Part shown: positions 1 through 38,663 of the stretch, in pieces
Layout: every line of letters begins with the position of its first letter
Numbering within the stretch: position 1 is the stretch's first letter
NCBI GenBank assembly: GCA_964349215.1
Contig: CAYGGL010000002.1
Span: 1 to 38,663 of the forward strand
Direction: 5' to 3'
Source: an uncultured Acidimicrobiaceae bacterium
GTDB lineage: Bacteria; Actinomycetota; Acidimicrobiia; Acidimicrobiales; CADCSY01
DNA length: 38,663 nucleotides
The notes under the pieces: generated by a model
What the model was told of the DNA's origin: nothing
What the model saw: only the letters and a program-made list of their open reading frames with translations
The model's database searches: none
Translations under genes and position numbers: made by a program

Positions 1-2
1 TT

Positions 3-398
3 GCGGGTGACGGATGGTTGTGTCCGGTACAGGGTGCAGTTGCATTTTCAAACGACTGGGGTGACCCAAGGTCTGGGGGCCGTCGTCATCAAGGTACAGA
101 CATCATGGCGGCAAGAGGTACGCCCATTGTTGCCAGCGTCAGTGGTACAGTGCGCCCTAATAGCTCAGCTAAGGGTGGTATCAGCTATTACCTAGCCGGC
201 GATGATGGCAATACTTATTTTGGCGCCCATCTCTCATCACTTAGTGGAGCTAGCGGCCGGGTCGAACGAGGCGCTGTTATTGGCTATGTGGGTAATTCCG
301 GCAACGCTTCAGGTGGGCCCAATCATCTTCACTTCGAGATCCACCCTGGGGGCGGAGCACCTGTTAATCCATACCCTACGGTTTCTCAATCCTGCTGA
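3..398 (+). CDS. M23 (LytM-type) metallopeptidase, C-terminal part; 5' end lies outside the window
   Basis: The frame is open from the window edge. HQGTDI and GNSGNASGGPNHLHFEIH match the HxxxD and HxH zinc-ligand motifs of M23 peptidases. Stop TGA at 396-398. Confidence 0.85.
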   Translation, partial: AGDGWLCPVQGAVAFSNDWGDPRSGGRRHQGTDIMAARGTPIVASVSGTVRPNSSAKGGISYYLAGDDGNTYFGAHLSSLSGASGRVERGAVIGYVGNSGNASGGPNHLHFEIHPGGGAPVNPYPTVSQSC

Positions 399-404
399 GC
401 GTTT

Positions 405-1175
405 TTAGGCACCGATGGCGTGGTAGCCCCCGTCCACATGGATGATTTCTCCGGTGGTAGCAGGAAACCAATCAGACAACAAAGCAACACACGCTTTGGC
501 GGTGGGCACTGGGTCGCTGATGTTCCAGCCAAGCGGAGAGCGAAGTTCCCAAGCATCTTCGAATGCCGCAAACCCAGGAATTGATTTTGCAGCCGTTGTT
601 TTAAGGGGCCCTGCTGCAACCAGGTTGACTCGGATGCCTTGAGGGCCAAGATCTCTTGCAAGATAGCGACTCGTTGATTCAAACGCTGCCTTGGCAACGC
701 CCATCCAGTCATATCCAGGCCAAGCCACAGTGGCGTCAAAGTCAAGCCCAACTATTGAGCCACCTGAAGTCATAAGTGGAAGGGCGGCTTGGGTAAGTGC
801 CTTCAAGGAATAGGCAGAAATTTGCACGGCGAGCGAAACGTCTTCCCAATCGGCAACGAACATGCCCTGACCTAGACAATTTGAGGGGGCAAATCCGATT
901 GCATGTAGAACCCCATCAACGTGATCCCATCCGAGGGCTTGCAGTGAGCCTGCCAAGCTGTCCAGTTGGGTTTGATCAGTCACGTCCAACTCAAGAACTT
1001 CTGGTTCGGTTGGAAGTTTACGAGCGACTCGTTTAGTTAAAGAGAGCCCTCGCCCCGCTCCCGTCAGGATTATCTCGGCGCCCTGCTCTTGAGCTTGGTT
1101 TGCAACGGCAAATGCGATCGAAGAGTCGGTTAGGACGCCTGTGACTAGGATGCGTTTTTTATCTAGTAAACCCAT
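405..1175 (-). CDS. fabI: NADH-dependent enoyl-ACP reductase, InhA-type FabI
   Basis: 256 aa, colinear with mycobacterial InhA as I recall it: GLLDKKRILVTG..TDSSIAF, GSIVGLDFD, YDWMGVAK (Y/K pair), LVAAGP, LLSDWFPATTGEIIHVDGG. Confidence 0.93.
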   Translation of the reverse strand: MGLLDKKRILVTGVLTDSSIAFAVANQAQEQGAEIILTGAGRGLSLTKRVARKLPTEPEVLELDVTDQTQLDSLAGSLQALGWDHVDGVLHAIGFAPSNCLGQGMFVADWEDVSLAVQISAYSLKALTQAALPLMTSGGSIVGLDFDATVAWPGYDWMGVAKAAFESTSRYLARDLGPQGIRVNLVAAGPLKTTAAKSIPGFAAFEDAWELRSPLGWNISDPVPTAKACVALLSDWFPATTGEIIHVDGGYHAIGA

Positions 1176-1234
1176 CTACACAACTTAGGTCGTATGATCC
1201 CTGTTTTGGGAACATGCAGCGGAAGGACTTTTTC

Positions 1235-3019
1235 ATGGTTAACAATTCCCTTGTAGGACAAACCCTGACTTCTACATTTCTGAGCACTGCAAGAGACAAC
1301 GCGACAAGGGTCGCATTGCGTTGGCAACAAGGCGAAGCTTGGAATGAATGGACTTGGCAGGACTATGCCGACAGGGTTGCGCAAGCTGCTGCAGGTCTCA
1401 AGGCAATGGGTGTAGGCAAAGGTGACCGCGTCGTATTGATGATGCGAAATCGTCCCGAGTTTCATATAGCCGACGTTGCAACGATGCTGTGTGGCGCAAC
1501 CCCTGTATCGATTTACAACTCTTCTTCCCCAGAACAAGTCCAATATTTGGTGAACCACTGCGAAGCCAAGGTGGCGATAGTGGAAGACGGCGGTTTCTTG
1601 GACCGTATTGCATCTGTTCGTTCTGGGCTTCCAAAGCTTGAGCGCGTCGTTGTTATCGAAATGCCTGATAATCCCAGCCAAGACCTAACTCCATTCTCAG
1701 AATTAGTTGGCACCCCTCCGGTAGATCTCGACGAGGCCTGCGCCATTGCCGAGCCGAATGACATAGCAACGATTATTTACACATCAGGCACAACTGGTCC
1801 TCCAAAGGGCGTTGTGATTTCGCATTCAAATCTTTGCTCGACCATCTCCAACATTTTGGGATCACTTCCAAAGGTGGGGGCCGGCACAAGGTCTATTTCG
1901 TTTCTACCAATGGCACACATTGCAGAACGGATGGTTACTCACTATCTACCAATGGGCTACGGCGGAGAGGTAACTACTTGTCCTGACCCTGCTCTGCTTT
2001 CGCAGTATCTGGGAAATGTGCATCCGAACGTGTTCTTAGGAGTACCTAGGGTATGGGAAAAGATCTATGCGGGCATTCAAGCGGTCGTCTCTGGCGATCC
2101 CGAGAAGAAGGCTTCGTTGGATCAGGCACTACAAGTTTCGGCAAAGGTGTATGAGCTGCGCGAGAAGGGTGAACCCATCCCTGACGAACTGCAGGCCGGC
2201 TGGGAGAAGGCTGAAGTTGAGGGATTCTCATTACTGCGCGGACTTGTCGGTCTTGACGCCGTCGAATATGCGCTAACCGGAGCTGCACCTATTCCAAGAG
2301 AGGTATTCAATTTCTTCTTGTGGATTGGAGTGCCGATTTCGGAGGTTTATGGTCTTTCGGAATCATCGGGTGTAATCACCTGGGAAGTCGACAAGGTCCG
2401 TCCTGGAACCGTTGGCAGAAAGCTTCCCGGTCTCGAGCTTCGTCTTGGAGACGACGGAGAAGTACTCGCTCGCGGACCGGGTATCTTCCAGGGTTATCTG
2501 AACGATCCCGAGAAAACTGCTGAAGCACTTGACTCAGAGGGCTGGCTTCATACCGGAGATATCGGGGTATTAGATGAAGACGGGTATCTCAAGATCGTTG
2601 ATCGCAAGAAAGAGTTGATAATCACAGCAGGCGGAAAGAACATTTCACCCGCAAATCTTGAGGCGGCCTTGAAAAGCGGAGCACTGATCAGCCAGGTATG
2701 TGTAATAGGCGATAACCAACCATTCATGTCTGCACTGTTGACTCTGGACACTGAGGTGCTACCGGTATGGGCCGCACAACACGGGATCAAGGAAACAGAC
2801 ATGGCAGCGCTTTGTGCTCATCCCGAAGTAATTGCTCAAGTCGAAAAAGAAGTCAGTGATGCAAATGCGCACTTCTCACGTGCTGAACAAATCAAGAAAT
2901 TTGTCATCTTGAGCGAAGAGTGGGCACCTGATTCTGAGGAACTCACTCCGACCATGAAGCTTAAACGTAGAGGGGTGGCAGAGAAATATGCAGACAAGAT
3001 TGAGAACATGTATGCCTGA
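1235..3019 (+). CDS. fadD: Long-chain fatty acid-CoA ligase (FadD15-like AMP-binding enzyme)
   Basis: AMP-binding motifs YTSGTTGPPKGV, GWLHTGDIG and ITAGGKNISP. ATG 1235 has GGAAGGA 7 nt upstream. The ORF-track start at 1214 is an alternative. Confidence 0.88.
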   Translation: MVNNSLVGQTLTSTFLSTARDNATRVALRWQQGEAWNEWTWQDYADRVAQAAAGLKAMGVGKGDRVVLMMRNRPEFHIADVATMLCGATPVSIYNSSSPEQVQYLVNHCEAKVAIVEDGGFLDRIASVRSGLPKLERVVVIEMPDNPSQDLTPFSELVGTPPVDLDEACAIAEPNDIATIIYTSGTTGPPKGVVISHSNLCSTISNILGSLPKVGAGTRSISFLPMAHIAERMVTHYLPMGYGGEVTTCPDPALLSQYLGNVHPNVFLGVPRVWEKIYAGIQAVVSGDPEKKASLDQALQVSAKVYELREKGEPIPDELQAGWEKAEVEGFSLLRGLVGLDAVEYALTGAAPIPREVFNFFLWIGVPISEVYGLSESSGVITWEVDKVRPGTVGRKLPGLELRLGDDGEVLARGPGIFQGYLNDPEKTAEALDSEGWLHTGDIGVLDEDGYLKIVDRKKELIITAGGKNISPANLEAALKSGALISQVCVIGDNQPFMSALLTLDTEVLPVWAAQHGIKETDMAALCAHPEVIAQVEKEVSDANAHFSRAEQIKKFVILSEEWAPDSEELTPTMKLKRRGVAEKYADKIENMYA

Positions 3020-3036
3020 AGACCTAGGATGATCGA

Positions 3037-3732
3037 GTGAAAATTGCTGTCTTGGGAGGTACGGGTCCAGCCGGACGTTCGCTGGCGCTCCGTCTGTCAT
3101 CTGTTGGCTATGACGTGATTATTGGATCACGGTCGAAGTATCGGGCCATGGAGATTCGCGACGAGCTGTTGTCAAAGTGGTCTGATCGGGGCTTTTCTCT
3201 AGATGCGGCAGACAATGAAGAAGCTGCGGAAGCCGAAATTGTCGTAATCGCTACGCCTTGGGATGCTGCCGCGGCTACGGCCTTGTCGGTTGAACGCCAG
3301 CTCCGGGGAAAAGTCGTCATTTCGATGGCTAATGCTCTTGCGAAAGTTGGACATGAGTTCCAGCCACTGGTGCCCCCGCGTGGTTCGGTTGCTGCGAGCG
3401 TTCAGGCCGCTGTTCCTCGATCACGCGTAGCTGCTGCATTCCATCACTTGCCGGCAAAGGAATTGGGAGCGATCGATCATCCAATCGATTCTGATGTTTT
3501 GATTTGTTCTGACCATCTCGCCGCTACTGAGGCAACAGCAGAGATTGTCCGTCATATTCCAGGTCTTCGGCCCCTCGATGCGGGAGAGTTGTCAAACGCT
3601 GCTCCCATCGAGGCTTTCGCAGCGGTGCTTTTGCAGCTTAACACCCGCTACAAGACCCGAGTAGCCGTGAAGCTAACAGGGGTGGAAGATGCCGATCTCG
3701 GACTGGTGCTGCCAATAGCAGCCGAAGGCTGA
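3037..3732 (+). CDS. npdG: NADPH-dependent F420 reductase-like oxidoreductase (NpdG family)
   Basis: 231 aa with the Rossmann N-terminus MKIAVLGGTGPAGRSLALRL...VIIGSRS typical of NpdG/F420:NADP oxidoreductases. GTG start. Confidence 0.7.
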   Translation: MKIAVLGGTGPAGRSLALRLSSVGYDVIIGSRSKYRAMEIRDELLSKWSDRGFSLDAADNEEAAEAEIVVIATPWDAAAATALSVERQLRGKVVISMANALAKVGHEFQPLVPPRGSVAASVQAAVPRSRVAAAFHHLPAKELGAIDHPIDSDVLICSDHLAATEATAEIVRHIPGLRPLDAGELSNAAPIEAFAAVLLQLNTRYKTRVAVKLTGVEDADLGLVLPIAAEG

Positions 3733-3775
3733 TGCTACTTAGGGCTCGAGCCCTCAGACACTTCCCGAGTTCATA

Positions 3776-4894
3776 GTGGACATCTACGACACAGCCCAGC
3801 AGAAGGTAGTGGCCTTCGATGTAGGTCCTGTTGTCACCATGTACACATGTGGAATAACGCCATACGACGCAACTCATATTGGTCATGCTGCAGTTTTTTG
3901 TACCTATGACATTTTGCAGCGACGTTTGCGCGATCTTGGGCATGAAACTCTTTGCGTTCGCAATGTGACCGACGTTGACGACCCGCTATTGGCAAAGGCC
4001 AACGAATTGGGAGTGCATTACTTAGACCTGGCAGCAGCAGAAACTGCTCGCTTTCAAGCTGACATGGAAGCCCTAAATGTCTTGCCATGCTTCAGCGAAC
4101 CAAGAGCAACCGGTGCTATTGCAGATATCAGAGGTTTCATTGGAATGGTCCTAGATAGTGGCCATGCATATGAATCAGGCGGGGCCGTGTATTTCGACGT
4201 CTCAACCTTTAGCGAATTTGGAACACTAAGCCATCTGGACGAAGCCACCATGATTACCTTGGCGAAAGAGAGGGGTGGCAACGTCGATGATCCGAATAAG
4301 CGAAATCCTCTCGACTTTGTTCTCTGGCAGCCATCTTTTGATGGCGAACCTGCATGGGAATCAATGTGGGGTCCCGGTCGTCCTGGCTGGCATATTGAGT
4401 GCTCTGCTCTTGCACTGCGTGAGTTGGGTACGACGATTGATCTACACGGTGGAGGGTCAGACCTCATCTTTCCTCATCATGAGTGCGAAAGAGCTCAATC
4501 TGAATCGGCTACCGGCAAGCCATTTGTCAGGCATTGGATGCATGTAGGCATGGTGCGCCTTGATGGCGAAAAGATGTCCAAATCATTGGGCAACCTGGTT
4601 TTTGTCAGCGATCTTTTAAAGACCTGGGAACCTCAGGCAATACGACTGGCATTGGCATCGCAGCACTACCGAATGGAATGGGATTGGGATGACACTCTTA
4701 TGCCCCAAGCAGCCAAGCGACTTGATGCATGGAAGGCTGTGGGCCCTGGGGACGGAGCTCTCGAAGAGGTTCGTGTTGCATTGGACAATGACCTGGATAC
4801 TCCTGGCGCAATATCTGCTATCGACAAGGCAGTTGCAGCTGGTGTCGGAGTAAGCGAATCGGCAGCTTTGTTAGGTGTCGCTCTGTCTTTCTAG
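3776..4894 (+). CDS. mshC: Cysteine:1D-myo-inosityl 2-amino-2-deoxy-alpha-D-glucopyranoside ligase (mycothiol ligase MshC), a CysRS paralog
   Basis: Class I aaRS motifs THIGHA and KMSKSLGN. Long colinear matches to recalled MshC: MYTCGITPYDATHIGHA, RNVTDVDDPLLAKA, ERGGNVDDP...LWQ...GEPAW...GRPGWHIECSA, GGGSDLIFPHHE. At 372 aa there is no anticodon-binding domain. GTG start. Confidence 0.85.
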   Translation: MDIYDTAQQKVVAFDVGPVVTMYTCGITPYDATHIGHAAVFCTYDILQRRLRDLGHETLCVRNVTDVDDPLLAKANELGVHYLDLAAAETARFQADMEALNVLPCFSEPRATGAIADIRGFIGMVLDSGHAYESGGAVYFDVSTFSEFGTLSHLDEATMITLAKERGGNVDDPNKRNPLDFVLWQPSFDGEPAWESMWGPGRPGWHIECSALALRELGTTIDLHGGGSDLIFPHHECERAQSESATGKPFVRHWMHVGMVRLDGEKMSKSLGNLVFVSDLLKTWEPQAIRLALASQHYRMEWDWDDTLMPQAAKRLDAWKAVGPGDGALEEVRVALDNDLDTPGAISAIDKAVAAGVGVSESAALLGVALSF

Positions 4895-4918
4895 TAGGAC
4901 CGATAGCATCTGGGCGGT

Positions 4919-6865
4919 ATGTCTGATTTCATAACTCTCACTTTGCCCGATGGATCGCAGCGCGAGTTGCCTCAAGGCTCCACGGGGGCCGACCTTGCCG
5001 CTTCGATCGGGCCTGGACTTGCCAAAGCGGCAGTGGCGATTGTGGTTGATGGGGTCGAGAGTGACTTAACTGCTGCTTTAGCCGATGGCGCCGGAGTTAG
5101 TCTGGTTACATCCAACACTGAAGAAGGCCGTCACGTGCTGCGTCATTCGACGGCCCACGTATTGGCCCAAGCGGTATTGGATATTTTCCCAGGCGCAAAG
5201 TTCGCTATTGGTCCGCCAATCGAAAACGGCTTTTACTACGACTTTGAGCTGGCTGATAGCGCGACTTTCAGTGACGAGGACTTGGTTCGCATTGAAGAAC
5301 GCATGAGAGAGATCATCAAGGCCGACCAACCTTTCATCCGTGAAGAACACTCACGAGCAGATGGCATCGAGCTCTTTAGTGATCAGCCATACAAACGAGA
5401 GATCATCGAAGGAGTAGAAGCTTCTGAGGGGGCAAGTGAGGGAGTTGTAAGTAGCTACAGAAACTCGGAAAGTTTCGTTGATCTATGTCGTGGACCTCAT
5501 GTGCCAAGTACTAGTCGTCTTGGACATTTCAAACTGCAAAAAGTAGCCGGAGCCTATTGGCGAGGCGATGAGAACCGCCCAATGTTGCAGCGAATTTATG
5601 GCACTGCTTGGGAATCGAAAGCAGCACTTGAGGCACATCTCACAATGCTCGAAGAAGCTGAAAAACGAGATCATCGTCGACTTGGTGCAGAGCTGGACTT
5701 ATTCCATTTCCCGCCCGAAATCGGTGGCGGACTACCTGTCTTTCATCCCAAGGGTGGCCTGATTCGCAAGCTCATGGAGGATTACAGCAGGGCTGAACAT
5801 GAGCGTGCGGGATATGAGTTTGTATATACGCCACATCTTGCTCGTTCGACCTTGTTTGAGACCTCTGGACATCTTGATTGGTACTCAGATGGCATGTACC
5901 CCCCCATGGAGATGGAAGGGGCCACCTATTACCCAAAGCCGATGAACTGTCCTATGCACATCTTGATTTATAAGAACCGCCAACGTTCTTATAGGGAGTT
6001 GCCCCTACGGCTTTTCGAGTTCGGCACTGTTTATAGATTCGAACGCTCGGGAGTGCTGCACGGCTTGACGCGGGTACGAGGTATCACCCAAGACGACTCT
6101 CATATCTTTTGTGCAAGAGACCAACTTGCAGGCGAGTTGGCAAGTCTTTTGAAATTCGTTTTAAAGGTTTTGAGAACATTTGGACTCGAAGATTTCGAAG
6201 CAGAACTTGCAACGCGTCCTGAGAAATTTGTAGGCGAACCCCAGGAGTGGGACCAGGCGACTGCGGCTTTGCATGAAGCTCTCACGATGGCAGACATTCC
6301 ATATGTGGTTGCCGAAGGCGAGGGAGCGTTCTATGCGCCCAAGATTGACGTACATGTGCGTGATGCAATTGGCCGGCGCTGGCAGATGTCTACTTTGCAG
6401 GTTGACTTTCAGTTGCCACAACGTTTTGATCTCGAATACACCTCATCAGAAAATATTCGAGAGCGTCCTTACATGATTCATCGAGCTCTATTTGGCTCGG
6501 TTGAAAGATTTTTTGGAATTCTCACCGAGCACTATGCGGGAGCCTTTCCAACCTGGCTTTCACCTGTTCAGGTAAGGGTATTGGCCGTGCGTGATGACCA
6601 CGAAGCTTATGCAATCAACGTGGTCGAACGTCTCGTTGGTGCAGGTTTGCGTGTTGATCGCTCCGAGGCAGACGACAAGCTTGGAAATCGAATTCGTAAG
6701 GCAAAGGTTGAAAAGATTCCATGGGTTTTAGTTGTGGGAGATGATGATGTTGCCGCTGACACAGTTGGTGTGAACGGTCGTGAGGGTGATGTTGAGCGTG
6801 GTGTATCGGTGGACGAATTCATTGAACGAATTAAGAGTGAGATGTCAGCTCCGGAGTCGGCGTGA
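4919..6865 (+). CDS. thrS: Threonine-tRNA ligase
   Basis: 648 aa with an N-terminal TGS-like region, second additional domain (HSTAHVLAQAV), class II core (FHPKG, RELPLRLFEFGTVYRFERSG, TQDDSHIF) and C-terminal anticodon-binding domain. Confidence 0.97.
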   Translation: MSDFITLTLPDGSQRELPQGSTGADLAASIGPGLAKAAVAIVVDGVESDLTAALADGAGVSLVTSNTEEGRHVLRHSTAHVLAQAVLDIFPGAKFAIGPPIENGFYYDFELADSATFSDEDLVRIEERMREIIKADQPFIREEHSRADGIELFSDQPYKREIIEGVEASEGASEGVVSSYRNSESFVDLCRGPHVPSTSRLGHFKLQKVAGAYWRGDENRPMLQRIYGTAWESKAALEAHLTMLEEAEKRDHRRLGAELDLFHFPPEIGGGLPVFHPKGGLIRKLMEDYSRAEHERAGYEFVYTPHLARSTLFETSGHLDWYSDGMYPPMEMEGATYYPKPMNCPMHILIYKNRQRSYRELPLRLFEFGTVYRFERSGVLHGLTRVRGITQDDSHIFCARDQLAGELASLLKFVLKVLRTFGLEDFEAELATRPEKFVGEPQEWDQATAALHEALTMADIPYVVAEGEGAFYAPKIDVHVRDAIGRRWQMSTLQVDFQLPQRFDLEYTSSENIRERPYMIHRALFGSVERFFGILTEHYAGAFPTWLSPVQVRVLAVRDDHEAYAINVVERLVGAGLRVDRSEADDKLGNRIRKAKVEKIPWVLVVGDDDVAADTVGVNGREGDVERGVSVDEFIERIKSEMSAPESA

Positions 6866-7389
6866 CTAACTCAGGTGCTTTGGGCCATCTATGGGCAGGA
6901 TGGCGCAATGAATATGTCAGCTCGGTACTCGATGCGAATGAACCACATGAGCAAGACAAGTGTGTGTTCTGTCGCATCCTGGCTTGTGGAGAGCCCGACG
7001 AATCCACCTTCGTTCTATGGAGAGGTCGTTATTGCGTAGCAATTCTCAACGCCTACCCATACAACAATGGTCATCTGATGGCCATGCCTATCCGCCATGT
7101 TGGTGATCTGGAAAATTTAGAAAAAGATGAGTTGGCCGAGCTCTGGCAAGCGGTCAATGCGGGTGTCGCAGCATTGAAGAGGGCTTACAACCCTGGTGGG
7201 GTGAACTTTGGGGCAAATCTTGGCAGTGCTGCAGGCGCTGGTGTTCCCGATCACTTGCACATTCACTGCTTGCCCCGATGGGCCGGCGACACAAACTTCA
7301 TGACCACGGTTGCAGATACTCGTGTCTTGCCCGAAGCGCTTCCAGTCACTTGGACTCGCCTGCGTGCCGCATGGCCCGTTATTGATTAG
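6862..7389 (+). CDS. HIT-family nucleotide transferase/phosphorylase (Rv2613c-like Ap4A phosphorylase type)
   Basis: NAYPYNNGHLMAMPIRH and the histidine triad HLHIHCLPRW. GTG start overlaps the thrS stop (GTGA). It sits immediately downstream of thrS, as in mycobacteria. Confidence 0.85.
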   Translation: MTNSGALGHLWAGWRNEYVSSVLDANEPHEQDKCVFCRILACGEPDESTFVLWRGRYCVAILNAYPYNNGHLMAMPIRHVGDLENLEKDELAELWQAVNAGVAALKRAYNPGGVNFGANLGSAAGAGVPDHLHIHCLPRWAGDTNFMTTVADTRVLPEALPVTWTRLRAAWPVID

Positions 7390-7453
7390 CAGGCTTGATT
7401 AACTGGCGCGGCCTGATCAGGTGCCTGACCATTGTGACTACTACCCTTGAGCC

Positions 7454-7954
7454 ATGACTGATCGAGACGATGAGGTGCGTGATTCCCTCCCCGCAGATCT
7501 TGACGCCGCTGGATACGTAGGGCCTTACACCTTTCCAGATAATGCTCGTCGAAAGATTCAGGCTTGGCTTTATCTGGTCTTTGGGGTTGTTTGTCTAGGA
7601 CTTTGGCTACTTGTTGACAACGTAATGGTCAATGACGGGTTCTTGTATGTTGCGGTTGTTCTTGTTGCCTTCGGCATCTATTGCATGATCGCCGGAATAG
7701 GCCTTGACATTGACGAGACTGATGCTCTGGTTGCAGCAACAAAGTCAGTGGGATTTCCAATTGGCCACGCTTCGGCCCAGTTGGGATGGAGAGGGTTGAA
7801 GTCACGACCCACTTGGCGCATCCTCGTTTACTCGGCGGAAGATCCACCTAAGAGCAGAGGCCTGGTTCTAATAGATGGCGTGGATGGTTCCGTTGTCGAA
7901 TATTTCGTAGAAGACAATCCTGAAGATCCTGCTGATTGGGCTGAGCTCTCGTAG
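7454..7954 (+). CDS. Hypothetical membrane protein (two adjacent TM helices, acidic termini)
   Basis: 166-aa ORF with hydrophobic helices LYLVFGVVCLGLWLL and LYVAVVLVAFGIYCMIAGI. It fills the gap between the HIT gene and pgsA on the same strand. No recognisable catalytic motif. Confidence 0.6.
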   Translation: MTDRDDEVRDSLPADLDAAGYVGPYTFPDNARRKIQAWLYLVFGVVCLGLWLLVDNVMVNDGFLYVAVVLVAFGIYCMIAGIGLDIDETDALVAATKSVGFPIGHASAQLGWRGLKSRPTWRILVYSAEDPPKSRGLVLIDGVDGSVVEYFVEDNPEDPADWAELS

Positions 7955-8043
7955 GTCAACCCTTTGCGATATTGACCCTTTGCAATATCGACGTTTTTGT
8001 AAAGGTTGTTTTCACATCCCCACTTGCCTGGTACCGTCGTTAC

Positions 8044-8733
8044 ATGCTTGACGGACGTTGGAAGACCGATATTGAGCAACGACTCCAGCCTGTTGGTCAG
8101 GGTCTTCGAAAAATCGGTCTGACCGCAGACCAATTAACCGCTTTTGGTCTTTTGATGTCAGTCGCAGCATCTGTGGCAATTGCGAATGGGGCTTTGCGAG
8201 GGGGGACGTTGCTGTTGTTGGCGACTGCGTTGCCCGATGCTCTCGATGGTGCTGTAGCAAAAGCATCTGGTACCTCGTCACCTCGAGGTGCTTTCTTCGA
8301 TTCGGTATCAGATCGCATAACAGATGTGGTTTTGTTGGGTGGTGTTTCTTGGTTCCTGACCTCTCGCTATGGTGGGCAGGCAGGCATGGTGGCCTTGGCA
8401 ATCATCGGTGCATCGGCTCTTGTTTCATATCAACGGGCAAAGGCCGAAGCTCTCGGATTTGAAGCCAAAGGTGGGCTCATGGAACGAGCCGAGCGATTGA
8501 TCATGTTGGGGTTTGGCTTGTTGTTTGATTCCCTTTTGGTTCCAGTGCTTTGGGTCATGTTGGCATTGACCTTGCTTACGGCAGCTCAGCGTTTTGTAAA
8601 GGTATGGCGTCAGGCCGGCCAGCCGCTTGTCGCTAAAGAAACTCCTGGCCCACTGATTGTTCGTTGGCGAGGACGTCGAGTCGCTCGCCCAACGGCTAGG
8701 GCTCTTCGCCGCCGCGATCGATTGAATCGCTGA
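8044..8733 (+). CDS. pgsA: CDP-alcohol phosphatidyltransferase; phosphatidylinositol(-phosphate) synthase PgsA1-like
   Basis: CDP-OH transferase motif DALDGAVAKASG...GAFFDSVSDRITD and several TM helices. Position matches the mycobacterial thrS-HIT-pgsA1 block. ATG 8044 is preferred over the ORF-track start 7972, whose extra 24 aa look non-coding. Confidence 0.88.
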   Translation: MLDGRWKTDIEQRLQPVGQGLRKIGLTADQLTAFGLLMSVAASVAIANGALRGGTLLLLATALPDALDGAVAKASGTSSPRGAFFDSVSDRITDVVLLGGVSWFLTSRYGGQAGMVALAIIGASALVSYQRAKAEALGFEAKGGLMERAERLIMLGFGLLFDSLLVPVLWVMLALTLLTAAQRFVKVWRQAGQPLVAKETPGPLIVRWRGRRVARPTARALRRRDRLNR

Positions 8734-8755
8734 GCGCCGACAAGCCGACTAAGTC

Positions 8756-9697
8756 TTGAATTCAATAGACAGCCCACCCCCAAAGCGATCTTCCCTGGGG
8801 GCCCTGGCCCCTTATTACGCCTACAGGGTTGGTGCTGCCATCGCACGATTTTTTCCTGAACCTGTAGTGCTGCGTTTAGCTCAAGGTATCGCTGGGCTTG
8901 TATCTGCACGGGCAGGAAAACCAGGATCCAGAAGACAGATGATCGAGCGTCATCTGCAGCGGGCGCATGATCACAAACTCGATGAGGCCAGTTTGAAAAA
9001 GAGCGTGAAGGAGGCTTATGTCTCATATGCGCGCTATTGGGTTGAGTCGTTTCGTTTGCCAGACAAGTCGCCGGCTGATCTTGATGCGACACTTTCATAT
9101 GAGGGATTGGGAAATCTCGAAAGTGCATTGTCCTTAGGCAAAGGGGTGATTCTCTGTCTTCCTCATTTAGGGGGTTGGGACTACGGGGGAGCGTGGCTGG
9201 CAACTCATGGTTATCCGATGAGTGTCGTCGTTGAGCCAGTAGAGCCTCCCGAATTATTTGAGTGGTTCGCTGATCTGCGCAACAACCTCGACCTCAAGGT
9301 TGTACCTCTTGGTCCCAGTTCGGCGATCTCCGTTTTAAAGACCTTGCGTTCTGGAGGAATCGTTGCGCTATTGAGCGATCGCGACCTGACTCGTGACGGG
9401 CCAGAAGTTTCGTTCTTTGGTGAAATGACCACATTGCCTGCAGGGCCCATAACACTTGGTCTTCGTACTGGGGCGCCGGTATTGCCGACCACGATTTACT
9501 TCAAAGCAGATGGTGGCCATCACGGCGTTATTCGTCCCGCCCTTGAGCTTGAGCGTCGCTGCGACTCTCTTAAAGACGACATTAATCGTTGCACCCAAGT
9601 TCTTGCAGACGAACTCGCACTCCTAATACGTGCGGCCCCAGAGCAGTGGCATCTTTTCCAGCCAAACTGGCCATCGGACCCTGGGTACTCCAATTAG
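8756..9697 (+). CDS. patA: Lipid A biosynthesis-type (LPLAT/HtrB family) acyltransferase; PIM acyltransferase PatA-like
   Basis: HX4D acyltransferase motif (CLPHLGGWDYGG). About 310 aa, directly downstream of pgsA as for Rv2611c. TTG start. Confidence 0.8.
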   Translation: MNSIDSPPPKRSSLGALAPYYAYRVGAAIARFFPEPVVLRLAQGIAGLVSARAGKPGSRRQMIERHLQRAHDHKLDEASLKKSVKEAYVSYARYWVESFRLPDKSPADLDATLSYEGLGNLESALSLGKGVILCLPHLGGWDYGGAWLATHGYPMSVVVEPVEPPELFEWFADLRNNLDLKVVPLGPSSAISVLKTLRSGGIVALLSDRDLTRDGPEVSFFGEMTTLPAGPITLGLRTGAPVLPTTIYFKADGGHHGVIRPALELERRCDSLKDDINRCTQVLADELALLIRAAPEQWHLFQPNWPSDPGYSN

Positions 9698-9715
9698 AAG
9701 ACGAGCCCCTTAGGC

Positions 9716-11095
9716 GTGCCTATTTTTAAGTCAACCGAGCCCGTCGGACCAGTCGAGTCGGTAGGAACTTTGCGCTGGCCTGCGCTTGCGCTTCTCGTCG
9801 CTTTGGCTGCGGCGGTAACGGCACAAGGAGCTTTTTATCCATCCGACCAACGCCTTATAGCAATGCCATTGGCAGTCTCTGTTGTTTTAACCGTACTTAA
9901 GTACCGTTCGTTGGTTATCCCTTGGTCATTATTGGCAACTGGTGGGGCCTTGTCGTTATGGGCACTGTTGCTTGGAGACAAGCTCGGCGACGGAGCGGGC
10001 ATTGTCTATATGATCGCAGCCTTCGTGGCGGTGGTGATGGTAGTGGCTTCAACAGCCAGACAAGAGCGCGTTGCTTTGCTTGGCGCAGTGACTGCCCTCG
10101 GGGTATTTGTTTCACTGAGCGGCATAGTTGGCGTTGCATTCCATATCTATGAGCTGGCAATCCCCGGCCAGGGACTCTGGCGAGCATCAACCACTCTCAC
10201 TTATGCGAATGCGTCGGGCAGCCTATTGGGTCCTATTGCTTTGGTGACTCTAGGTCGCAGTACCTCAGAGACGGGACGATCTCGTGTGTTGTGGATGTCT
10301 GCACTTGTAATTCTCTTTGTGGGCCTTGGGGCGACACTAAGTCGCGGGGGAATCCTCGCCTTTGGATGTAGTTTTCTTATTCTACTTTGGCGTTGTCATT
10401 GGAGAGTCATCTTTTCGATCATGGCTCCCGTGGTGCTAGGTACAGCCGTGGCACTTGTTGGCCTAGGCCCATCTTTCTCAGAAGGAAGTGAAGCTCGACC
10501 TGGTTGGGCGATAGCCGGCTTGGTCGTTGGCTTGCTGGTAGCAGTGGTCGTCGGGAGGTGGTCAAACTCACGAATCTTTGCGGCATTGGGAATTTCTGTG
10601 CTGATAGCGGCATTGTCTCTTGCCAATGGCCTCGGTGGCGAAACCCTGAGTCGTTTGAGCGGTACACGTCTGTCGTTTGAGTCCTCCGATAGAACAGAAA
10701 CCTGGAATGCGGCCCTCGAGACGATCCGCAATAGCCCATGGACGGGAGAAGGCCCTGGCAATGGACGCCTTCGCTACTACCAAGAGAGCGGCAACTATGT
10801 CGAGGCCCGCTTCGTGCACAACGAATATCTTCAGATCGGGGTCGAACTAGGCATCGTGGGAATGTTGTTATTGGCCGCAATCTTCATGACGGTCATCGGT
10901 GGCGTGATGTTCGGTGGTGCGAAAGTCAGTGGAGCTAACAGTTCAGATGTTTGGTATGGAGTTTTAGCCGCGCTTTTGGCACTGGCTATTGGGTCCGGAC
11001 TCGACTTTCTATGGCATATTCCTGCTATCCCGTTAGTTGGTGCGGTATTAATTGGTGCGAGTTGGCAGGAGAAATCCAGGAGGATAAAGAACTGA
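9716..11095 (+). CDS. Polytopic membrane protein with an O-antigen ligase/polymerase (Wzy_C-type) domain
   Basis: 459 aa with 10 or more hydrophobic helices by eye. TLSRGGILAFG and RFVHNEYLQIGVELGIVGMLLL resemble the Wzy_C/WaaL signature region. GTG start. Confidence 0.7.
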   Translation: MPIFKSTEPVGPVESVGTLRWPALALLVALAAAVTAQGAFYPSDQRLIAMPLAVSVVLTVLKYRSLVIPWSLLATGGALSLWALLLGDKLGDGAGIVYMIAAFVAVVMVVASTARQERVALLGAVTALGVFVSLSGIVGVAFHIYELAIPGQGLWRASTTLTYANASGSLLGPIALVTLGRSTSETGRSRVLWMSALVILFVGLGATLSRGGILAFGCSFLILLWRCHWRVIFSIMAPVVLGTAVALVGLGPSFSEGSEARPGWAIAGLVVGLLVAVVVGRWSNSRIFAALGISVLIAALSLANGLGGETLSRLSGTRLSFESSDRTETWNAALETIRNSPWTGEGPGNGRLRYYQESGNYVEARFVHNEYLQIGVELGIVGMLLLAAIFMTVIGGVMFGGAKVSGANSSDVWYGVLAALLALAIGSGLDFLWHIPAIPLVGAVLIGASWQEKSRRIKN

Positions 11096-11186
11096 TACTC
11101 TGAGGGCATTATATGGCGCTGTTTTTCCGCGGCTGGGGTGATCAATTCACTTTGGTTTGAGCGCGATTCTGTCTAAGGAGATTTTT

Positions 11187-11765
11187 ATGACGGGCAATAC
11201 GATCAAGATGAGCGATTCGAGTATGAGGCGTTGGGTCCGTCCAGCTGCCGCAATAGCCGGTGGGGCACTCTTCGCCACTCTCGCAGCAGGGTCTCCTTTG
11301 CTTGCCGGGCATTCGCCTGTGGCTTGCCAATCACCGATTGCCGGGCATTCACCGGTGTCAGACCATTCGCCCGTGGCTTGCCAATCGCCAGTATCAGAGC
11401 AGTCACCGGTTTCTGGGGTATCTCCAGTGAAGCCCAAGATCACGGTTGAGATTGATACTCCAGTTATCAGGTCTGCCAATGGGAAAGTTGTTTATGTTCC
11501 TGTACTCGTTGTTTGTACTGCTGGACCCAATGCCCAGCTAAGTGCTGAGCTGACCCAGAAACTCGCTTTGGTCACCCGCACGGGCAAGGGTACGGCGTCA
11601 GCTCCTTGCGATAACAAGCAACACGTAATTCGTCTTGCAGTTAACGCAACTAGCACGGCCTTTGCTTTAGGCAAGGCATCAGTGAAGGTAACAGGGATCC
11701 AGAACCACCCAAATGGTGTGGCAACTGGCCAAGACACAGAGCAAGTACAGATCCGCTTGCGCTAA
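11187..11765 (+). CDS. Secreted hypothetical protein with an N-terminal SPV-rich tandem repeat linker and a beta-rich C-terminal domain
   Basis: ATG 11187 has AAGGAG 7 nt upstream. Signal-peptide-like RRWVRPAAAIAGGALFATLAAG is followed by repeats GHSPVACQSPIAGHSPVSDHSPVACQSPVSEQSPVSGVSPV. The C-terminal ~100 aa contains two Cys. Confidence 0.7.
   Translation: MTGNTIKMSDSSMRRWVRPAAAIAGGALFATLAAGSPLLAGHSPVACQSPIAGHSPVSDHSPVACQSPVSEQSPVSGVSPVKPKITVEIDTPVIRSANGKVVYVPVLVVCTAGPNAQLSAELTQKLALVTRTGKGTASAPCDNKQHVIRLAVNATSTAFALGKASVKVTGIQNHPNGVATGQDTEQVQIRLR
11304..11429 (+). repeat. In-frame coding tandem repeat, including a 27-nt segment repeated at 54-nt spacing
   Basis: cattcgcctgtggcttgccaatcaccg (11310-11336) versus cattcgcccgtggcttgccaatcgcca (11364-11390), flanked by shorter xSPVxx-coding units. 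Confidence 0.85.
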
Positions 11766-11820
11766 GAGACCTCTGACCTTCTCGTTGGTTTGGGCAAAGC
11801 GCCCGTTCTACGCTGGGTCA

Positions 11821-12090
11821 ATGTGTAGGAACATCACTGAGCTTCGTGGACTTGAGCCTCCGGCAACCAGTCAAGAGATTGAGGCGGCAGCTCGTCAGTA
11901 TCTTCGCAAGATATCTGGCATTGCTCGTCCCAATGAAAAAGTAAGTGAGGCTATGGAGACGGCTGTACATGAAGTCGCCCAAATCACTCAACGGCTTTTG
12001 AGTGATTTGCCGCCTCGTCGTCAGCCTCCCTCAACGCTCCCGCCGTTACGTCGTGATGAGGTTCGTCGTCGCCTGGGGATAGACCAATGA
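11821..12090 (+). CDS. Small conserved protein, DUF2277-like
   Basis: 89 aa starting MCRNITELRGLEPPATSQEIEAAARQYLRKISG, which matches my recollection of the DUF2277 N-terminus. The ORF-track start 11713 overlaps the upstream gene and is rejected. Confidence 0.6.
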   Translation: MCRNITELRGLEPPATSQEIEAAARQYLRKISGIARPNEKVSEAMETAVHEVAQITQRLLSDLPPRRQPPSTLPPLRRDEVRRRLGIDQ

Positions 12091-12122
12091 GGGCTTGGCA
12101 GGGGTAATTCCCCTACGCTCGC

Positions 12123-13193
12123 GTGGTGCACATTGGCCTGATCTGTCCATATAGCCTTACGTTCCCCGGTGGGGTGCAAGGCCAGGTTCTTGGGCTGGCC
12201 CGTGCGCTGCGATTACTTGGAAACGATGTTACGGTACTTGGACCAACAGATGGGCCTCCACCAGATGTGGGAGTTGTGTCGCTTGGTAAGTCGGTTCCGT
12301 TTGCCACCAATGGTTCCATTGCTCCAATAGCGCCAGATCTGCCATGCGCGATTAGGACCATTAAGACACTGCGCAATGAATCATTTGATGTGGTTCATCT
12401 TCACGAACCCTTTGTTCCGGGGCCATGTCTTACGTCGATTTTGATGAAACCAAGTCCTCTCGTTGGCACCTTTCACGCTGCGGGAGCAAAGACTGCATAC
12501 AGCTGGGCAGCTCCAGGACTTCGCAGGCTCGCAAGTCGTCTTGATCTGCGTTGTGCGGTTTCTGATGACGCTCGTGATTTGGCAGAGCAATATCTGGACG
12601 GGACCTATGAGACGGTTTTCAATGGCATCGAGATTGAGCGATTTTCTACTGCAAAACCATGGCCAACTGAAGGACCAACAATTTTGTTTGTGGCCCGTCA
12701 TGAAGAGCGAAAAGGTTTAGCAGTTCTATTAGAGGCAATGGCATCTCTTGGCCCTGATGTTCGCCTCTGGGTGGCAGGCGAGGGGCCAGAGACGCTTCGC
12801 CTGCACACTCAGTATCAAAGTGATGAGCGCATCGAGTGGCTGGGCCGCATAGGCGACAGAGAGCTGACCCAACGCCTGGCAGGAGCAAATGCTTTTTGTG
12901 CCCCATCGCTTCATGGTGAGTCATTTGGGGTCGTTTTACTTGAGGCAATGGCCGCGGGAACTGCGATTGTGGCGAGCGATCTTTCTGGCTACAGACGAGT
13001 TGCTCGAAGCGGCCAAGAGGCTCAACTGGTGGCCCCTGGAGATGCACAAGCGTTGGCATCAGCACTTCGTGAGGTGCTCGAACACCCCGAGCTTGGCGCT
13101 TCGTTGGTGGCGAACGGCAGACAACGAGTCGAAGAATTTTCCATGAACAAGCTGGCTGCTCGTTATCTCGATTTGTATGAATCGATCCTATGA
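12123..13193 (+). CDS. pimA: GT4 glycosyltransferase; phosphatidylinositol alpha-mannosyltransferase PimA-like
   Basis: GT-B/GT4 signature ESFGVVLLEAMAAGTAIVASD (EX7E), N-terminal ICPYS...GGVQ, and membership of the PI/PIM gene block. GTG start. Confidence 0.85.
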   Translation: MVHIGLICPYSLTFPGGVQGQVLGLARALRLLGNDVTVLGPTDGPPPDVGVVSLGKSVPFATNGSIAPIAPDLPCAIRTIKTLRNESFDVVHLHEPFVPGPCLTSILMKPSPLVGTFHAAGAKTAYSWAAPGLRRLASRLDLRCAVSDDARDLAEQYLDGTYETVFNGIEIERFSTAKPWPTEGPTILFVARHEERKGLAVLLEAMASLGPDVRLWVAGEGPETLRLHTQYQSDERIEWLGRIGDRELTQRLAGANAFCAPSLHGESFGVVLLEAMAAGTAIVASDLSGYRRVARSGQEAQLVAPGDAQALASALREVLEHPELGASLVANGRQRVEEFSMNKLAARYLDLYESIL

Positions 13194-13231
13194 CGCTGAC
13201 GGTCGGTCCTTTGGGGGAGTAGGCTCATCAC

Positions 13232-13780
13232 ATGACTGTTCCTATTATCCTTGGCGTCATTGCTGTGGTGGCCGTGCTGTTGGTCTTCATGTACAACGGC
13301 ATGGTCAAGGCTCGCAACAATGTTGATAATGGTTGGTCACAAATCGATGTTCAGCTGCACCGTCGTTATGACCTGATTCCTAATCTTGTCGAGACCGTTA
13401 AGGGCTATGCGGCTCACGAAAGCCAAACGTTTGAGGCAGTCACCCAGGCTCGAAATGCTGCCATGAACGCCAAAACCACTGTGGAACAAGCCCAAGCAGA
13501 CAACATGATGACATCTGCACTCAAGTCATTGTTTGCAGTTTCTGAGGCTTATCCCGAATTGAAGGCCAACGAGAATTTTCTTCAACTTCAAGAAGAATTG
13601 ACCGCAACTGAAGGTCGTATTGCTTATGCTCGCCAGTTCTTTAACGATGCCGTGTTGCGGTATAACACCAAGATTCAATCTTTCCCTGCCATGTTGGTGG
13701 CTTCCCCCTTTGGCTTCAAGGCCAGAGACTTTTTTGAAGCCGATGATGTGACAAGAGGACCAACAAAAGTTCAGTTCTAG
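13232..13780 (+). CDS. lemA: LemA family membrane protein
   Basis: N-terminal TM helix, then YNGMVKARNNVDNGWSQIDVQLHRRYDLIPNLVETVKGYAAHE, the canonical LemA signature. GGGGGAG RBS. Confidence 0.92.
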   Translation: MTVPIILGVIAVVAVLLVFMYNGMVKARNNVDNGWSQIDVQLHRRYDLIPNLVETVKGYAAHESQTFEAVTQARNAAMNAKTTVEQAQADNMMTSALKSLFAVSEAYPELKANENFLQLQEELTATEGRIAYARQFFNDAVLRYNTKIQSFPAMLVASPFGFKARDFFEADDVTRGPTKVQF

Positions 13781-13846
13781 GGTAGTTCGAAACGAGTCGA
13801 CTCGGCCCGACTGGCCCTGACGTTACCTTCCTGAAAGAGTTACACG

Positions 13847-14761
13847 CTGTACGAACAGATTTCTTCGAACAAGCGCCATTCAGCGCTATTAATTGCCGGT
13901 TTCCTCTTGGTTCTTTTGGCCATGGGCTGGGCGGTTGACCAGCTTTTGGGTTTTGGAGCCCCTGGGCTTGTTATTGCAGTTGGTTTTGCCGCGATAACAA
14001 CTTTTGGGGCTTATTGGAAAAGTGATGCAATCGCATTGGCCATGAGTCGTGCAAAACCGGCTGACCCGATTGAACACGCTCGCTTGCATAATCTGGTCGA
14101 GGGTCTATGTATTGCCAGCGGATTGCCCAAACCTCGCGTTTATGTGGTCGAAGACGCTGCACCAAATGCTTTTGCAACCGGCAGAAATCCCAAACATGCA
14201 GCCATTGCGGTTACCACTGGGTTGTTGGAAAAGATGAATCGCGTAGAGCTTGAAGGCGTATTGGCCCACGAGCTCAGCCATATCAAGAATTACGACATAT
14301 TGATCACGACCTTGGCCGTCACCATGGTTGGGGCGATAGTGCTTCTGGCTGATTTATCGATGCGAATGATGTGGTTTGGGGGAGTTCGCTCCAGCGGCAA
14401 CGATAGAGATGGAGATAGAGGGGGAGGTTTTGGCCCATTGATGGTTGTCGGCCTCGTTCTTCTAATTACCGCTCCATTGGCAGCAAAGTTGATGCAGTTT
14501 GCTATGAGTCGTAGACGCGAAATGTTGGCCGATGTTTCAGGCGTCGGGATGACTCGTTATCCACCAGGACTGATCAGTGCACTTGAAAAACTCCGTGATG
14601 ATTCAACGGTTGTGACCTCCGCGTCGCGAGCCACAGCACATTTGTGGATAGAGTCTCCGCTTGCACGCATTGAGTCCGAAGGTACTCATACCCGGCTTAA
14701 TAGAATGTTTGACACCCATCCACCACTTGAGGAGCGTATCGAGGCGCTCCGGGAGCTCTGA
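13847..14761 (+). CDS. htpX: Zinc metalloprotease HtpX (M48 family); start codon uncertain
   Basis: HELSH zinc motif, NAFATGRNP and THPPLEERI. The conserved HtpX N-terminus LYEQISSNKRHSALLIAGF is in frame and open upstream of the first canonical start (TTG 13907). Only CTG 13847 (GAAAGAG 7 nt upstream) or ACG 13844 could initiate it. Confidence 0.85.
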   Translation: MYEQISSNKRHSALLIAGFLLVLLAMGWAVDQLLGFGAPGLVIAVGFAAITTFGAYWKSDAIALAMSRAKPADPIEHARLHNLVEGLCIASGLPKPRVYVVEDAAPNAFATGRNPKHAAIAVTTGLLEKMNRVELEGVLAHELSHIKNYDILITTLAVTMVGAIVLLADLSMRMMWFGGVRSSGNDRDGDRGGGFGPLMVVGLVLLITAPLAAKLMQFAMSRRREMLADVSGVGMTRYPPGLISALEKLRDDSTVVTSASRATAHLWIESPLARIESEGTHTRLNRMFDTHPPLEERIEALREL

Positions 14762-14766
14762 ACTAA

Positions 14767-15867
14767 ATGAAATCTTGCATGTCCCGTTTCACCATTAAGC
14801 CGCTGCTCGTCATAGGCGCTATCGCAATGGTTTTAACCGCCTGCGGTGGTGGCAACGATAAGCCTCCCCCGTCGACGGTTAAGAAGACAACCACTACAAC
14901 AGCTCCACCAGTAGCGCCATTAACCGGAATCATCCGTGATGATGACAGCCTTAATAATCATCCGGCTTTAGTGGTCAAGATCGACAACACGCCTAAGGCT
15001 TTGGGCAAACAAGCGGGCATCAATGCTGCCGACATTGTCTATGTCGAACAGGTCGAGGGCGGCGCCACTCGCATGGCCGCAGTATTTCATTCCACCGATG
15101 CCGATGCCGTCGGCCCAGTTCGATCAGCTCGTACCTCTGATTACGACATCATAAAGAATCTCAATCGACCTCTCTTTGCCTATTCAGGAGCCAACTCAGG
15201 CGTTGATGCCGGTATCAATGCCAGTCCATTGGTCAATGTCGGCGTTACGAAGAAACAAAACGCCTATTCCAAGAGAGGAAGCGGCGTCTTGCGTTTCTTT
15301 GCTTCGACCAAAGATCTTTATGAAGGCGAAACAGGAACTGCACCGGGGCCACTGTTTACATTCCGCCCAGAAGGCACACCAGTTAGCTCAACAACTGCAG
15401 AGGCAAGTGCCGGTGTCAATATCTCCTATGGCGGATCTTCAAACACTTCAGTTAATTGGACACCTGATGGTGATCGTTGGCTCAGAACTCAAAGTGGCAA
15501 AGCTCATGTTGATGACGGCGGTAATAGAGTCAATCCCAACAATGTGATCGTCCAGTTTGTTGAGTACCGCTCATCTGGATATGTCGACGTAAGCGGTAGC
15601 CCATCTCCCGAAGCAGTGCTTGTGGGAACTGGCGAGGTTTGGGTTTTCTCCGATGGCAAATTGGTTCGTGGCACTTGGACCCGTCCAAACCCTGAGTCGA
15701 TTACCACATTGACCGATGCGGCCGGAAAGCCTATTACTTTGGCTCCCGGGCGCACGTGGATAGAGCTTGCGCCTATTGGATCAGCGGCTGCGATATCAGC
15801 CCCGACGACAACATCTTCGACTCCGGCTACTCCAAGTACCCGAGTAACAACAACGAAGAAACCTTGA
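14767..15867 (+). CDS. DUF3048-family lipoprotein (YerB-like)
   Basis: Lipobox VLTACGG. ALVVKIDNTPKA...GINAADIVYVEQVEGGATRMAAVFHS resembles the DUF3048 signature. Thr/Ser/Pro-rich linkers at both ends. Confidence 0.75.
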   Translation: MKSCMSRFTIKPLLVIGAIAMVLTACGGGNDKPPPSTVKKTTTTTAPPVAPLTGIIRDDDSLNNHPALVVKIDNTPKALGKQAGINAADIVYVEQVEGGATRMAAVFHSTDADAVGPVRSARTSDYDIIKNLNRPLFAYSGANSGVDAGINASPLVNVGVTKKQNAYSKRGSGVLRFFASTKDLYEGETGTAPGPLFTFRPEGTPVSSTTAEASAGVNISYGGSSNTSVNWTPDGDRWLRTQSGKAHVDDGGNRVNPNNVIVQFVEYRSSGYVDVSGSPSPEAVLVGTGEVWVFSDGKLVRGTWTRPNPESITTLTDAAGKPITLAPGRTWIELAPIGSAAAISAPTTTSSTPATPSTRVTTTKKP

Positions 15868-15882
15868 CAGCGAGCCTCTAGA

Positions 15883-16794
15883 ATGTCTGACATGTCGGAC
15901 TCTTCTACTGCCTCCAGCTCATTAACCGGTACCTTCAAGGTAAAACGTGGGCTGGCAGAAATGCTCAGCGGCGGAGTCATCATGGACGTCGTAGATGCCG
16001 AACAGGCAAGGATCGCCGAAGACAGCGGTGCCGTAGCGGTTATGGCACTAGAGCGTGTCCCATCTGATATTCGCCGCGATGGTGGCGTTGCACGCATGAG
16101 CGATCCTGCGATGATCGAAGAAATCAAAGCAGTGGTCACTATTCCCTTGATGGCAAAGGCTCGGATAGGTCACTTTGCCGAGGCACAGGTGCTTGAGGCA
16201 CTCGGAGTCGACTTTATTGATGAGTCCGAGGTGTTGACCCCTGCCGATGAGGCTCATCACATTGACAAGTGGGCCTTCACCGCTCCATTCGTCTGTGGGG
16301 CGACCAATTTAGGTGAGGCCTTGCGACGCATAAGCGAGGGCGCCGCTCTCATACGCTCCAAGGGCGAGGCGGGCACCGGCAATATCGTTGAGGCAGTCAG
16401 GCACCTGCGTTCAATCATTGGAGATATCCGAAAGATTACGACTGGCGATGGCCCAGAACTGTTCGAATGGGCCAAGCGTCTCCAAGCTCCTTTGCCACTG
16501 GTCCAAGAAATTGCAGAAACCGGCAAGCTTCCCGTCCCGCTGTTTTGTGCAGGGGGAATAGCCACTCCCGCTGATGCATCTCTTGTCATGCAACTTGGGG
16601 CACAGTCGGTGTTTGTTGGTTCAGGTATTTTCAAGAGCGACGACCCAACGCGCCGTGCGCGGGCAATTGTTGAGGCCACCACGCACTACCGTGACGCAGC
16701 ACTCGTGGCAAAGGTAAGCACAGGACTTGGCGCTGCTATGGCCGGACTTGAAATTGGAGAACTTGAAACCAAGCTTGCTGACCGGGGCTGGTAA
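15883..16794 (+). CDS. pdxS: Pyridoxal 5'-phosphate synthase lyase subunit PdxS
   Basis: [41 protein letters not shown] and GSGIFKS are highly conserved PdxS/SNZ motifs. Confidence 0.97.
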
Positions 16795-16803
16795 ATAATC
16801 CAG

Positions 16804-17382
16804 ATGGCCGGCGCCAAAGTTGGTGTGATCGCACTTCAAGGGGCAACTAAACCCCACCTTGGGGCCCTCCTAGAACTTGGTGCTCATCCCGTTGAAGTTC
16901 GAACGCCGCAAGATCTTGCAGGCGTCGATGCAGTGGTAATTCCCGGTGGAGAATCGACCACAATGTCTTTCTTGCTCGACAGTTCTGGCTTGCGCGAACC
17001 GTTACAAGATCGCCTGCAAAATGGAATGGCTGCATTTGGAACCTGTGCGGGCATGATCTTGTTGGCAAACGAAGTGCTAGATGGTCGCGACGACCAACGC
17101 AGTCTCAACGCGATCGATATCACCGTGCGGCGAAATGGCTTTGGTCGCCAGCGCGACTCGTTTGAGGCCGATCTGGTGGTTGAGGATATTTCCGGAGGTC
17201 CATTTCACGCAGTGTTTATCCGAGCCCCAGTTGTCGAAAGAGTTGGACAAAATGTTGAAGTGTTGGCAAGGGTGGAGGGCTCTCCCGTAGCCTGCCAGTC
17301 GGGTCCGATCACGGTTTGTTCGTTCCATCCGGAGCTCAGCGATGATTTGCGGCTTCATGAAAAGTTCTTGGAGGATTTATAA
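16804..17382 (+). CDS. pdxT: Pyridoxal 5'-phosphate synthase glutaminase subunit PdxT
   Basis: VGVIALQG, IPGGESTT, GTCAGMILLA (catalytic Cys) and FHPEL. Immediately downstream of pdxS. Confidence 0.95.
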   Translation: MAGAKVGVIALQGATKPHLGALLELGAHPVEVRTPQDLAGVDAVVIPGGESTTMSFLLDSSGLREPLQDRLQNGMAAFGTCAGMILLANEVLDGRDDQRSLNAIDITVRRNGFGRQRDSFEADLVVEDISGGPFHAVFIRAPVVERVGQNVEVLARVEGSPVACQSGPITVCSFHPELSDDLRLHEKFLEDL

Positions 17383-18132
17383 ATGTCAGGTCATTCCAAA
17401 TGGGCGACGATCAAGCATCAAAAGGGCGCAAAAGATAAGGCTCGCGGCAAGCTGTTTGCCAAACTGATTCGCCAAGTCGAGGTGGCAGCTCGCGAAGGCG
17501 GGGGAGATATGGAGTCGAATGCCAGCCTACGCACCATGTTTCACAAGGCTCGTGATTCATCTGTTCCCATAGACACCATCGAACGCGCCATCAAACGTGG
17601 CACCGGTGAGCTTGAGGGAGTGCGATATGAACCCGCAGCTTACGAGGGATATGCCCCATGTGGGGTAGCGGTCTATATCGAGGTCCTAACCGACAACAAG
17701 AACCGCACAGGCCCTGACATACGTTCTATCTTTTCGAAACTCGGCGGTTCTCTTGCCGAGCCGGGAGCGGTTGCTTGGCAGTTTGAACGCCGTGGCATCA
17801 TCACGGTTCCAAAGACTGTCAGCGAAGACGATCTGATGACCGTCGTGCTTGAGGCAGGGGGAGAAGACCTCGCTGATGACGGCGATGTGTGGCGCGTAAC
17901 TTGTGATCCTCATTCCTTTACCGCTCTGCGAACCGGCATTGAAGCAGCGGGCATCGCAATCGAATCAGCTGATACAACCATGATGCCGACAACCTCTGTG
18001 GTGTTGGACAATCCAGAAGACGCCAAGAAGGTACTGCGCTTGATCGATGCGCTTGACGACCACGATGACGTTCAGGGAGTTTTTGCAAACTTTGATATCT
18101 CTGAGGAGATTTTGCAGACAGTAGAAATCTAG
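17383..18132 (+). CDS. yebC: YebC/PmpR family DNA-binding transcriptional regulator
   Basis: MSGHSKWATIKHQKGAKDKARGKLFAKLIR is the canonical YebC N-terminus. Sits upstream of ruvCAB as in many bacteria. Confidence 0.96.
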   Translation: MSGHSKWATIKHQKGAKDKARGKLFAKLIRQVEVAAREGGGDMESNASLRTMFHKARDSSVPIDTIERAIKRGTGELEGVRYEPAAYEGYAPCGVAVYIEVLTDNKNRTGPDIRSIFSKLGGSLAEPGAVAWQFERRGIITVPKTVSEDDLMTVVLEAGGEDLADDGDVWRVTCDPHSFTALRTGIEAAGIAIESADTTMMPTTSVVLDNPEDAKKVLRLIDALDDHDDVQGVFANFDISEEILQTVEI

Positions 18133-18197
18133 TCGTAGAGATCCAAGAGATTCAAAGGTCCGCGCATGGGTCCTCACTTTGGCCTACTATCGAACCT

Positions 18198-18716
18198 ATG
18201 TTCGTTTTGGGTATTGACCCCGGTCTGACCAGGTGTGGTTATGGGGCGGTGTTGCGAAGTACTGAGGGCCTTAAGGCAGTGGCGGCGGGAGTATTGCGAA
18301 CAAAGGCTGATGTGGCATTGCCACAACGACTGGCAGAGCTGCAAGAGGGCCTGCATTCGCTAATGAGTGAGCTAAAACCTGATGTGGTGGCAGTCGAAAG
18401 AGTTTTCTTTCAGACAAATGTGCGCACTGCTATGTCGGTTGGACAAGCCAGTGGACTCGCAATGGCCGAAGCGTTCAACGCCGGTTGTGAAGTGGTGCAA
18501 TATACGCCGAATGAGGTGAAGAAGGCGGTGACCGGTGCCGGAGGCGCTGATAAATCCCAGGTGCAGCGCATGGTGATAGCTCAATTGGGGCTAGCTGAGT
18601 TCGAAGCCCCACCAGACGCTTACGACGCTTTGGCGCTTGCCATATGTCATCAAGCAGTAGCGCCTCTTCATGCTCGGATTAGGGACGCTGCTGAAACGAT
18701 TGGAGCAAAATCGTGA
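18198..18716 (+). CDS. ruvC: Crossover junction endodeoxyribonuclease RuvC
   Basis: VLGIDPGLTRCGYG, VAVERVFF and the DAYDALALAICH catalytic acidic residues. Confidence 0.95.
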   Translation: MFVLGIDPGLTRCGYGAVLRSTEGLKAVAAGVLRTKADVALPQRLAELQEGLHSLMSELKPDVVAVERVFFQTNVRTAMSVGQASGLAMAEAFNAGCEVVQYTPNEVKKAVTGAGGADKSQVQRMVIAQLGLAEFEAPPDAYDALALAICHQAVAPLHARIRDAAETIGAKS

Positions 18717-19333
18717 TTGCTTTTTTGCGTGGCGAGTTGGTTGAGTTCTCGATGACGGGTGAGATCTTGGTTGAGGTTGGGGGCGTGGGTTATCGAGTCC
18801 TGATTCCAACTAGTTCGCTTTCAGCGCTTCCTCCGATTGGTGGGTCATTGTTGGTCTACACCTACCAACATGTGAGAGAAGACGTGTTGGCGCTCTACGG
18901 CTTTTTGTCCCGCGACGAGCGGGTTTGTTTTGAAGCGCTGATTGCCGCACATGGGGTGGGTCCAGCGCTTTCGCTAGTCATATTGTCTTCGCTCTCTCCG
19001 AATGCATTGCGAAGTGCTCTCGCCAATGATGACGTCGACACTCTCTGTTTGGTGCCCGGCATTGGAAAGAAAACCGCAGCGCGTCTGCTCATAGAACTGA
19101 AAGAGCGTCTTGAGGTAATTGATCTGAATCGATTCGGGCCAATGCCTGACTCTGCTGATATTGGAGATTCTCAAAATGAACCCAATGCTGGCCGGAGTGA
19201 AGTTCGACAAGCTTTGGTAACTCTGGGTTATGGCCAAGACGAGATAAGAGAAGCAACCAGTGAATTGGCTGATGACGGCGATGTGTCAACGATGTTAAAG
19301 GTTGCACTTGGCCGACTGGCTCCGGCGCGATGA
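18713..19333 (+). CDS. ruvA: Holliday junction branch migration complex subunit RuvA
   Basis: MIAFLRGEL, GVGYRV, HhH motifs (GVGPALSL, VPGIGKKTAARL) and a C-terminal domain III. GTG start overlaps the ruvC stop. Confidence 0.95.
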   Translation: MIAFLRGELVEFSMTGEILVEVGGVGYRVLIPTSSLSALPPIGGSLLVYTYQHVREDVLALYGFLSRDERVCFEALIAAHGVGPALSLVILSSLSPNALRSALANDDVDTLCLVPGIGKKTAARLLIELKERLEVIDLNRFGPMPDSADIGDSQNEPNAGRSEVRQALVTLGYGQDEIREATSELADDGDVSTMLKVALGRLAPAR

Positions 19334-19368
19334 TCGAGACGCGATGATGGAGATGCGATGATAGAGAA
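19327..19368 (+). repeat. Three tandem imperfect 14-nt repeats spanning the ruvA stop and the ruvA-ruvB spacer
   Basis: gcgatgatcgagac / gcgatgatggagat / gcgatgatagagaa, read directly from the sequence. Confidence 0.9.
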
Positions 19369-19373
19369 CAGCC

Positions 19374-20396
19374 ATGCGTGAAGAATTGCTGGTTACCGAA
19401 ACCCTAAGTGTTGATGAAGAGGTTGCAGAGCTCAGCTTGCGCCCACGTTCTCTCGATGATTTTGTTGGCCAAGCTGGGCTTAAAGACCATCTCTCAATCA
19501 TCTTGGAAGCAGCCCGAGGGCGTGGACAAGCAGCAGACCATCTCTTGTTCGCCGGTCCACCAGGGTTAGGCAAGACCACACTTGCAGGCATCGTGGCAGC
19601 CGAGATGGGAGTGTCGCTGCGAATCACCTCTGGCCCGGCCCTTACTCGCCCCGGAGATCTTGCAGCAATGCTCAACAACCTCGATGAGGGCGATGTGTTA
19701 TTCATTGACGAAATACACCGGCTGGCTCGCACGATCGAAGAAGTGCTCTACCCCGCGATGGAAGATTTTCAGATCGATGTAGTAATCGGCCAAGGCCCTT
19801 CTGCAAGATCCATTCGTCTCGATCTGCCCAAGTTCACCCTGATCGGGGCGACGACTCGAACAGGTCTGATCACCGGCCCGCTGCGTGATCGCTTCGGGCT
19901 AGTCGAGCGCTTGGATCATTATCCGATTGAAGATCTTGAAATCATCGTTGCTCGGGCAGCGACGATATTGGGAGTAAAGCTTGCACCAGAAGGGGCACAT
20001 GAAATCGCGTCACGCTCTAGAGGAACACCTCGTATAGCTAACAGATTGTTGCGCCGGGTCCGTGATTTTGCCGAAGTCAGGGGCGACGGAACGGTGACCC
20101 ATGAAGCGGCCAAAGAAGGCTTGCTGCTCTTTGGTGTAGATGAGTTAGGCCTCGACAAAGTCGACCGTGCGATTCTCACATCACTATGCGGACATTTCGG
20201 CGGAGGCCCTGTCGGCCTCTCAACTTTGGCAATAAGTGTCGCCGAACAAACCGAAACGATTGAAGAGGTTTACGAACCCTTCCTCATCCAACAAGGAATG
20301 CTCATGCGCACCCCACGCGGGCGAGTAGCGATGCCTGCGGCTTACATGCACCTCGGCATGGCTGTACCAAACACAACCCCTGCGCTGTTCGAGTAG
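19374..20396 (+). CDS. ruvB: Holliday junction DNA helicase RuvB
   Basis: [12 protein letters not shown], Walker [10 protein letters not shown], Walker [10 protein letters not shown] and [16 protein letters not shown]. Confidence 0.97.
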
Positions 20397-20414
20397 CGCT
20401 GTTTTAGTAGTTAA

Positions 20415-20918
20415 CTAACCGACTGGTTCGAGTTCGCCGGTTTCGACGTCGAAGATGAACCCGGCGAGTTGAAGGTCGTGGGGGAGAAGAGGCGATGTTG
20501 CCAGCAGGGCCAGGTCGTCACGTATGGCTTGTTTTTGATTACCCACAGGGTGCACGTCGAGTTCGGCTACCGCTGAGGCGTCGATGCCTTTTTCTATCAA
20601 GGTGGCCCGTACTGAGTCGTTTGTGATTCTTGCGGTTGCGCAGTCGGTATGGCCAATGACAGCGATGGCATTAACGCCGAGCAGTTGAACCGACAGAACG
20701 AGCGAACGAAGTGCATCTTCATTTACACGTGCGCCGGCGTTGCGCAAGATGTGGGCATCGCCTCTCTTGAGCCCGAACTGTGAGAGCGGATCGATGCGGG
20801 TATCCATACAGGTGACAATGGCAAGATGTCGAGCAGGCGTCCCTGAGATGTCAGCACCGTCAAATGATTGAGCGCGCTGCTTGTTTCTCGCGAGAAGATC
20901 TTCAAAAATGTTGGTCAT
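20415..20918 (-). CDS. Beta-class carbonic anhydrase (small Rv1284/CanA-like type)
   Basis: Zinc-ligand motifs CMDTR (CxDxR) and HTDC (HxxC). The C-terminal LAGFIFDVETGELEPV parallels recalled Rv1284. ATG overlaps the stop of the upstream gene (ATGA). Confidence 0.88.
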   Translation of the reverse strand: MTNIFEDLLARNKQRAQSFDGADISGTPARHLAIVTCMDTRIDPLSQFGLKRGDAHILRNAGARVNEDALRSLVLSVQLLGVNAIAVIGHTDCATARITNDSVRATLIEKGIDASAVAELDVHPVGNQKQAIRDDLALLATSPLLPHDLQLAGFIFDVETGELEPVG

Positions 20919-22408
20919 GCAACATTGTAGGTTGGGGCCCCTCCATTTGCCGCGGCGGCGATGGTCACCTTTTGGCCCACAAGAGATTTGTTCGACAAAG
21001 AAGCGGGCAGTGATGGGTCGCCGGCTACGGCAACTGCTCGACGTCCATCAGGGAAGCGGGCAAAAATCGGTGCAGCTGTTGGACCTTGTGTCCGATCGTG
21101 CAGCACTGTCATTGCCTCGACCTCTGCTATTCCACTGACATCGCTTACAACCTCTATTGCCGTGGCATCAATGCGAGCCTGGTCCTTTGTCATGTCGGGA
21201 TGTTGCCATCCATTTGCCGGCGGTGTTGCCGAATAGAGACCAACAGCATGTTTGGTCACATACCAACCAAGTCCGGTTACAAGGCCGATATTGGAAGGAG
21301 TTTGGCGACAGAGATCAACAGTTGTGGCAATCGAATGGCCGACATAGTTATTGCCTGGGCCGCCGAAGTAAGGCAGACCACCAGTGACTGTCAAGCCACG
21401 GGGGTCGAGATAGTCCAGTCCTAAAGCGTCAGCTGACATTTCGACCGCACAGGGGAAACATGAATACAAGTCAATTGTGTCGACGTCATCGATACCCACC
21501 CCGGCTGCAGCGAACACGGCAGCTCCGGCTGCAGCAATTGCCGGTGAACGAGAGACATCAGGTCGCTCGGCCGGCAAGAAGACGTCATTGCAATCAGCAG
21601 AAGACCACGGGAAAACCCAACGATCACGTCCTATCCCTGCCGCTTCTGCAGCTCCCGCAGAAGCAACAAGAATGGCGGCTCCTTGATCTACTTCGATGAT
21701 GCTGTTCAACAACTTGGTATAAGGCTCGCCCACGAGACGATTGTCGGCGGTCACTGTCGAAAGCTCTTCAGGGCTACGAGCGGTAGGGAACCAGGAAAGG
21801 TCAGGATGCGTGGCCGCGACTTTGGTGAACGGCGCCATCATCTGGCCTAACCAGATCCGTTGTTCGACAGGCGAACGACCCGCTCGTGCAGCCAAGGCAC
21901 TTTCAAACAATGGATACTCCATGACAGGAGCAAAAAGTCCGGCTGCCATTTCGGCCGGACCCACCCCGTTGCGTTCGGTGCCAAGGGGTTCATCTGGAGA
22001 GAGACCTTCTACGCCCGTCGCATCGAGGTCAACTCCGAGCTTACGAGCACGCCGCCCTGAGCCGCCAGCTTCTGCTCCGACAATTAGTACTGCCTCGACA
22101 GTTCCGGCTGCTATTGCGTCACAGGCTTTGGCCACCAAGTACTGAGGGGTGTTGCCTCCAATTGTTGTATAGCGTCTGGCACCGTTGGCCAAGCCCAATC
22201 TCGATGCCAGCGAACCTGCTGCTGTTGTGTAGCGATGCGACAAGACATTGACCACATCAACTGAACCGATGCTTGACGCAATCTTTGAGCCGGCATCATC
22301 AATAGCGATGCGAGCAGCTTGTTCCATCAGATGCAGCGGCTCGACAAGATGGTCACTGTTGTTGGTTACTTGGCCAACGCCAACAATTACGGGGGTACGG
22401 GAATCCAT
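20915..22408 (-). CDS. Thiolase-fold protein (Rv1867-like 'acetyl-CoA acetyltransferase') with a C-terminal OB-fold-like extension; nucleophilic Cys apparently absent
   Basis: VIVGVGQ N-terminus, YSCFP and GGPGNNYVGHS thiolase C-terminal motifs. ATG 22408 has AGGAGA upstream. The ORF-track start 22462 would overlap the upstream gene. Confidence 0.75.
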   Translation of the reverse strand: MDSRTPVIVGVGQVTNNSDHLVEPLHLMEQAARIAIDDAGSKIASSIGSVDVVNVLSHRYTTAAGSLASRLGLANGARRYTTIGGNTPQYLVAKACDAIAAGTVEAVLIVGAEAGGSGRRARKLGVDLDATGVEGLSPDEPLGTERNGVGPAEMAAGLFAPVMEYPLFESALAARAGRSPVEQRIWLGQMMAPFTKVAATHPDLSWFPTARSPEELSTVTADNRLVGEPYTKLLNSIIEVDQGAAILVASAGAAEAAGIGRDRWVFPWSSADCNDVFLPAERPDVSRSPAIAAAGAAVFAAAGVGIDDVDTIDLYSCFPCAVEMSADALGLDYLDPRGLTVTGGLPYFGGPGNNYVGHSIATTVDLCRQTPSNIGLVTGLGWYVTKHAVGLYSATPPANGWQHPDMTKDQARIDATAIEVVSDVSGIAEVEAMTVLHDRTQGPTAAPIFARFPDGRRAVAVAGDPSLPASLSNKSLVGQKVTIAAAANGGAPTYNVA

Positions 22409-22434
22409 CTTTTTTCTCCTGAAGGGTAAGTGAC

Positions 22435-24012
22435 TCAGATCATGCGGGCTTCGCGCTGCCAATATTTATCTCGCAACAAACGCTTGTAGAGCTTTCCGGT
22501 TGGATGACGAGGCAGTTCGTCTTCGAAGTCAACCGAACGAGGACACTTGTAATGAGCAATGTTTGATCGACAGTGTTCGATCAACTCAGCCGCAAGTTCT
22601 GGCGAAGGCTTGAACCCGGGCAACAGTTCGACCGCAGCCTTTACCTCTTCGCCCCACTCATCATTTGGAATACCGAACACGGCAACATCGGCAACTGCAG
22701 GATGAGTCGAAAGTGCCTGTTCGATCTCGGCAGGGTAGATATTGACTCCACCCGAAATGATCAGGTCTTTCTTGCGGTCGGTGAGCCACACGTAGCCCTC
22801 ATCATCGACGCGCCCAACATCTCCAAGAGTAAATACCCCAGGTTCGAGATGAGCTTCCTTCGTCTTGACCTCATCCTTGTAGTACTCAAAGGTATTGGGG
22901 CTCATCTTTGATCGGAAATAAACAGTGCCGGTTTCACCAACGGGCATCAGCTCGCCGTCATCATTTCTGATCTCGATGTCAAACATCACCGAGGGTTTTC
23001 CGACAGAACCCTTGTGCTGTAGCCACTCTTCGGCCGTAATAGTGGTGATTCCCCCCTCGGTGGCGCCGTAGTACTCATTGATTACAGGGCCCCACCATTC
23101 AATCATCTGCTCTTTCGCCCACATGGGACAAGGAGCCGCACCGTGGATTACAGCCTGTAGATGTGATGGGTCAAAAGCGGCCTTTACATCATCTGGCAGA
23201 CGTAAGAGGCGCACGAACATCGTGGGGACGAGGTGAGTGTTGGTGATCTTCCATTTCGTCATTAACTCAAGAGTTGCTTCGGGCGTCCATTTGTCCATCA
23301 TGATCAAGGTGTTCCCTTGATTGAATGCCATAGAACTAAAGCCAAGCGGAGCAGCATGATAGAGAGGCCCGGTCAACAGGTGTGCTCCACCAGGTTGAAC
23401 TCCGAGAGGTTGACCCATCATTGCGAGCATCGAAATAAGGCCCTCAACCGTTGATCCAGGAGGCGACATTGCACGCTTCACTCCTTTGGGGCGCCCAGTT
23501 GTGCCAGAGGTATAGAGCATGAAGCCCCCTGGTTCGCCATCGAGTGGAAGTCGCTCGCTAGAGGCGCTTGCTATTGCAGGTTCGTAAGGCTGGAATGGCC
23601 CACGATCTTTTTCGCCGGTCACTAGCTTTAGCTTGAGAGCTGGAATCTTGGCGCAATATTCGCCGGCTTCGAGGAAGGCTTCATCGACAATTAGAGCTTT
23701 CGCATCGCAGTTTTCGACAACATACGAAGCTTCCTCGCCAGTGAAGTGCCAGTTGACCGGTGTCATCTGTATGCCAAGTTTGATGGAAGCCCCAAGCACT
23801 TCGCTGAATTCGCTTCTGTTACCCATGAGCATGGCGATGTGGTCGCCTCGGTTGATCCCGGCTTCCATGAGCACGTGTGCGAACCGATTTACTCGTTCAT
23901 CAAACTGAGCCCAAGTCAATTGATGACGACTGTCAACCACGGCCAGGCCGTCCGGTTGCTCGATGGCGAAATTAAAGAAACCTGCAGTCACGATACCCCC
24001 CGTAATTGACAT
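22435..24012 (-). CDS. Acyl-CoA synthetase (AMP-binding family, medium/long-chain type)
   Basis: YTSGTTGRPKGV, YGATEG, GDVGRVDDEGYVWLTDRKKDLIISGGVNIYPAEIE and a C-terminal PTGK. Confidence 0.9.
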   Translation of the reverse strand: MSITGGIVTAGFFNFAIEQPDGLAVVDSRHQLTWAQFDERVNRFAHVLMEAGINRGDHIAMLMGNRSEFSEVLGASIKLGIQMTPVNWHFTGEEASYVVENCDAKALIVDEAFLEAGEYCAKIPALKLKLVTGEKDRGPFQPYEPAIASASSERLPLDGEPGGFMLYTSGTTGRPKGVKRAMSPPGSTVEGLISMLAMMGQPLGVQPGGAHLLTGPLYHAAPLGFSSMAFNQGNTLIMMDKWTPEATLELMTKWKITNTHLVPTMFVRLLRLPDDVKAAFDPSHLQAVIHGAAPCPMWAKEQMIEWWGPVINEYYGATEGGITTITAEEWLQHKGSVGKPSVMFDIEIRNDDGELMPVGETGTVYFRSKMSPNTFEYYKDEVKTKEAHLEPGVFTLGDVGRVDDEGYVWLTDRKKDLIISGGVNIYPAEIEQALSTHPAVADVAVFGIPNDEWGEEVKAAVELLPGFKPSPELAAELIEHCRSNIAHYKCPRSVDFEDELPRHPTGKLYKRLLRDKYWQREARMI

Positions 24013-24124
24013 TTATATTTCCATTTGGAGCGTAGCGCGACGAGACACCTCGCGTCTCATGTTGCACGATTGCGCTCACTCGGGTGAGAATGAGCGAAGC
24101 ATTGATCGACAGGGAGGGAGTTTC

Positions 24125-25417
24125 ATGCCCGAGGTAGAGATAGTTGAAGACGAAGCAACAGCCAAGATTCGCGCCGAAGCAGGTGCTTGGTTCGATGAGA
24201 ACTGGGATCCAGAACTAACCCTAGGTGAGTGGTGGGAGCGTTTGGCTGAATCTGGCTGGGGTCTTCCAACTTGGTCAGAAGACTGGTTTGGCAAGGGTTT
24301 GAACTCTGATCAGGCTGCAGCTGTAGCTCAAGAGCGCAAGCGGGTTGGCGCCTATGGCCCACCGAGTGGAATTGGCATCATGATGGCCGGTCCGACGATC
24401 ATCAACCACGCTACCGATGAGCAAAAGAAGCGCTTTTTGCCAAACATGGTCAACGGTAAAGAAGTGTGGTGTCAGTTGTTCTCAGAGCCTGGTTCGGGTT
24501 CTGACCTTGCCAGCCTTTCAACTCGTGCAGTTCGTGACGGTGACGAGTGGATAGTAAATGGCCAAAAGGTTTGGACCTCTGGTGCTCAATTCTCCAAGTG
24601 GGGCATTCTCATTGCCCGCACAAATGTTGACGTTCCAAAACACAAGGGCGTCACATACTTTGTTATTGACATGGATCAACCTGGTATTGAGGTTCGACCT
24701 CTCAAGGAAATGACCGGCGGCGCCACGTTCAATGAGGTTTTCTTCACCGATGCCCGTGTACCTCACGCCAATATGATCGGTGACGAGGGCGAAGGTTGGG
24801 GAGTGGCGGTGACTACTCTTGCCCACGAGCGCAACTCATTGGGTGCCGGTTCTATGGGCGGCATGGGTGGCGGTGAGGTTATCGGCCTTCCTGATCTCTC
24901 CAAGAAGATGAGCGACATCATGAAGGGCGGCGGCGGTGGAGAAATGGCAGGCATGGCCGCAGCCTTCGGTGGCGGTGGTGCATCAATGATCAAGATGTTG
25001 CCTGCGATGTTCAACAAGCAAAAAGATCCACTCGTTCGCCAAGACATCATCAAGCTCTACACGATGATGGAAATAGCTCGATACACAGGTCTTCGCTCAC
25101 AGGCAGCAGCAGCTCGTGGTCAGCGTCCTGGTCCTGAAGTTTCCACCGGAAAACTCATGGCTTCAAACATGGTTCGTCATATGCGTGATGTCGGGCTCCG
25201 CATTGAAGGTGCACAGGGCATGTTGCACGGTAAGGACGCACCTCTTAACGGAATGATGCAGTTCCTGGCATTGTTCTGCCCGGCAATTGCTATTGCCGGT
25301 GGCACCGACCAAGTGCAGCGTAATATTATCGGTGAGCGGGTTCTCGGGTTACCTTCCGAGCCTCGCGTTGACAAGGAACTTCCCTTCAAGGACTTGAAGG
25401 TCGGAACCCAGCGCTGA
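24125..25417 (+). CDS. Acyl-CoA dehydrogenase family protein with an internal Gly/Met-rich insertion
   Basis: ACAD motifs: LFSEPGSGSDLASL, WIVNGQKVWTSGA, TLAHER and GGTDQVQRNIIGERVLGLP. ATG 24125 has GGGAGGGAG upstream. The ORF-track start 23963 overlaps the divergent gene. Confidence 0.88.
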   Translation: MPEVEIVEDEATAKIRAEAGAWFDENWDPELTLGEWWERLAESGWGLPTWSEDWFGKGLNSDQAAAVAQERKRVGAYGPPSGIGIMMAGPTIINHATDEQKKRFLPNMVNGKEVWCQLFSEPGSGSDLASLSTRAVRDGDEWIVNGQKVWTSGAQFSKWGILIARTNVDVPKHKGVTYFVIDMDQPGIEVRPLKEMTGGATFNEVFFTDARVPHANMIGDEGEGWGVAVTTLAHERNSLGAGSMGGMGGGEVIGLPDLSKKMSDIMKGGGGGEMAGMAAAFGGGGASMIKMLPAMFNKQKDPLVRQDIIKLYTMMEIARYTGLRSQAAAARGQRPGPEVSTGKLMASNMVRHMRDVGLRIEGAQGMLHGKDAPLNGMMQFLALFCPAIAIAGGTDQVQRNIIGERVLGLPSEPRVDKELPFKDLKVGTQR

Positions 25418-25440
25418 CCCAGCCTTTAAGGGATTCAAAG

Positions 25441-25474
25441 AAAAAGGCCTTGAGAAAATCTCAAGGCCTTTTTC
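25441..25474. terminator. Rho-independent terminator; perfect 14-bp stem flanked by A- and T-tracts (bidirectional form)
   Basis: aaaaaggccttgag-aaaat-ctcaaggccttttt, 24 nt after the ACAD stop. Confidence 0.9.
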
Positions 25475-25482
25475 GCGCATTT

Positions 25483-25516
25483 GATCTTGTAATGAGATCG
25501 ATCTTCCAATGAGATC
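25483..25516 (+). promoter_or_regulatory. Two tandem 17-nt repeats, each internally palindromic, upstream of purK; candidate operator
   Basis: gatcttgtaatgagatc then gatcttccaatgagatc (2 mismatches). Each has GATCT...AGATC arms. Lies 37 nt upstream of the purK ORF start. Confidence 0.4.
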
Positions 25517-25552
25517 ACCTGGATATGTTCGTGGCCCAACTACGATCGAGAC

Positions 25553-26734
25553 GTGAGTTCAATGGGTTCTATGCCAGAAAATATGCGCATTGGGATTATC
25601 GGTGCCGGTCAGTTAGCCAGGATGACATATCAGGCAGGCATTGCCCTGGGTCTGACAGTTCGTTTGTTGGCTGATACGCCAGAAGATGCCGCCGCGCTTA
25701 TTGGCGCTGATGTTGAAACCGGTTCGCCTAAGTCTCAAGACGCTCTGCTGAGCTTCGCCGAGTCTTGTGATGTCATTACCTTTGAACATGAACTGATAAA
25801 TCCAGACGACCTTGATGAGCTTGAAAAATCAGGTCACTTACTTCGACCCTCTGCCTCGGTTGCAAGAACAGTGTTCGACAAACGTCTCCAGCGCGAGATC
25901 ATGGTGCGAGAGGGTCTCCCAGTTCCCGCTTATACCGAAGATGCCAAAAGTGCCGATGACATTATTGGATATGCATCGGATCATGGGTGGCCGGTGGTAG
26001 TAAAGAGGGCAACGGGCGGCTATGACGGTCGCGGAGTTTGGGTGTTGAAGGATGAAACCGAAGCCAGAGAATTAGAAGACGAACTGCACGAAGTCCCATT
26101 CTTGATCGAAGATTGGGTTGCAATCGAGCGCGAGTTGGCTGTGCAGGTAGTACGCAGTCCCTCGGGCGAATGTGTCACATACCCCGTTGTTGAGACAGTT
26201 CAACGCGACGGTGTCTGTCATGAGGTGTTAGCTCCGGCACACATTAATAACGCCACTGACTCCCAAGCGAGAAATATCGCTCGTCAATTGGCCAATGCTT
26301 TGGGTCTTGTCGGTGTCATGGCCGTTGAGTTGTTTATGACAAAAGATGGTCTCTTGATAAATGAGCTTGCAGTACGGCCTCATAACTCTGGTCACCATAC
26401 AATTGAAGGTTGTGTGACTTCTCAGTTCGAAAACCATCTAAGGGCGGTTCTCGATTTGCCACTTGGCGAGGTTGGCCTAACCGGTCCGGCCGTGGCGATG
26501 GCCAATGTGTTCGGCGCACCTGACGGGTTTGATCTCATGGCAGGTCTGAGGGTGGCCCTTGGAATTCCCGGGACCCATGTTCACATTTATGCAAAGGAGA
26601 CGAGACCCGGACGAAAGTTGGGCCACGTCACGGTAGTGGCAAGTGATCTTGAACTTGCTCGCTCCAGGGCGGTAAAAGCCGCCGCAGCCCTTATGGGCAA
26701 GGAATTAAGCAATGGACATAAGGAGTCAAAATGA
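25553..26734 (+). CDS. purK: N5-carboxyaminoimidazole ribonucleotide synthase PurK
   Basis: [13 protein letters not shown]-terminus, ATP-grasp core ([33 protein letters not shown]) and C-terminal RKLGHVT. Start may be GTG 25553 or a nearby ATG. Confidence 0.93.
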
Positions 26735-27246
26735 TGCGACGAAATCGTTCAGATCACGAGGCTATTCCATTGGTGGGCGTGGTTATGGGCTCGGCCTCTG
26801 ACCTGGCGATCATGCAACCGGCAGCTGACCTGTTGGAGGCATTTGAGGTTGAGCATGAGGTCAAGGTGGTGTCAGCTCATCGCACCCCTCTGGACATGAT
26901 CAACTATGCACAAACTGCAGCAGAACGAGGACTTAAGGTAATCATCGCCGGCGCTGGGGGTGCAGCTCATCTTCCTGGAATGCTGGCGTCGGTGACACAT
27001 CTTCCCGTGATTGGCGTTCCTGTGCCATTGGTTTATTTTGATGGTCTCGACTCACTGCTATCGATTGTGCAGATGCCGGCCGGCGTTCCGGTGGCAACTG
27101 TCGGAGTTGGTAATTCTCGCAATGCTGCTTTGATGGCTATTCGCATTCTTGCTACTTGCGACCCTGGGCTAGTTGATGGATTGGTGCTCTACCGCGAAGA
27201 AGCAGCTATTCAATCACGGACTCAACTGACCACTCGTACCCGTTGA
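26731..27246 (+). CDS. purE: N5-CAIR mutase PurE (class I)
   Basis: [17 protein letters not shown] and [10 protein letters not shown]...VIGVPV. ATGA overlap with purK. Confidence 0.96.
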
Positions 27247-28214
27247 ATTTTGACACGTTGAATGCGGTAGCGATCCTTCGCAGGGGAGGATTGGTGGCAT
27301 TCCCGACCGAAACGGTTTATGGGCTGGGCGCCGATGCAAGAAATGATGAGGCTGTTCTTAAGGTCTATTTGGTAAAGGGTCGCCCTCTTGATCATCCGCT
27401 GATTGTTCACATCGGCAGCGGTGATTTCCTTGACGACTGGGCCATAAATATTCCAGATGACGCTCGCCTATTAGCCGATGCTTGTTGGCCCGGTCCCTTG
27501 ACGATGGTGTTGTGGCGACATCCATCTGTATCAGATGTAGTAACCGCTGGCCATGAAACGGTTGCTCTACGGGCTCCAGCGCATCCCTTGGCGCTGGAGC
27601 TTTTGGAAGCCTTCGGTAGTGGCCTGGCAGCACCTTCGGCAAACCGTTTCGGTCGCGTCAGTCCTACTACGGCCGCTCATGTCGCCGCTGATCTCGGCGA
27701 TGAAGTCGAGCTGATATTAGACGGCGGCTCTTGTGAAGTTGGAGTGGAATCGACCATTATCGAACTCACGGGGGACACCCCGATGATTTTGCGTCCAGGT
27801 GGCGTATCGATTGAGACCATTGAGACCATACTGGGAAAGAAGGTTTTGGGGAAGGCAACCGGGCCATCTCGTGCACCGGGCATGTTGGAAACTCATTACA
27901 CTCCAAGTGCTCGAGTTGAAGTAATTGAAGAAACTGACCTGCAGTTCCGTTCGGCCATTTTGTTGGCGGAGGGCAAGCGGGTGGGTGTGCTCGTTTCAAA
28001 ATTTCCCCAAGGCGTTGACTCAGGGGTATTAGTACTCCTGGCCGGCGAAGACGCCACTGCTTACGCCCGAGGTCTTTACGCCTCCCTCAGAGAGGCCGAC
28101 TCGAACAAGGTTGACGTGTTGTTGGCTGTTGCTCCCGTCGCAAACGCAAAAGGAACCGATGAAGGCCTGGCCCTGGCAGTACGTGACCGCCTCGACCGAG
28201 CTGCCACTAAATAG
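27243..28214 (+). CDS. tsaC: L-threonylcarbamoyladenylate synthase (Sua5/YwlC/TsaC with Sua5 C-terminal domain)
   Basis: [41 protein letters not shown] and ESTII.L. The extra ~120 aa C-terminal domain is typical of the long Sua5 form. TTG start overlaps the purE stop. Confidence 0.92.
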
Positions 28215-28218
28215 AAAA

Positions 28219-28256
28219 CAACAGCCCGGCCACCTGAGCAGGCAGCCGGGCTGTTG
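28219..28256. terminator. 12-bp GC-rich hairpin between convergent genes; the T-tract is on the minus-strand side
   Basis: caacagcccggc-N14-gccgggctgttg. The minus-strand reading is followed by ttttctattt. Confidence 0.65.
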
Positions 28257-28295
28257 GCAAATAAAATCTTCTCCAATGGAGAAGGGGCGAGTGTC

Positions 28296-29405
28296 TTAGG
28301 CACTCATCGTTTCGCCTTCGGCGAGAGCAAACATTTCGTACTCTTCGCCTGTATCGGCCCAATCTTCAAACTGGATCACGCCTAGTTCTTCGAACTTGTG
28401 ACGCAACCAAGCGTCACCTGCATCAAGAAGACCAAGCTTCTTGCAGTTGGGGACAATCTTAGAAAAGAGCATCTTTTGGAATTCGGCACGGTAAGGAGAC
28501 TGCTGGGTGATGGCCATGGCAGCCTTGGGGTCTACTCCCATGCGATCCCAAACCTCTTGTTGCAAGAAACGGTCACGCATACGTACGGCGGCCTCGTAGG
28601 CAAACTCTTGGCGAATGCGCAGCTCAGGGGCGCTCATATTTTCATAGACCTCTTGGAGGCTGAGAACTCCGAAGGCAACGTGGCGAGCTTCGTCACTCAT
28701 GACGTAGCGCAAAAGTTGCTTGAGTAGTGGCTCGGTGGTCATCTGATGCATGAAACCGAACGCAGCAAGAGCTAGGCCTTCGACCATGATCTGCATTCCA
28801 AGATAAGTAATGTCCCAACGCTCATCTTTGATGATGTCGTCGAGCAACATCCCAAGGTGAGCATTGACCGGGTATGAGTTCCCAATCTTGTCAAGGTACT
28901 TGGCAAACACCTCAACGTGGCGAGCTTCGTCCATAGCCTGTGTGGCTGCGTAGTACTTGGCATCGATCCAAGGCACATTCTCAATGATGCGAGCGGTACA
29001 GATAAGAGCACCTTGCTCACCATGCATGAATTGGCTGAGTGCCCAAGCCTGGCTTTCAATGCCCATCTGAAGGAATTCCTTATCGCCCCACTTCTCAAAG
29101 GGGGTACCGGCAAGTTCCATCTGCTGGAGTCCAAAAGACTGCATCTGGAGTGCAGCGAGAGCCTCTTGATCAATCTCGGTTTCCCAAGGTAGATCAGTCT
29201 CACCGTTCCACATGGAGTGCTTTGCTTTCTCATACAGACGGTTCAGCTTGGGGCGTTGGCCTTTGTCGTAGTCCCAAGTGAAGATCGTGTCGTAGTTGCT
29301 GCGTACTTCGTGTACGACTGCATCGACGTCCTTATTGCTGATGGCAAGAATGGCGTCAAGATCATTGACTTCATCTCTACCGATCAGTTCTTTGTTGGTT
29401 GCCAT
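28296..29405 (-). CDS. Ferritin-like diiron-carboxylate protein (R2/AurF-like oxygenase superfamily), function unknown
   Basis: Two E...EXXH half-sites: HGEQGAL...MDEARHVEVF and MVEGLALAAF...SDEARHVAFG. 369 aa with a ~100-aa N-terminal extension. Confidence 0.7.
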   Translation of the reverse strand: MATNKELIGRDEVNDLDAILAISNKDVDAVVHEVRSNYDTIFTWDYDKGQRPKLNRLYEKAKHSMWNGETDLPWETEIDQEALAALQMQSFGLQQMELAGTPFEKWGDKEFLQMGIESQAWALSQFMHGEQGALICTARIIENVPWIDAKYYAATQAMDEARHVEVFAKYLDKIGNSYPVNAHLGMLLDDIIKDERWDITYLGMQIMVEGLALAAFGFMHQMTTEPLLKQLLRYVMSDEARHVAFGVLSLQEVYENMSAPELRIRQEFAYEAAVRMRDRFLQQEVWDRMGVDPKAAMAITQQSPYRAEFQKMLFSKIVPNCKKLGLLDAGDAWLRHKFEELGVIQFEDWADTGEEYEMFALAEGETMSA

Positions 29406-29432
29406 TATTTCTCCCCTATATGGATGTGGTTG

Positions 29433-30101
29433 CTATTTGGGTCTTAGGACTGATGAGGCCCTTGGTATTGAAATCCGTGTATTGAAATCTTGTGCCGGCT
29501 CCCGGGCCAACATGGCGATTCCGGGCATTATGAAGGTTTCGATTAGGCGCTTCACTGAGTCTTCGTCGTATGGGTCAAAGCGCTCTGATGGTGAAGATGC
29601 ATAGGACAATACGATGCGAACGATCCGCTCTGCTGCCTCTAAGGCTTGAGCACGATCAAACCAAGGAGCTAGTTGTGCTGCGGTGAAGATCGTGCCGGGG
29701 CGAACAAGGCCATCCATCGAAGGAGCCAGAATGTGGATAGCTGGGGCATCGGGTTCATATGTCAGCAAGGCCCTAAGTGCAGGATGGCCTATCAAGCGTC
29801 GAAGGGCATGGCCAACGCCAAGGATAAGACGATCTTCGAGTGTGTCTGCTTCTTTAAGTTCGTCACTGAGGGCCGCGAAAAAAGTAGTTGCCTCTGCATC
29901 GGCAACTGCTTGTACCAGGCTTTCTTTTCCTCCTGGGAAAAGGCGGTAAACCGTTGCCCTACTGCAACCGGCCTCACGAGCGACATCTTCAAGGCTGGTT
30001 TTGTTTATTCCCCATCGTTCAATGCAAGTAAGGCAAGCGATCCTAATACGTGTCTCGACCTCTGAGGTCTGAGACGAAACAGCCACTGCCGGAGATGCCA
30101 T
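29433..30101 (-). CDS. TetR/AcrR family transcriptional regulator
   Basis: N-terminal HTH TSLEDVAREAGCSRATVYRLFPGGKESL. 222 aa, lying 27 nt upstream of the diiron gene on the same strand. Confidence 0.9.
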   Translation of the reverse strand: MASPAVAVSSQTSEVETRIRIACLTCIERWGINKTSLEDVAREAGCSRATVYRLFPGGKESLVQAVADAEATTFFAALSDELKEADTLEDRLILGVGHALRRLIGHPALRALLTYEPDAPAIHILAPSMDGLVRPGTIFTAAQLAPWFDRAQALEAAERIVRIVLSYASSPSERFDPYDEDSVKRLIETFIMPGIAMLAREPAQDFNTRISIPRASSVLRPK

Positions 30102-30107
30102 ATACTT

Positions 30108-30142
30108 AGACTATAACGACTATTTGTCTTATTGTCAATAGT
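30108..30142. promoter_or_regulatory. Candidate TetR operator in the AT-rich divergent intergenic region
   Basis: GACTATA (30108-30114), then GACTATT (30117-30123) -N12- AATAGTC (30136-30142), a 7-bp inverted repeat. The region also contains ttattgtc/ttatggtc direct repeats. Confidence 0.4.
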
Positions 30143-30200
30143 CCTTATGGTCTTGGTTGTCAGCTGAACAGGAAGGCCCTATTTGTGATCAGATGTTTAG

Positions 30201-30878
30201 ATGCCTTCCGCATTGCCTTGTCCGACAAATTTAAACATTGAGATCCTGGGCTCAGGACCATCGCTCGTATTAACTCATGGAGTTGGGTCGTCCTTGGAGA
30301 CTTGGGGGGCGCAAGTTCCAGTGCTGTCGCAGCATTACACCGTGATCCGTTGGGACCTGAGAGGTCATGGCAATTCGGAGCGACCCGAAGACCCTGATTG
30401 TTACAGCCGAGATCTTGCGCTCAATGATCTACAAAGCATTGTCGAGAGCCATAACAATGGTGAACAGACCGTTCTGGTCGGTCATTCACTTGGCGGGTAC
30501 CTGTCGATGGCACTGGCCATTACACAGCCTCAGTTGGTTAAGTCATTGATTCTCATAGCCACCGGCCCTGGCTTTCGAGACCCACAAGCGAGGGACAAAT
30601 GGAATGCCGGTATGGAGAAGATGGCAGAGTCGTTTGATCTACCGAGTTACGTTACGGGCATTGCCGCTCAGCCTGATGCGTTAGTCATGGATCGATTAGA
30701 AGAGATCAAGGTGCCGACCTTGTTGATAGTCGGCGAGCGTGACAAGCGTTATCACGGAGGCTGTGCATATTTAGAGCGCAAACTTGGAGCAACCTTGGTA
30801 ATGATCGAGGGTGCAGGTCATATGGTTCATGAGACTCATGCACAAGAGGTAAACCAAGCTATCGAAGCATTTTTGTAG
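30201..30878 (+). CDS. Alpha/beta-fold hydrolase
   Basis: HG oxyanion motif (LVLTHGVGSS), nucleophile elbow GHSLGG and C-terminal GAGHMVH. Confidence 0.85.
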   Translation: MPSALPCPTNLNIEILGSGPSLVLTHGVGSSLETWGAQVPVLSQHYTVIRWDLRGHGNSERPEDPDCYSRDLALNDLQSIVESHNNGEQTVLVGHSLGGYLSMALAITQPQLVKSLILIATGPGFRDPQARDKWNAGMEKMAESFDLPSYVTGIAAQPDALVMDRLEEIKVPTLLIVGERDKRYHGGCAYLERKLGATLVMIEGAGHMVHETHAQEVNQAIEAFL

Positions 30879-30938
30879 AGCTGAACTTATTTAGAAGCCC
30901 AACTTATTGGAAGTCGAACATGAAAGAGGGGGAGAGCA

Positions 30939-31715
30939 ATGCGTTTAGATAAAAAAGTGGCATTTATAACGGGTGTTTCTTCTGGCATTGGGGCGGCTTG
31001 TGCCTCGAGGTTTGCAGATGAAGGAGCTGTTGTCATTGGTTTCGATTTGGGTGAAGCTCCCAATGGCCAAGACTCACGGTTGGCAGGTTTTTTTGGGGGA
31101 GACGTTCGCGATGAAAAAGTCGTTGCAAACGCAGTAGAAGCAACAGTGGCCGAAAGAGGTTGCATAGACATCTTGGTAAATGCGGCCGGTGTGGCCGGTG
31201 GAGCGCCTGTGCATGTTCTCGAACAAGAGGAGTGGGATCGCGTTATTGACATCAATCTCAAAGGGACCTTCCTTGTTGCCAAACATGTTCTGAGTGCCGC
31301 AATGGTTAAACAACGTTCTGGCAGCATCATCAATCTGGCAAGCATCGAAGGCGTCGAAGGCATGGATGTGGCGAGCGCATATAACGCCTCAAAGGGCGGT
31401 GTCGTGCTATTGACTCGCCAGATCGCCGTTGATTATGGACGCATTGGGATTCGTTCAAATTGTCTATGCCCGGGATTTATCGAGACCCCAATGACTGCGA
31501 TGTTGCGCGCTCCCGGCCTTGAGTCGATTGCCGACAAGATTGCTGATGCGCATCTGCTTGGGCGTTTTGGAAAACCTGAGGAAGTGGCCGCAGCCGCATC
31601 ATTCCTGGCCTCAGACGATGCCTCGTTCATAACTGGACACGCGTTACTTGTGGATGGAGGACTGACTGCCGGACACCGCTTCGGCTTGGGAGCAATGTTC
31701 GGCTTGGGGACTTGA
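30939..31715 (+). CDS. Short-chain dehydrogenase/reductase (classical SDR, FabG-like)
   Basis: TGVSSGIGAA (TGxxxGxG), NAAG and YNASKGG (YxxxK). Strong RBS GAGGGGGAG. Confidence 0.9.
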   Translation: MRLDKKVAFITGVSSGIGAACASRFADEGAVVIGFDLGEAPNGQDSRLAGFFGGDVRDEKVVANAVEATVAERGCIDILVNAAGVAGGAPVHVLEQEEWDRVIDINLKGTFLVAKHVLSAAMVKQRSGSIINLASIEGVEGMDVASAYNASKGGVVLLTRQIAVDYGRIGIRSNCLCPGFIETPMTAMLRAPGLESIADKIADAHLLGRFGKPEEVAAAASFLASDDASFITGHALLVDGGLTAGHRFGLGAMFGLGT

Positions 31716-32419
31716 GCGCAGACATGTCTAAGGAGAATCCCGAAGTTGATACCCGTACGCCATTGGAACGTCTTGGGGTGCTTGCTACACAACAAGTTGA
31801 GATAACTGAAACCCTGCACCATCTTGAGATGTTTACCCTCGAAGGTCTGCTTACCGTTCTATGGCATGGGGCTCATGATGCCGAGAAAGTTGTAGTCGCA
31901 TGCGGGGGAGCCATGGGTGGTTTGTTGGGTCCGGCGGACGGGCTCTATCACGACCTTGGCGAGGCATTAGTTGAACATGACGTCGCAATGTTGCGCATTG
32001 GATATCGCAAGCCAAATGATTTATCTGCCTGCACCATCGATGTTGCCGCCGCCGCCGAAGTCTCTGCTCGTCAAGGTGGCCAACGCATGGTGACAATGGG
32101 CCATTCATTTGGTGGAGCAATAGCGGTACGTGTGGGCGCATTCTTGCCAGAGGTGGTAGTGGGCGTGGTCACTTTGGCAACTCAGTCAGCAGGTTGTGAG
32201 GTGGCAACACATCTTGCCGGGCGACCATTGTTGATGTTCCATGGCGATGCTGATGAGTTGTTGCCGATACAGACGAGCGAGGTTGTCCGCGACATGGCAG
32301 GTGGCACTGGCGAGCTGGTGATTTTGCCCGGCACGGGACATTTGATGACCCAATCTAACGATGCTTTGCGTGCTCGCCTTCTGGAGTGGATTCCCGAGAC
32401 ACTAGAGTTGGTTGTATGA
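31712..32419 (+). CDS. Alpha/beta-fold hydrolase (dienelactone hydrolase-like)
   Basis: Nucleophile elbow GHSFGG, HGDADELLP (acid) and GTGHLM (His). Start is TTG 31712 (overlaps the SDR stop) or ATG 31724. Confidence 0.75.
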   Translation: MSADMSKENPEVDTRTPLERLGVLATQQVEITETLHHLEMFTLEGLLTVLWHGAHDAEKVVVACGGAMGGLLGPADGLYHDLGEALVEHDVAMLRIGYRKPNDLSACTIDVAAAAEVSARQGGQRMVTMGHSFGGAIAVRVGAFLPEVVVGVVTLATQSAGCEVATHLAGRPLLMFHGDADELLPIQTSEVVRDMAGGTGELVILPGTGHLMTQSNDALRARLLEWIPETLELVV

Positions 32420-33288
32420 GCCAAGAACCACAAGCTGCCCATTTCTACGGACTCGGTGGAGTGACCCTGCGGGCTGACATTTATGGAGACAAAGAGGCTC
32501 ATCCGGTAATTTTGTTACACGGCGGGGGCCAAACCCGTCACGCCTGGGGCTCAACGGCGATGCGTCTGGCAGATGCAGGTTTTCAGGCGCTGACCCTAGA
32601 CCTTAGAGGTCATGGAGAAAGCGACTGGGCGCCAGATTCCGACTATTCAATGGACGCATTCATGGCAGACCTTTTTGTGGTCATGGAAAGCTTCTCGAGC
32701 CCTCCAGCGGTAGCGGGAGCGTCTATGGGTGGAATGACCGCATTGTTGGCTGCTGGTGAAGCTTCAGATGATCAGCCCGCTATGGCGTCGTTGATCCTTG
32801 TTGACGTTGCTCCAACGCTCGAGCCCGAAGGCGTATTGCGCATTTTGGAGTTCATGAACTCCAACCCCGACGGTTTTGAGACCATTGAAGAGGTTGCAGA
32901 TCTGGTCTCCAACTACATGCCGCATCGTCCTCGACCGAAGGACTTGAGTGGGCTGAGTAAGAATCTGCGTCTTGGTGAAGACGGCCGTTATAGGTGGCAT
33001 TGGGATCCTGAATTTCTTTCTCCCAAGCGCCATGCTTCCAATGCCAATCGTCCGACTCGTTTGTTAGAAGCTGCCCAAGCCCTGACGATTCCGACGCTAT
33101 TGGTTCGAGGGCGCATGAGCGATGTTGTCAGCGAAGAGGGCGTGTCTGAGTTCTTGGAAGCAGCGCCTCATGCTCGATTTGTCGACGTTGCAGATGCTGG
33201 TCACATGGTTGCCGGCGACCGCAATGATGTATTCACCAACGCCGTGGTCGACTTCCTTGAAGAAAGCTCGCCGGCTCGCACCTCGTGA
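32416..33288 (+). CDS. Alpha/beta-fold hydrolase
   Basis: ILLHGGGQTRHAW, RGHGESD, the GASMGG nucleophile elbow and DAGHMV. ATG 32416 overlaps the upstream stop (ATGA). The ORF-track start 32386 is rejected. Confidence 0.85.
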   Translation: MSQEPQAAHFYGLGGVTLRADIYGDKEAHPVILLHGGGQTRHAWGSTAMRLADAGFQALTLDLRGHGESDWAPDSDYSMDAFMADLFVVMESFSSPPAVAGASMGGMTALLAAGEASDDQPAMASLILVDVAPTLEPEGVLRILEFMNSNPDGFETIEEVADLVSNYMPHRPRPKDLSGLSKNLRLGEDGRYRWHWDPEFLSPKRHASNANRPTRLLEAAQALTIPTLLVRGRMSDVVSEEGVSEFLEAAPHARFVDVADAGHMVAGDRNDVFTNAVVDFLEESSPARTS

Positions 33289-33306
33289 GCTAGTGCAGAT
33301 AGAGAG

Positions 33307-34029
33307 CTATGCCCAAGGCAGCGACTTCCAAGCATCTGCTAGTGAATTGTCGCCAAAGACGTTGAGGCGTTCCTCGGTAATGCGTCTCCAGAGCCATAAG
33401 TAAAGATCACTCGCTGTTCCTTGGAGAGCGAGTGATCCCTTTGCATGTGAGTGCTCGACTTCAATGGTGGAATCAACAATGCTGATTAGCCATTCTCCAG
33501 GCTCGTCAGTTGCATGCAAATGCAGTGTCCCGTCCAGATTGAAGTCTGAATTAGAGGCAAGTGCTTGTGGGATCCAGATGTCGAGGATCTCGTTTATGCC
33601 ATCTACTGCAAGAGCGGCTCCGATCGGCTGAGGTGTCGAGGTTGCCAACTGGGCATCCCAGCGATGCACCGCGACTTCGAGTGCTTGTCGCCGAAACCAA
33701 AAACCAGCGATTTGATCATTGGGAGAAAAATTCCACCTTGGCGCCGTAGGGTCGGTGTTGGTCAAAACATCAATTAGGAAATTGAGTTCAGACAAGTACC
33801 ACTCGGGAGTAATTTCCTCAGGCGCAGGAGGAAAGCCATCTGGGGCAGCCCCATTTTCATCTCCGGCAGCCATTGCGGCCCAACGATGAACTCGACCCAT
33901 ATGGTTCATGAGTTTTGTGACTGTCCATTCGGGACAACTTGGGACCTGTGCAGACATATTTTTTGCACAAGCCTGGGCGAATGCTTCGCCATCATTTCGT
34001 AAAGACGTCAGATACTCGTCGACATTCAT
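33307..34029 (-). CDS. DinB-fold / mycothiol-dependent maleylpyruvate isomerase N-terminal domain protein (TIGR03083-like)
   Basis: The N-terminus ...EAFAQAC....VPSCPEWTVTKLMNHMGRVHRW is typical of actinobacterial MDMPI_N/DinB proteins. About 240 aa. Confidence 0.72.
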   Translation of the reverse strand: MNVDEYLTSLRNDGEAFAQACAKNMSAQVPSCPEWTVTKLMNHMGRVHRWAAMAAGDENGAAPDGFPPAPEEITPEWYLSELNFLIDVLTNTDPTAPRWNFSPNDQIAGFWFRRQALEVAVHRWDAQLATSTPQPIGAALAVDGINEILDIWIPQALASNSDFNLDGTLHLHATDEPGEWLISIVDSTIEVEHSHAKGSLALQGTASDLYLWLWRRITEERLNVFGDNSLADAWKSLPWA

Positions 34030-34064
34030 GGCAACCGAGCCTAGATCGGGAACTTCGATGCGGC

Positions 34065-34922
34065 CTAGGATTTATCCACCTGTCCGAGTTCATCCAGTGC
34101 TCTAAGAGGGCCAAATCGATTGATGATATCGCTGAACGAGATGCGTTCTGCTGCGAGATTTAAACCTAAAACAACTAATAGGGCGATCACGCGAACCCAC
34201 GGTGGGCAAGCAATGACCAGGGAAAATCCCATCACTCCTCCCAATACGTTTGCACCCGCATCTCCCAACATGAACCGTTCCTTCAAGTCTCCCGAGATCA
34301 AGATGAGACTGACGGCAAACACAATGGCTGGGCCGACCAGAAATGATCTATATGTCGCAACGGCACCAATCAGTACAAATGCAATCGTTGAAAATTTGAG
34401 TACCCGCCCAGGGGCGCGGTCAAAGAGGTTGGCAAGATTTGTAGTCAACCCAACCAGTGCGCCGTCCCGCATTACATGTAGGGGTGCGAGGGTGCCAGGT
34501 TCAACAAAGGGAGCGCAGACCACGATTGCTATGCACCCGCCCCCGATTAGTTTGAGCCCGCCGGTTGTCATTTGTCCGTGAATCAATGAGTTGAGATGTC
34601 CACGAAAACCTCTTATGTCACTTGTCCCCACAAGGTCATCGATGACGCCTAAAAACCCGAGGACAACGGCTAGCGCGAGCGTCGTGAGTCGATAGCTGTC
34701 CATGCGAATTTCGAGGTCAGCACTTAACGAGGCGACAAGGGCGAAGACGGCCTCTGTGATCAACAAAGCGATTGGGATCACCAAGCCAACTGATGTTGGC
34801 AACGCCTTTCCTCGGTAGTTCTCTCGGGTGAAAATTTCCCGAGCGAAGACTGGGCGCAACATCTTCAGCGCTATCGCTCCGCTGATGAGCCCTCCCATAA
34901 TTGCCAGAGGAATGACGTCCAT
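34065..34922 (-). CDS. Polyprenyl-phosphate sugar-1-phosphate transferase family protein (MraY/WecA, GT4 PF00953-like), short form
   Basis: Polytopic. Motifs NYRGKALPTSVG, VIDDLVG (DD), TNLANLFDRAPG and LGDAGANVLG (MGDxGS-like). The ATG directly abuts the stop of the upstream gene. Confidence 0.7.
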   Translation of the reverse strand: MDVIPLAIMGGLISGAIALKMLRPVFAREIFTRENYRGKALPTSVGLVIPIALLITEAVFALVASLSADLEIRMDSYRLTTLALAVVLGFLGVIDDLVGTSDIRGFRGHLNSLIHGQMTTGGLKLIGGGCIAIVVCAPFVEPGTLAPLHVMRDGALVGLTTNLANLFDRAPGRVLKFSTIAFVLIGAVATYRSFLVGPAIVFAVSLILISGDLKERFMLGDAGANVLGGVMGFSLVIACPPWVRVIALLVVLGLNLAAERISFSDIINRFGPLRALDELGQVDKS

Positions 34923-37835
34923 TTAGTTCTTCACCAGCAGGGTTGGTTCACTGCGGTCCTGTAAAGCCAAAAGTGTGAAGTAAGGACCCAGAAATACAAA
35001 TACCAATGCAGTAACAACTACGCCTGAGTCATTTACTGCAAATCCCAACAGGCCAACTGCAATTGTGCTGAGCACTCCGACTCTTTTTGCCGAGCCCCTC
35101 GGCAAAAGCTCTGACCCCTCGTTGAGATATGCCAGAACATACACAATAAATATGGTGGTGATAGGGACCATCCATGCCCAAAAAGTTGTTCCCAATACGC
35201 GTAAGTTGGTTGCCAATTTGCGTGCGATCGTGGTGCCGGCGGTGTCATTTCCTCCAAATAAATCAGCGGCAAAGCGACCTAAGTGAGTACGCGACTCTGG
35301 GTCTCTGAGTAGGTCGAGCCCCGTCGCTATACCTAAAAATGCAAAGAGTAAGGCCCCCACCATCAACAGGTGACGCACATTTAATCTCCTACCACTCAAG
35401 GAAATGAGTGTCAGTCCATATACGGGAACCAGAGTCAAGATGCCCCCGACATCGTTACCCAGTTTTGGTGCGCCATCCGATATGACCACGATCGCCAATA
35501 GAGCAGCGGCACTCAGGAGTGCTTCTTTACGACGCGGTGCATGTTCGACATGTAGACATGCTGCGATGGCAGCACATGCACCCAGAGTTGCAAATGCAGT
35601 GTTTCCAATTCCGAAGAAACGAGCAGCAGTATGAAGTGAGTAGCCCAACAAACTCGAATACTGCAATCGAGCCCCGGTCGCTAGATCAATAACTATTAGC
35701 GCAGTAGTGATTCCAGTGATCCAAGCCAGGGGACTGAGAGCATGACGATTGGCTCGTAGCGCCAATGCAGTGATGGCAACATTGATCATTATCAGTACCG
35801 CCAACGCTCCATCGCCAAGGCGTGCCACTTCGGGAACTGCTCGAAAGAGGAATGTGGCTAACGGAAAGCCGGCAACAGTTACTACAGCCATGCGCAACAG
35901 GCGTCTTAACCCATCAGCTTTTTGGAGCCGCGACAGGGTCGTGATGGCAAATAGATAGAGCAATGCCTGGATTACGACAAAAGTGATCGTAATTTTTAGA
36001 TAAATGCCTTCACGAAAACCTGCATCACGATCAAGGTTTTGGATATAGCCCATATCTGGCTTATCTGGTCTATATCGCAGTGCATGGCCGATCATTCCGG
36101 TTGGCACTTCGGCCGATACGGCCTCAAGAATGCTTGGAGCAATGTCGGTTACCGTCACGACTCCAAGACGTTTTACAGAAGGAGACTGAGCGTATCCGTG
36201 CTCGATGCCGGGGCCCGTAGTTATGAATGGGGTCAGATGCCAGCCTTGACTCGCGGGCGAAACCGACATGACAAAGATCAGCGAATCCTTAGGAGCGAGG
36301 CTAAGTACGTCACCAAGTAGTTCATCGGTTCGTTCAATTGCCTGCGTTCGATCAGCGCTAGCTGCCTTATCAAGTGACATCGCTGCATACGCCGTGGCTC
36401 GGTCAATGTCGCCTGGGTCGATAGCAATCACGTCAGCAGTTTGAAGCGCAACTTTGAAAGAGTCGATGACTTCGTCTTTGTCGAAGCGCACGCCAAAGGG
36501 CGCTTGAGGGTCGGGTTTCAACAAACCTGCGTCAACACGACCAGTATCTACACTTGCTCTTCTATCAACCAACGAGATTCCGATTGGACGATTGACTTTT
36601 TTATCAATATCGCCTGTGCCCAAGTCGCCATTTCCAATCACGGCAGAGGTGACACCAGCGACGTTTAATGCGTCGCCCAGTGCTCCCGGCTCGCTGCTTA
36701 GATGCTTACCTGTTGATTGGCGCACTGTGGTTGGATAACCAATTACTACGACTTGTCCATCAGTTGAGCGACCGGTTCTGCGTTGGGCGACTTCTATCGC
36801 AGTGCCGCCTTCAACCAATTCATCGGCCTGGTATGCAGATGCACCGGCAATGGCATCAGCACGCACACGGGTGCCCGCATTGAGCGACGCGTATCCCTCA
36901 GTAGTAGAGGGTCTTCCAGACATGGTTCGTACGCTCATGGCCGCAACCGCACCTCGGTTGAGAAGCCCATCGATATTTGGTGTGTTTCCTTGTTGCAGAT
37001 CTTCAAAACTCAAACGCGGCACTCCAAAGATGATCACCTTCGAAGGCTTGGTTGAAAGTGCATTGCTAGAGGGTTCCCATCTGCCACCTGACCACAACAT
37101 CCACACCATAAATACAACAGAGGTAATGGCAATGATGGCCATTCTCAAACGTTGGCTGGTTAGGCGAACCCAAAGTGCTCGCAAGATGTCGAGTCCTTGG
37201 CGGCCACGATGACGAAAGCCTGCAAATTTCCGCCCGGTGTGGCGATGATCCATGTTGACATCGAGCTCAACAACCCTGGCACCACTACGTACGGCATCAA
37301 TGGTCAGGGCTGTTTCCAGTCCGAAGCGCGGCGCTAATTCAATAGAGCGAAGTAGCTCACCACGTATTGCTCGTTGACCAGATAAGGGAGCCTTTGCCAC
37401 AAATCCACAGCCACGTTTGATACCCGCAGCCGAAAGATTTCTGACCATTCCAAAGCCGCCCTTTGACCCGGCAGAAGGCAACACCCCAACGGTCATATCC
37501 GCTGTGTTTTCAAGGACTGGCCCAAGCAATGCCTCTGCGGCGCCGCCAGATTGGCCAACGTCGGCATCAATCATCAGATAGACGCTTGCATGAGGGGCAG
37601 CTTTAATACCTGCCATTACAGCGCCGGCCTTACCCAGGTTGCGGGGAAGCTTTAATACATCAGCACCTGCTTCAACGGCGCGCTCCGACGTTGCATCGCT
37701 TGAGCCGTCGTCAATGACGAGCACGCGCTCTACTTCGTTGATTGAGCGAGCCGCCCTCACCGTTTCGGTGATCGAATCGGCCGAATCTTTCGCCGGAATC
37801 AAAACGACAACACCAGTCGCTGCCAAATTTGTCAA
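34923..37835 (-). CDS. Multidomain membrane protein: N-terminal GT-A (family 2/81-like) glycosyltransferase, one TM helix, alkaline-phosphatase-superfamily-like ectodomain, and a C-terminal ~10-TM domain
   Basis: GT-A: VVVLIPAKDSADSI, VIDDGSSD, LMIDADV (DXD) and RFGLETALTID. Ectodomain: NTPNIDGLLNRGA, GRPSTTEGYASLNAG and VTVTDIAPSILEAV..VPTGMIGHAL. TTG 37835 has AGGAGG 7 nt upstream and overlaps the murJ stop. The ORF-track start 38024 lies inside murJ. Confidence 0.75.
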   Translation of the reverse strand: MTNLAATGVVVLIPAKDSADSITETVRAARSINEVERVLVIDDGSSDATSERAVEAGADVLKLPRNLGKAGAVMAGIKAAPHASVYLMIDADVGQSGGAAEALLGPVLENTADMTVGVLPSAGSKGGFGMVRNLSAAGIKRGCGFVAKAPLSGQRAIRGELLRSIELAPRFGLETALTIDAVRSGARVVELDVNMDHRHTGRKFAGFRHRGRQGLDILRALWVRLTSQRLRMAIIAITSVVFMVWMLWSGGRWEPSSNALSTKPSKVIIFGVPRLSFEDLQQGNTPNIDGLLNRGAVAAMSVRTMSGRPSTTEGYASLNAGTRVRADAIAGASAYQADELVEGGTAIEVAQRRTGRSTDGQVVVIGYPTTVRQSTGKHLSSEPGALGDALNVAGVTSAVIGNGDLGTGDIDKKVNRPIGISLVDRRASVDTGRVDAGLLKPDPQAPFGVRFDKDEVIDSFKVALQTADVIAIDPGDIDRATAYAAMSLDKAASADRTQAIERTDELLGDVLSLAPKDSLIFVMSVSPASQGWHLTPFITTGPGIEHGYAQSPSVKRLGVVTVTDIAPSILEAVSAEVPTGMIGHALRYRPDKPDMGYIQNLDRDAGFREGIYLKITITFVVIQALLYLFAITTLSRLQKADGLRRLLRMAVVTVAGFPLATFLFRAVPEVARLGDGALAVLIMINVAITALALRANRHALSPLAWITGITTALIVIDLATGARLQYSSLLGYSLHTAARFFGIGNTAFATLGACAAIAACLHVEHAPRRKEALLSAAALLAIVVISDGAPKLGNDVGGILTLVPVYGLTLISLSGRRLNVRHLLMVGALLFAFLGIATGLDLLRDPESRTHLGRFAADLFGGNDTAGTTIARKLATNLRVLGTTFWAWMVPITTIFIVYVLAYLNEGSELLPRGSAKRVGVLSTIAVGLLGFAVNDSGVVVTALVFVFLGPYFTLLALQDRSEPTLLVKN

Positions 37836-38663
37836 ACGGTTGCCTCCTGGGGCTTTTGCCTGCGCACCTCGGGAGAACCAAGAGCGAATTGAATGCCAGC
37901 GTAGATCGCCACTCCGACAAAACCTGCCATTGCAACTGTGAATGCTGCACCAAAGCGACCTTCGAGCGAAATAGTTTCCGCCAGGTACCAGACGGCCAAT
38001 CCTGCTACTGCCGATGATCCACATGCACGGACAATTGGGAGGGCAACGTCAAGAGAATGGGGAAGTTTTTTGGCAATGACCATCATGAGCACGATTGCTC
38101 CTGCGAGTTGGACAACAGAGTGTGCGACGCCGAGTGATGCAACCTGATTAATGCCATCTGTGGAGCTCGACCACCACAACATAAGAGCCGAACCAATAAT
38201 TGCCATGGCCATATTTATCAACGTTGGACTACGTGTGTCTTCTGCTGCATAGGACGCTCTGGTGAGAAGCTGAAAGACCGAGTAGCCAAAAAGTCCAAAG
38301 GCATAACCTGCCAATGTCCTAGAAACAAGTTCGGATTGCGCGGAAAGTTCTCCGAGTGAAACCGCATTGAGGATTGGATTGGAAAGCACAGCGAGAAATA
38401 TCGAAGTGGGGAGAATAAAAAAACTGAGTTGGCGAATTCCGCTGCCAAGGTGTTGCCCAAATGCCGTCTGGTCGTTGCGATGAATGTCGCCAGACAGCTG
38501 AGGGAAAAGTGTTGTGAGAATTGGGTTTCCTACTAAAGCATATGGGAACAAAAAAAACGTAAAAGCTATTTGGTAGGCGACAACCCCGCCTTCAATTCGA
38601 TTGGCAAGGACTAATGTAACTCCCAGAAGCACCTGCGTAAGGCCTAGATAACTGGCCGCCCAG
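37832..38663 (-). CDS. murJ: Lipid II/MOP-family flippase MurJ (MviN), C-terminal part; 5' end lies outside the window
   Basis: The frame is open to the window edge (WAASYLGLTQ precedes the ORF-track start). ANRIEGGVVAYQIAFTFFLFPYALVGNPILTTLFPQLS is the MurJ signature region, followed by several further TM helices. It ends without a pseudokinase extension. Confidence 0.88.
   Translation of the reverse strand, partial: WAASYLGLTQVLLGVTLVLANRIEGGVVAYQIAFTFFLFPYALVGNPILTTLFPQLSGDIHRNDQTAFGQHLGSGIRQLSFFILPTSIFLAVLSNPILNAVSLGELSAQSELVSRTLAGYAFGLFGYSVFQLLTRASYAAEDTRSPTLINMAMAIIGSALMLWWSSSTDGINQVASLGVAHSVVQLAGAIVLMMVIAKKLPHSLDVALPIVRACGSSAVAGLAVWYLAETISLEGRFGAAFTVAMAGFVGVAIYAGIQFALGSPEVRRQKPQEATV

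Follow-up and report, generated by a model that had tools for sequence, protein, structure and literature searches.

A co-conserved murJ, glycosyltransferase-fusion and PNPT-like gene trio as a candidate lipid-linked envelope glycan module in Actinomycetota

Three tightly packed genes on the minus strand of the window (the whole stretch of DNA that was analysed, 38,663 nt from an uncultured Acidimicrobiaceae bacterium) encode a MurJ-family flippase, a fusion of a glycosyltransferase with a large membrane protein, and a small protein of the MraY/WecA type. They raise the question of whether this murJ serves peptidoglycan synthesis or a second pathway that makes another lipid-linked glycan. An earlier note, made from the sequence alone, had proposed that the trio forms a pathway for a cell-envelope glycoconjugate. 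Our analysis suggests that the module probably builds a lipid-linked sugar structure of the cell envelope. The fuller statement, that the trio is one copy of a widespread actinobacterial module that assembles a polyprenyl-linked glycan for the envelope separately from lipid II, we judge to be evenly balanced between right and wrong.

Gene layout and junctions

The coordinates of the trio, of the domains in the fusion protein and of the downstream gene are given in Table 1. The TTG start codon of the fusion gene (37835-37833, minus strand) overlaps the murJ stop codon TGA (37834-37832) in a TTGA and is preceded by AGGAGG at 37848-43, with a 7-nt spacer (caaccgt). At the other end of the fusion gene, the TAA (34925-34923) is directly abutted by the ATG (34922-34920) of the gene for the 285-aa protein, and 35 nt separate the stop of that gene from the start of the MDMPI/DinB gene. 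All of this geometry had been described in the earlier note and was reproduced from the sequence.

Table 1. Positions of the trio, the domains of the fusion protein and the downstream gene in the window
Feature	Position	Strand	Basis or remark
MurJ/MOP-family flippase gene, 3' part (276 codons)	37832..38663	-	Truncated by window end
Coupling junction murJ/fusion	37832..37848	-	Read from sequence and gene calls
Fusion aa 1-203, cytoplasmic GT-A (family 2) glycosyltransferase domain	37227..37835	-	PF00535, invariant motifs, Foldseek
Fusion aa 204-253, basic amphipathic interface helix and one TM helix	37077..37226	-	DSSP, hydropathy/charge
Fusion aa 254-610, extracytoplasmic AlkP-superfamily-like domain, degenerate active site	36006..37076	-	Profile search, alignment
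Fusion aa 611-970, 11-helix membrane domain, no described family	34926..36005	-	Helices, hydropathy, invariant columns
285-aa minimal PNPT (MraY/WecA/GPT-fold) polyprenyl-phosphate sugar-1-phosphate transferase candidate	34065..34922	-	AF2/Foldseek, motifs
MDMPI/DinB-fold gene (mycothiol-dependent enzyme family)	33307..34029	-	PF11716, PF07398, TIGR03083

The TTG start was backed by independent gene calls, in which a protein of 970 aa (P0121) was present on 6 contigs and was 100% identical to the fusion over the 721 aa queried. The N-termini of homologues also start just ahead of the first GT-A strand. A 1033-aa reading of the same open reading frame, from an ATG at 38024, was rejected because it would overlap murJ by 190 nt and had no homologue support.

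The tight packing of the trio is no greater than the norm of the genome. On a contig of the same organism (L085), 9/17 same-strand junctions had 0 nt or less between the genes, and 7/15 when the two junctions in question were excluded, so about half of such junctions were equally tight. Overlapping junctions between the orthologues recurred in distant genomes (L004, L077, L088 and L091). A scan for promoters and terminators gave a lower number of sites than shuffled sequence did and none between the genes; one weak hairpin that resembles a terminator, at 37825-37805 and thus immediately within the fusion gene, was dismissed. The MDMPI/DinB gene was likewise rejected as a member of the module, its adjacency being limited to the window's lineage (L001, L002, L085 and L086); it was absent from every surveyed locus outside that lineage. 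A PIM-type locus is also present in the window.

Families and folds of the three proteins

The MurJ label was confirmed by Pfam, as the 276-aa fragment in the window matched PF03023 (E=4.9e-27, 95.1 bits against a gathering threshold of 27.4). The fragment was 94.6% identical to the MurJ of locus L001, a full-length orthologue of 511 aa, which missed the equivalog cut-off of TIGR01695 narrowly (229.9 bits against 235.55, about 6 bits short); other MurJ-like proteins of the module scored 189.6 bits (L004) and 159.5 bits (Kribbella). The full-length orthologue aligned to the solved lipid II flippases over 390 residues (E=1.7e-22). The charges implicated in substrate binding and transport by MurJ are R18, R24 and R270/R274, and the central-cavity arginines R18, R24 and R270 were reported as required for function (review, PMC4790310). 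In an alignment of 39 MurJ-like proteins from module loci, including five that belong to the lineage of the window, R18 and R24 (E. coli numbering) were retained in 39/39, the equivalent of R270 was T, V, A, Q or F and never R, and the equivalent of R52 was F or Y. These residue assignments were concordant with the HMMER alignment. At these positions, the MurJ clade of the module appears to diverge from the lipid II flippases.

The first domain of the fusion protein matched PF00535 (E=4.5e-15, 56.4 bits against a threshold of 23.3), in agreement with the family 2 label that it had been given, and its GT-A motifs DDxS (D42, D43) and DxD (D90, D92) were invariant among homologues. Its best NCBIfam matches were AglJ, GpgS and PpgS, all far under their cut-offs, and the equivalog level of the polyprenyl-phosphate glycosyl synthases was not reached (AglJ, 71.6 bits against 325; PpgS, 45.9 against 370; ArnC, 21.7 against 529). 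For this domain, Foldseek found GpgS (5jt0, E=5e-10) and also ArnC, DPMS and GtrB. The closest match, GpgS, is a soluble enzyme and not an extender of lipid-linked glycans, which counts against the extension role proposed for the domain. Two helices, H204-225 and H228-253, follow the GT-A domain (DSSP on the AF2 model), and hydropathy and charge counts were concordant with them; the model predicts that a TM helix within residues 204-253 carries the chain to the outside.

The ectodomain had been labelled AlkP-like, and of this label a weak resemblance in sequence stands whereas the thresholds of Pfam were not reached. The family profile found the iPGM structure 2ify (E=2e-4) and, weakly, a sulfatase and LtaS, over about 90 residues only; this similarity falls on the conserved C-terminal D(V/I)APT(I/L)L region, and the Pfam matches (SGSH_C, Sulfatase, Metalloenzyme and Phosphodiest) were all sub-threshold. 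In the AF2 model, the beta-alpha order at the start of the domain (DSSP) matches the expectation for an AlkP fold. The catalytic residues were looked for at the positions expected for that fold. In the alignment of homologues, GxP replaces the metal-binding Asp after strand 1, the position of the nucleophile (Ser/Thr) is variable, an S/P-rich sequence replaces the D-H motif, and there is no invariant His. The earlier suggestion of phosphotransfer of the LtaS, EptA or OpgB type is unsupported because the metal Asp, the nucleophile, the D-H motif and an invariant His are not conserved, and the order of the domains is also reversed relative to those enzymes. Judged from the alignment, phosphotransfer activity of the ectodomain is unlikely.

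Residues 246-970 of the fusion gave no match in Pfam or NCBIfam even at E<=10, and the 11-TM domain had no match in Pfam, NCBIfam or the PDB sequences, including by family profile. When the whole 970-aa model was searched with Foldseek, the best 50 matches listed all fell on the GT-A domain. The invariant polar residues of the 11-TM domain (D717, R739, N745, D795, D841, H851 and R872) are predicted to lie on the outer face. With hhalign, the profile of the ectodomain and TM domain showed no detectable relation to the Wzy_C protein of the window or to a PMT_2 GT-C (probability 0.2). The family comprises 5107 clusters at 50% identity (E<=1e-3) and has no Pfam model.

The 285-aa protein had been assigned to the MraY/WecA family with PF00953. 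The PNPT fold and the invariant Asp motifs of this assignment stood, and the PF00953 match did not: searches of Pfam and NCBIfam with the protein gave nothing even at E<=10, phmmer against the PDB gave nothing, and a precomputed PF00953 match was present in only 4/120 of the listed homologues. The AF2 model (pLDDT 92.2, pTM 0.91) had DPAGT1 or MraY as its best 34 PDB matches in Foldseek, all with probability 1.0 and a query-normalised TM-score of 0.52-0.63, and the family profile matched E. coli MraY (E=7.8e-4) with the DD and GDxG motifs aligned. Among 69 sequences of the family, D95, D96, N162, N165, D168 and D221 were invariant; these form the acidic motifs of a PNPT, with DD after TM3, NxxNxxD at the end of TM5 and GD before TM8. 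From the model and these motifs, we are confident that the protein has the MraY/WecA (PNPT) fold with conserved catalytic Asp residues. The model has 9 TM helices and stops after TM9 and two short cytoplasmic helices, with no TM10. Loop E, with its His motif or aminosugar-recognition region, and TM10 set the substrate specificity of MraY and WecA. In the 285-aa protein, loop E, the MraY His motif and the aminosugar-recognition region are missing and there is no conserved C-terminal His; the conserved C-terminal residues of the family are L254, N255, E259, S262, F263, D277 and G280. Lacking the sugar-recognition region of loop E, the protein may be inactive or may use an unexpected donor. The family is large, exceeding 5,000 clusters at 90% identity.

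Conservation, genomic site and fusions

A scan of species-representative genomes found a relative of the PNPT-like protein in at least 560 candidate stretches. The loci were chosen via this protein, and the best 80 of the at least 560 were examined. The earlier note had named a survey of gene neighbourhoods as the test of its proposal, and the outcome that would speak against it, a lack of co-conservation, was not seen: the trio was co-conserved in Acidimicrobiia, Coriobacteriia and several Actinomycetes. In the 41 loci that had 7 kb or more of sequence on each side, MurJ was found within 7 kb in 34/41 and the ectodomain/TM protein in 29/41, and the flanking genes were mctB/steB in 40, steA in 36 and pyrG in 34. 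The usual site of the module is, nearly always, between steA-steB and pyrG. In nearly all related genomes, steA-steB lie immediately upstream of the module, often with overlapping stop and start codons, and the SteA of L004 scored 456.7 bits on NF040608. SteAB regulates the septal peptidoglycan hydrolase RipA/RipC (PMC6705760, PMC12977500).

The order of genes inside the interval varied and its membership was constant. At only 49% identity, locus L091 had the identical order of murJ, GT2-fusion and PNPT-like gene, again with overlapping junctions. The flanks, tlyA-ppnK-recN...pyrG-nudix-xerD, were conserved in order across the phylum and share no function. The module is not invariant, since murJ was missing from some loci (e.g. 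L006, L016 and L020) and Actinomycetes such as Kribbella were without the ectodomain/TM protein. The pair of PNPT-like protein and MurJ was also present in genome-streamlined lineages such as the Nanopelagicales (L082). The locus was not found to carry genes for LCP or Wzz or for the synthesis of nucleotide sugars.

The arrangement in the window is, from the comparison of loci, a derived inversion that is specific to its lineage. Neither steA nor steB was present in the window or in the next 10 kb of contig from the same organism, and no dcw/mur genes were found in the window or in the surveyed flanks. In this lineage, the trio had moved as a single block when the flanks were rearranged away from steAB. 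The earlier observation that no mur, fts or div genes lie beside the trio thus holds for the lineage of the window and fails elsewhere, where steB adjoins the module in 40/41 loci; the division genes are missing near this trio because of the lineage-specific rearrangement.

Natural fusions also join the components. A MurJ-EctoTM-GT2-EctoTM fusion of 2394 aa was found in both JGI and Logan assemblies, a MurJ-GT2-EctoTM fusion also occurs, and EctoTM-GT2-EctoTM was represented by six proteins. A single GT2-EctoTM-PNPT triple fusion (P0248) was set aside, as it came from a contig (L089) rich in fragmented genes of the kind that is typical of frameshift errors. The proposal that the trio is a functional unit was supported by the co-conservation across Actinomycetota together with the fusions of MurJ, GT2 and the large membrane protein. 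In 50 complete steB-to-pyrG intervals, the accessory glycosyltransferase was PMT_2 (GT-C) only in 22, GT4 only in 13 and GT2 only in 7; 8 had none, and no interval had two kinds. GT2, GT4 and GT-C are mutually exclusive in the glycosyltransferase slot of the module. In 4/50, the PNPT-like gene was outside the interval, before steA.

Candidate pathway, alternatives and relation to known systems

From these assignments we infer the following substrates and order of steps. The 285-aa PNPT enzyme would act at the cytoplasmic face and load polyprenyl phosphate with a sugar-1-phosphate taken from a nucleotide sugar, and the membrane-tethered GT-A domain of the fusion would add a further sugar, a task that could fall in other lineages to a GT4 in the same gene slot or to an extracytoplasmic GT-C. 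The MurJ-family protein would then flip the lipid-linked saccharide. On the outside, the AlkP-like ectodomain with the 11-TM domain might bind the flipped pyrophosphate-linked intermediate and transfer or polymerise it onto an acceptor in the envelope; this last step is purely inferential because no catalytic site can be recognised in the ectodomain and the TM domain is unlike anything known. As the ancestral module is transcribed directly after steA-steB, a role of its product at the septum or in cell separation is probable.

A reading that makes this murJ the organism's housekeeping lipid II flippase is, in our judgement, unlikely. On that view, the fusion and the PNPT-like protein would act as peptidoglycan accessories that, for example, modify or regulate lipid II or septal wall synthesis, the siting beside steAB would reflect a shared septal role, and there would be no separate glycoconjugate. 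In its favour, the full-length orthologue scored 229.9 bits on TIGR01695, just short of 235.55, kept R18 and R24 and aligned with the solved lipid II flippases over 390 residues (E=1.7e-22), and the ancestral site right after the regulators of RipA/RipC and the retention of the PNPT-like/MurJ pair in the streamlined Nanopelagicales (L082) point the same way. Against this, the R270 and R52 equivalents were missing in 39/39 MurJ-like proteins and the Kribbella type scored only 159.5 bits. Several genomes also carried the module with no murJ at that locus and must therefore encode a MurJ at some other site, and a PNPT initiator and a cytoplasmic glycosyltransferase beside a flippase are the usual mark of a lipid-linked glycan that is made separately.

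About equally unlikely is a two-step polyprenyl-monophosphate logic as in ArnC/ArnT, GtrB/GtrA/Gtr or PpgS/Rv3779. Here the product of the GT-A domain would be a polyprenyl-P-sugar, with either MurJ or the 11-TM domain as its flippase. The ectodomain/TM protein (or, in other lineages, PMT_2) would hand on this one sugar to a wall polymer, lipoglycan or protein that is already there, and the PNPT-like protein would have its place in a different step or in recycling of the carrier. AglJ, PpgS, DPMS, ArnC and GtrB are indeed among the best relatives of the GT-A domain in NCBIfam and the PDB, but every equivalog score was far under its cut-off. A basic interface helix and a TM helix follow the domain as in the DPMS/GtrB class, the PIM-type locus in the window makes lipoglycan acceptors plausible, and PMT_2, a GT-C that uses polyprenyl-P-sugar donors, was present in 22/50 loci; yet GT2 and PMT_2 never occurred together, although a pair of the ArnC/ArnT type needs both. 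The slot of GT2 was also filled by GT4, which is known for glycan extension and not for polyprenyl-P-sugar synthesis, and no role is given to the PNPT-like protein, which was present in all surveyed loci (by selection).

That the adjacency is merely historical, with unrelated envelope genes held in a rarely rearranged recN-pyrG region where tight junctions are ordinary, was already disfavoured and is very improbable: about half of the same-strand junctions in the genome overlap or abut and the flanks keep their order phylum-wide without a common function, but MurJ, GT2 and the ectodomain/TM protein were repeatedly fused in frame, the trio was relocated as one block, membership of the interval stayed fixed while its order varied, and three kinds of glycosyltransferase excluded each other in one slot.

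The preferred reading, an envelope glycan assembled separately from lipid II, can be widened, although we offer the wider form tentatively and consider it rather doubtful. Much of Actinomycetota would carry a second lipid II-like pathway, with a minimal MraY-like protein, one glycosyltransferase and an R270-less MurJ paralogue, that is co-transcribed with SteAB and makes a product on which maturation of the septal envelope or cell separation depends. The ectodomain and 11-TM domain would form an outer-face enzyme of a new class, acting in the transfer or polymerisation of lipid-linked glycans, with a dead AlkP fold as the substrate-binding module. Mycobacterium tuberculosis, going by its gene order, is presumably not among the carriers.

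The module shares with the lipid II pathway (MraY, MurG and MurJ) a PNPT-fold initiator with DD, NxxNxxD and GD motifs, one cytoplasmic glycosyltransferase, a MurJ-family flippase and a linkage to division genes, and the GT4 of many module loci is a GT-B like MurG. It differs in that its PNPT has 285 aa and 9 TM helices and is without TM10, the His motif of loop E and PF00953, in that its glycosyltransferase is GT2, GT4 or GT-C and not GT28, and in that its MurJ is without the R52 and R270 equivalents. It also has an extra component of about 720 aa, the ectodomain/TM protein, and adjoins steAB and pyrG instead of dcw/mur genes.

The same logic of initiating, extending, flipping and acting outside is found in the pathways initiated by WecA or TagO and flipped by Wzx (ECA, O-antigen and the linkage units of wall polymers, with WaaL, Wzy or LCP outside). 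Enzymes of the WaaL and Wzy types carry conserved Arg, His and Asp on the outer face, and the 11-TM domain may resemble them in the conserved Arg, His and Asp that are predicted there. In contrast to these pathways, the 11-TM domain has no similarity to Wzy_C, PMT_2 or any PDB membrane enzyme, and the flippase is of the MurJ and not the Wzx type. With ArnC/ArnT, GtrB/GtrA/Gtr, Ppm1/Pmt and PpgS(Rv3631)/Rv3779, to which, together with GpgS, the GT-A domain is closest, the module shares a GT-A anchored in the membrane through an interface helix plus a TM helix, and PMT_2 in many loci. Unlike in those pairs, GT2 and GT-C are exclusive and the GT-A forms one chain with an unrelated protein of 720 aa. 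LtaS, EptA and OpgB have the TM bundle first, whereas the fusion has one TM helix, the ectodomain and then 11 TM helices. This order resembles that of the PIGN/Mcd4 GPI ethanolamine-phosphate transferases, in which a TM helix is followed by an AlkP-like lumenal domain and a polytopic C-terminal domain. The SteA-SteB (MctB) cell-separation system is the usual upstream neighbour of the module and is absent beside the trio of the window.

The logic of the module, with a PNPT initiator, a glycosyltransferase, an MOP flippase and an outer-face enzyme, is standard for bacterial envelope glycans; the particular set is not described. We found no description of it in the literature on SteA/SteB, on Acidimicrobiia and MurJ, on actinobacterial MraY-like proteins or on MurJ paralogues, no mention of MurJ or a glycosyltransferase in the two SteAB papers searched, and no characterised homologue, in line with the earlier impression that no characterised system has this composition. 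Two of the four parts are without a curated family, and both families are large. The fixed site directly after steA-steB suggests that cell separation in Actinobacteria may be linked to a lipid-linked glycan, which can be tested, and a natural, minimal PNPT enzyme and an R270-less MurJ variant are useful for the study of substrate choice in these families of antibiotic targets. Genetic tests are feasible in cultured genera with a simpler form of the module (Kribbella, Cellulosimicrobium, Actinoallomurus and Sphaerisporangium); those orthologues of the PNPT-like protein from cultured genera that were listed in RefSeq are entered as 'hypothetical protein'.

Gene boundaries and protein families of the trio

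The junctions between the partial murJ, the fusion gene and the 285-codon gene read in the sequence as the earlier note had described them: an overlap at the first, with an AGGAGG ahead of it, and an abutting stop and start at the second. Judged by sequence comparison the TTG start of the fusion is sound, because the 970-aa product was called identically on six independent contigs (protein P0121, 100% identity across the queried 721 aa) and the N-termini of homologues lie just ahead of the first GT-A strand. A 1033-aa ORF starting at an ATG was rejected, given these gene calls and N-termini. In L085, a contig of the same organism that reaches past the window, 9 of 17 same-strand junctions had 0 nt or less between the genes, and the tight packing of the trio is real yet ordinary for its genome. 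Overlapping junctions between orthologues recurred in distant genomes, which we judged more telling than packing alone. Just past the right end of the window (L085 8464-8469), pyrG and murJ diverge, with only 4 nt between their called starts; the murJ promoter would then sit within the pyrG coding sequence, unless one of the two starts was called too far upstream.

Features of the trio, the fusion protein and the 4919-13193 region
Feature	Position	Strand	Remark
murJ, partial ORF	38663-37832	minus	stop TGA 37834-32
Fusion start TTG	37835-33	minus	overlaps murJ stop TGA
AGGAGG	37848-43	minus	7-nt spacer to fusion's TTG
Fusion stop TAA	34925-23	minus	ATG of 285-codon gene at 34922, zero gap
MDMPI/DinB gene	start 35 nt past stop of 285-codon gene		
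GT-A domain	fusion residues 1-203		
Basic interface helix	fusion residues 204-225		
Single TM helix	fusion residues 228-253		
Mixed alpha/beta ectodomain	fusion residues about 254-610		
11 hydrophobic helices	fusion residues about 611-970		C-terminus intracellular
CDP-alcohol phosphatidyltransferase	7972-8733	+	
Lip_A_acyltrans acyltransferase	8756-9697	+	
Wzy_C/O-antigen-ligase-like protein	9716-11095	+	459 aa
GT4	12123-13193	+	

Searches of Pfam, NCBIfam and the PDB sequences found no match for the 285-aa protein. Its structural model (pLDDT 92) had DPAGT1 or MraY as all of its top 34 PDB matches, a family profile aligned the protein's DD and GDxG motifs with E. coli MraY (E=7.8e-4), and D95, D96, N162, N165, D168 and D221 were invariant across 69 sequences. 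Because of these three observations, the MraY/WecA label of the earlier note stands at the level of the PNPT superfamily, in fold and motifs, but its assignment to PF00953 does not by the Pfam test. As a member it is minimal and probably active, with nine TM helices and a cytoplasmic end and without TM10 and the loop-E His motif. A search with the Kribbella member returned over 5,000 clusters (90% identity), and in RefSeq the family members from cultured genera carry the name 'hypothetical protein'.

The murJ fragment matched PF03023 (E=4.9e-27), and PF00535 was the sole Pfam match of the fusion (residues 11-130). The domain layout in the table combines hydropathy with a confident AlphaFold model (pLDDT 90.7, pTM 0.87). 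The GT-A part retains D42, D43 and D90-x-D92. The ectodomain and the 11-TM part, together EctoTM, gave a profile that matched iPGM (E=2e-4) and, weakly, sulfatases and LtaS; its AlkP-type match spans only the conserved D(V/I)APT(I/L)L region, and all AlkP-clan matches of the ectodomain in Pfam were sub-threshold. In the ectodomain alignment, G-x-P occupied the position expected for the metal-binding Asp after strand 1, the expected nucleophile position was variable, the D-H motif was absent, and no invariant His was found among the aligned homologues. From this alignment we take the ectodomain to have an AlkP-like fold whose active site is dead, and the phosphotransfer role of the LtaS/EptA type that had been proposed for it is left unsupported. 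The TM domain had no matches in Pfam, NCBIfam or PDB sequences, and its invariant polar residues (D717, R739, N745, D795, D841, H851 and R872) would lie on the outer face according to the topology model. EctoTM belongs to no described family and comprised 5107 clusters at 50% identity (E<=1e-3), or 2264 at E<=1e-30.

Locus order, accessory glycosyltransferases and fusions

Homologues of the 285-aa protein and the fusion came mostly from Acidimicrobiales MAGs, which, taken with the mycothiol-type MDMPI gene downstream, assigns the window to Actinomycetota and probably to Acidimicrobiia; its GC content is about 52%. A scan of species-representative genomes gave at least 560 candidate stretches with a PNPT-like relative, and the best 80 of these, chosen through this protein, were inspected with reference proteins mapped onto them. 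The order in these 80 was nearly constant, tlyA-ppnK-recN-steA-mctB(steB)-[murJ-like]-(GT)-[EctoTM]-[PNPT-like]-(PMT_2)-pyrG-nudix, with PMT_2 on the opposite strand and SteA identified by NF040608 (456.7 bits). Among the 41 loci flanked by 7 kb or more at each end, mctB was nearby in 40, steA in 36, pyrG and MurJ in 34 each and EctoTM in 29. A shorter form, steA-steB-PNPT-like-MurJ-like-(GT4)-pyrG, was found in Actinomycetes (Kribbella, Cellulosimicrobium, Luteimicrobium and Actinoallomurus); its GT4 was present in most, with none seen in Cellulosimicrobium (L075). In a subset that includes Microthrixaceae (L003, L004, L027, L029, L052 and L074), the PNPT-like gene lies between recN and steA and not after EctoTM, so that its position varies while membership is kept. 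A contig labelled 'MAG: Bifidobacterium breve' (L011) carries an Acidimicrobiia-like mctB-PNPT-like-PMT_2-pyrG order at 39% identity to the window protein, and the public record is probably misbinned or mislabelled.

Among the complete steB-to-pyrG intervals (50), PMT_2 (GT-C) was the single kind of accessory glycosyltransferase in 22, GT4 in 13 and GT2 in 7; another 8 lacked one, and two kinds never occurred in one interval. GT4 and GT2 use one slot, between murJ and the EctoTM gene. In L004, a standalone protein of 757 aa shares homology with residues 266-964 of the fusion (32% identity, E=3e-92), which places the origin of the GT2 fusion within one clade. Other natural fusions that join the parts were MurJ-GT2-EctoTM, six representative EctoTM-GT2-EctoTM proteins, and a 2394-aa MurJ-EctoTM-GT2-EctoTM protein in the canonical locus L088, seen in both JGI and Logan assemblies. 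A triple fusion that included the PNPT-like protein was a single case on an error-prone contig and was discounted. Some Acidimicrobiia have two EctoTM paralogues (L036, L046, L054, L058, L059, L069 and L088; P0241-P0247), either as individual genes to the two sides of the PNPT-like gene or within single ORFs of 1760-2394 aa, which are EctoTM-GT2-EctoTM with MurJ added in L088.

A proposed lipid-linked glycan pathway and its alternatives

The most economical reading, to which we give an even chance, is that the trio forms a dedicated lipid-linked glycan pathway. The PNPT-like enzyme would start it on polyprenyl phosphate, one glycosyltransferase would add a sugar (the fused GT-A domain here, GT4 or an outer-face GT-C in other lineages), the MurJ-like protein would flip the lipid-linked intermediate, and EctoTM would handle it outside. 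The families, motifs, synteny, fusions and exclusivity of the glycosyltransferases are direct observations; we infer the substrates, the order of steps, the role of EctoTM, the acceptor and a septal function. Such a module would work like the MraY-MurG-MurJ and WecA-GT-Wzx pathways. By membership tests its proteins fall outside MraY/WecA proper, equivalog MurJ and the catalytic AlkP enzymes. Neither MurJ nor a glycosyltransferase is mentioned in two papers on SteAB, and our literature searches returned no description of the module. Its interest is moderate to high, given the phylum-wide breadth, the fixed link to cell-separation genes and two uncurated protein families.

A housekeeping MurJ accompanied by peptidoglycan-related accessories is a rather unlikely alternative. 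Of the locus-type MurJ proteins that were aligned (39, with five from the lineage of the window), every one kept R18 and R24 (E. coli numbering). In a review, these two residues and R270/R274 are listed as cavity charges implicated in the function of E. coli and Burkholderia MurJ, and only three of the charged residues are said to be similarly positioned and vital in streptococcal YtgP (PMC4790310). The same 39 proteins carry F/Y at R52, E at R53 and T/V/A/Q/F at R270, and the R52 and R270 replacements agree with the HMMER alignment. On TIGR01695 (cut-off 235.55), the full-length orthologue from the window's lineage scored 229.9 bits, the L004 MurJ 189.6 and the Kribbella MurJ 159.5. The missing R52 and R270 and the scores below the cut-off favour, but do not prove, a substrate other than lipid II.

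We also consider it improbable that the genes serve an ArnC/ArnT-like polyprenyl-monophosphate route. ArnC is among the closest structural relatives of the GT-A domain, with GpgS, DPMS and GtrB; the nearest models were AglJ, GpgS and PpgS, all far under their cut-offs.

The ancestral order, steA-mctB-murJ-fusion-PNPT-like...pyrG-nudix-ald-xerD, persists in L091, a locus whose fused form is the same (49% identity). The window's organism differs: its trio is oriented away from pyrG-nudix-ald-xerD, and neither the window nor the 10 kb beyond it contains any of the genes from tlyA to mctB. The earlier statement that no division genes flank this murJ thus holds in the window, but not as a sign of independence from division, because it reflects a lineage-specific rearrangement. 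The trio was relocated as one block, which argues that its members are retained as a set; that their adjacency is merely historical is very hard to credit.

Other gene clusters in the window

The plus-strand region 4919-13193 has the order thrS, HIT, a 166-aa ORF with no Pfam matches, CDP-alcohol phosphatidyltransferase, Lip_A_acyltrans, Wzy_C, a 202-aa ORF and GT4, followed by LemA, M48, DUF3048, pdxS, pdxT, yebC and ruvCAB. This order parallels that of the phosphatidylinositol-mannoside locus of mycobacteria (thrS-pgsA1-acyltransferase-pimA...ruvCAB), except that a Wzy_C protein is inserted. On the minus strand at 28296-30101, a gene for an AurF-family di-iron oxygenase (369 aa) adjoins a TetR regulator; clustered alpha/beta-hydrolase and SDR genes follow this pair at 30201-33288, all named by their Pfam labels.

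Follow-up and report, generated by a model that had tools for sequence, protein, structure and literature searches.

Outward-facing domains of the alkaline phosphatase (AlkP) fold joined to a polytopic membrane domain are found in LtaS, EptA/MCR-1, OpgB and GacH, which act on lipid-derived phospho-groups at the outer membrane face. YejM/PbgA (LapC) of Gram-negative bacteria has five N-terminal transmembrane (TM) helices and an AlkP-like domain without a normal catalytic site, and is considered a lipid-binding regulator of envelope synthesis. In the GtrA/GtrB/Gtr-type, CsbB-YfhO, ArnC-ArnT and PpgS-Rv3779 systems, a cytoplasmic GT2 glycosyltransferase loads a carrier and an enzyme on the outside consumes the product. 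GT-C enzymes take polyprenyl-P-sugar donors, and the acceptors of GpgS, MpgS, ArnC, DPMS, GtrB, AglJ and PpgS bear phosphate.

Here, we describe a gene from an uncultured Acidimicrobiaceae bacterium, located in a stretch of 38,663 nucleotides that was analysed as a whole (the window), which encodes a GT-A glycosyltransferase fused to a module made up of an external domain and a helix bundle. With the genes for MurJ and a shortened MraY-like enzyme it forms an operon, which suggests a cell-envelope glycan pathway not yet described for Actinomycetota, a phylum whose envelope glycopolymers are poorly understood outside mycobacteria. The module family is very large, widespread, uncharacterised and previously undescribed: it comprises 3,833 clusters at 50% identity, most of its members stand alone (~750 aa), and it has no curated model in Pfam or NCBIfam and no structural description. 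An earlier reading made from the sequence only had called the architecture atypical; its domain order is indeed reversed relative to LtaS and EptA, but as a member of this family it is not rare.

Fusion gene, glycosyltransferase domain and topology

The fusion gene lies in a stop-to-stop ORF (34923..38024, minus strand; Table 1). Its start was placed at a TTG codon (37835) that overlaps the murJ TGA stop (TTGA), giving a 970-aa protein, and gene callers predicted the same protein in other assemblies (P0001; 100% identity, 100% coverage). The ORF is one real gene, far beyond what chance would produce. Full-length homologues number in the hundreds among Acidimicrobiales, and as the best 120 of 482 homologues are full-length (957-1037 aa, at least 50% identity, query coverage at least 95%), the fusion is not a frameshift or two-gene artefact. 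Identity among these at least 120 full-length homologues was 50-74% (coverage at least 95%), the identical 970-aa protein occurred on contigs from four separate sequencing runs, and the AlphaFold model of the full-length protein was confident (pLDDT 89.4, pTM 0.86). Two genes divided by an unnoticed frameshift were ruled out by the full-length homologues and the identical protein in four runs.

Table 1. Coordinates of the fusion gene, its predicted domains and its operon neighbours in the window.
Feature	Position	Strand	Remarks
murJ, 3' part (MOP-family lipid II flippase), upstream	37832..38663	minus	runs off window end
Fusion gene, GT-A plus module	34923-37835	minus	970 aa plus stop codon
Cytoplasmic GT-A (GT2) catalytic domain	37227..37835	minus	residues 1-203; Pfam, PDB, Foldseek, invariant columns
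Amphipathic juxtamembrane helix and single TM helix	37086..37226	minus	AlphaFold, hydropathy
Extracytoplasmic AlkP-superfamily-like alpha/beta domain	36054..37085	minus	residues 251-594; profile, Pfam, columns
C-terminal 11-helix membrane domain	34923..36053	minus	residues 595-970 plus stop; hydropathy, AlphaFold, conservation
PNPT-like 285-aa polytopic protein, downstream	34065..34922	minus	MraY/WecA superfamily (putative), COG0472

An N-terminal GT-A domain had been proposed from the sequence, and database comparisons bore this out. PF00535 (Glycos_transf_2) matched residues 11-130 with 56.4 bits against a cut-off of 23.3 (4.5e-15), PDB sequence matches were to GpgS, DPMS and ArnC, and Foldseek returned GpgS, ArnC, DPMS and GtrB with E values of 1e-10 to 1e-7 (GpgS: E 2.7e-10, target TM-score 0.65); MpgS was also among the matches from these searches. 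Every motif quoted in the sequence-only reading was located in the fusion protein at the residues given for it. Within the GT-A domain, these include VIDDGSSD (residues 39-46, with an invariant DDGSxD at about 42-47), a DxD motif as IDAD (residues 89-92; D90 and D92, nt 37560-37568, are invariant in 50 homologues) and RFGLETALTID (residues 170-180). Also present are NxGK (66-69), PLSGQR (150-155) and an invariant His/Arg-rich segment (H197..R202), aligned with C-terminal GpgS sequence. The best NCBIfam matches were AglJ, GpgS and PpgS, and the domain scored below every NCBIfam equivalog cut-off (AglJ 71.6 versus 325 bits, GpgS NF010496 54 versus 262, PpgS 45.9 versus 370, ArnC 21.7 versus 529). 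The DADLQxxP-type motif, which is typical for DPMS/GtrB/ArnC, is absent from the domain. Stand-alone GT2 orthologues stop after the amphipathic helix and, because they have no TM helix, could by analogy with GpgS use a soluble phospho-acceptor.

The juxtamembrane amphipathic helix (residues 204-225 in the AlphaFold model) carries H209, R210 and Q213, invariant in the alignment. It is followed by a single TM helix at residues 228-250 (AlphaFold; hydropathy peak 230-248), of which residues 234-248 read IIAITSVVFMVWMLW, and which corresponds to the N-terminal TM helix with which stand-alone modules begin. Hydropathy and AlphaFold agreed with the topology originally suggested, namely one TM helix, an external domain and 11 TM helices. 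With the GT-A domain in the cytoplasm and a single TM helix after it, the conserved module site is predicted to lie outside. The module is predicted to be N-in/C-in, the only orientation in which module-GT2-module and MurJ-module-GT2-module fusions would work. A GT-A domain inside and a module site outside imply an intermediate that crosses the membrane and is therefore lipid-linked, presumably through a polyprenyl carrier.

External domain and helix bundle of the module

The external domain, modelled mostly at pLDDT >90, appears homologous to the AlkP superfamily core on weak but consistent evidence, as the sequence-only reading had suggested. When the family profile was compared with PDB sequences, the 26 best matches were all AlkP-superfamily proteins, with iPGM the best (E 1.1e-4) and sulfatases and NPP also present (NPP 9.4e-3, N-terminal part). 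Among 60 members scanned, weak matches to Pfam families of the AlkP clan were to SGSH_C in 25, Sulfatase in 9, Phosphodiest in 4 and Metalloenzyme in 2. The segments noted earlier map to residues 270-276 (FGVPRLS), 284-291 (NTPNIDGL), 309-321 (PSTTEGYASLNAG), 563-573 (TDIAPSILEAV) and 583-586 (GHAL).

The suspicion that this domain is catalytically divergent was also upheld across the family. Position 273, the place of the first metal-binding Asp in AlkP, is Pro in 48 of 50 close and 64 of 73 distant homologues, and Asp in only 4 of the latter. The iPGM ADHG segment aligns to V-S/G-P-x-P, replacing the Asp-His pair with Ser/Gly-Pro, and the family alignments contain no conserved His in the external domain. 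At 309-311, Ser or Thr is found in most members (position 310: S27, T17 and D11 in 73 sequences), with no invariant Ser/Thr at this nucleophile position among the 50 close and 73 distant homologues. Within the fused subfamily, R303, E313, R323, D404, D473, R479, D504, W532 and D564 are invariant, and Y315 and D476 nearly so.

The external domain is far more variable than the helix bundle. Hydropathy and AlphaFold placed eleven hydrophobic helices between about residues 613 and 958, at the upper end of the 10-11 first counted. The family-invariant polar motifs of the bundle (D717; RFxGxGN with R739 and N745; GxDVGG with D795; D841..RP..TH851LGR; R872-K873; N935-D936-S937-G938) all fall within predicted external loops. 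The 720-745 loop was modelled at pLDDT ~81-85 together with the external domain, versus 33-45 for the bundle alone. Searches with the bundle returned no Pfam or NCBIfam match, and its best Foldseek hit in the PDB had an E value of 0.46, by a method that is not very sensitive for helical bundles (AftA: E 1.9, TM-score 0.19). A stray GT87 Pfam match occurred in 1 of 60 members, hhalign gave a probability of 0.2% against the GT87-like GT-C alignment and was negative against a Wzy_C protein, MurJ and the MraY-like protein, and no internal repeat was detected. The earlier idea of a GT-C-like C-terminal domain found no support in the Foldseek result or in the negative hhalign comparisons with GT87-like GT-C and Wzy_C. 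The helix bundle has no detectable likeness to a known transferase, polymerase or ligase; given its conservation, our guess is that it may be catalytic.

Operon partners and neighbourhood of the module family

The operon context was not part of the sequence-only reading: murJ and a shortened MraY/WecA-like gene adjoin the fusion gene. The murJ stop overlaps the fusion start, the PNPT-like gene begins at the base after the fusion stop, and similar gene coupling was present in loci L002 and L009. The 266 aa of MurJ inside the window matched Pfam (1.3e-26) and TIGR01695 (1.4e-26, 93 bits), and the full gene encodes 511 aa in sister contigs (L085-L088). Syntenic MurJ orthologues scored 286 bits (L009) and 201 bits (L002, below cut-off) against the TIGR01695 cut-off of 235.55. 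A MurJ gene is present at the locus in only some lineages (absent at L001, L004, L005, L010, L012 and L016), and the MurJ encoded there may be no more than the housekeeping flippase for lipid II.

Judging from its motifs, the 285-aa downstream protein is a truncated, divergent member of the MraY/WecA (PNPT) superfamily. D95-D96, N162xxN165xxD168 and MLGD221xGxN225 are invariant in all 12 orthologues, and the DD, NxxNxxD and GDxG motifs are in register and collinear with Escherichia coli MraY (hhalign probability 41%, E 2.8e-4). PF00953 matched 6 of the 12 orthologues weakly (best 3.6e-5), and the window protein had no Pfam match at E <=0.01; JGI names many of its homologues MraY/WecA-type transferases, and a few homologues have a precomputed PF00953 match. 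The protein ends ~40 residues past GDxG, with no conserved His there, and does not have the full-length 10-11 TM architecture or the C-terminal His-rich loop. Its gene adjoins GT2 in 11 distinct loci, and at L010, L012 and L016 GT2 and the PNPT-like gene occur with the module not nearby.

GT2 and the module are fused in the window and in loci L001-L005, and 17 further loci, from Coriobacteriia, Micrococcales, Streptosporangiales and Kineosporiales, have GT2 within ~3.5 kb of a module that stands alone. Among the best 150 family representatives, the order GT2-module was found 29 times and module-GT2-module six times, with single cases of GT2-module-PNPT-like, MurJ-module-GT2-module and MurJ-GT2-module; the four-part fusion containing MurJ was identical in independent JGI and Logan assemblies. 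Tandem module duplications took the forms module-module and module-GT2-module. The adjacency of GT2 and module in other Actinomycetota, and their fusion in several orders, lend indirect support to the donor-synthase/consumer logic first proposed for this protein.

Proposed role, alternatives and comparison with known systems

Our favoured reading, held tentatively, is that the fusion joins two components of a conserved lipid-linked envelope glycan pathway of Actinomycetota whose steps take place inside, are linked by flipping, and are completed outside. At the cytoplasmic face, the GT-A domain would take a sugar from a nucleotide sugar onto a phosphate-bearing lipid carrier, which could be polyprenyl phosphate (compare DPMS/GtrB/ArnC/PpgS) or a polyprenyl-PP-sugar supplied by the truncated MraY/WecA-like enzyme encoded on the same transcript. 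The lipid-linked product would then be flipped to the outer leaflet, with the co-transcribed MurJ-family protein as the most likely flippase. At the outer face, the module, an AlkP-fold domain without its metal site seated on the 11-helix bundle, would bind the phospho-lipid-linked sugar and transfer it to an envelope acceptor, or polymerise or ligate it, and the outward-facing invariant Arg, Asp, His and Asn residues of the bundle would be part of this step. A further-reaching version is doubtful: it would make the module a new extracytoplasmic enzyme class, with a membrane fold unlike those in solved structures, that forms with the GT-A, the truncated MraY-like enzyme and MurJ a second, lipid II-like line. 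Such a line would be ancestral to Actinomycetota and would make or attach an envelope glycopolymer or lipoglycan, perhaps beside SteAB at the division site.

Alternatively, though we regard this as unlikely, the module could have no catalytic role and serve as a sensor or scaffold based on a dead AlkP fold, similar to YejM/PbgA. Binding lipid or a lipid-linked precursor at the outer face, it would regulate the GT-A to which it is attached or fix its location, and might also influence MurJ and the MraY-like protein encoded next to it, perhaps in time with cell division. Such a role is consistent with the family-wide lack of canonical metal ligands and of an invariant nucleophile, with the greater variability of the external domain and with gene order: the locus of most basal Actinomycetota comes immediately after steA-steB (mctB), within the recN to pyrG interval, and SteAB regulates the cell-separation hydrolase RipA (PMC6705760, PMC12977500). 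However, the GT2/module pair is found away from steAB in Micrococcales and Streptosporangiales, the outward loops of the bundle are dense in invariant Asp, Arg, His and Asn, a pattern closer to an active site than to a sensor, and tandem module duplications are more typical of paralogous enzymes.

It seems quite unlikely that the helix bundle is a flippase, or a recycler of the carrier lipid, for the GT-A product, with a separate transferase outside (e.g. a GT87-like GT-C) and an external domain that only docks a partner or acceptor. A GT87-like GT-C gene does lie between GT2 and module in 7 loci, so that a polyprenyl-P-sugar consumer is already there, many loci are without MurJ, and a donor synthase fused to its own flippase would make sense. 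Yet no GT-C gene lies next to the Acidimicrobiales loci, neither an internal repeat nor a transporter-like fold was detected, and the conserved polar residues occupy external loops, not a route through the membrane. To our knowledge, the known polyprenyl-P-monosaccharide flippases are also small 4-TM proteins.

Very improbable, in our view, is an LtaS/EptA/GacH-type role, in which the module, as a non-canonical phosphotransferase, would take a phospho-group (glycerol-phosphate, sugar-1-phosphate or similar) off a lipid donor and place it on an envelope polymer, even though this would supply a candidate for a missing LtaS-type step in Actinobacteria, where lipoteichoic acid is made without clear LtaS orthologues (PMC3196553). 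The module is membrane-embedded and outward-facing, its external domain belongs with the superfamily of LtaS, EptA and sulfatases, and the conserved acidic residues D404, D/E473, D476, D504 and D564 might form an unusual metal site; against this stand the conserved Pro at the first metal-binding position, the replaced Asp-His pair, the lack of an invariant Ser or Thr nucleophile and the reversed domain order. That the long ORF is an artefact of two or three genes merged by sequencing or assembly error has a negligible chance of being correct, as overlapping or abutting operon genes, which a single-base error could in principle fuse, are all that speaks for it, against recovery in four runs, at least 120 full-length homologues and a confident full-length model.

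Thousands of module clusters are tied by fusion and gene order to a sugar transferase, MurJ and a MraY-like enzyme, and in basal lineages the family sits within the conserved, division-related recN-steAB-pyrG region. Should the module prove enzymatic, cell-wall or lipoglycan assembly would gain a new outward-facing step, and a new membrane fold would be defined; as a pseudo-enzyme, it would be the Gram-positive equivalent of envelope sensors of the YejM type. The fusion offers a ready-made handle for finding the substrate, being a single polypeptide with cultured carriers such as Cellulomonas fimi (Celf_3607), in which the GT2/module pair occurs.

Compared with LtaS, EptA/MCR-1, OpgB and GacH, the module likewise joins an outward AlkP-fold domain to a polytopic domain. 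However, its metal ligands are missing, its nucleophile position is variable, its helix bundle showed no similarity to their membrane parts (Foldseek, PDB), and its order is one TM helix, AlkP-like domain and 11 TM helices, whereas in LtaS/EptA the TM bundle comes first and the AlkP domain last. YejM/PbgA (LapC) shares an AlkP-like external domain without a normal catalytic site on a membrane protein, but no sequence relationship to the module was detected; YejM has its five TM helices at the N terminus and no fused glycosyltransferase, while the most conserved residues here are in the helix bundle.

The GT-A domain shares the GT-A fold, the DxD and NxGK motifs and an amphipathic helix near the membrane after the catalytic core with both the polyprenyl-phosphate GT2 enzymes (DPMS, GtrB, ArnC, PpgS and AglJ) and GpgS/MpgS. 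It differs from the former in scores far under the equivalog cut-offs, in stand-alone orthologues without TM helices and in being fused to or adjoining an orphan module instead of a GtrA-type flippase, and from soluble GpgS in its predicted tethering to a membrane protein. The logic of a synthase fused to or adjoining its partner equals that of the GtrA/GtrB/Gtr-type, CsbB-YfhO, ArnC-ArnT and PpgS-Rv3779 systems and of the Ppm1 (Rv2051c) fusion, and like the three-component systems some loci here (7) place a GT87-like GT-C beside GT2. Unlike in those systems, the partner is not a recognisable GT-C and carries an AlkP-like domain, and the operon also encodes a flippase of the MurJ family and an MraY-like enzyme, a pair more characteristic of PP-linked than of P-linked pathways. 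Relative to the lipid II pathway (MraY, MurG, MurJ, SEDS/PBP), the PNPT-like protein is ~75 residues shorter than MraY and without any conserved His after GDxG, the transferase is GT-A where MurG is GT-B, and the tests run (Foldseek PDB, hhalign) showed no relationship between the module and SEDS, Wzy or WaaL. The roles gathered in this one operon are nevertheless the same: PNPT-like primer enzyme, glycosyltransferase, flippase of the MurJ family, and a polytopic protein whose site is predicted to face outward.

Integrity and architecture of the fusion protein

The fusion gene lies within a stop-to-stop ORF whose first 63 codons coincide with the 3' end of the upstream murJ. A TTG at 37835, overlapping the murJ stop codon (TTGA), gives a product of 970 aa that was reproduced exactly by independent gene calling on other assemblies (P0001), and contigs from four different sequencing runs carry the identical protein. 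The best 120 of 482 homologues were 957–1037 aa in length, with identity of at least 50% and query coverage of at least 95%; those with names derived from Acidimicrobiales metagenome bins and were labelled only 'glycosyltransferase' or 'hypothetical protein'. All motifs quoted in the sequence-only reading were found where it had placed them in the protein. Given these motifs, the full-length homologues and the recurrence in four runs, the ORF is real and single, and a frameshift or two-gene artefact was ruled out.

From sequence and structural modelling, residues 1–203 are a bona fide GT-A domain. Glycos_transf_2 was the sole Pfam match in the fusion protein (56 bits versus a cut-off of 23), NCBIfam matches to AglJ, GpgS, PpgS and ArnC were sub-threshold, and searches of PDB sequences recovered GpgS (8e-15 when the family profile was used), MpgS, DPMS and ArnC. 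The whole-protein AlphaFold model (pLDDT 89.4, pTM 0.86) matched GpgS (2.7e-10), ArnC, MpgS, DPMS and GtrB in a Foldseek search of the PDB, the best 50 matches of which were all GT-A, hence silent on the other domains. Invariant positions comprised D42-D43, N66, G68-K69, D90, D92 and P150-L151-S152-G153-Q154-R155, as well as a His/Arg-rich stretch (H197, G201-R202, H209-R210, Q213) whose alignment counterpart is the C-terminal part of GpgS. The domain sits near enzymes with phosphate-carrying acceptors, but belongs to no curated equivalog.

Hydropathy and AlphaFold place an amphipathic helix (204–225) and then one TM helix (228–250) after the GT-A domain. Stand-alone GT2 orthologues (229–285 aa) end past the amphipathic helix, without the TM helix, and stand-alone modules (external domain plus helix bundle) begin with a TM helix, so the fusion simply joins the GT2 C-terminus to the module's N-terminal anchor. 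Because GT-A enzymes require nucleotide sugars, this domain would be cytoplasmic and residues 251–594 outside; 11 further helices are then predicted to return the C-terminus inside (N-in/C-in). The earlier assignment of a GT-A N-terminus accordingly agrees with the Pfam, PDB sequence and Foldseek matches, and the proposed order of a single TM helix, a soluble region and some 10–11 helices was borne out, with 11 helices.

The module family and its two domains

A HMMER scan with residues 246–970 matched 3,833 representatives of clusters built at 50% identity when the threshold was E ≤0.001, of which 1,267 reached E ≤1e-30. Among the best 150 of the 3,833 representatives, the module stood alone (about 750 aa) in 109 and followed a GT2 in 29, with module-GT2-module in six, module-module in two, and one each of module-GT2, GT2-module-PNPT-like, MurJ-module-GT2-module and MurJ-GT2-module (PNPT-like denoting the family of the 285-aa neighbour). 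Giant natural fusions included P0129 (2,394 aa, MurJ-module-GT2-module) and P0121 (1790 aa, module-GT2-module), alongside P0126 (1243 aa, GT2-module-PNPT-like) and P0232 (1114 aa, MurJ-GT2-module). P0129 was identical in JGI and Logan assemblies and is therefore not a one-off error; P0121 likewise recurs in independent assemblies. Both MurJ-module-GT2-module and module-GT2-module proteins are topologically possible only if the module is N-in/C-in. The module has no entry in Pfam (2025 copy), NCBIfam (2026) or the PDB, and sources label it 'hypothetical'.

No Pfam or NCBIfam model matched residues 251–594 of the window protein. With a profile built from 73 distantly related stand-alone members, the best 26 matches among PDB sequences all belonged to the alkaline-phosphatase (AlkP) superfamily: cofactor-independent phosphoglycerate mutases (iPGM; best 1.1e-4), sulfatases, a phosphonate monoester hydrolase and, on the N-terminal strand-helix part, NPP-type phosphodiesterases. 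Scanned singly, 60 family members matched SGSH_C (25), Sulfatase (9), Phosphodiest (4, best 1.9e-5) and Metalloenzyme (2), all families of the AlkP-superfamily clan, and some UniRef relatives are named 'alkaline phosphatase family protein' or 'phosphoglyceromutase'. These profile, clan and UniRef matches support the AlkP-like fold first suggested for the ectodomain. Its suspected catalytic divergence was also corroborated: a conserved Pro (P273) stands where the first strand would carry its metal-binding Asp, Ser/Gly-Pro takes the place of the iPGM Asp-His pair in the family alignment, no His is conserved in the external domain across the family alignments, and Ser/Thr is frequent, albeit not invariant, at the nucleophile position. 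Judged from these alignments, the canonical AlkP catalytic apparatus is probably absent. That the module is a YejM-type regulatory pseudo-enzyme is unlikely. Residues conserved in the external domain are R303, Y315, R323, N402/D404, an acidic residue at 473, D476, R479, D504, S551 and D564.

The C-terminal bundle (residues 595–970) is the best-conserved part of the whole module family, with D717, RFxGxGN (R739), GxDVGG (D795), D841..RP..TH851LGR, R872-K873 and N935-D936-S937-G938 still present at 25% overall identity. Helix parity and the positive-inside pattern place each motif in an outward-facing loop, where Arg, Lys and His would be suited to binding a (pyro)phosphate head group. The 720–745 loop was well ordered in the full model and disordered in the model without the external domain, which suggests that it packs against the AlkP-like domain. 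Pfam and NCBIfam gave only scattered single noise matches across 60 members. Modelled alone (pLDDT 77.7), the bundle had no Foldseek match in the PDB at E ≤0.001 (best E 0.46; highest TM-score 0.28, to WaaL), and hhalign was negative against each of MurJ, the PNPT-like family, a GT87-like GT-C alignment and the Wzy_C protein encoded in the window. The GT-C-like identity guessed for this domain was therefore not supported by these searches and was rejected. Internal duplication, a transporter signature, was likewise rejected, as no repeat was found within the bundle; that the bundle serves as a flippase or in carrier recycling is rather improbable.

Genomic context

On the minus strand of the window, murJ overlaps the fusion gene, which is followed without a gap by the 285-aa polytopic gene. 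In the family of this neighbour, DD, NxxNxxD and MLGDxGxN motifs are invariant, and hhalign (E 2.8e-4, probability 41%) lines them up with their counterparts in E. coli MraY. Half of the orthologues matched PF00953 weakly, NCBIfam gave marginal MraY matches only, and a family profile had no relevant match among PDB sequences; JGI labels many homologues as MraY/WecA-type transferases. The MraY link rests on motifs, hhalign and source annotations. Given the weak matches, the shorter length than MraY and no conserved His past the last motif, we label the protein MraY/WecA-like rather than a proven member.

The order nadK-recN-steA-steB(mctB)-[murJ]-GT2(±module)-PNPT-like-pyrG was seen in other Acidimicrobiales, in Coriobacteriia, among unclassified Actinomycetota bins and in a few bins labelled Bacillota. 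In Acidimicrobiales other than the window's organism, steA-steB lie ahead of the system and pyrG comes after the PNPT-like gene, in the same orientation. In sister contigs of the window's organism, murJ (511 aa) is divergent from pyrG, and pyrG-NUDIX-ald-xerD is divergent from murJ (L085 1-10004 compared with window 37832-38663). A local inversion appears to have split the operon from recN-steAB. SteA and SteB act at the septum as a complex that controls the cell-separation hydrolase RipA/RipC (PMC6705760, PMC12977500), and steAB has been reported in a subset of Clostridia (PMC12977500), which fits the Bacillota-labelled loci; the SteAB papers make no mention of these neighbouring genes, the module included. 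Three loci, L010 (Acidimicrobiales MED-G01), L012 and L016, keep steA-steB-GT2-PNPT-like-pyrG, with the module missing from the locus.

In Micrococcales, Streptosporangiales and Kineosporiales, a stand-alone module and GT2 adjoin elsewhere in the genome, usually convergently, as do Celf_3607 and its GT2 in the cultured carrier Cellulomonas fimi, and in seven loci of these types a GT87-like GT-C gene directly follows GT2. Streptosporangiales and Intrasporangiaceae encode its product, a membrane protein of about 450–500 aa, next to the stand-alone module, in the slot that in basal lineages belongs to the MraY-like gene. Among module loci, L006 alone had no nearby GT2, and the same bin has GT2 and PNPT-like genes on another contig (L011).

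Elsewhere in the window are a conserved actinobacterial phosphatidylinositol/PIM locus, an AurF-like region, possibly a small cluster for catabolism or secondary metabolism, and a DUF3048 gene in an ordinary housekeeping context.

Features of the window and GT87-like genes at compared loci
Feature	Position	Strand	Remarks
Stop-to-stop ORF	34923..38024	-	from ORF listing of window
Fusion gene	34923-37835	-	970 aa
MraY/WecA-like gene	34065..34922	-	285 aa
PIM locus	4919-13193	+	thrS, HIT protein, CDP-alcohol phosphatidyltransferase, HtrB-like acyltransferase, GT4 PimA-like
O-antigen-ligase-like Wzy_C gene	9716-11095	+	between acyltransferase and GT4 gene
202-aa protein	11157-11765	+	weak below-threshold Cementoin match; between acyltransferase and GT4
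DUF3048 protein	14767-15867	+	after LemA and M48 peptidase; upstream of pdxS-pdxT-yebC-ruvCAB
AurF-like di-iron N-oxygenase gene beside TetR regulator	28296-30101	-	identified via identical sister contig L085; several alpha/beta-hydrolase genes and one for a short-chain dehydrogenase on the flanks
GT87-like GT-C, L013	8855-10339
GT87-like GT-C, L015	9982-11517
GT87-like GT-C, L018	9733-11454
GT87-like GT-C, L024, L026, L028, L032

A putative lipid-linked glycan pathway

We infer the function of the fusion protein and module from these associations. A MurJ-family flippase and an MraY-like protein recur as fusion partners or neighbours of the GT-A domain, joined in some lineages by a GT-C. Because the GT-A domain is tied to a module with an outward site and linked to these partners, the simplest explanation, which we hold tentatively, is a polyprenyl-phosphate-based lipid-linked glycan pathway: GT-A would load a sugar onto a lipid carrier inside, the lipid-linked sugar would be flipped to the outer face, and the module would use it there. 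In one version, GT-A would make a polyprenyl-P-sugar donor, as DPMS, GtrB and ArnC do, a version consistent with its closest relatives and with the neighbouring GT-C genes. In another, fitting the MurJ and PNPT-like fusions, the MraY-like enzyme would prime a polyprenyl-PP-sugar, GT-A would extend it, MurJ would flip it and the module would ligate or polymerise the PP-linked sugar, along a lipid II-like line. It is very improbable that the module is instead a non-canonical LtaS-like phosphotransferase.

Judged by Pfam, NCBIfam, the PDB and the SteAB papers, the outside component of this putative lipid-linked pathway and the four-part gene association have not been described; the GT-A part and the logic of loading inside and using outside are of a known kind.
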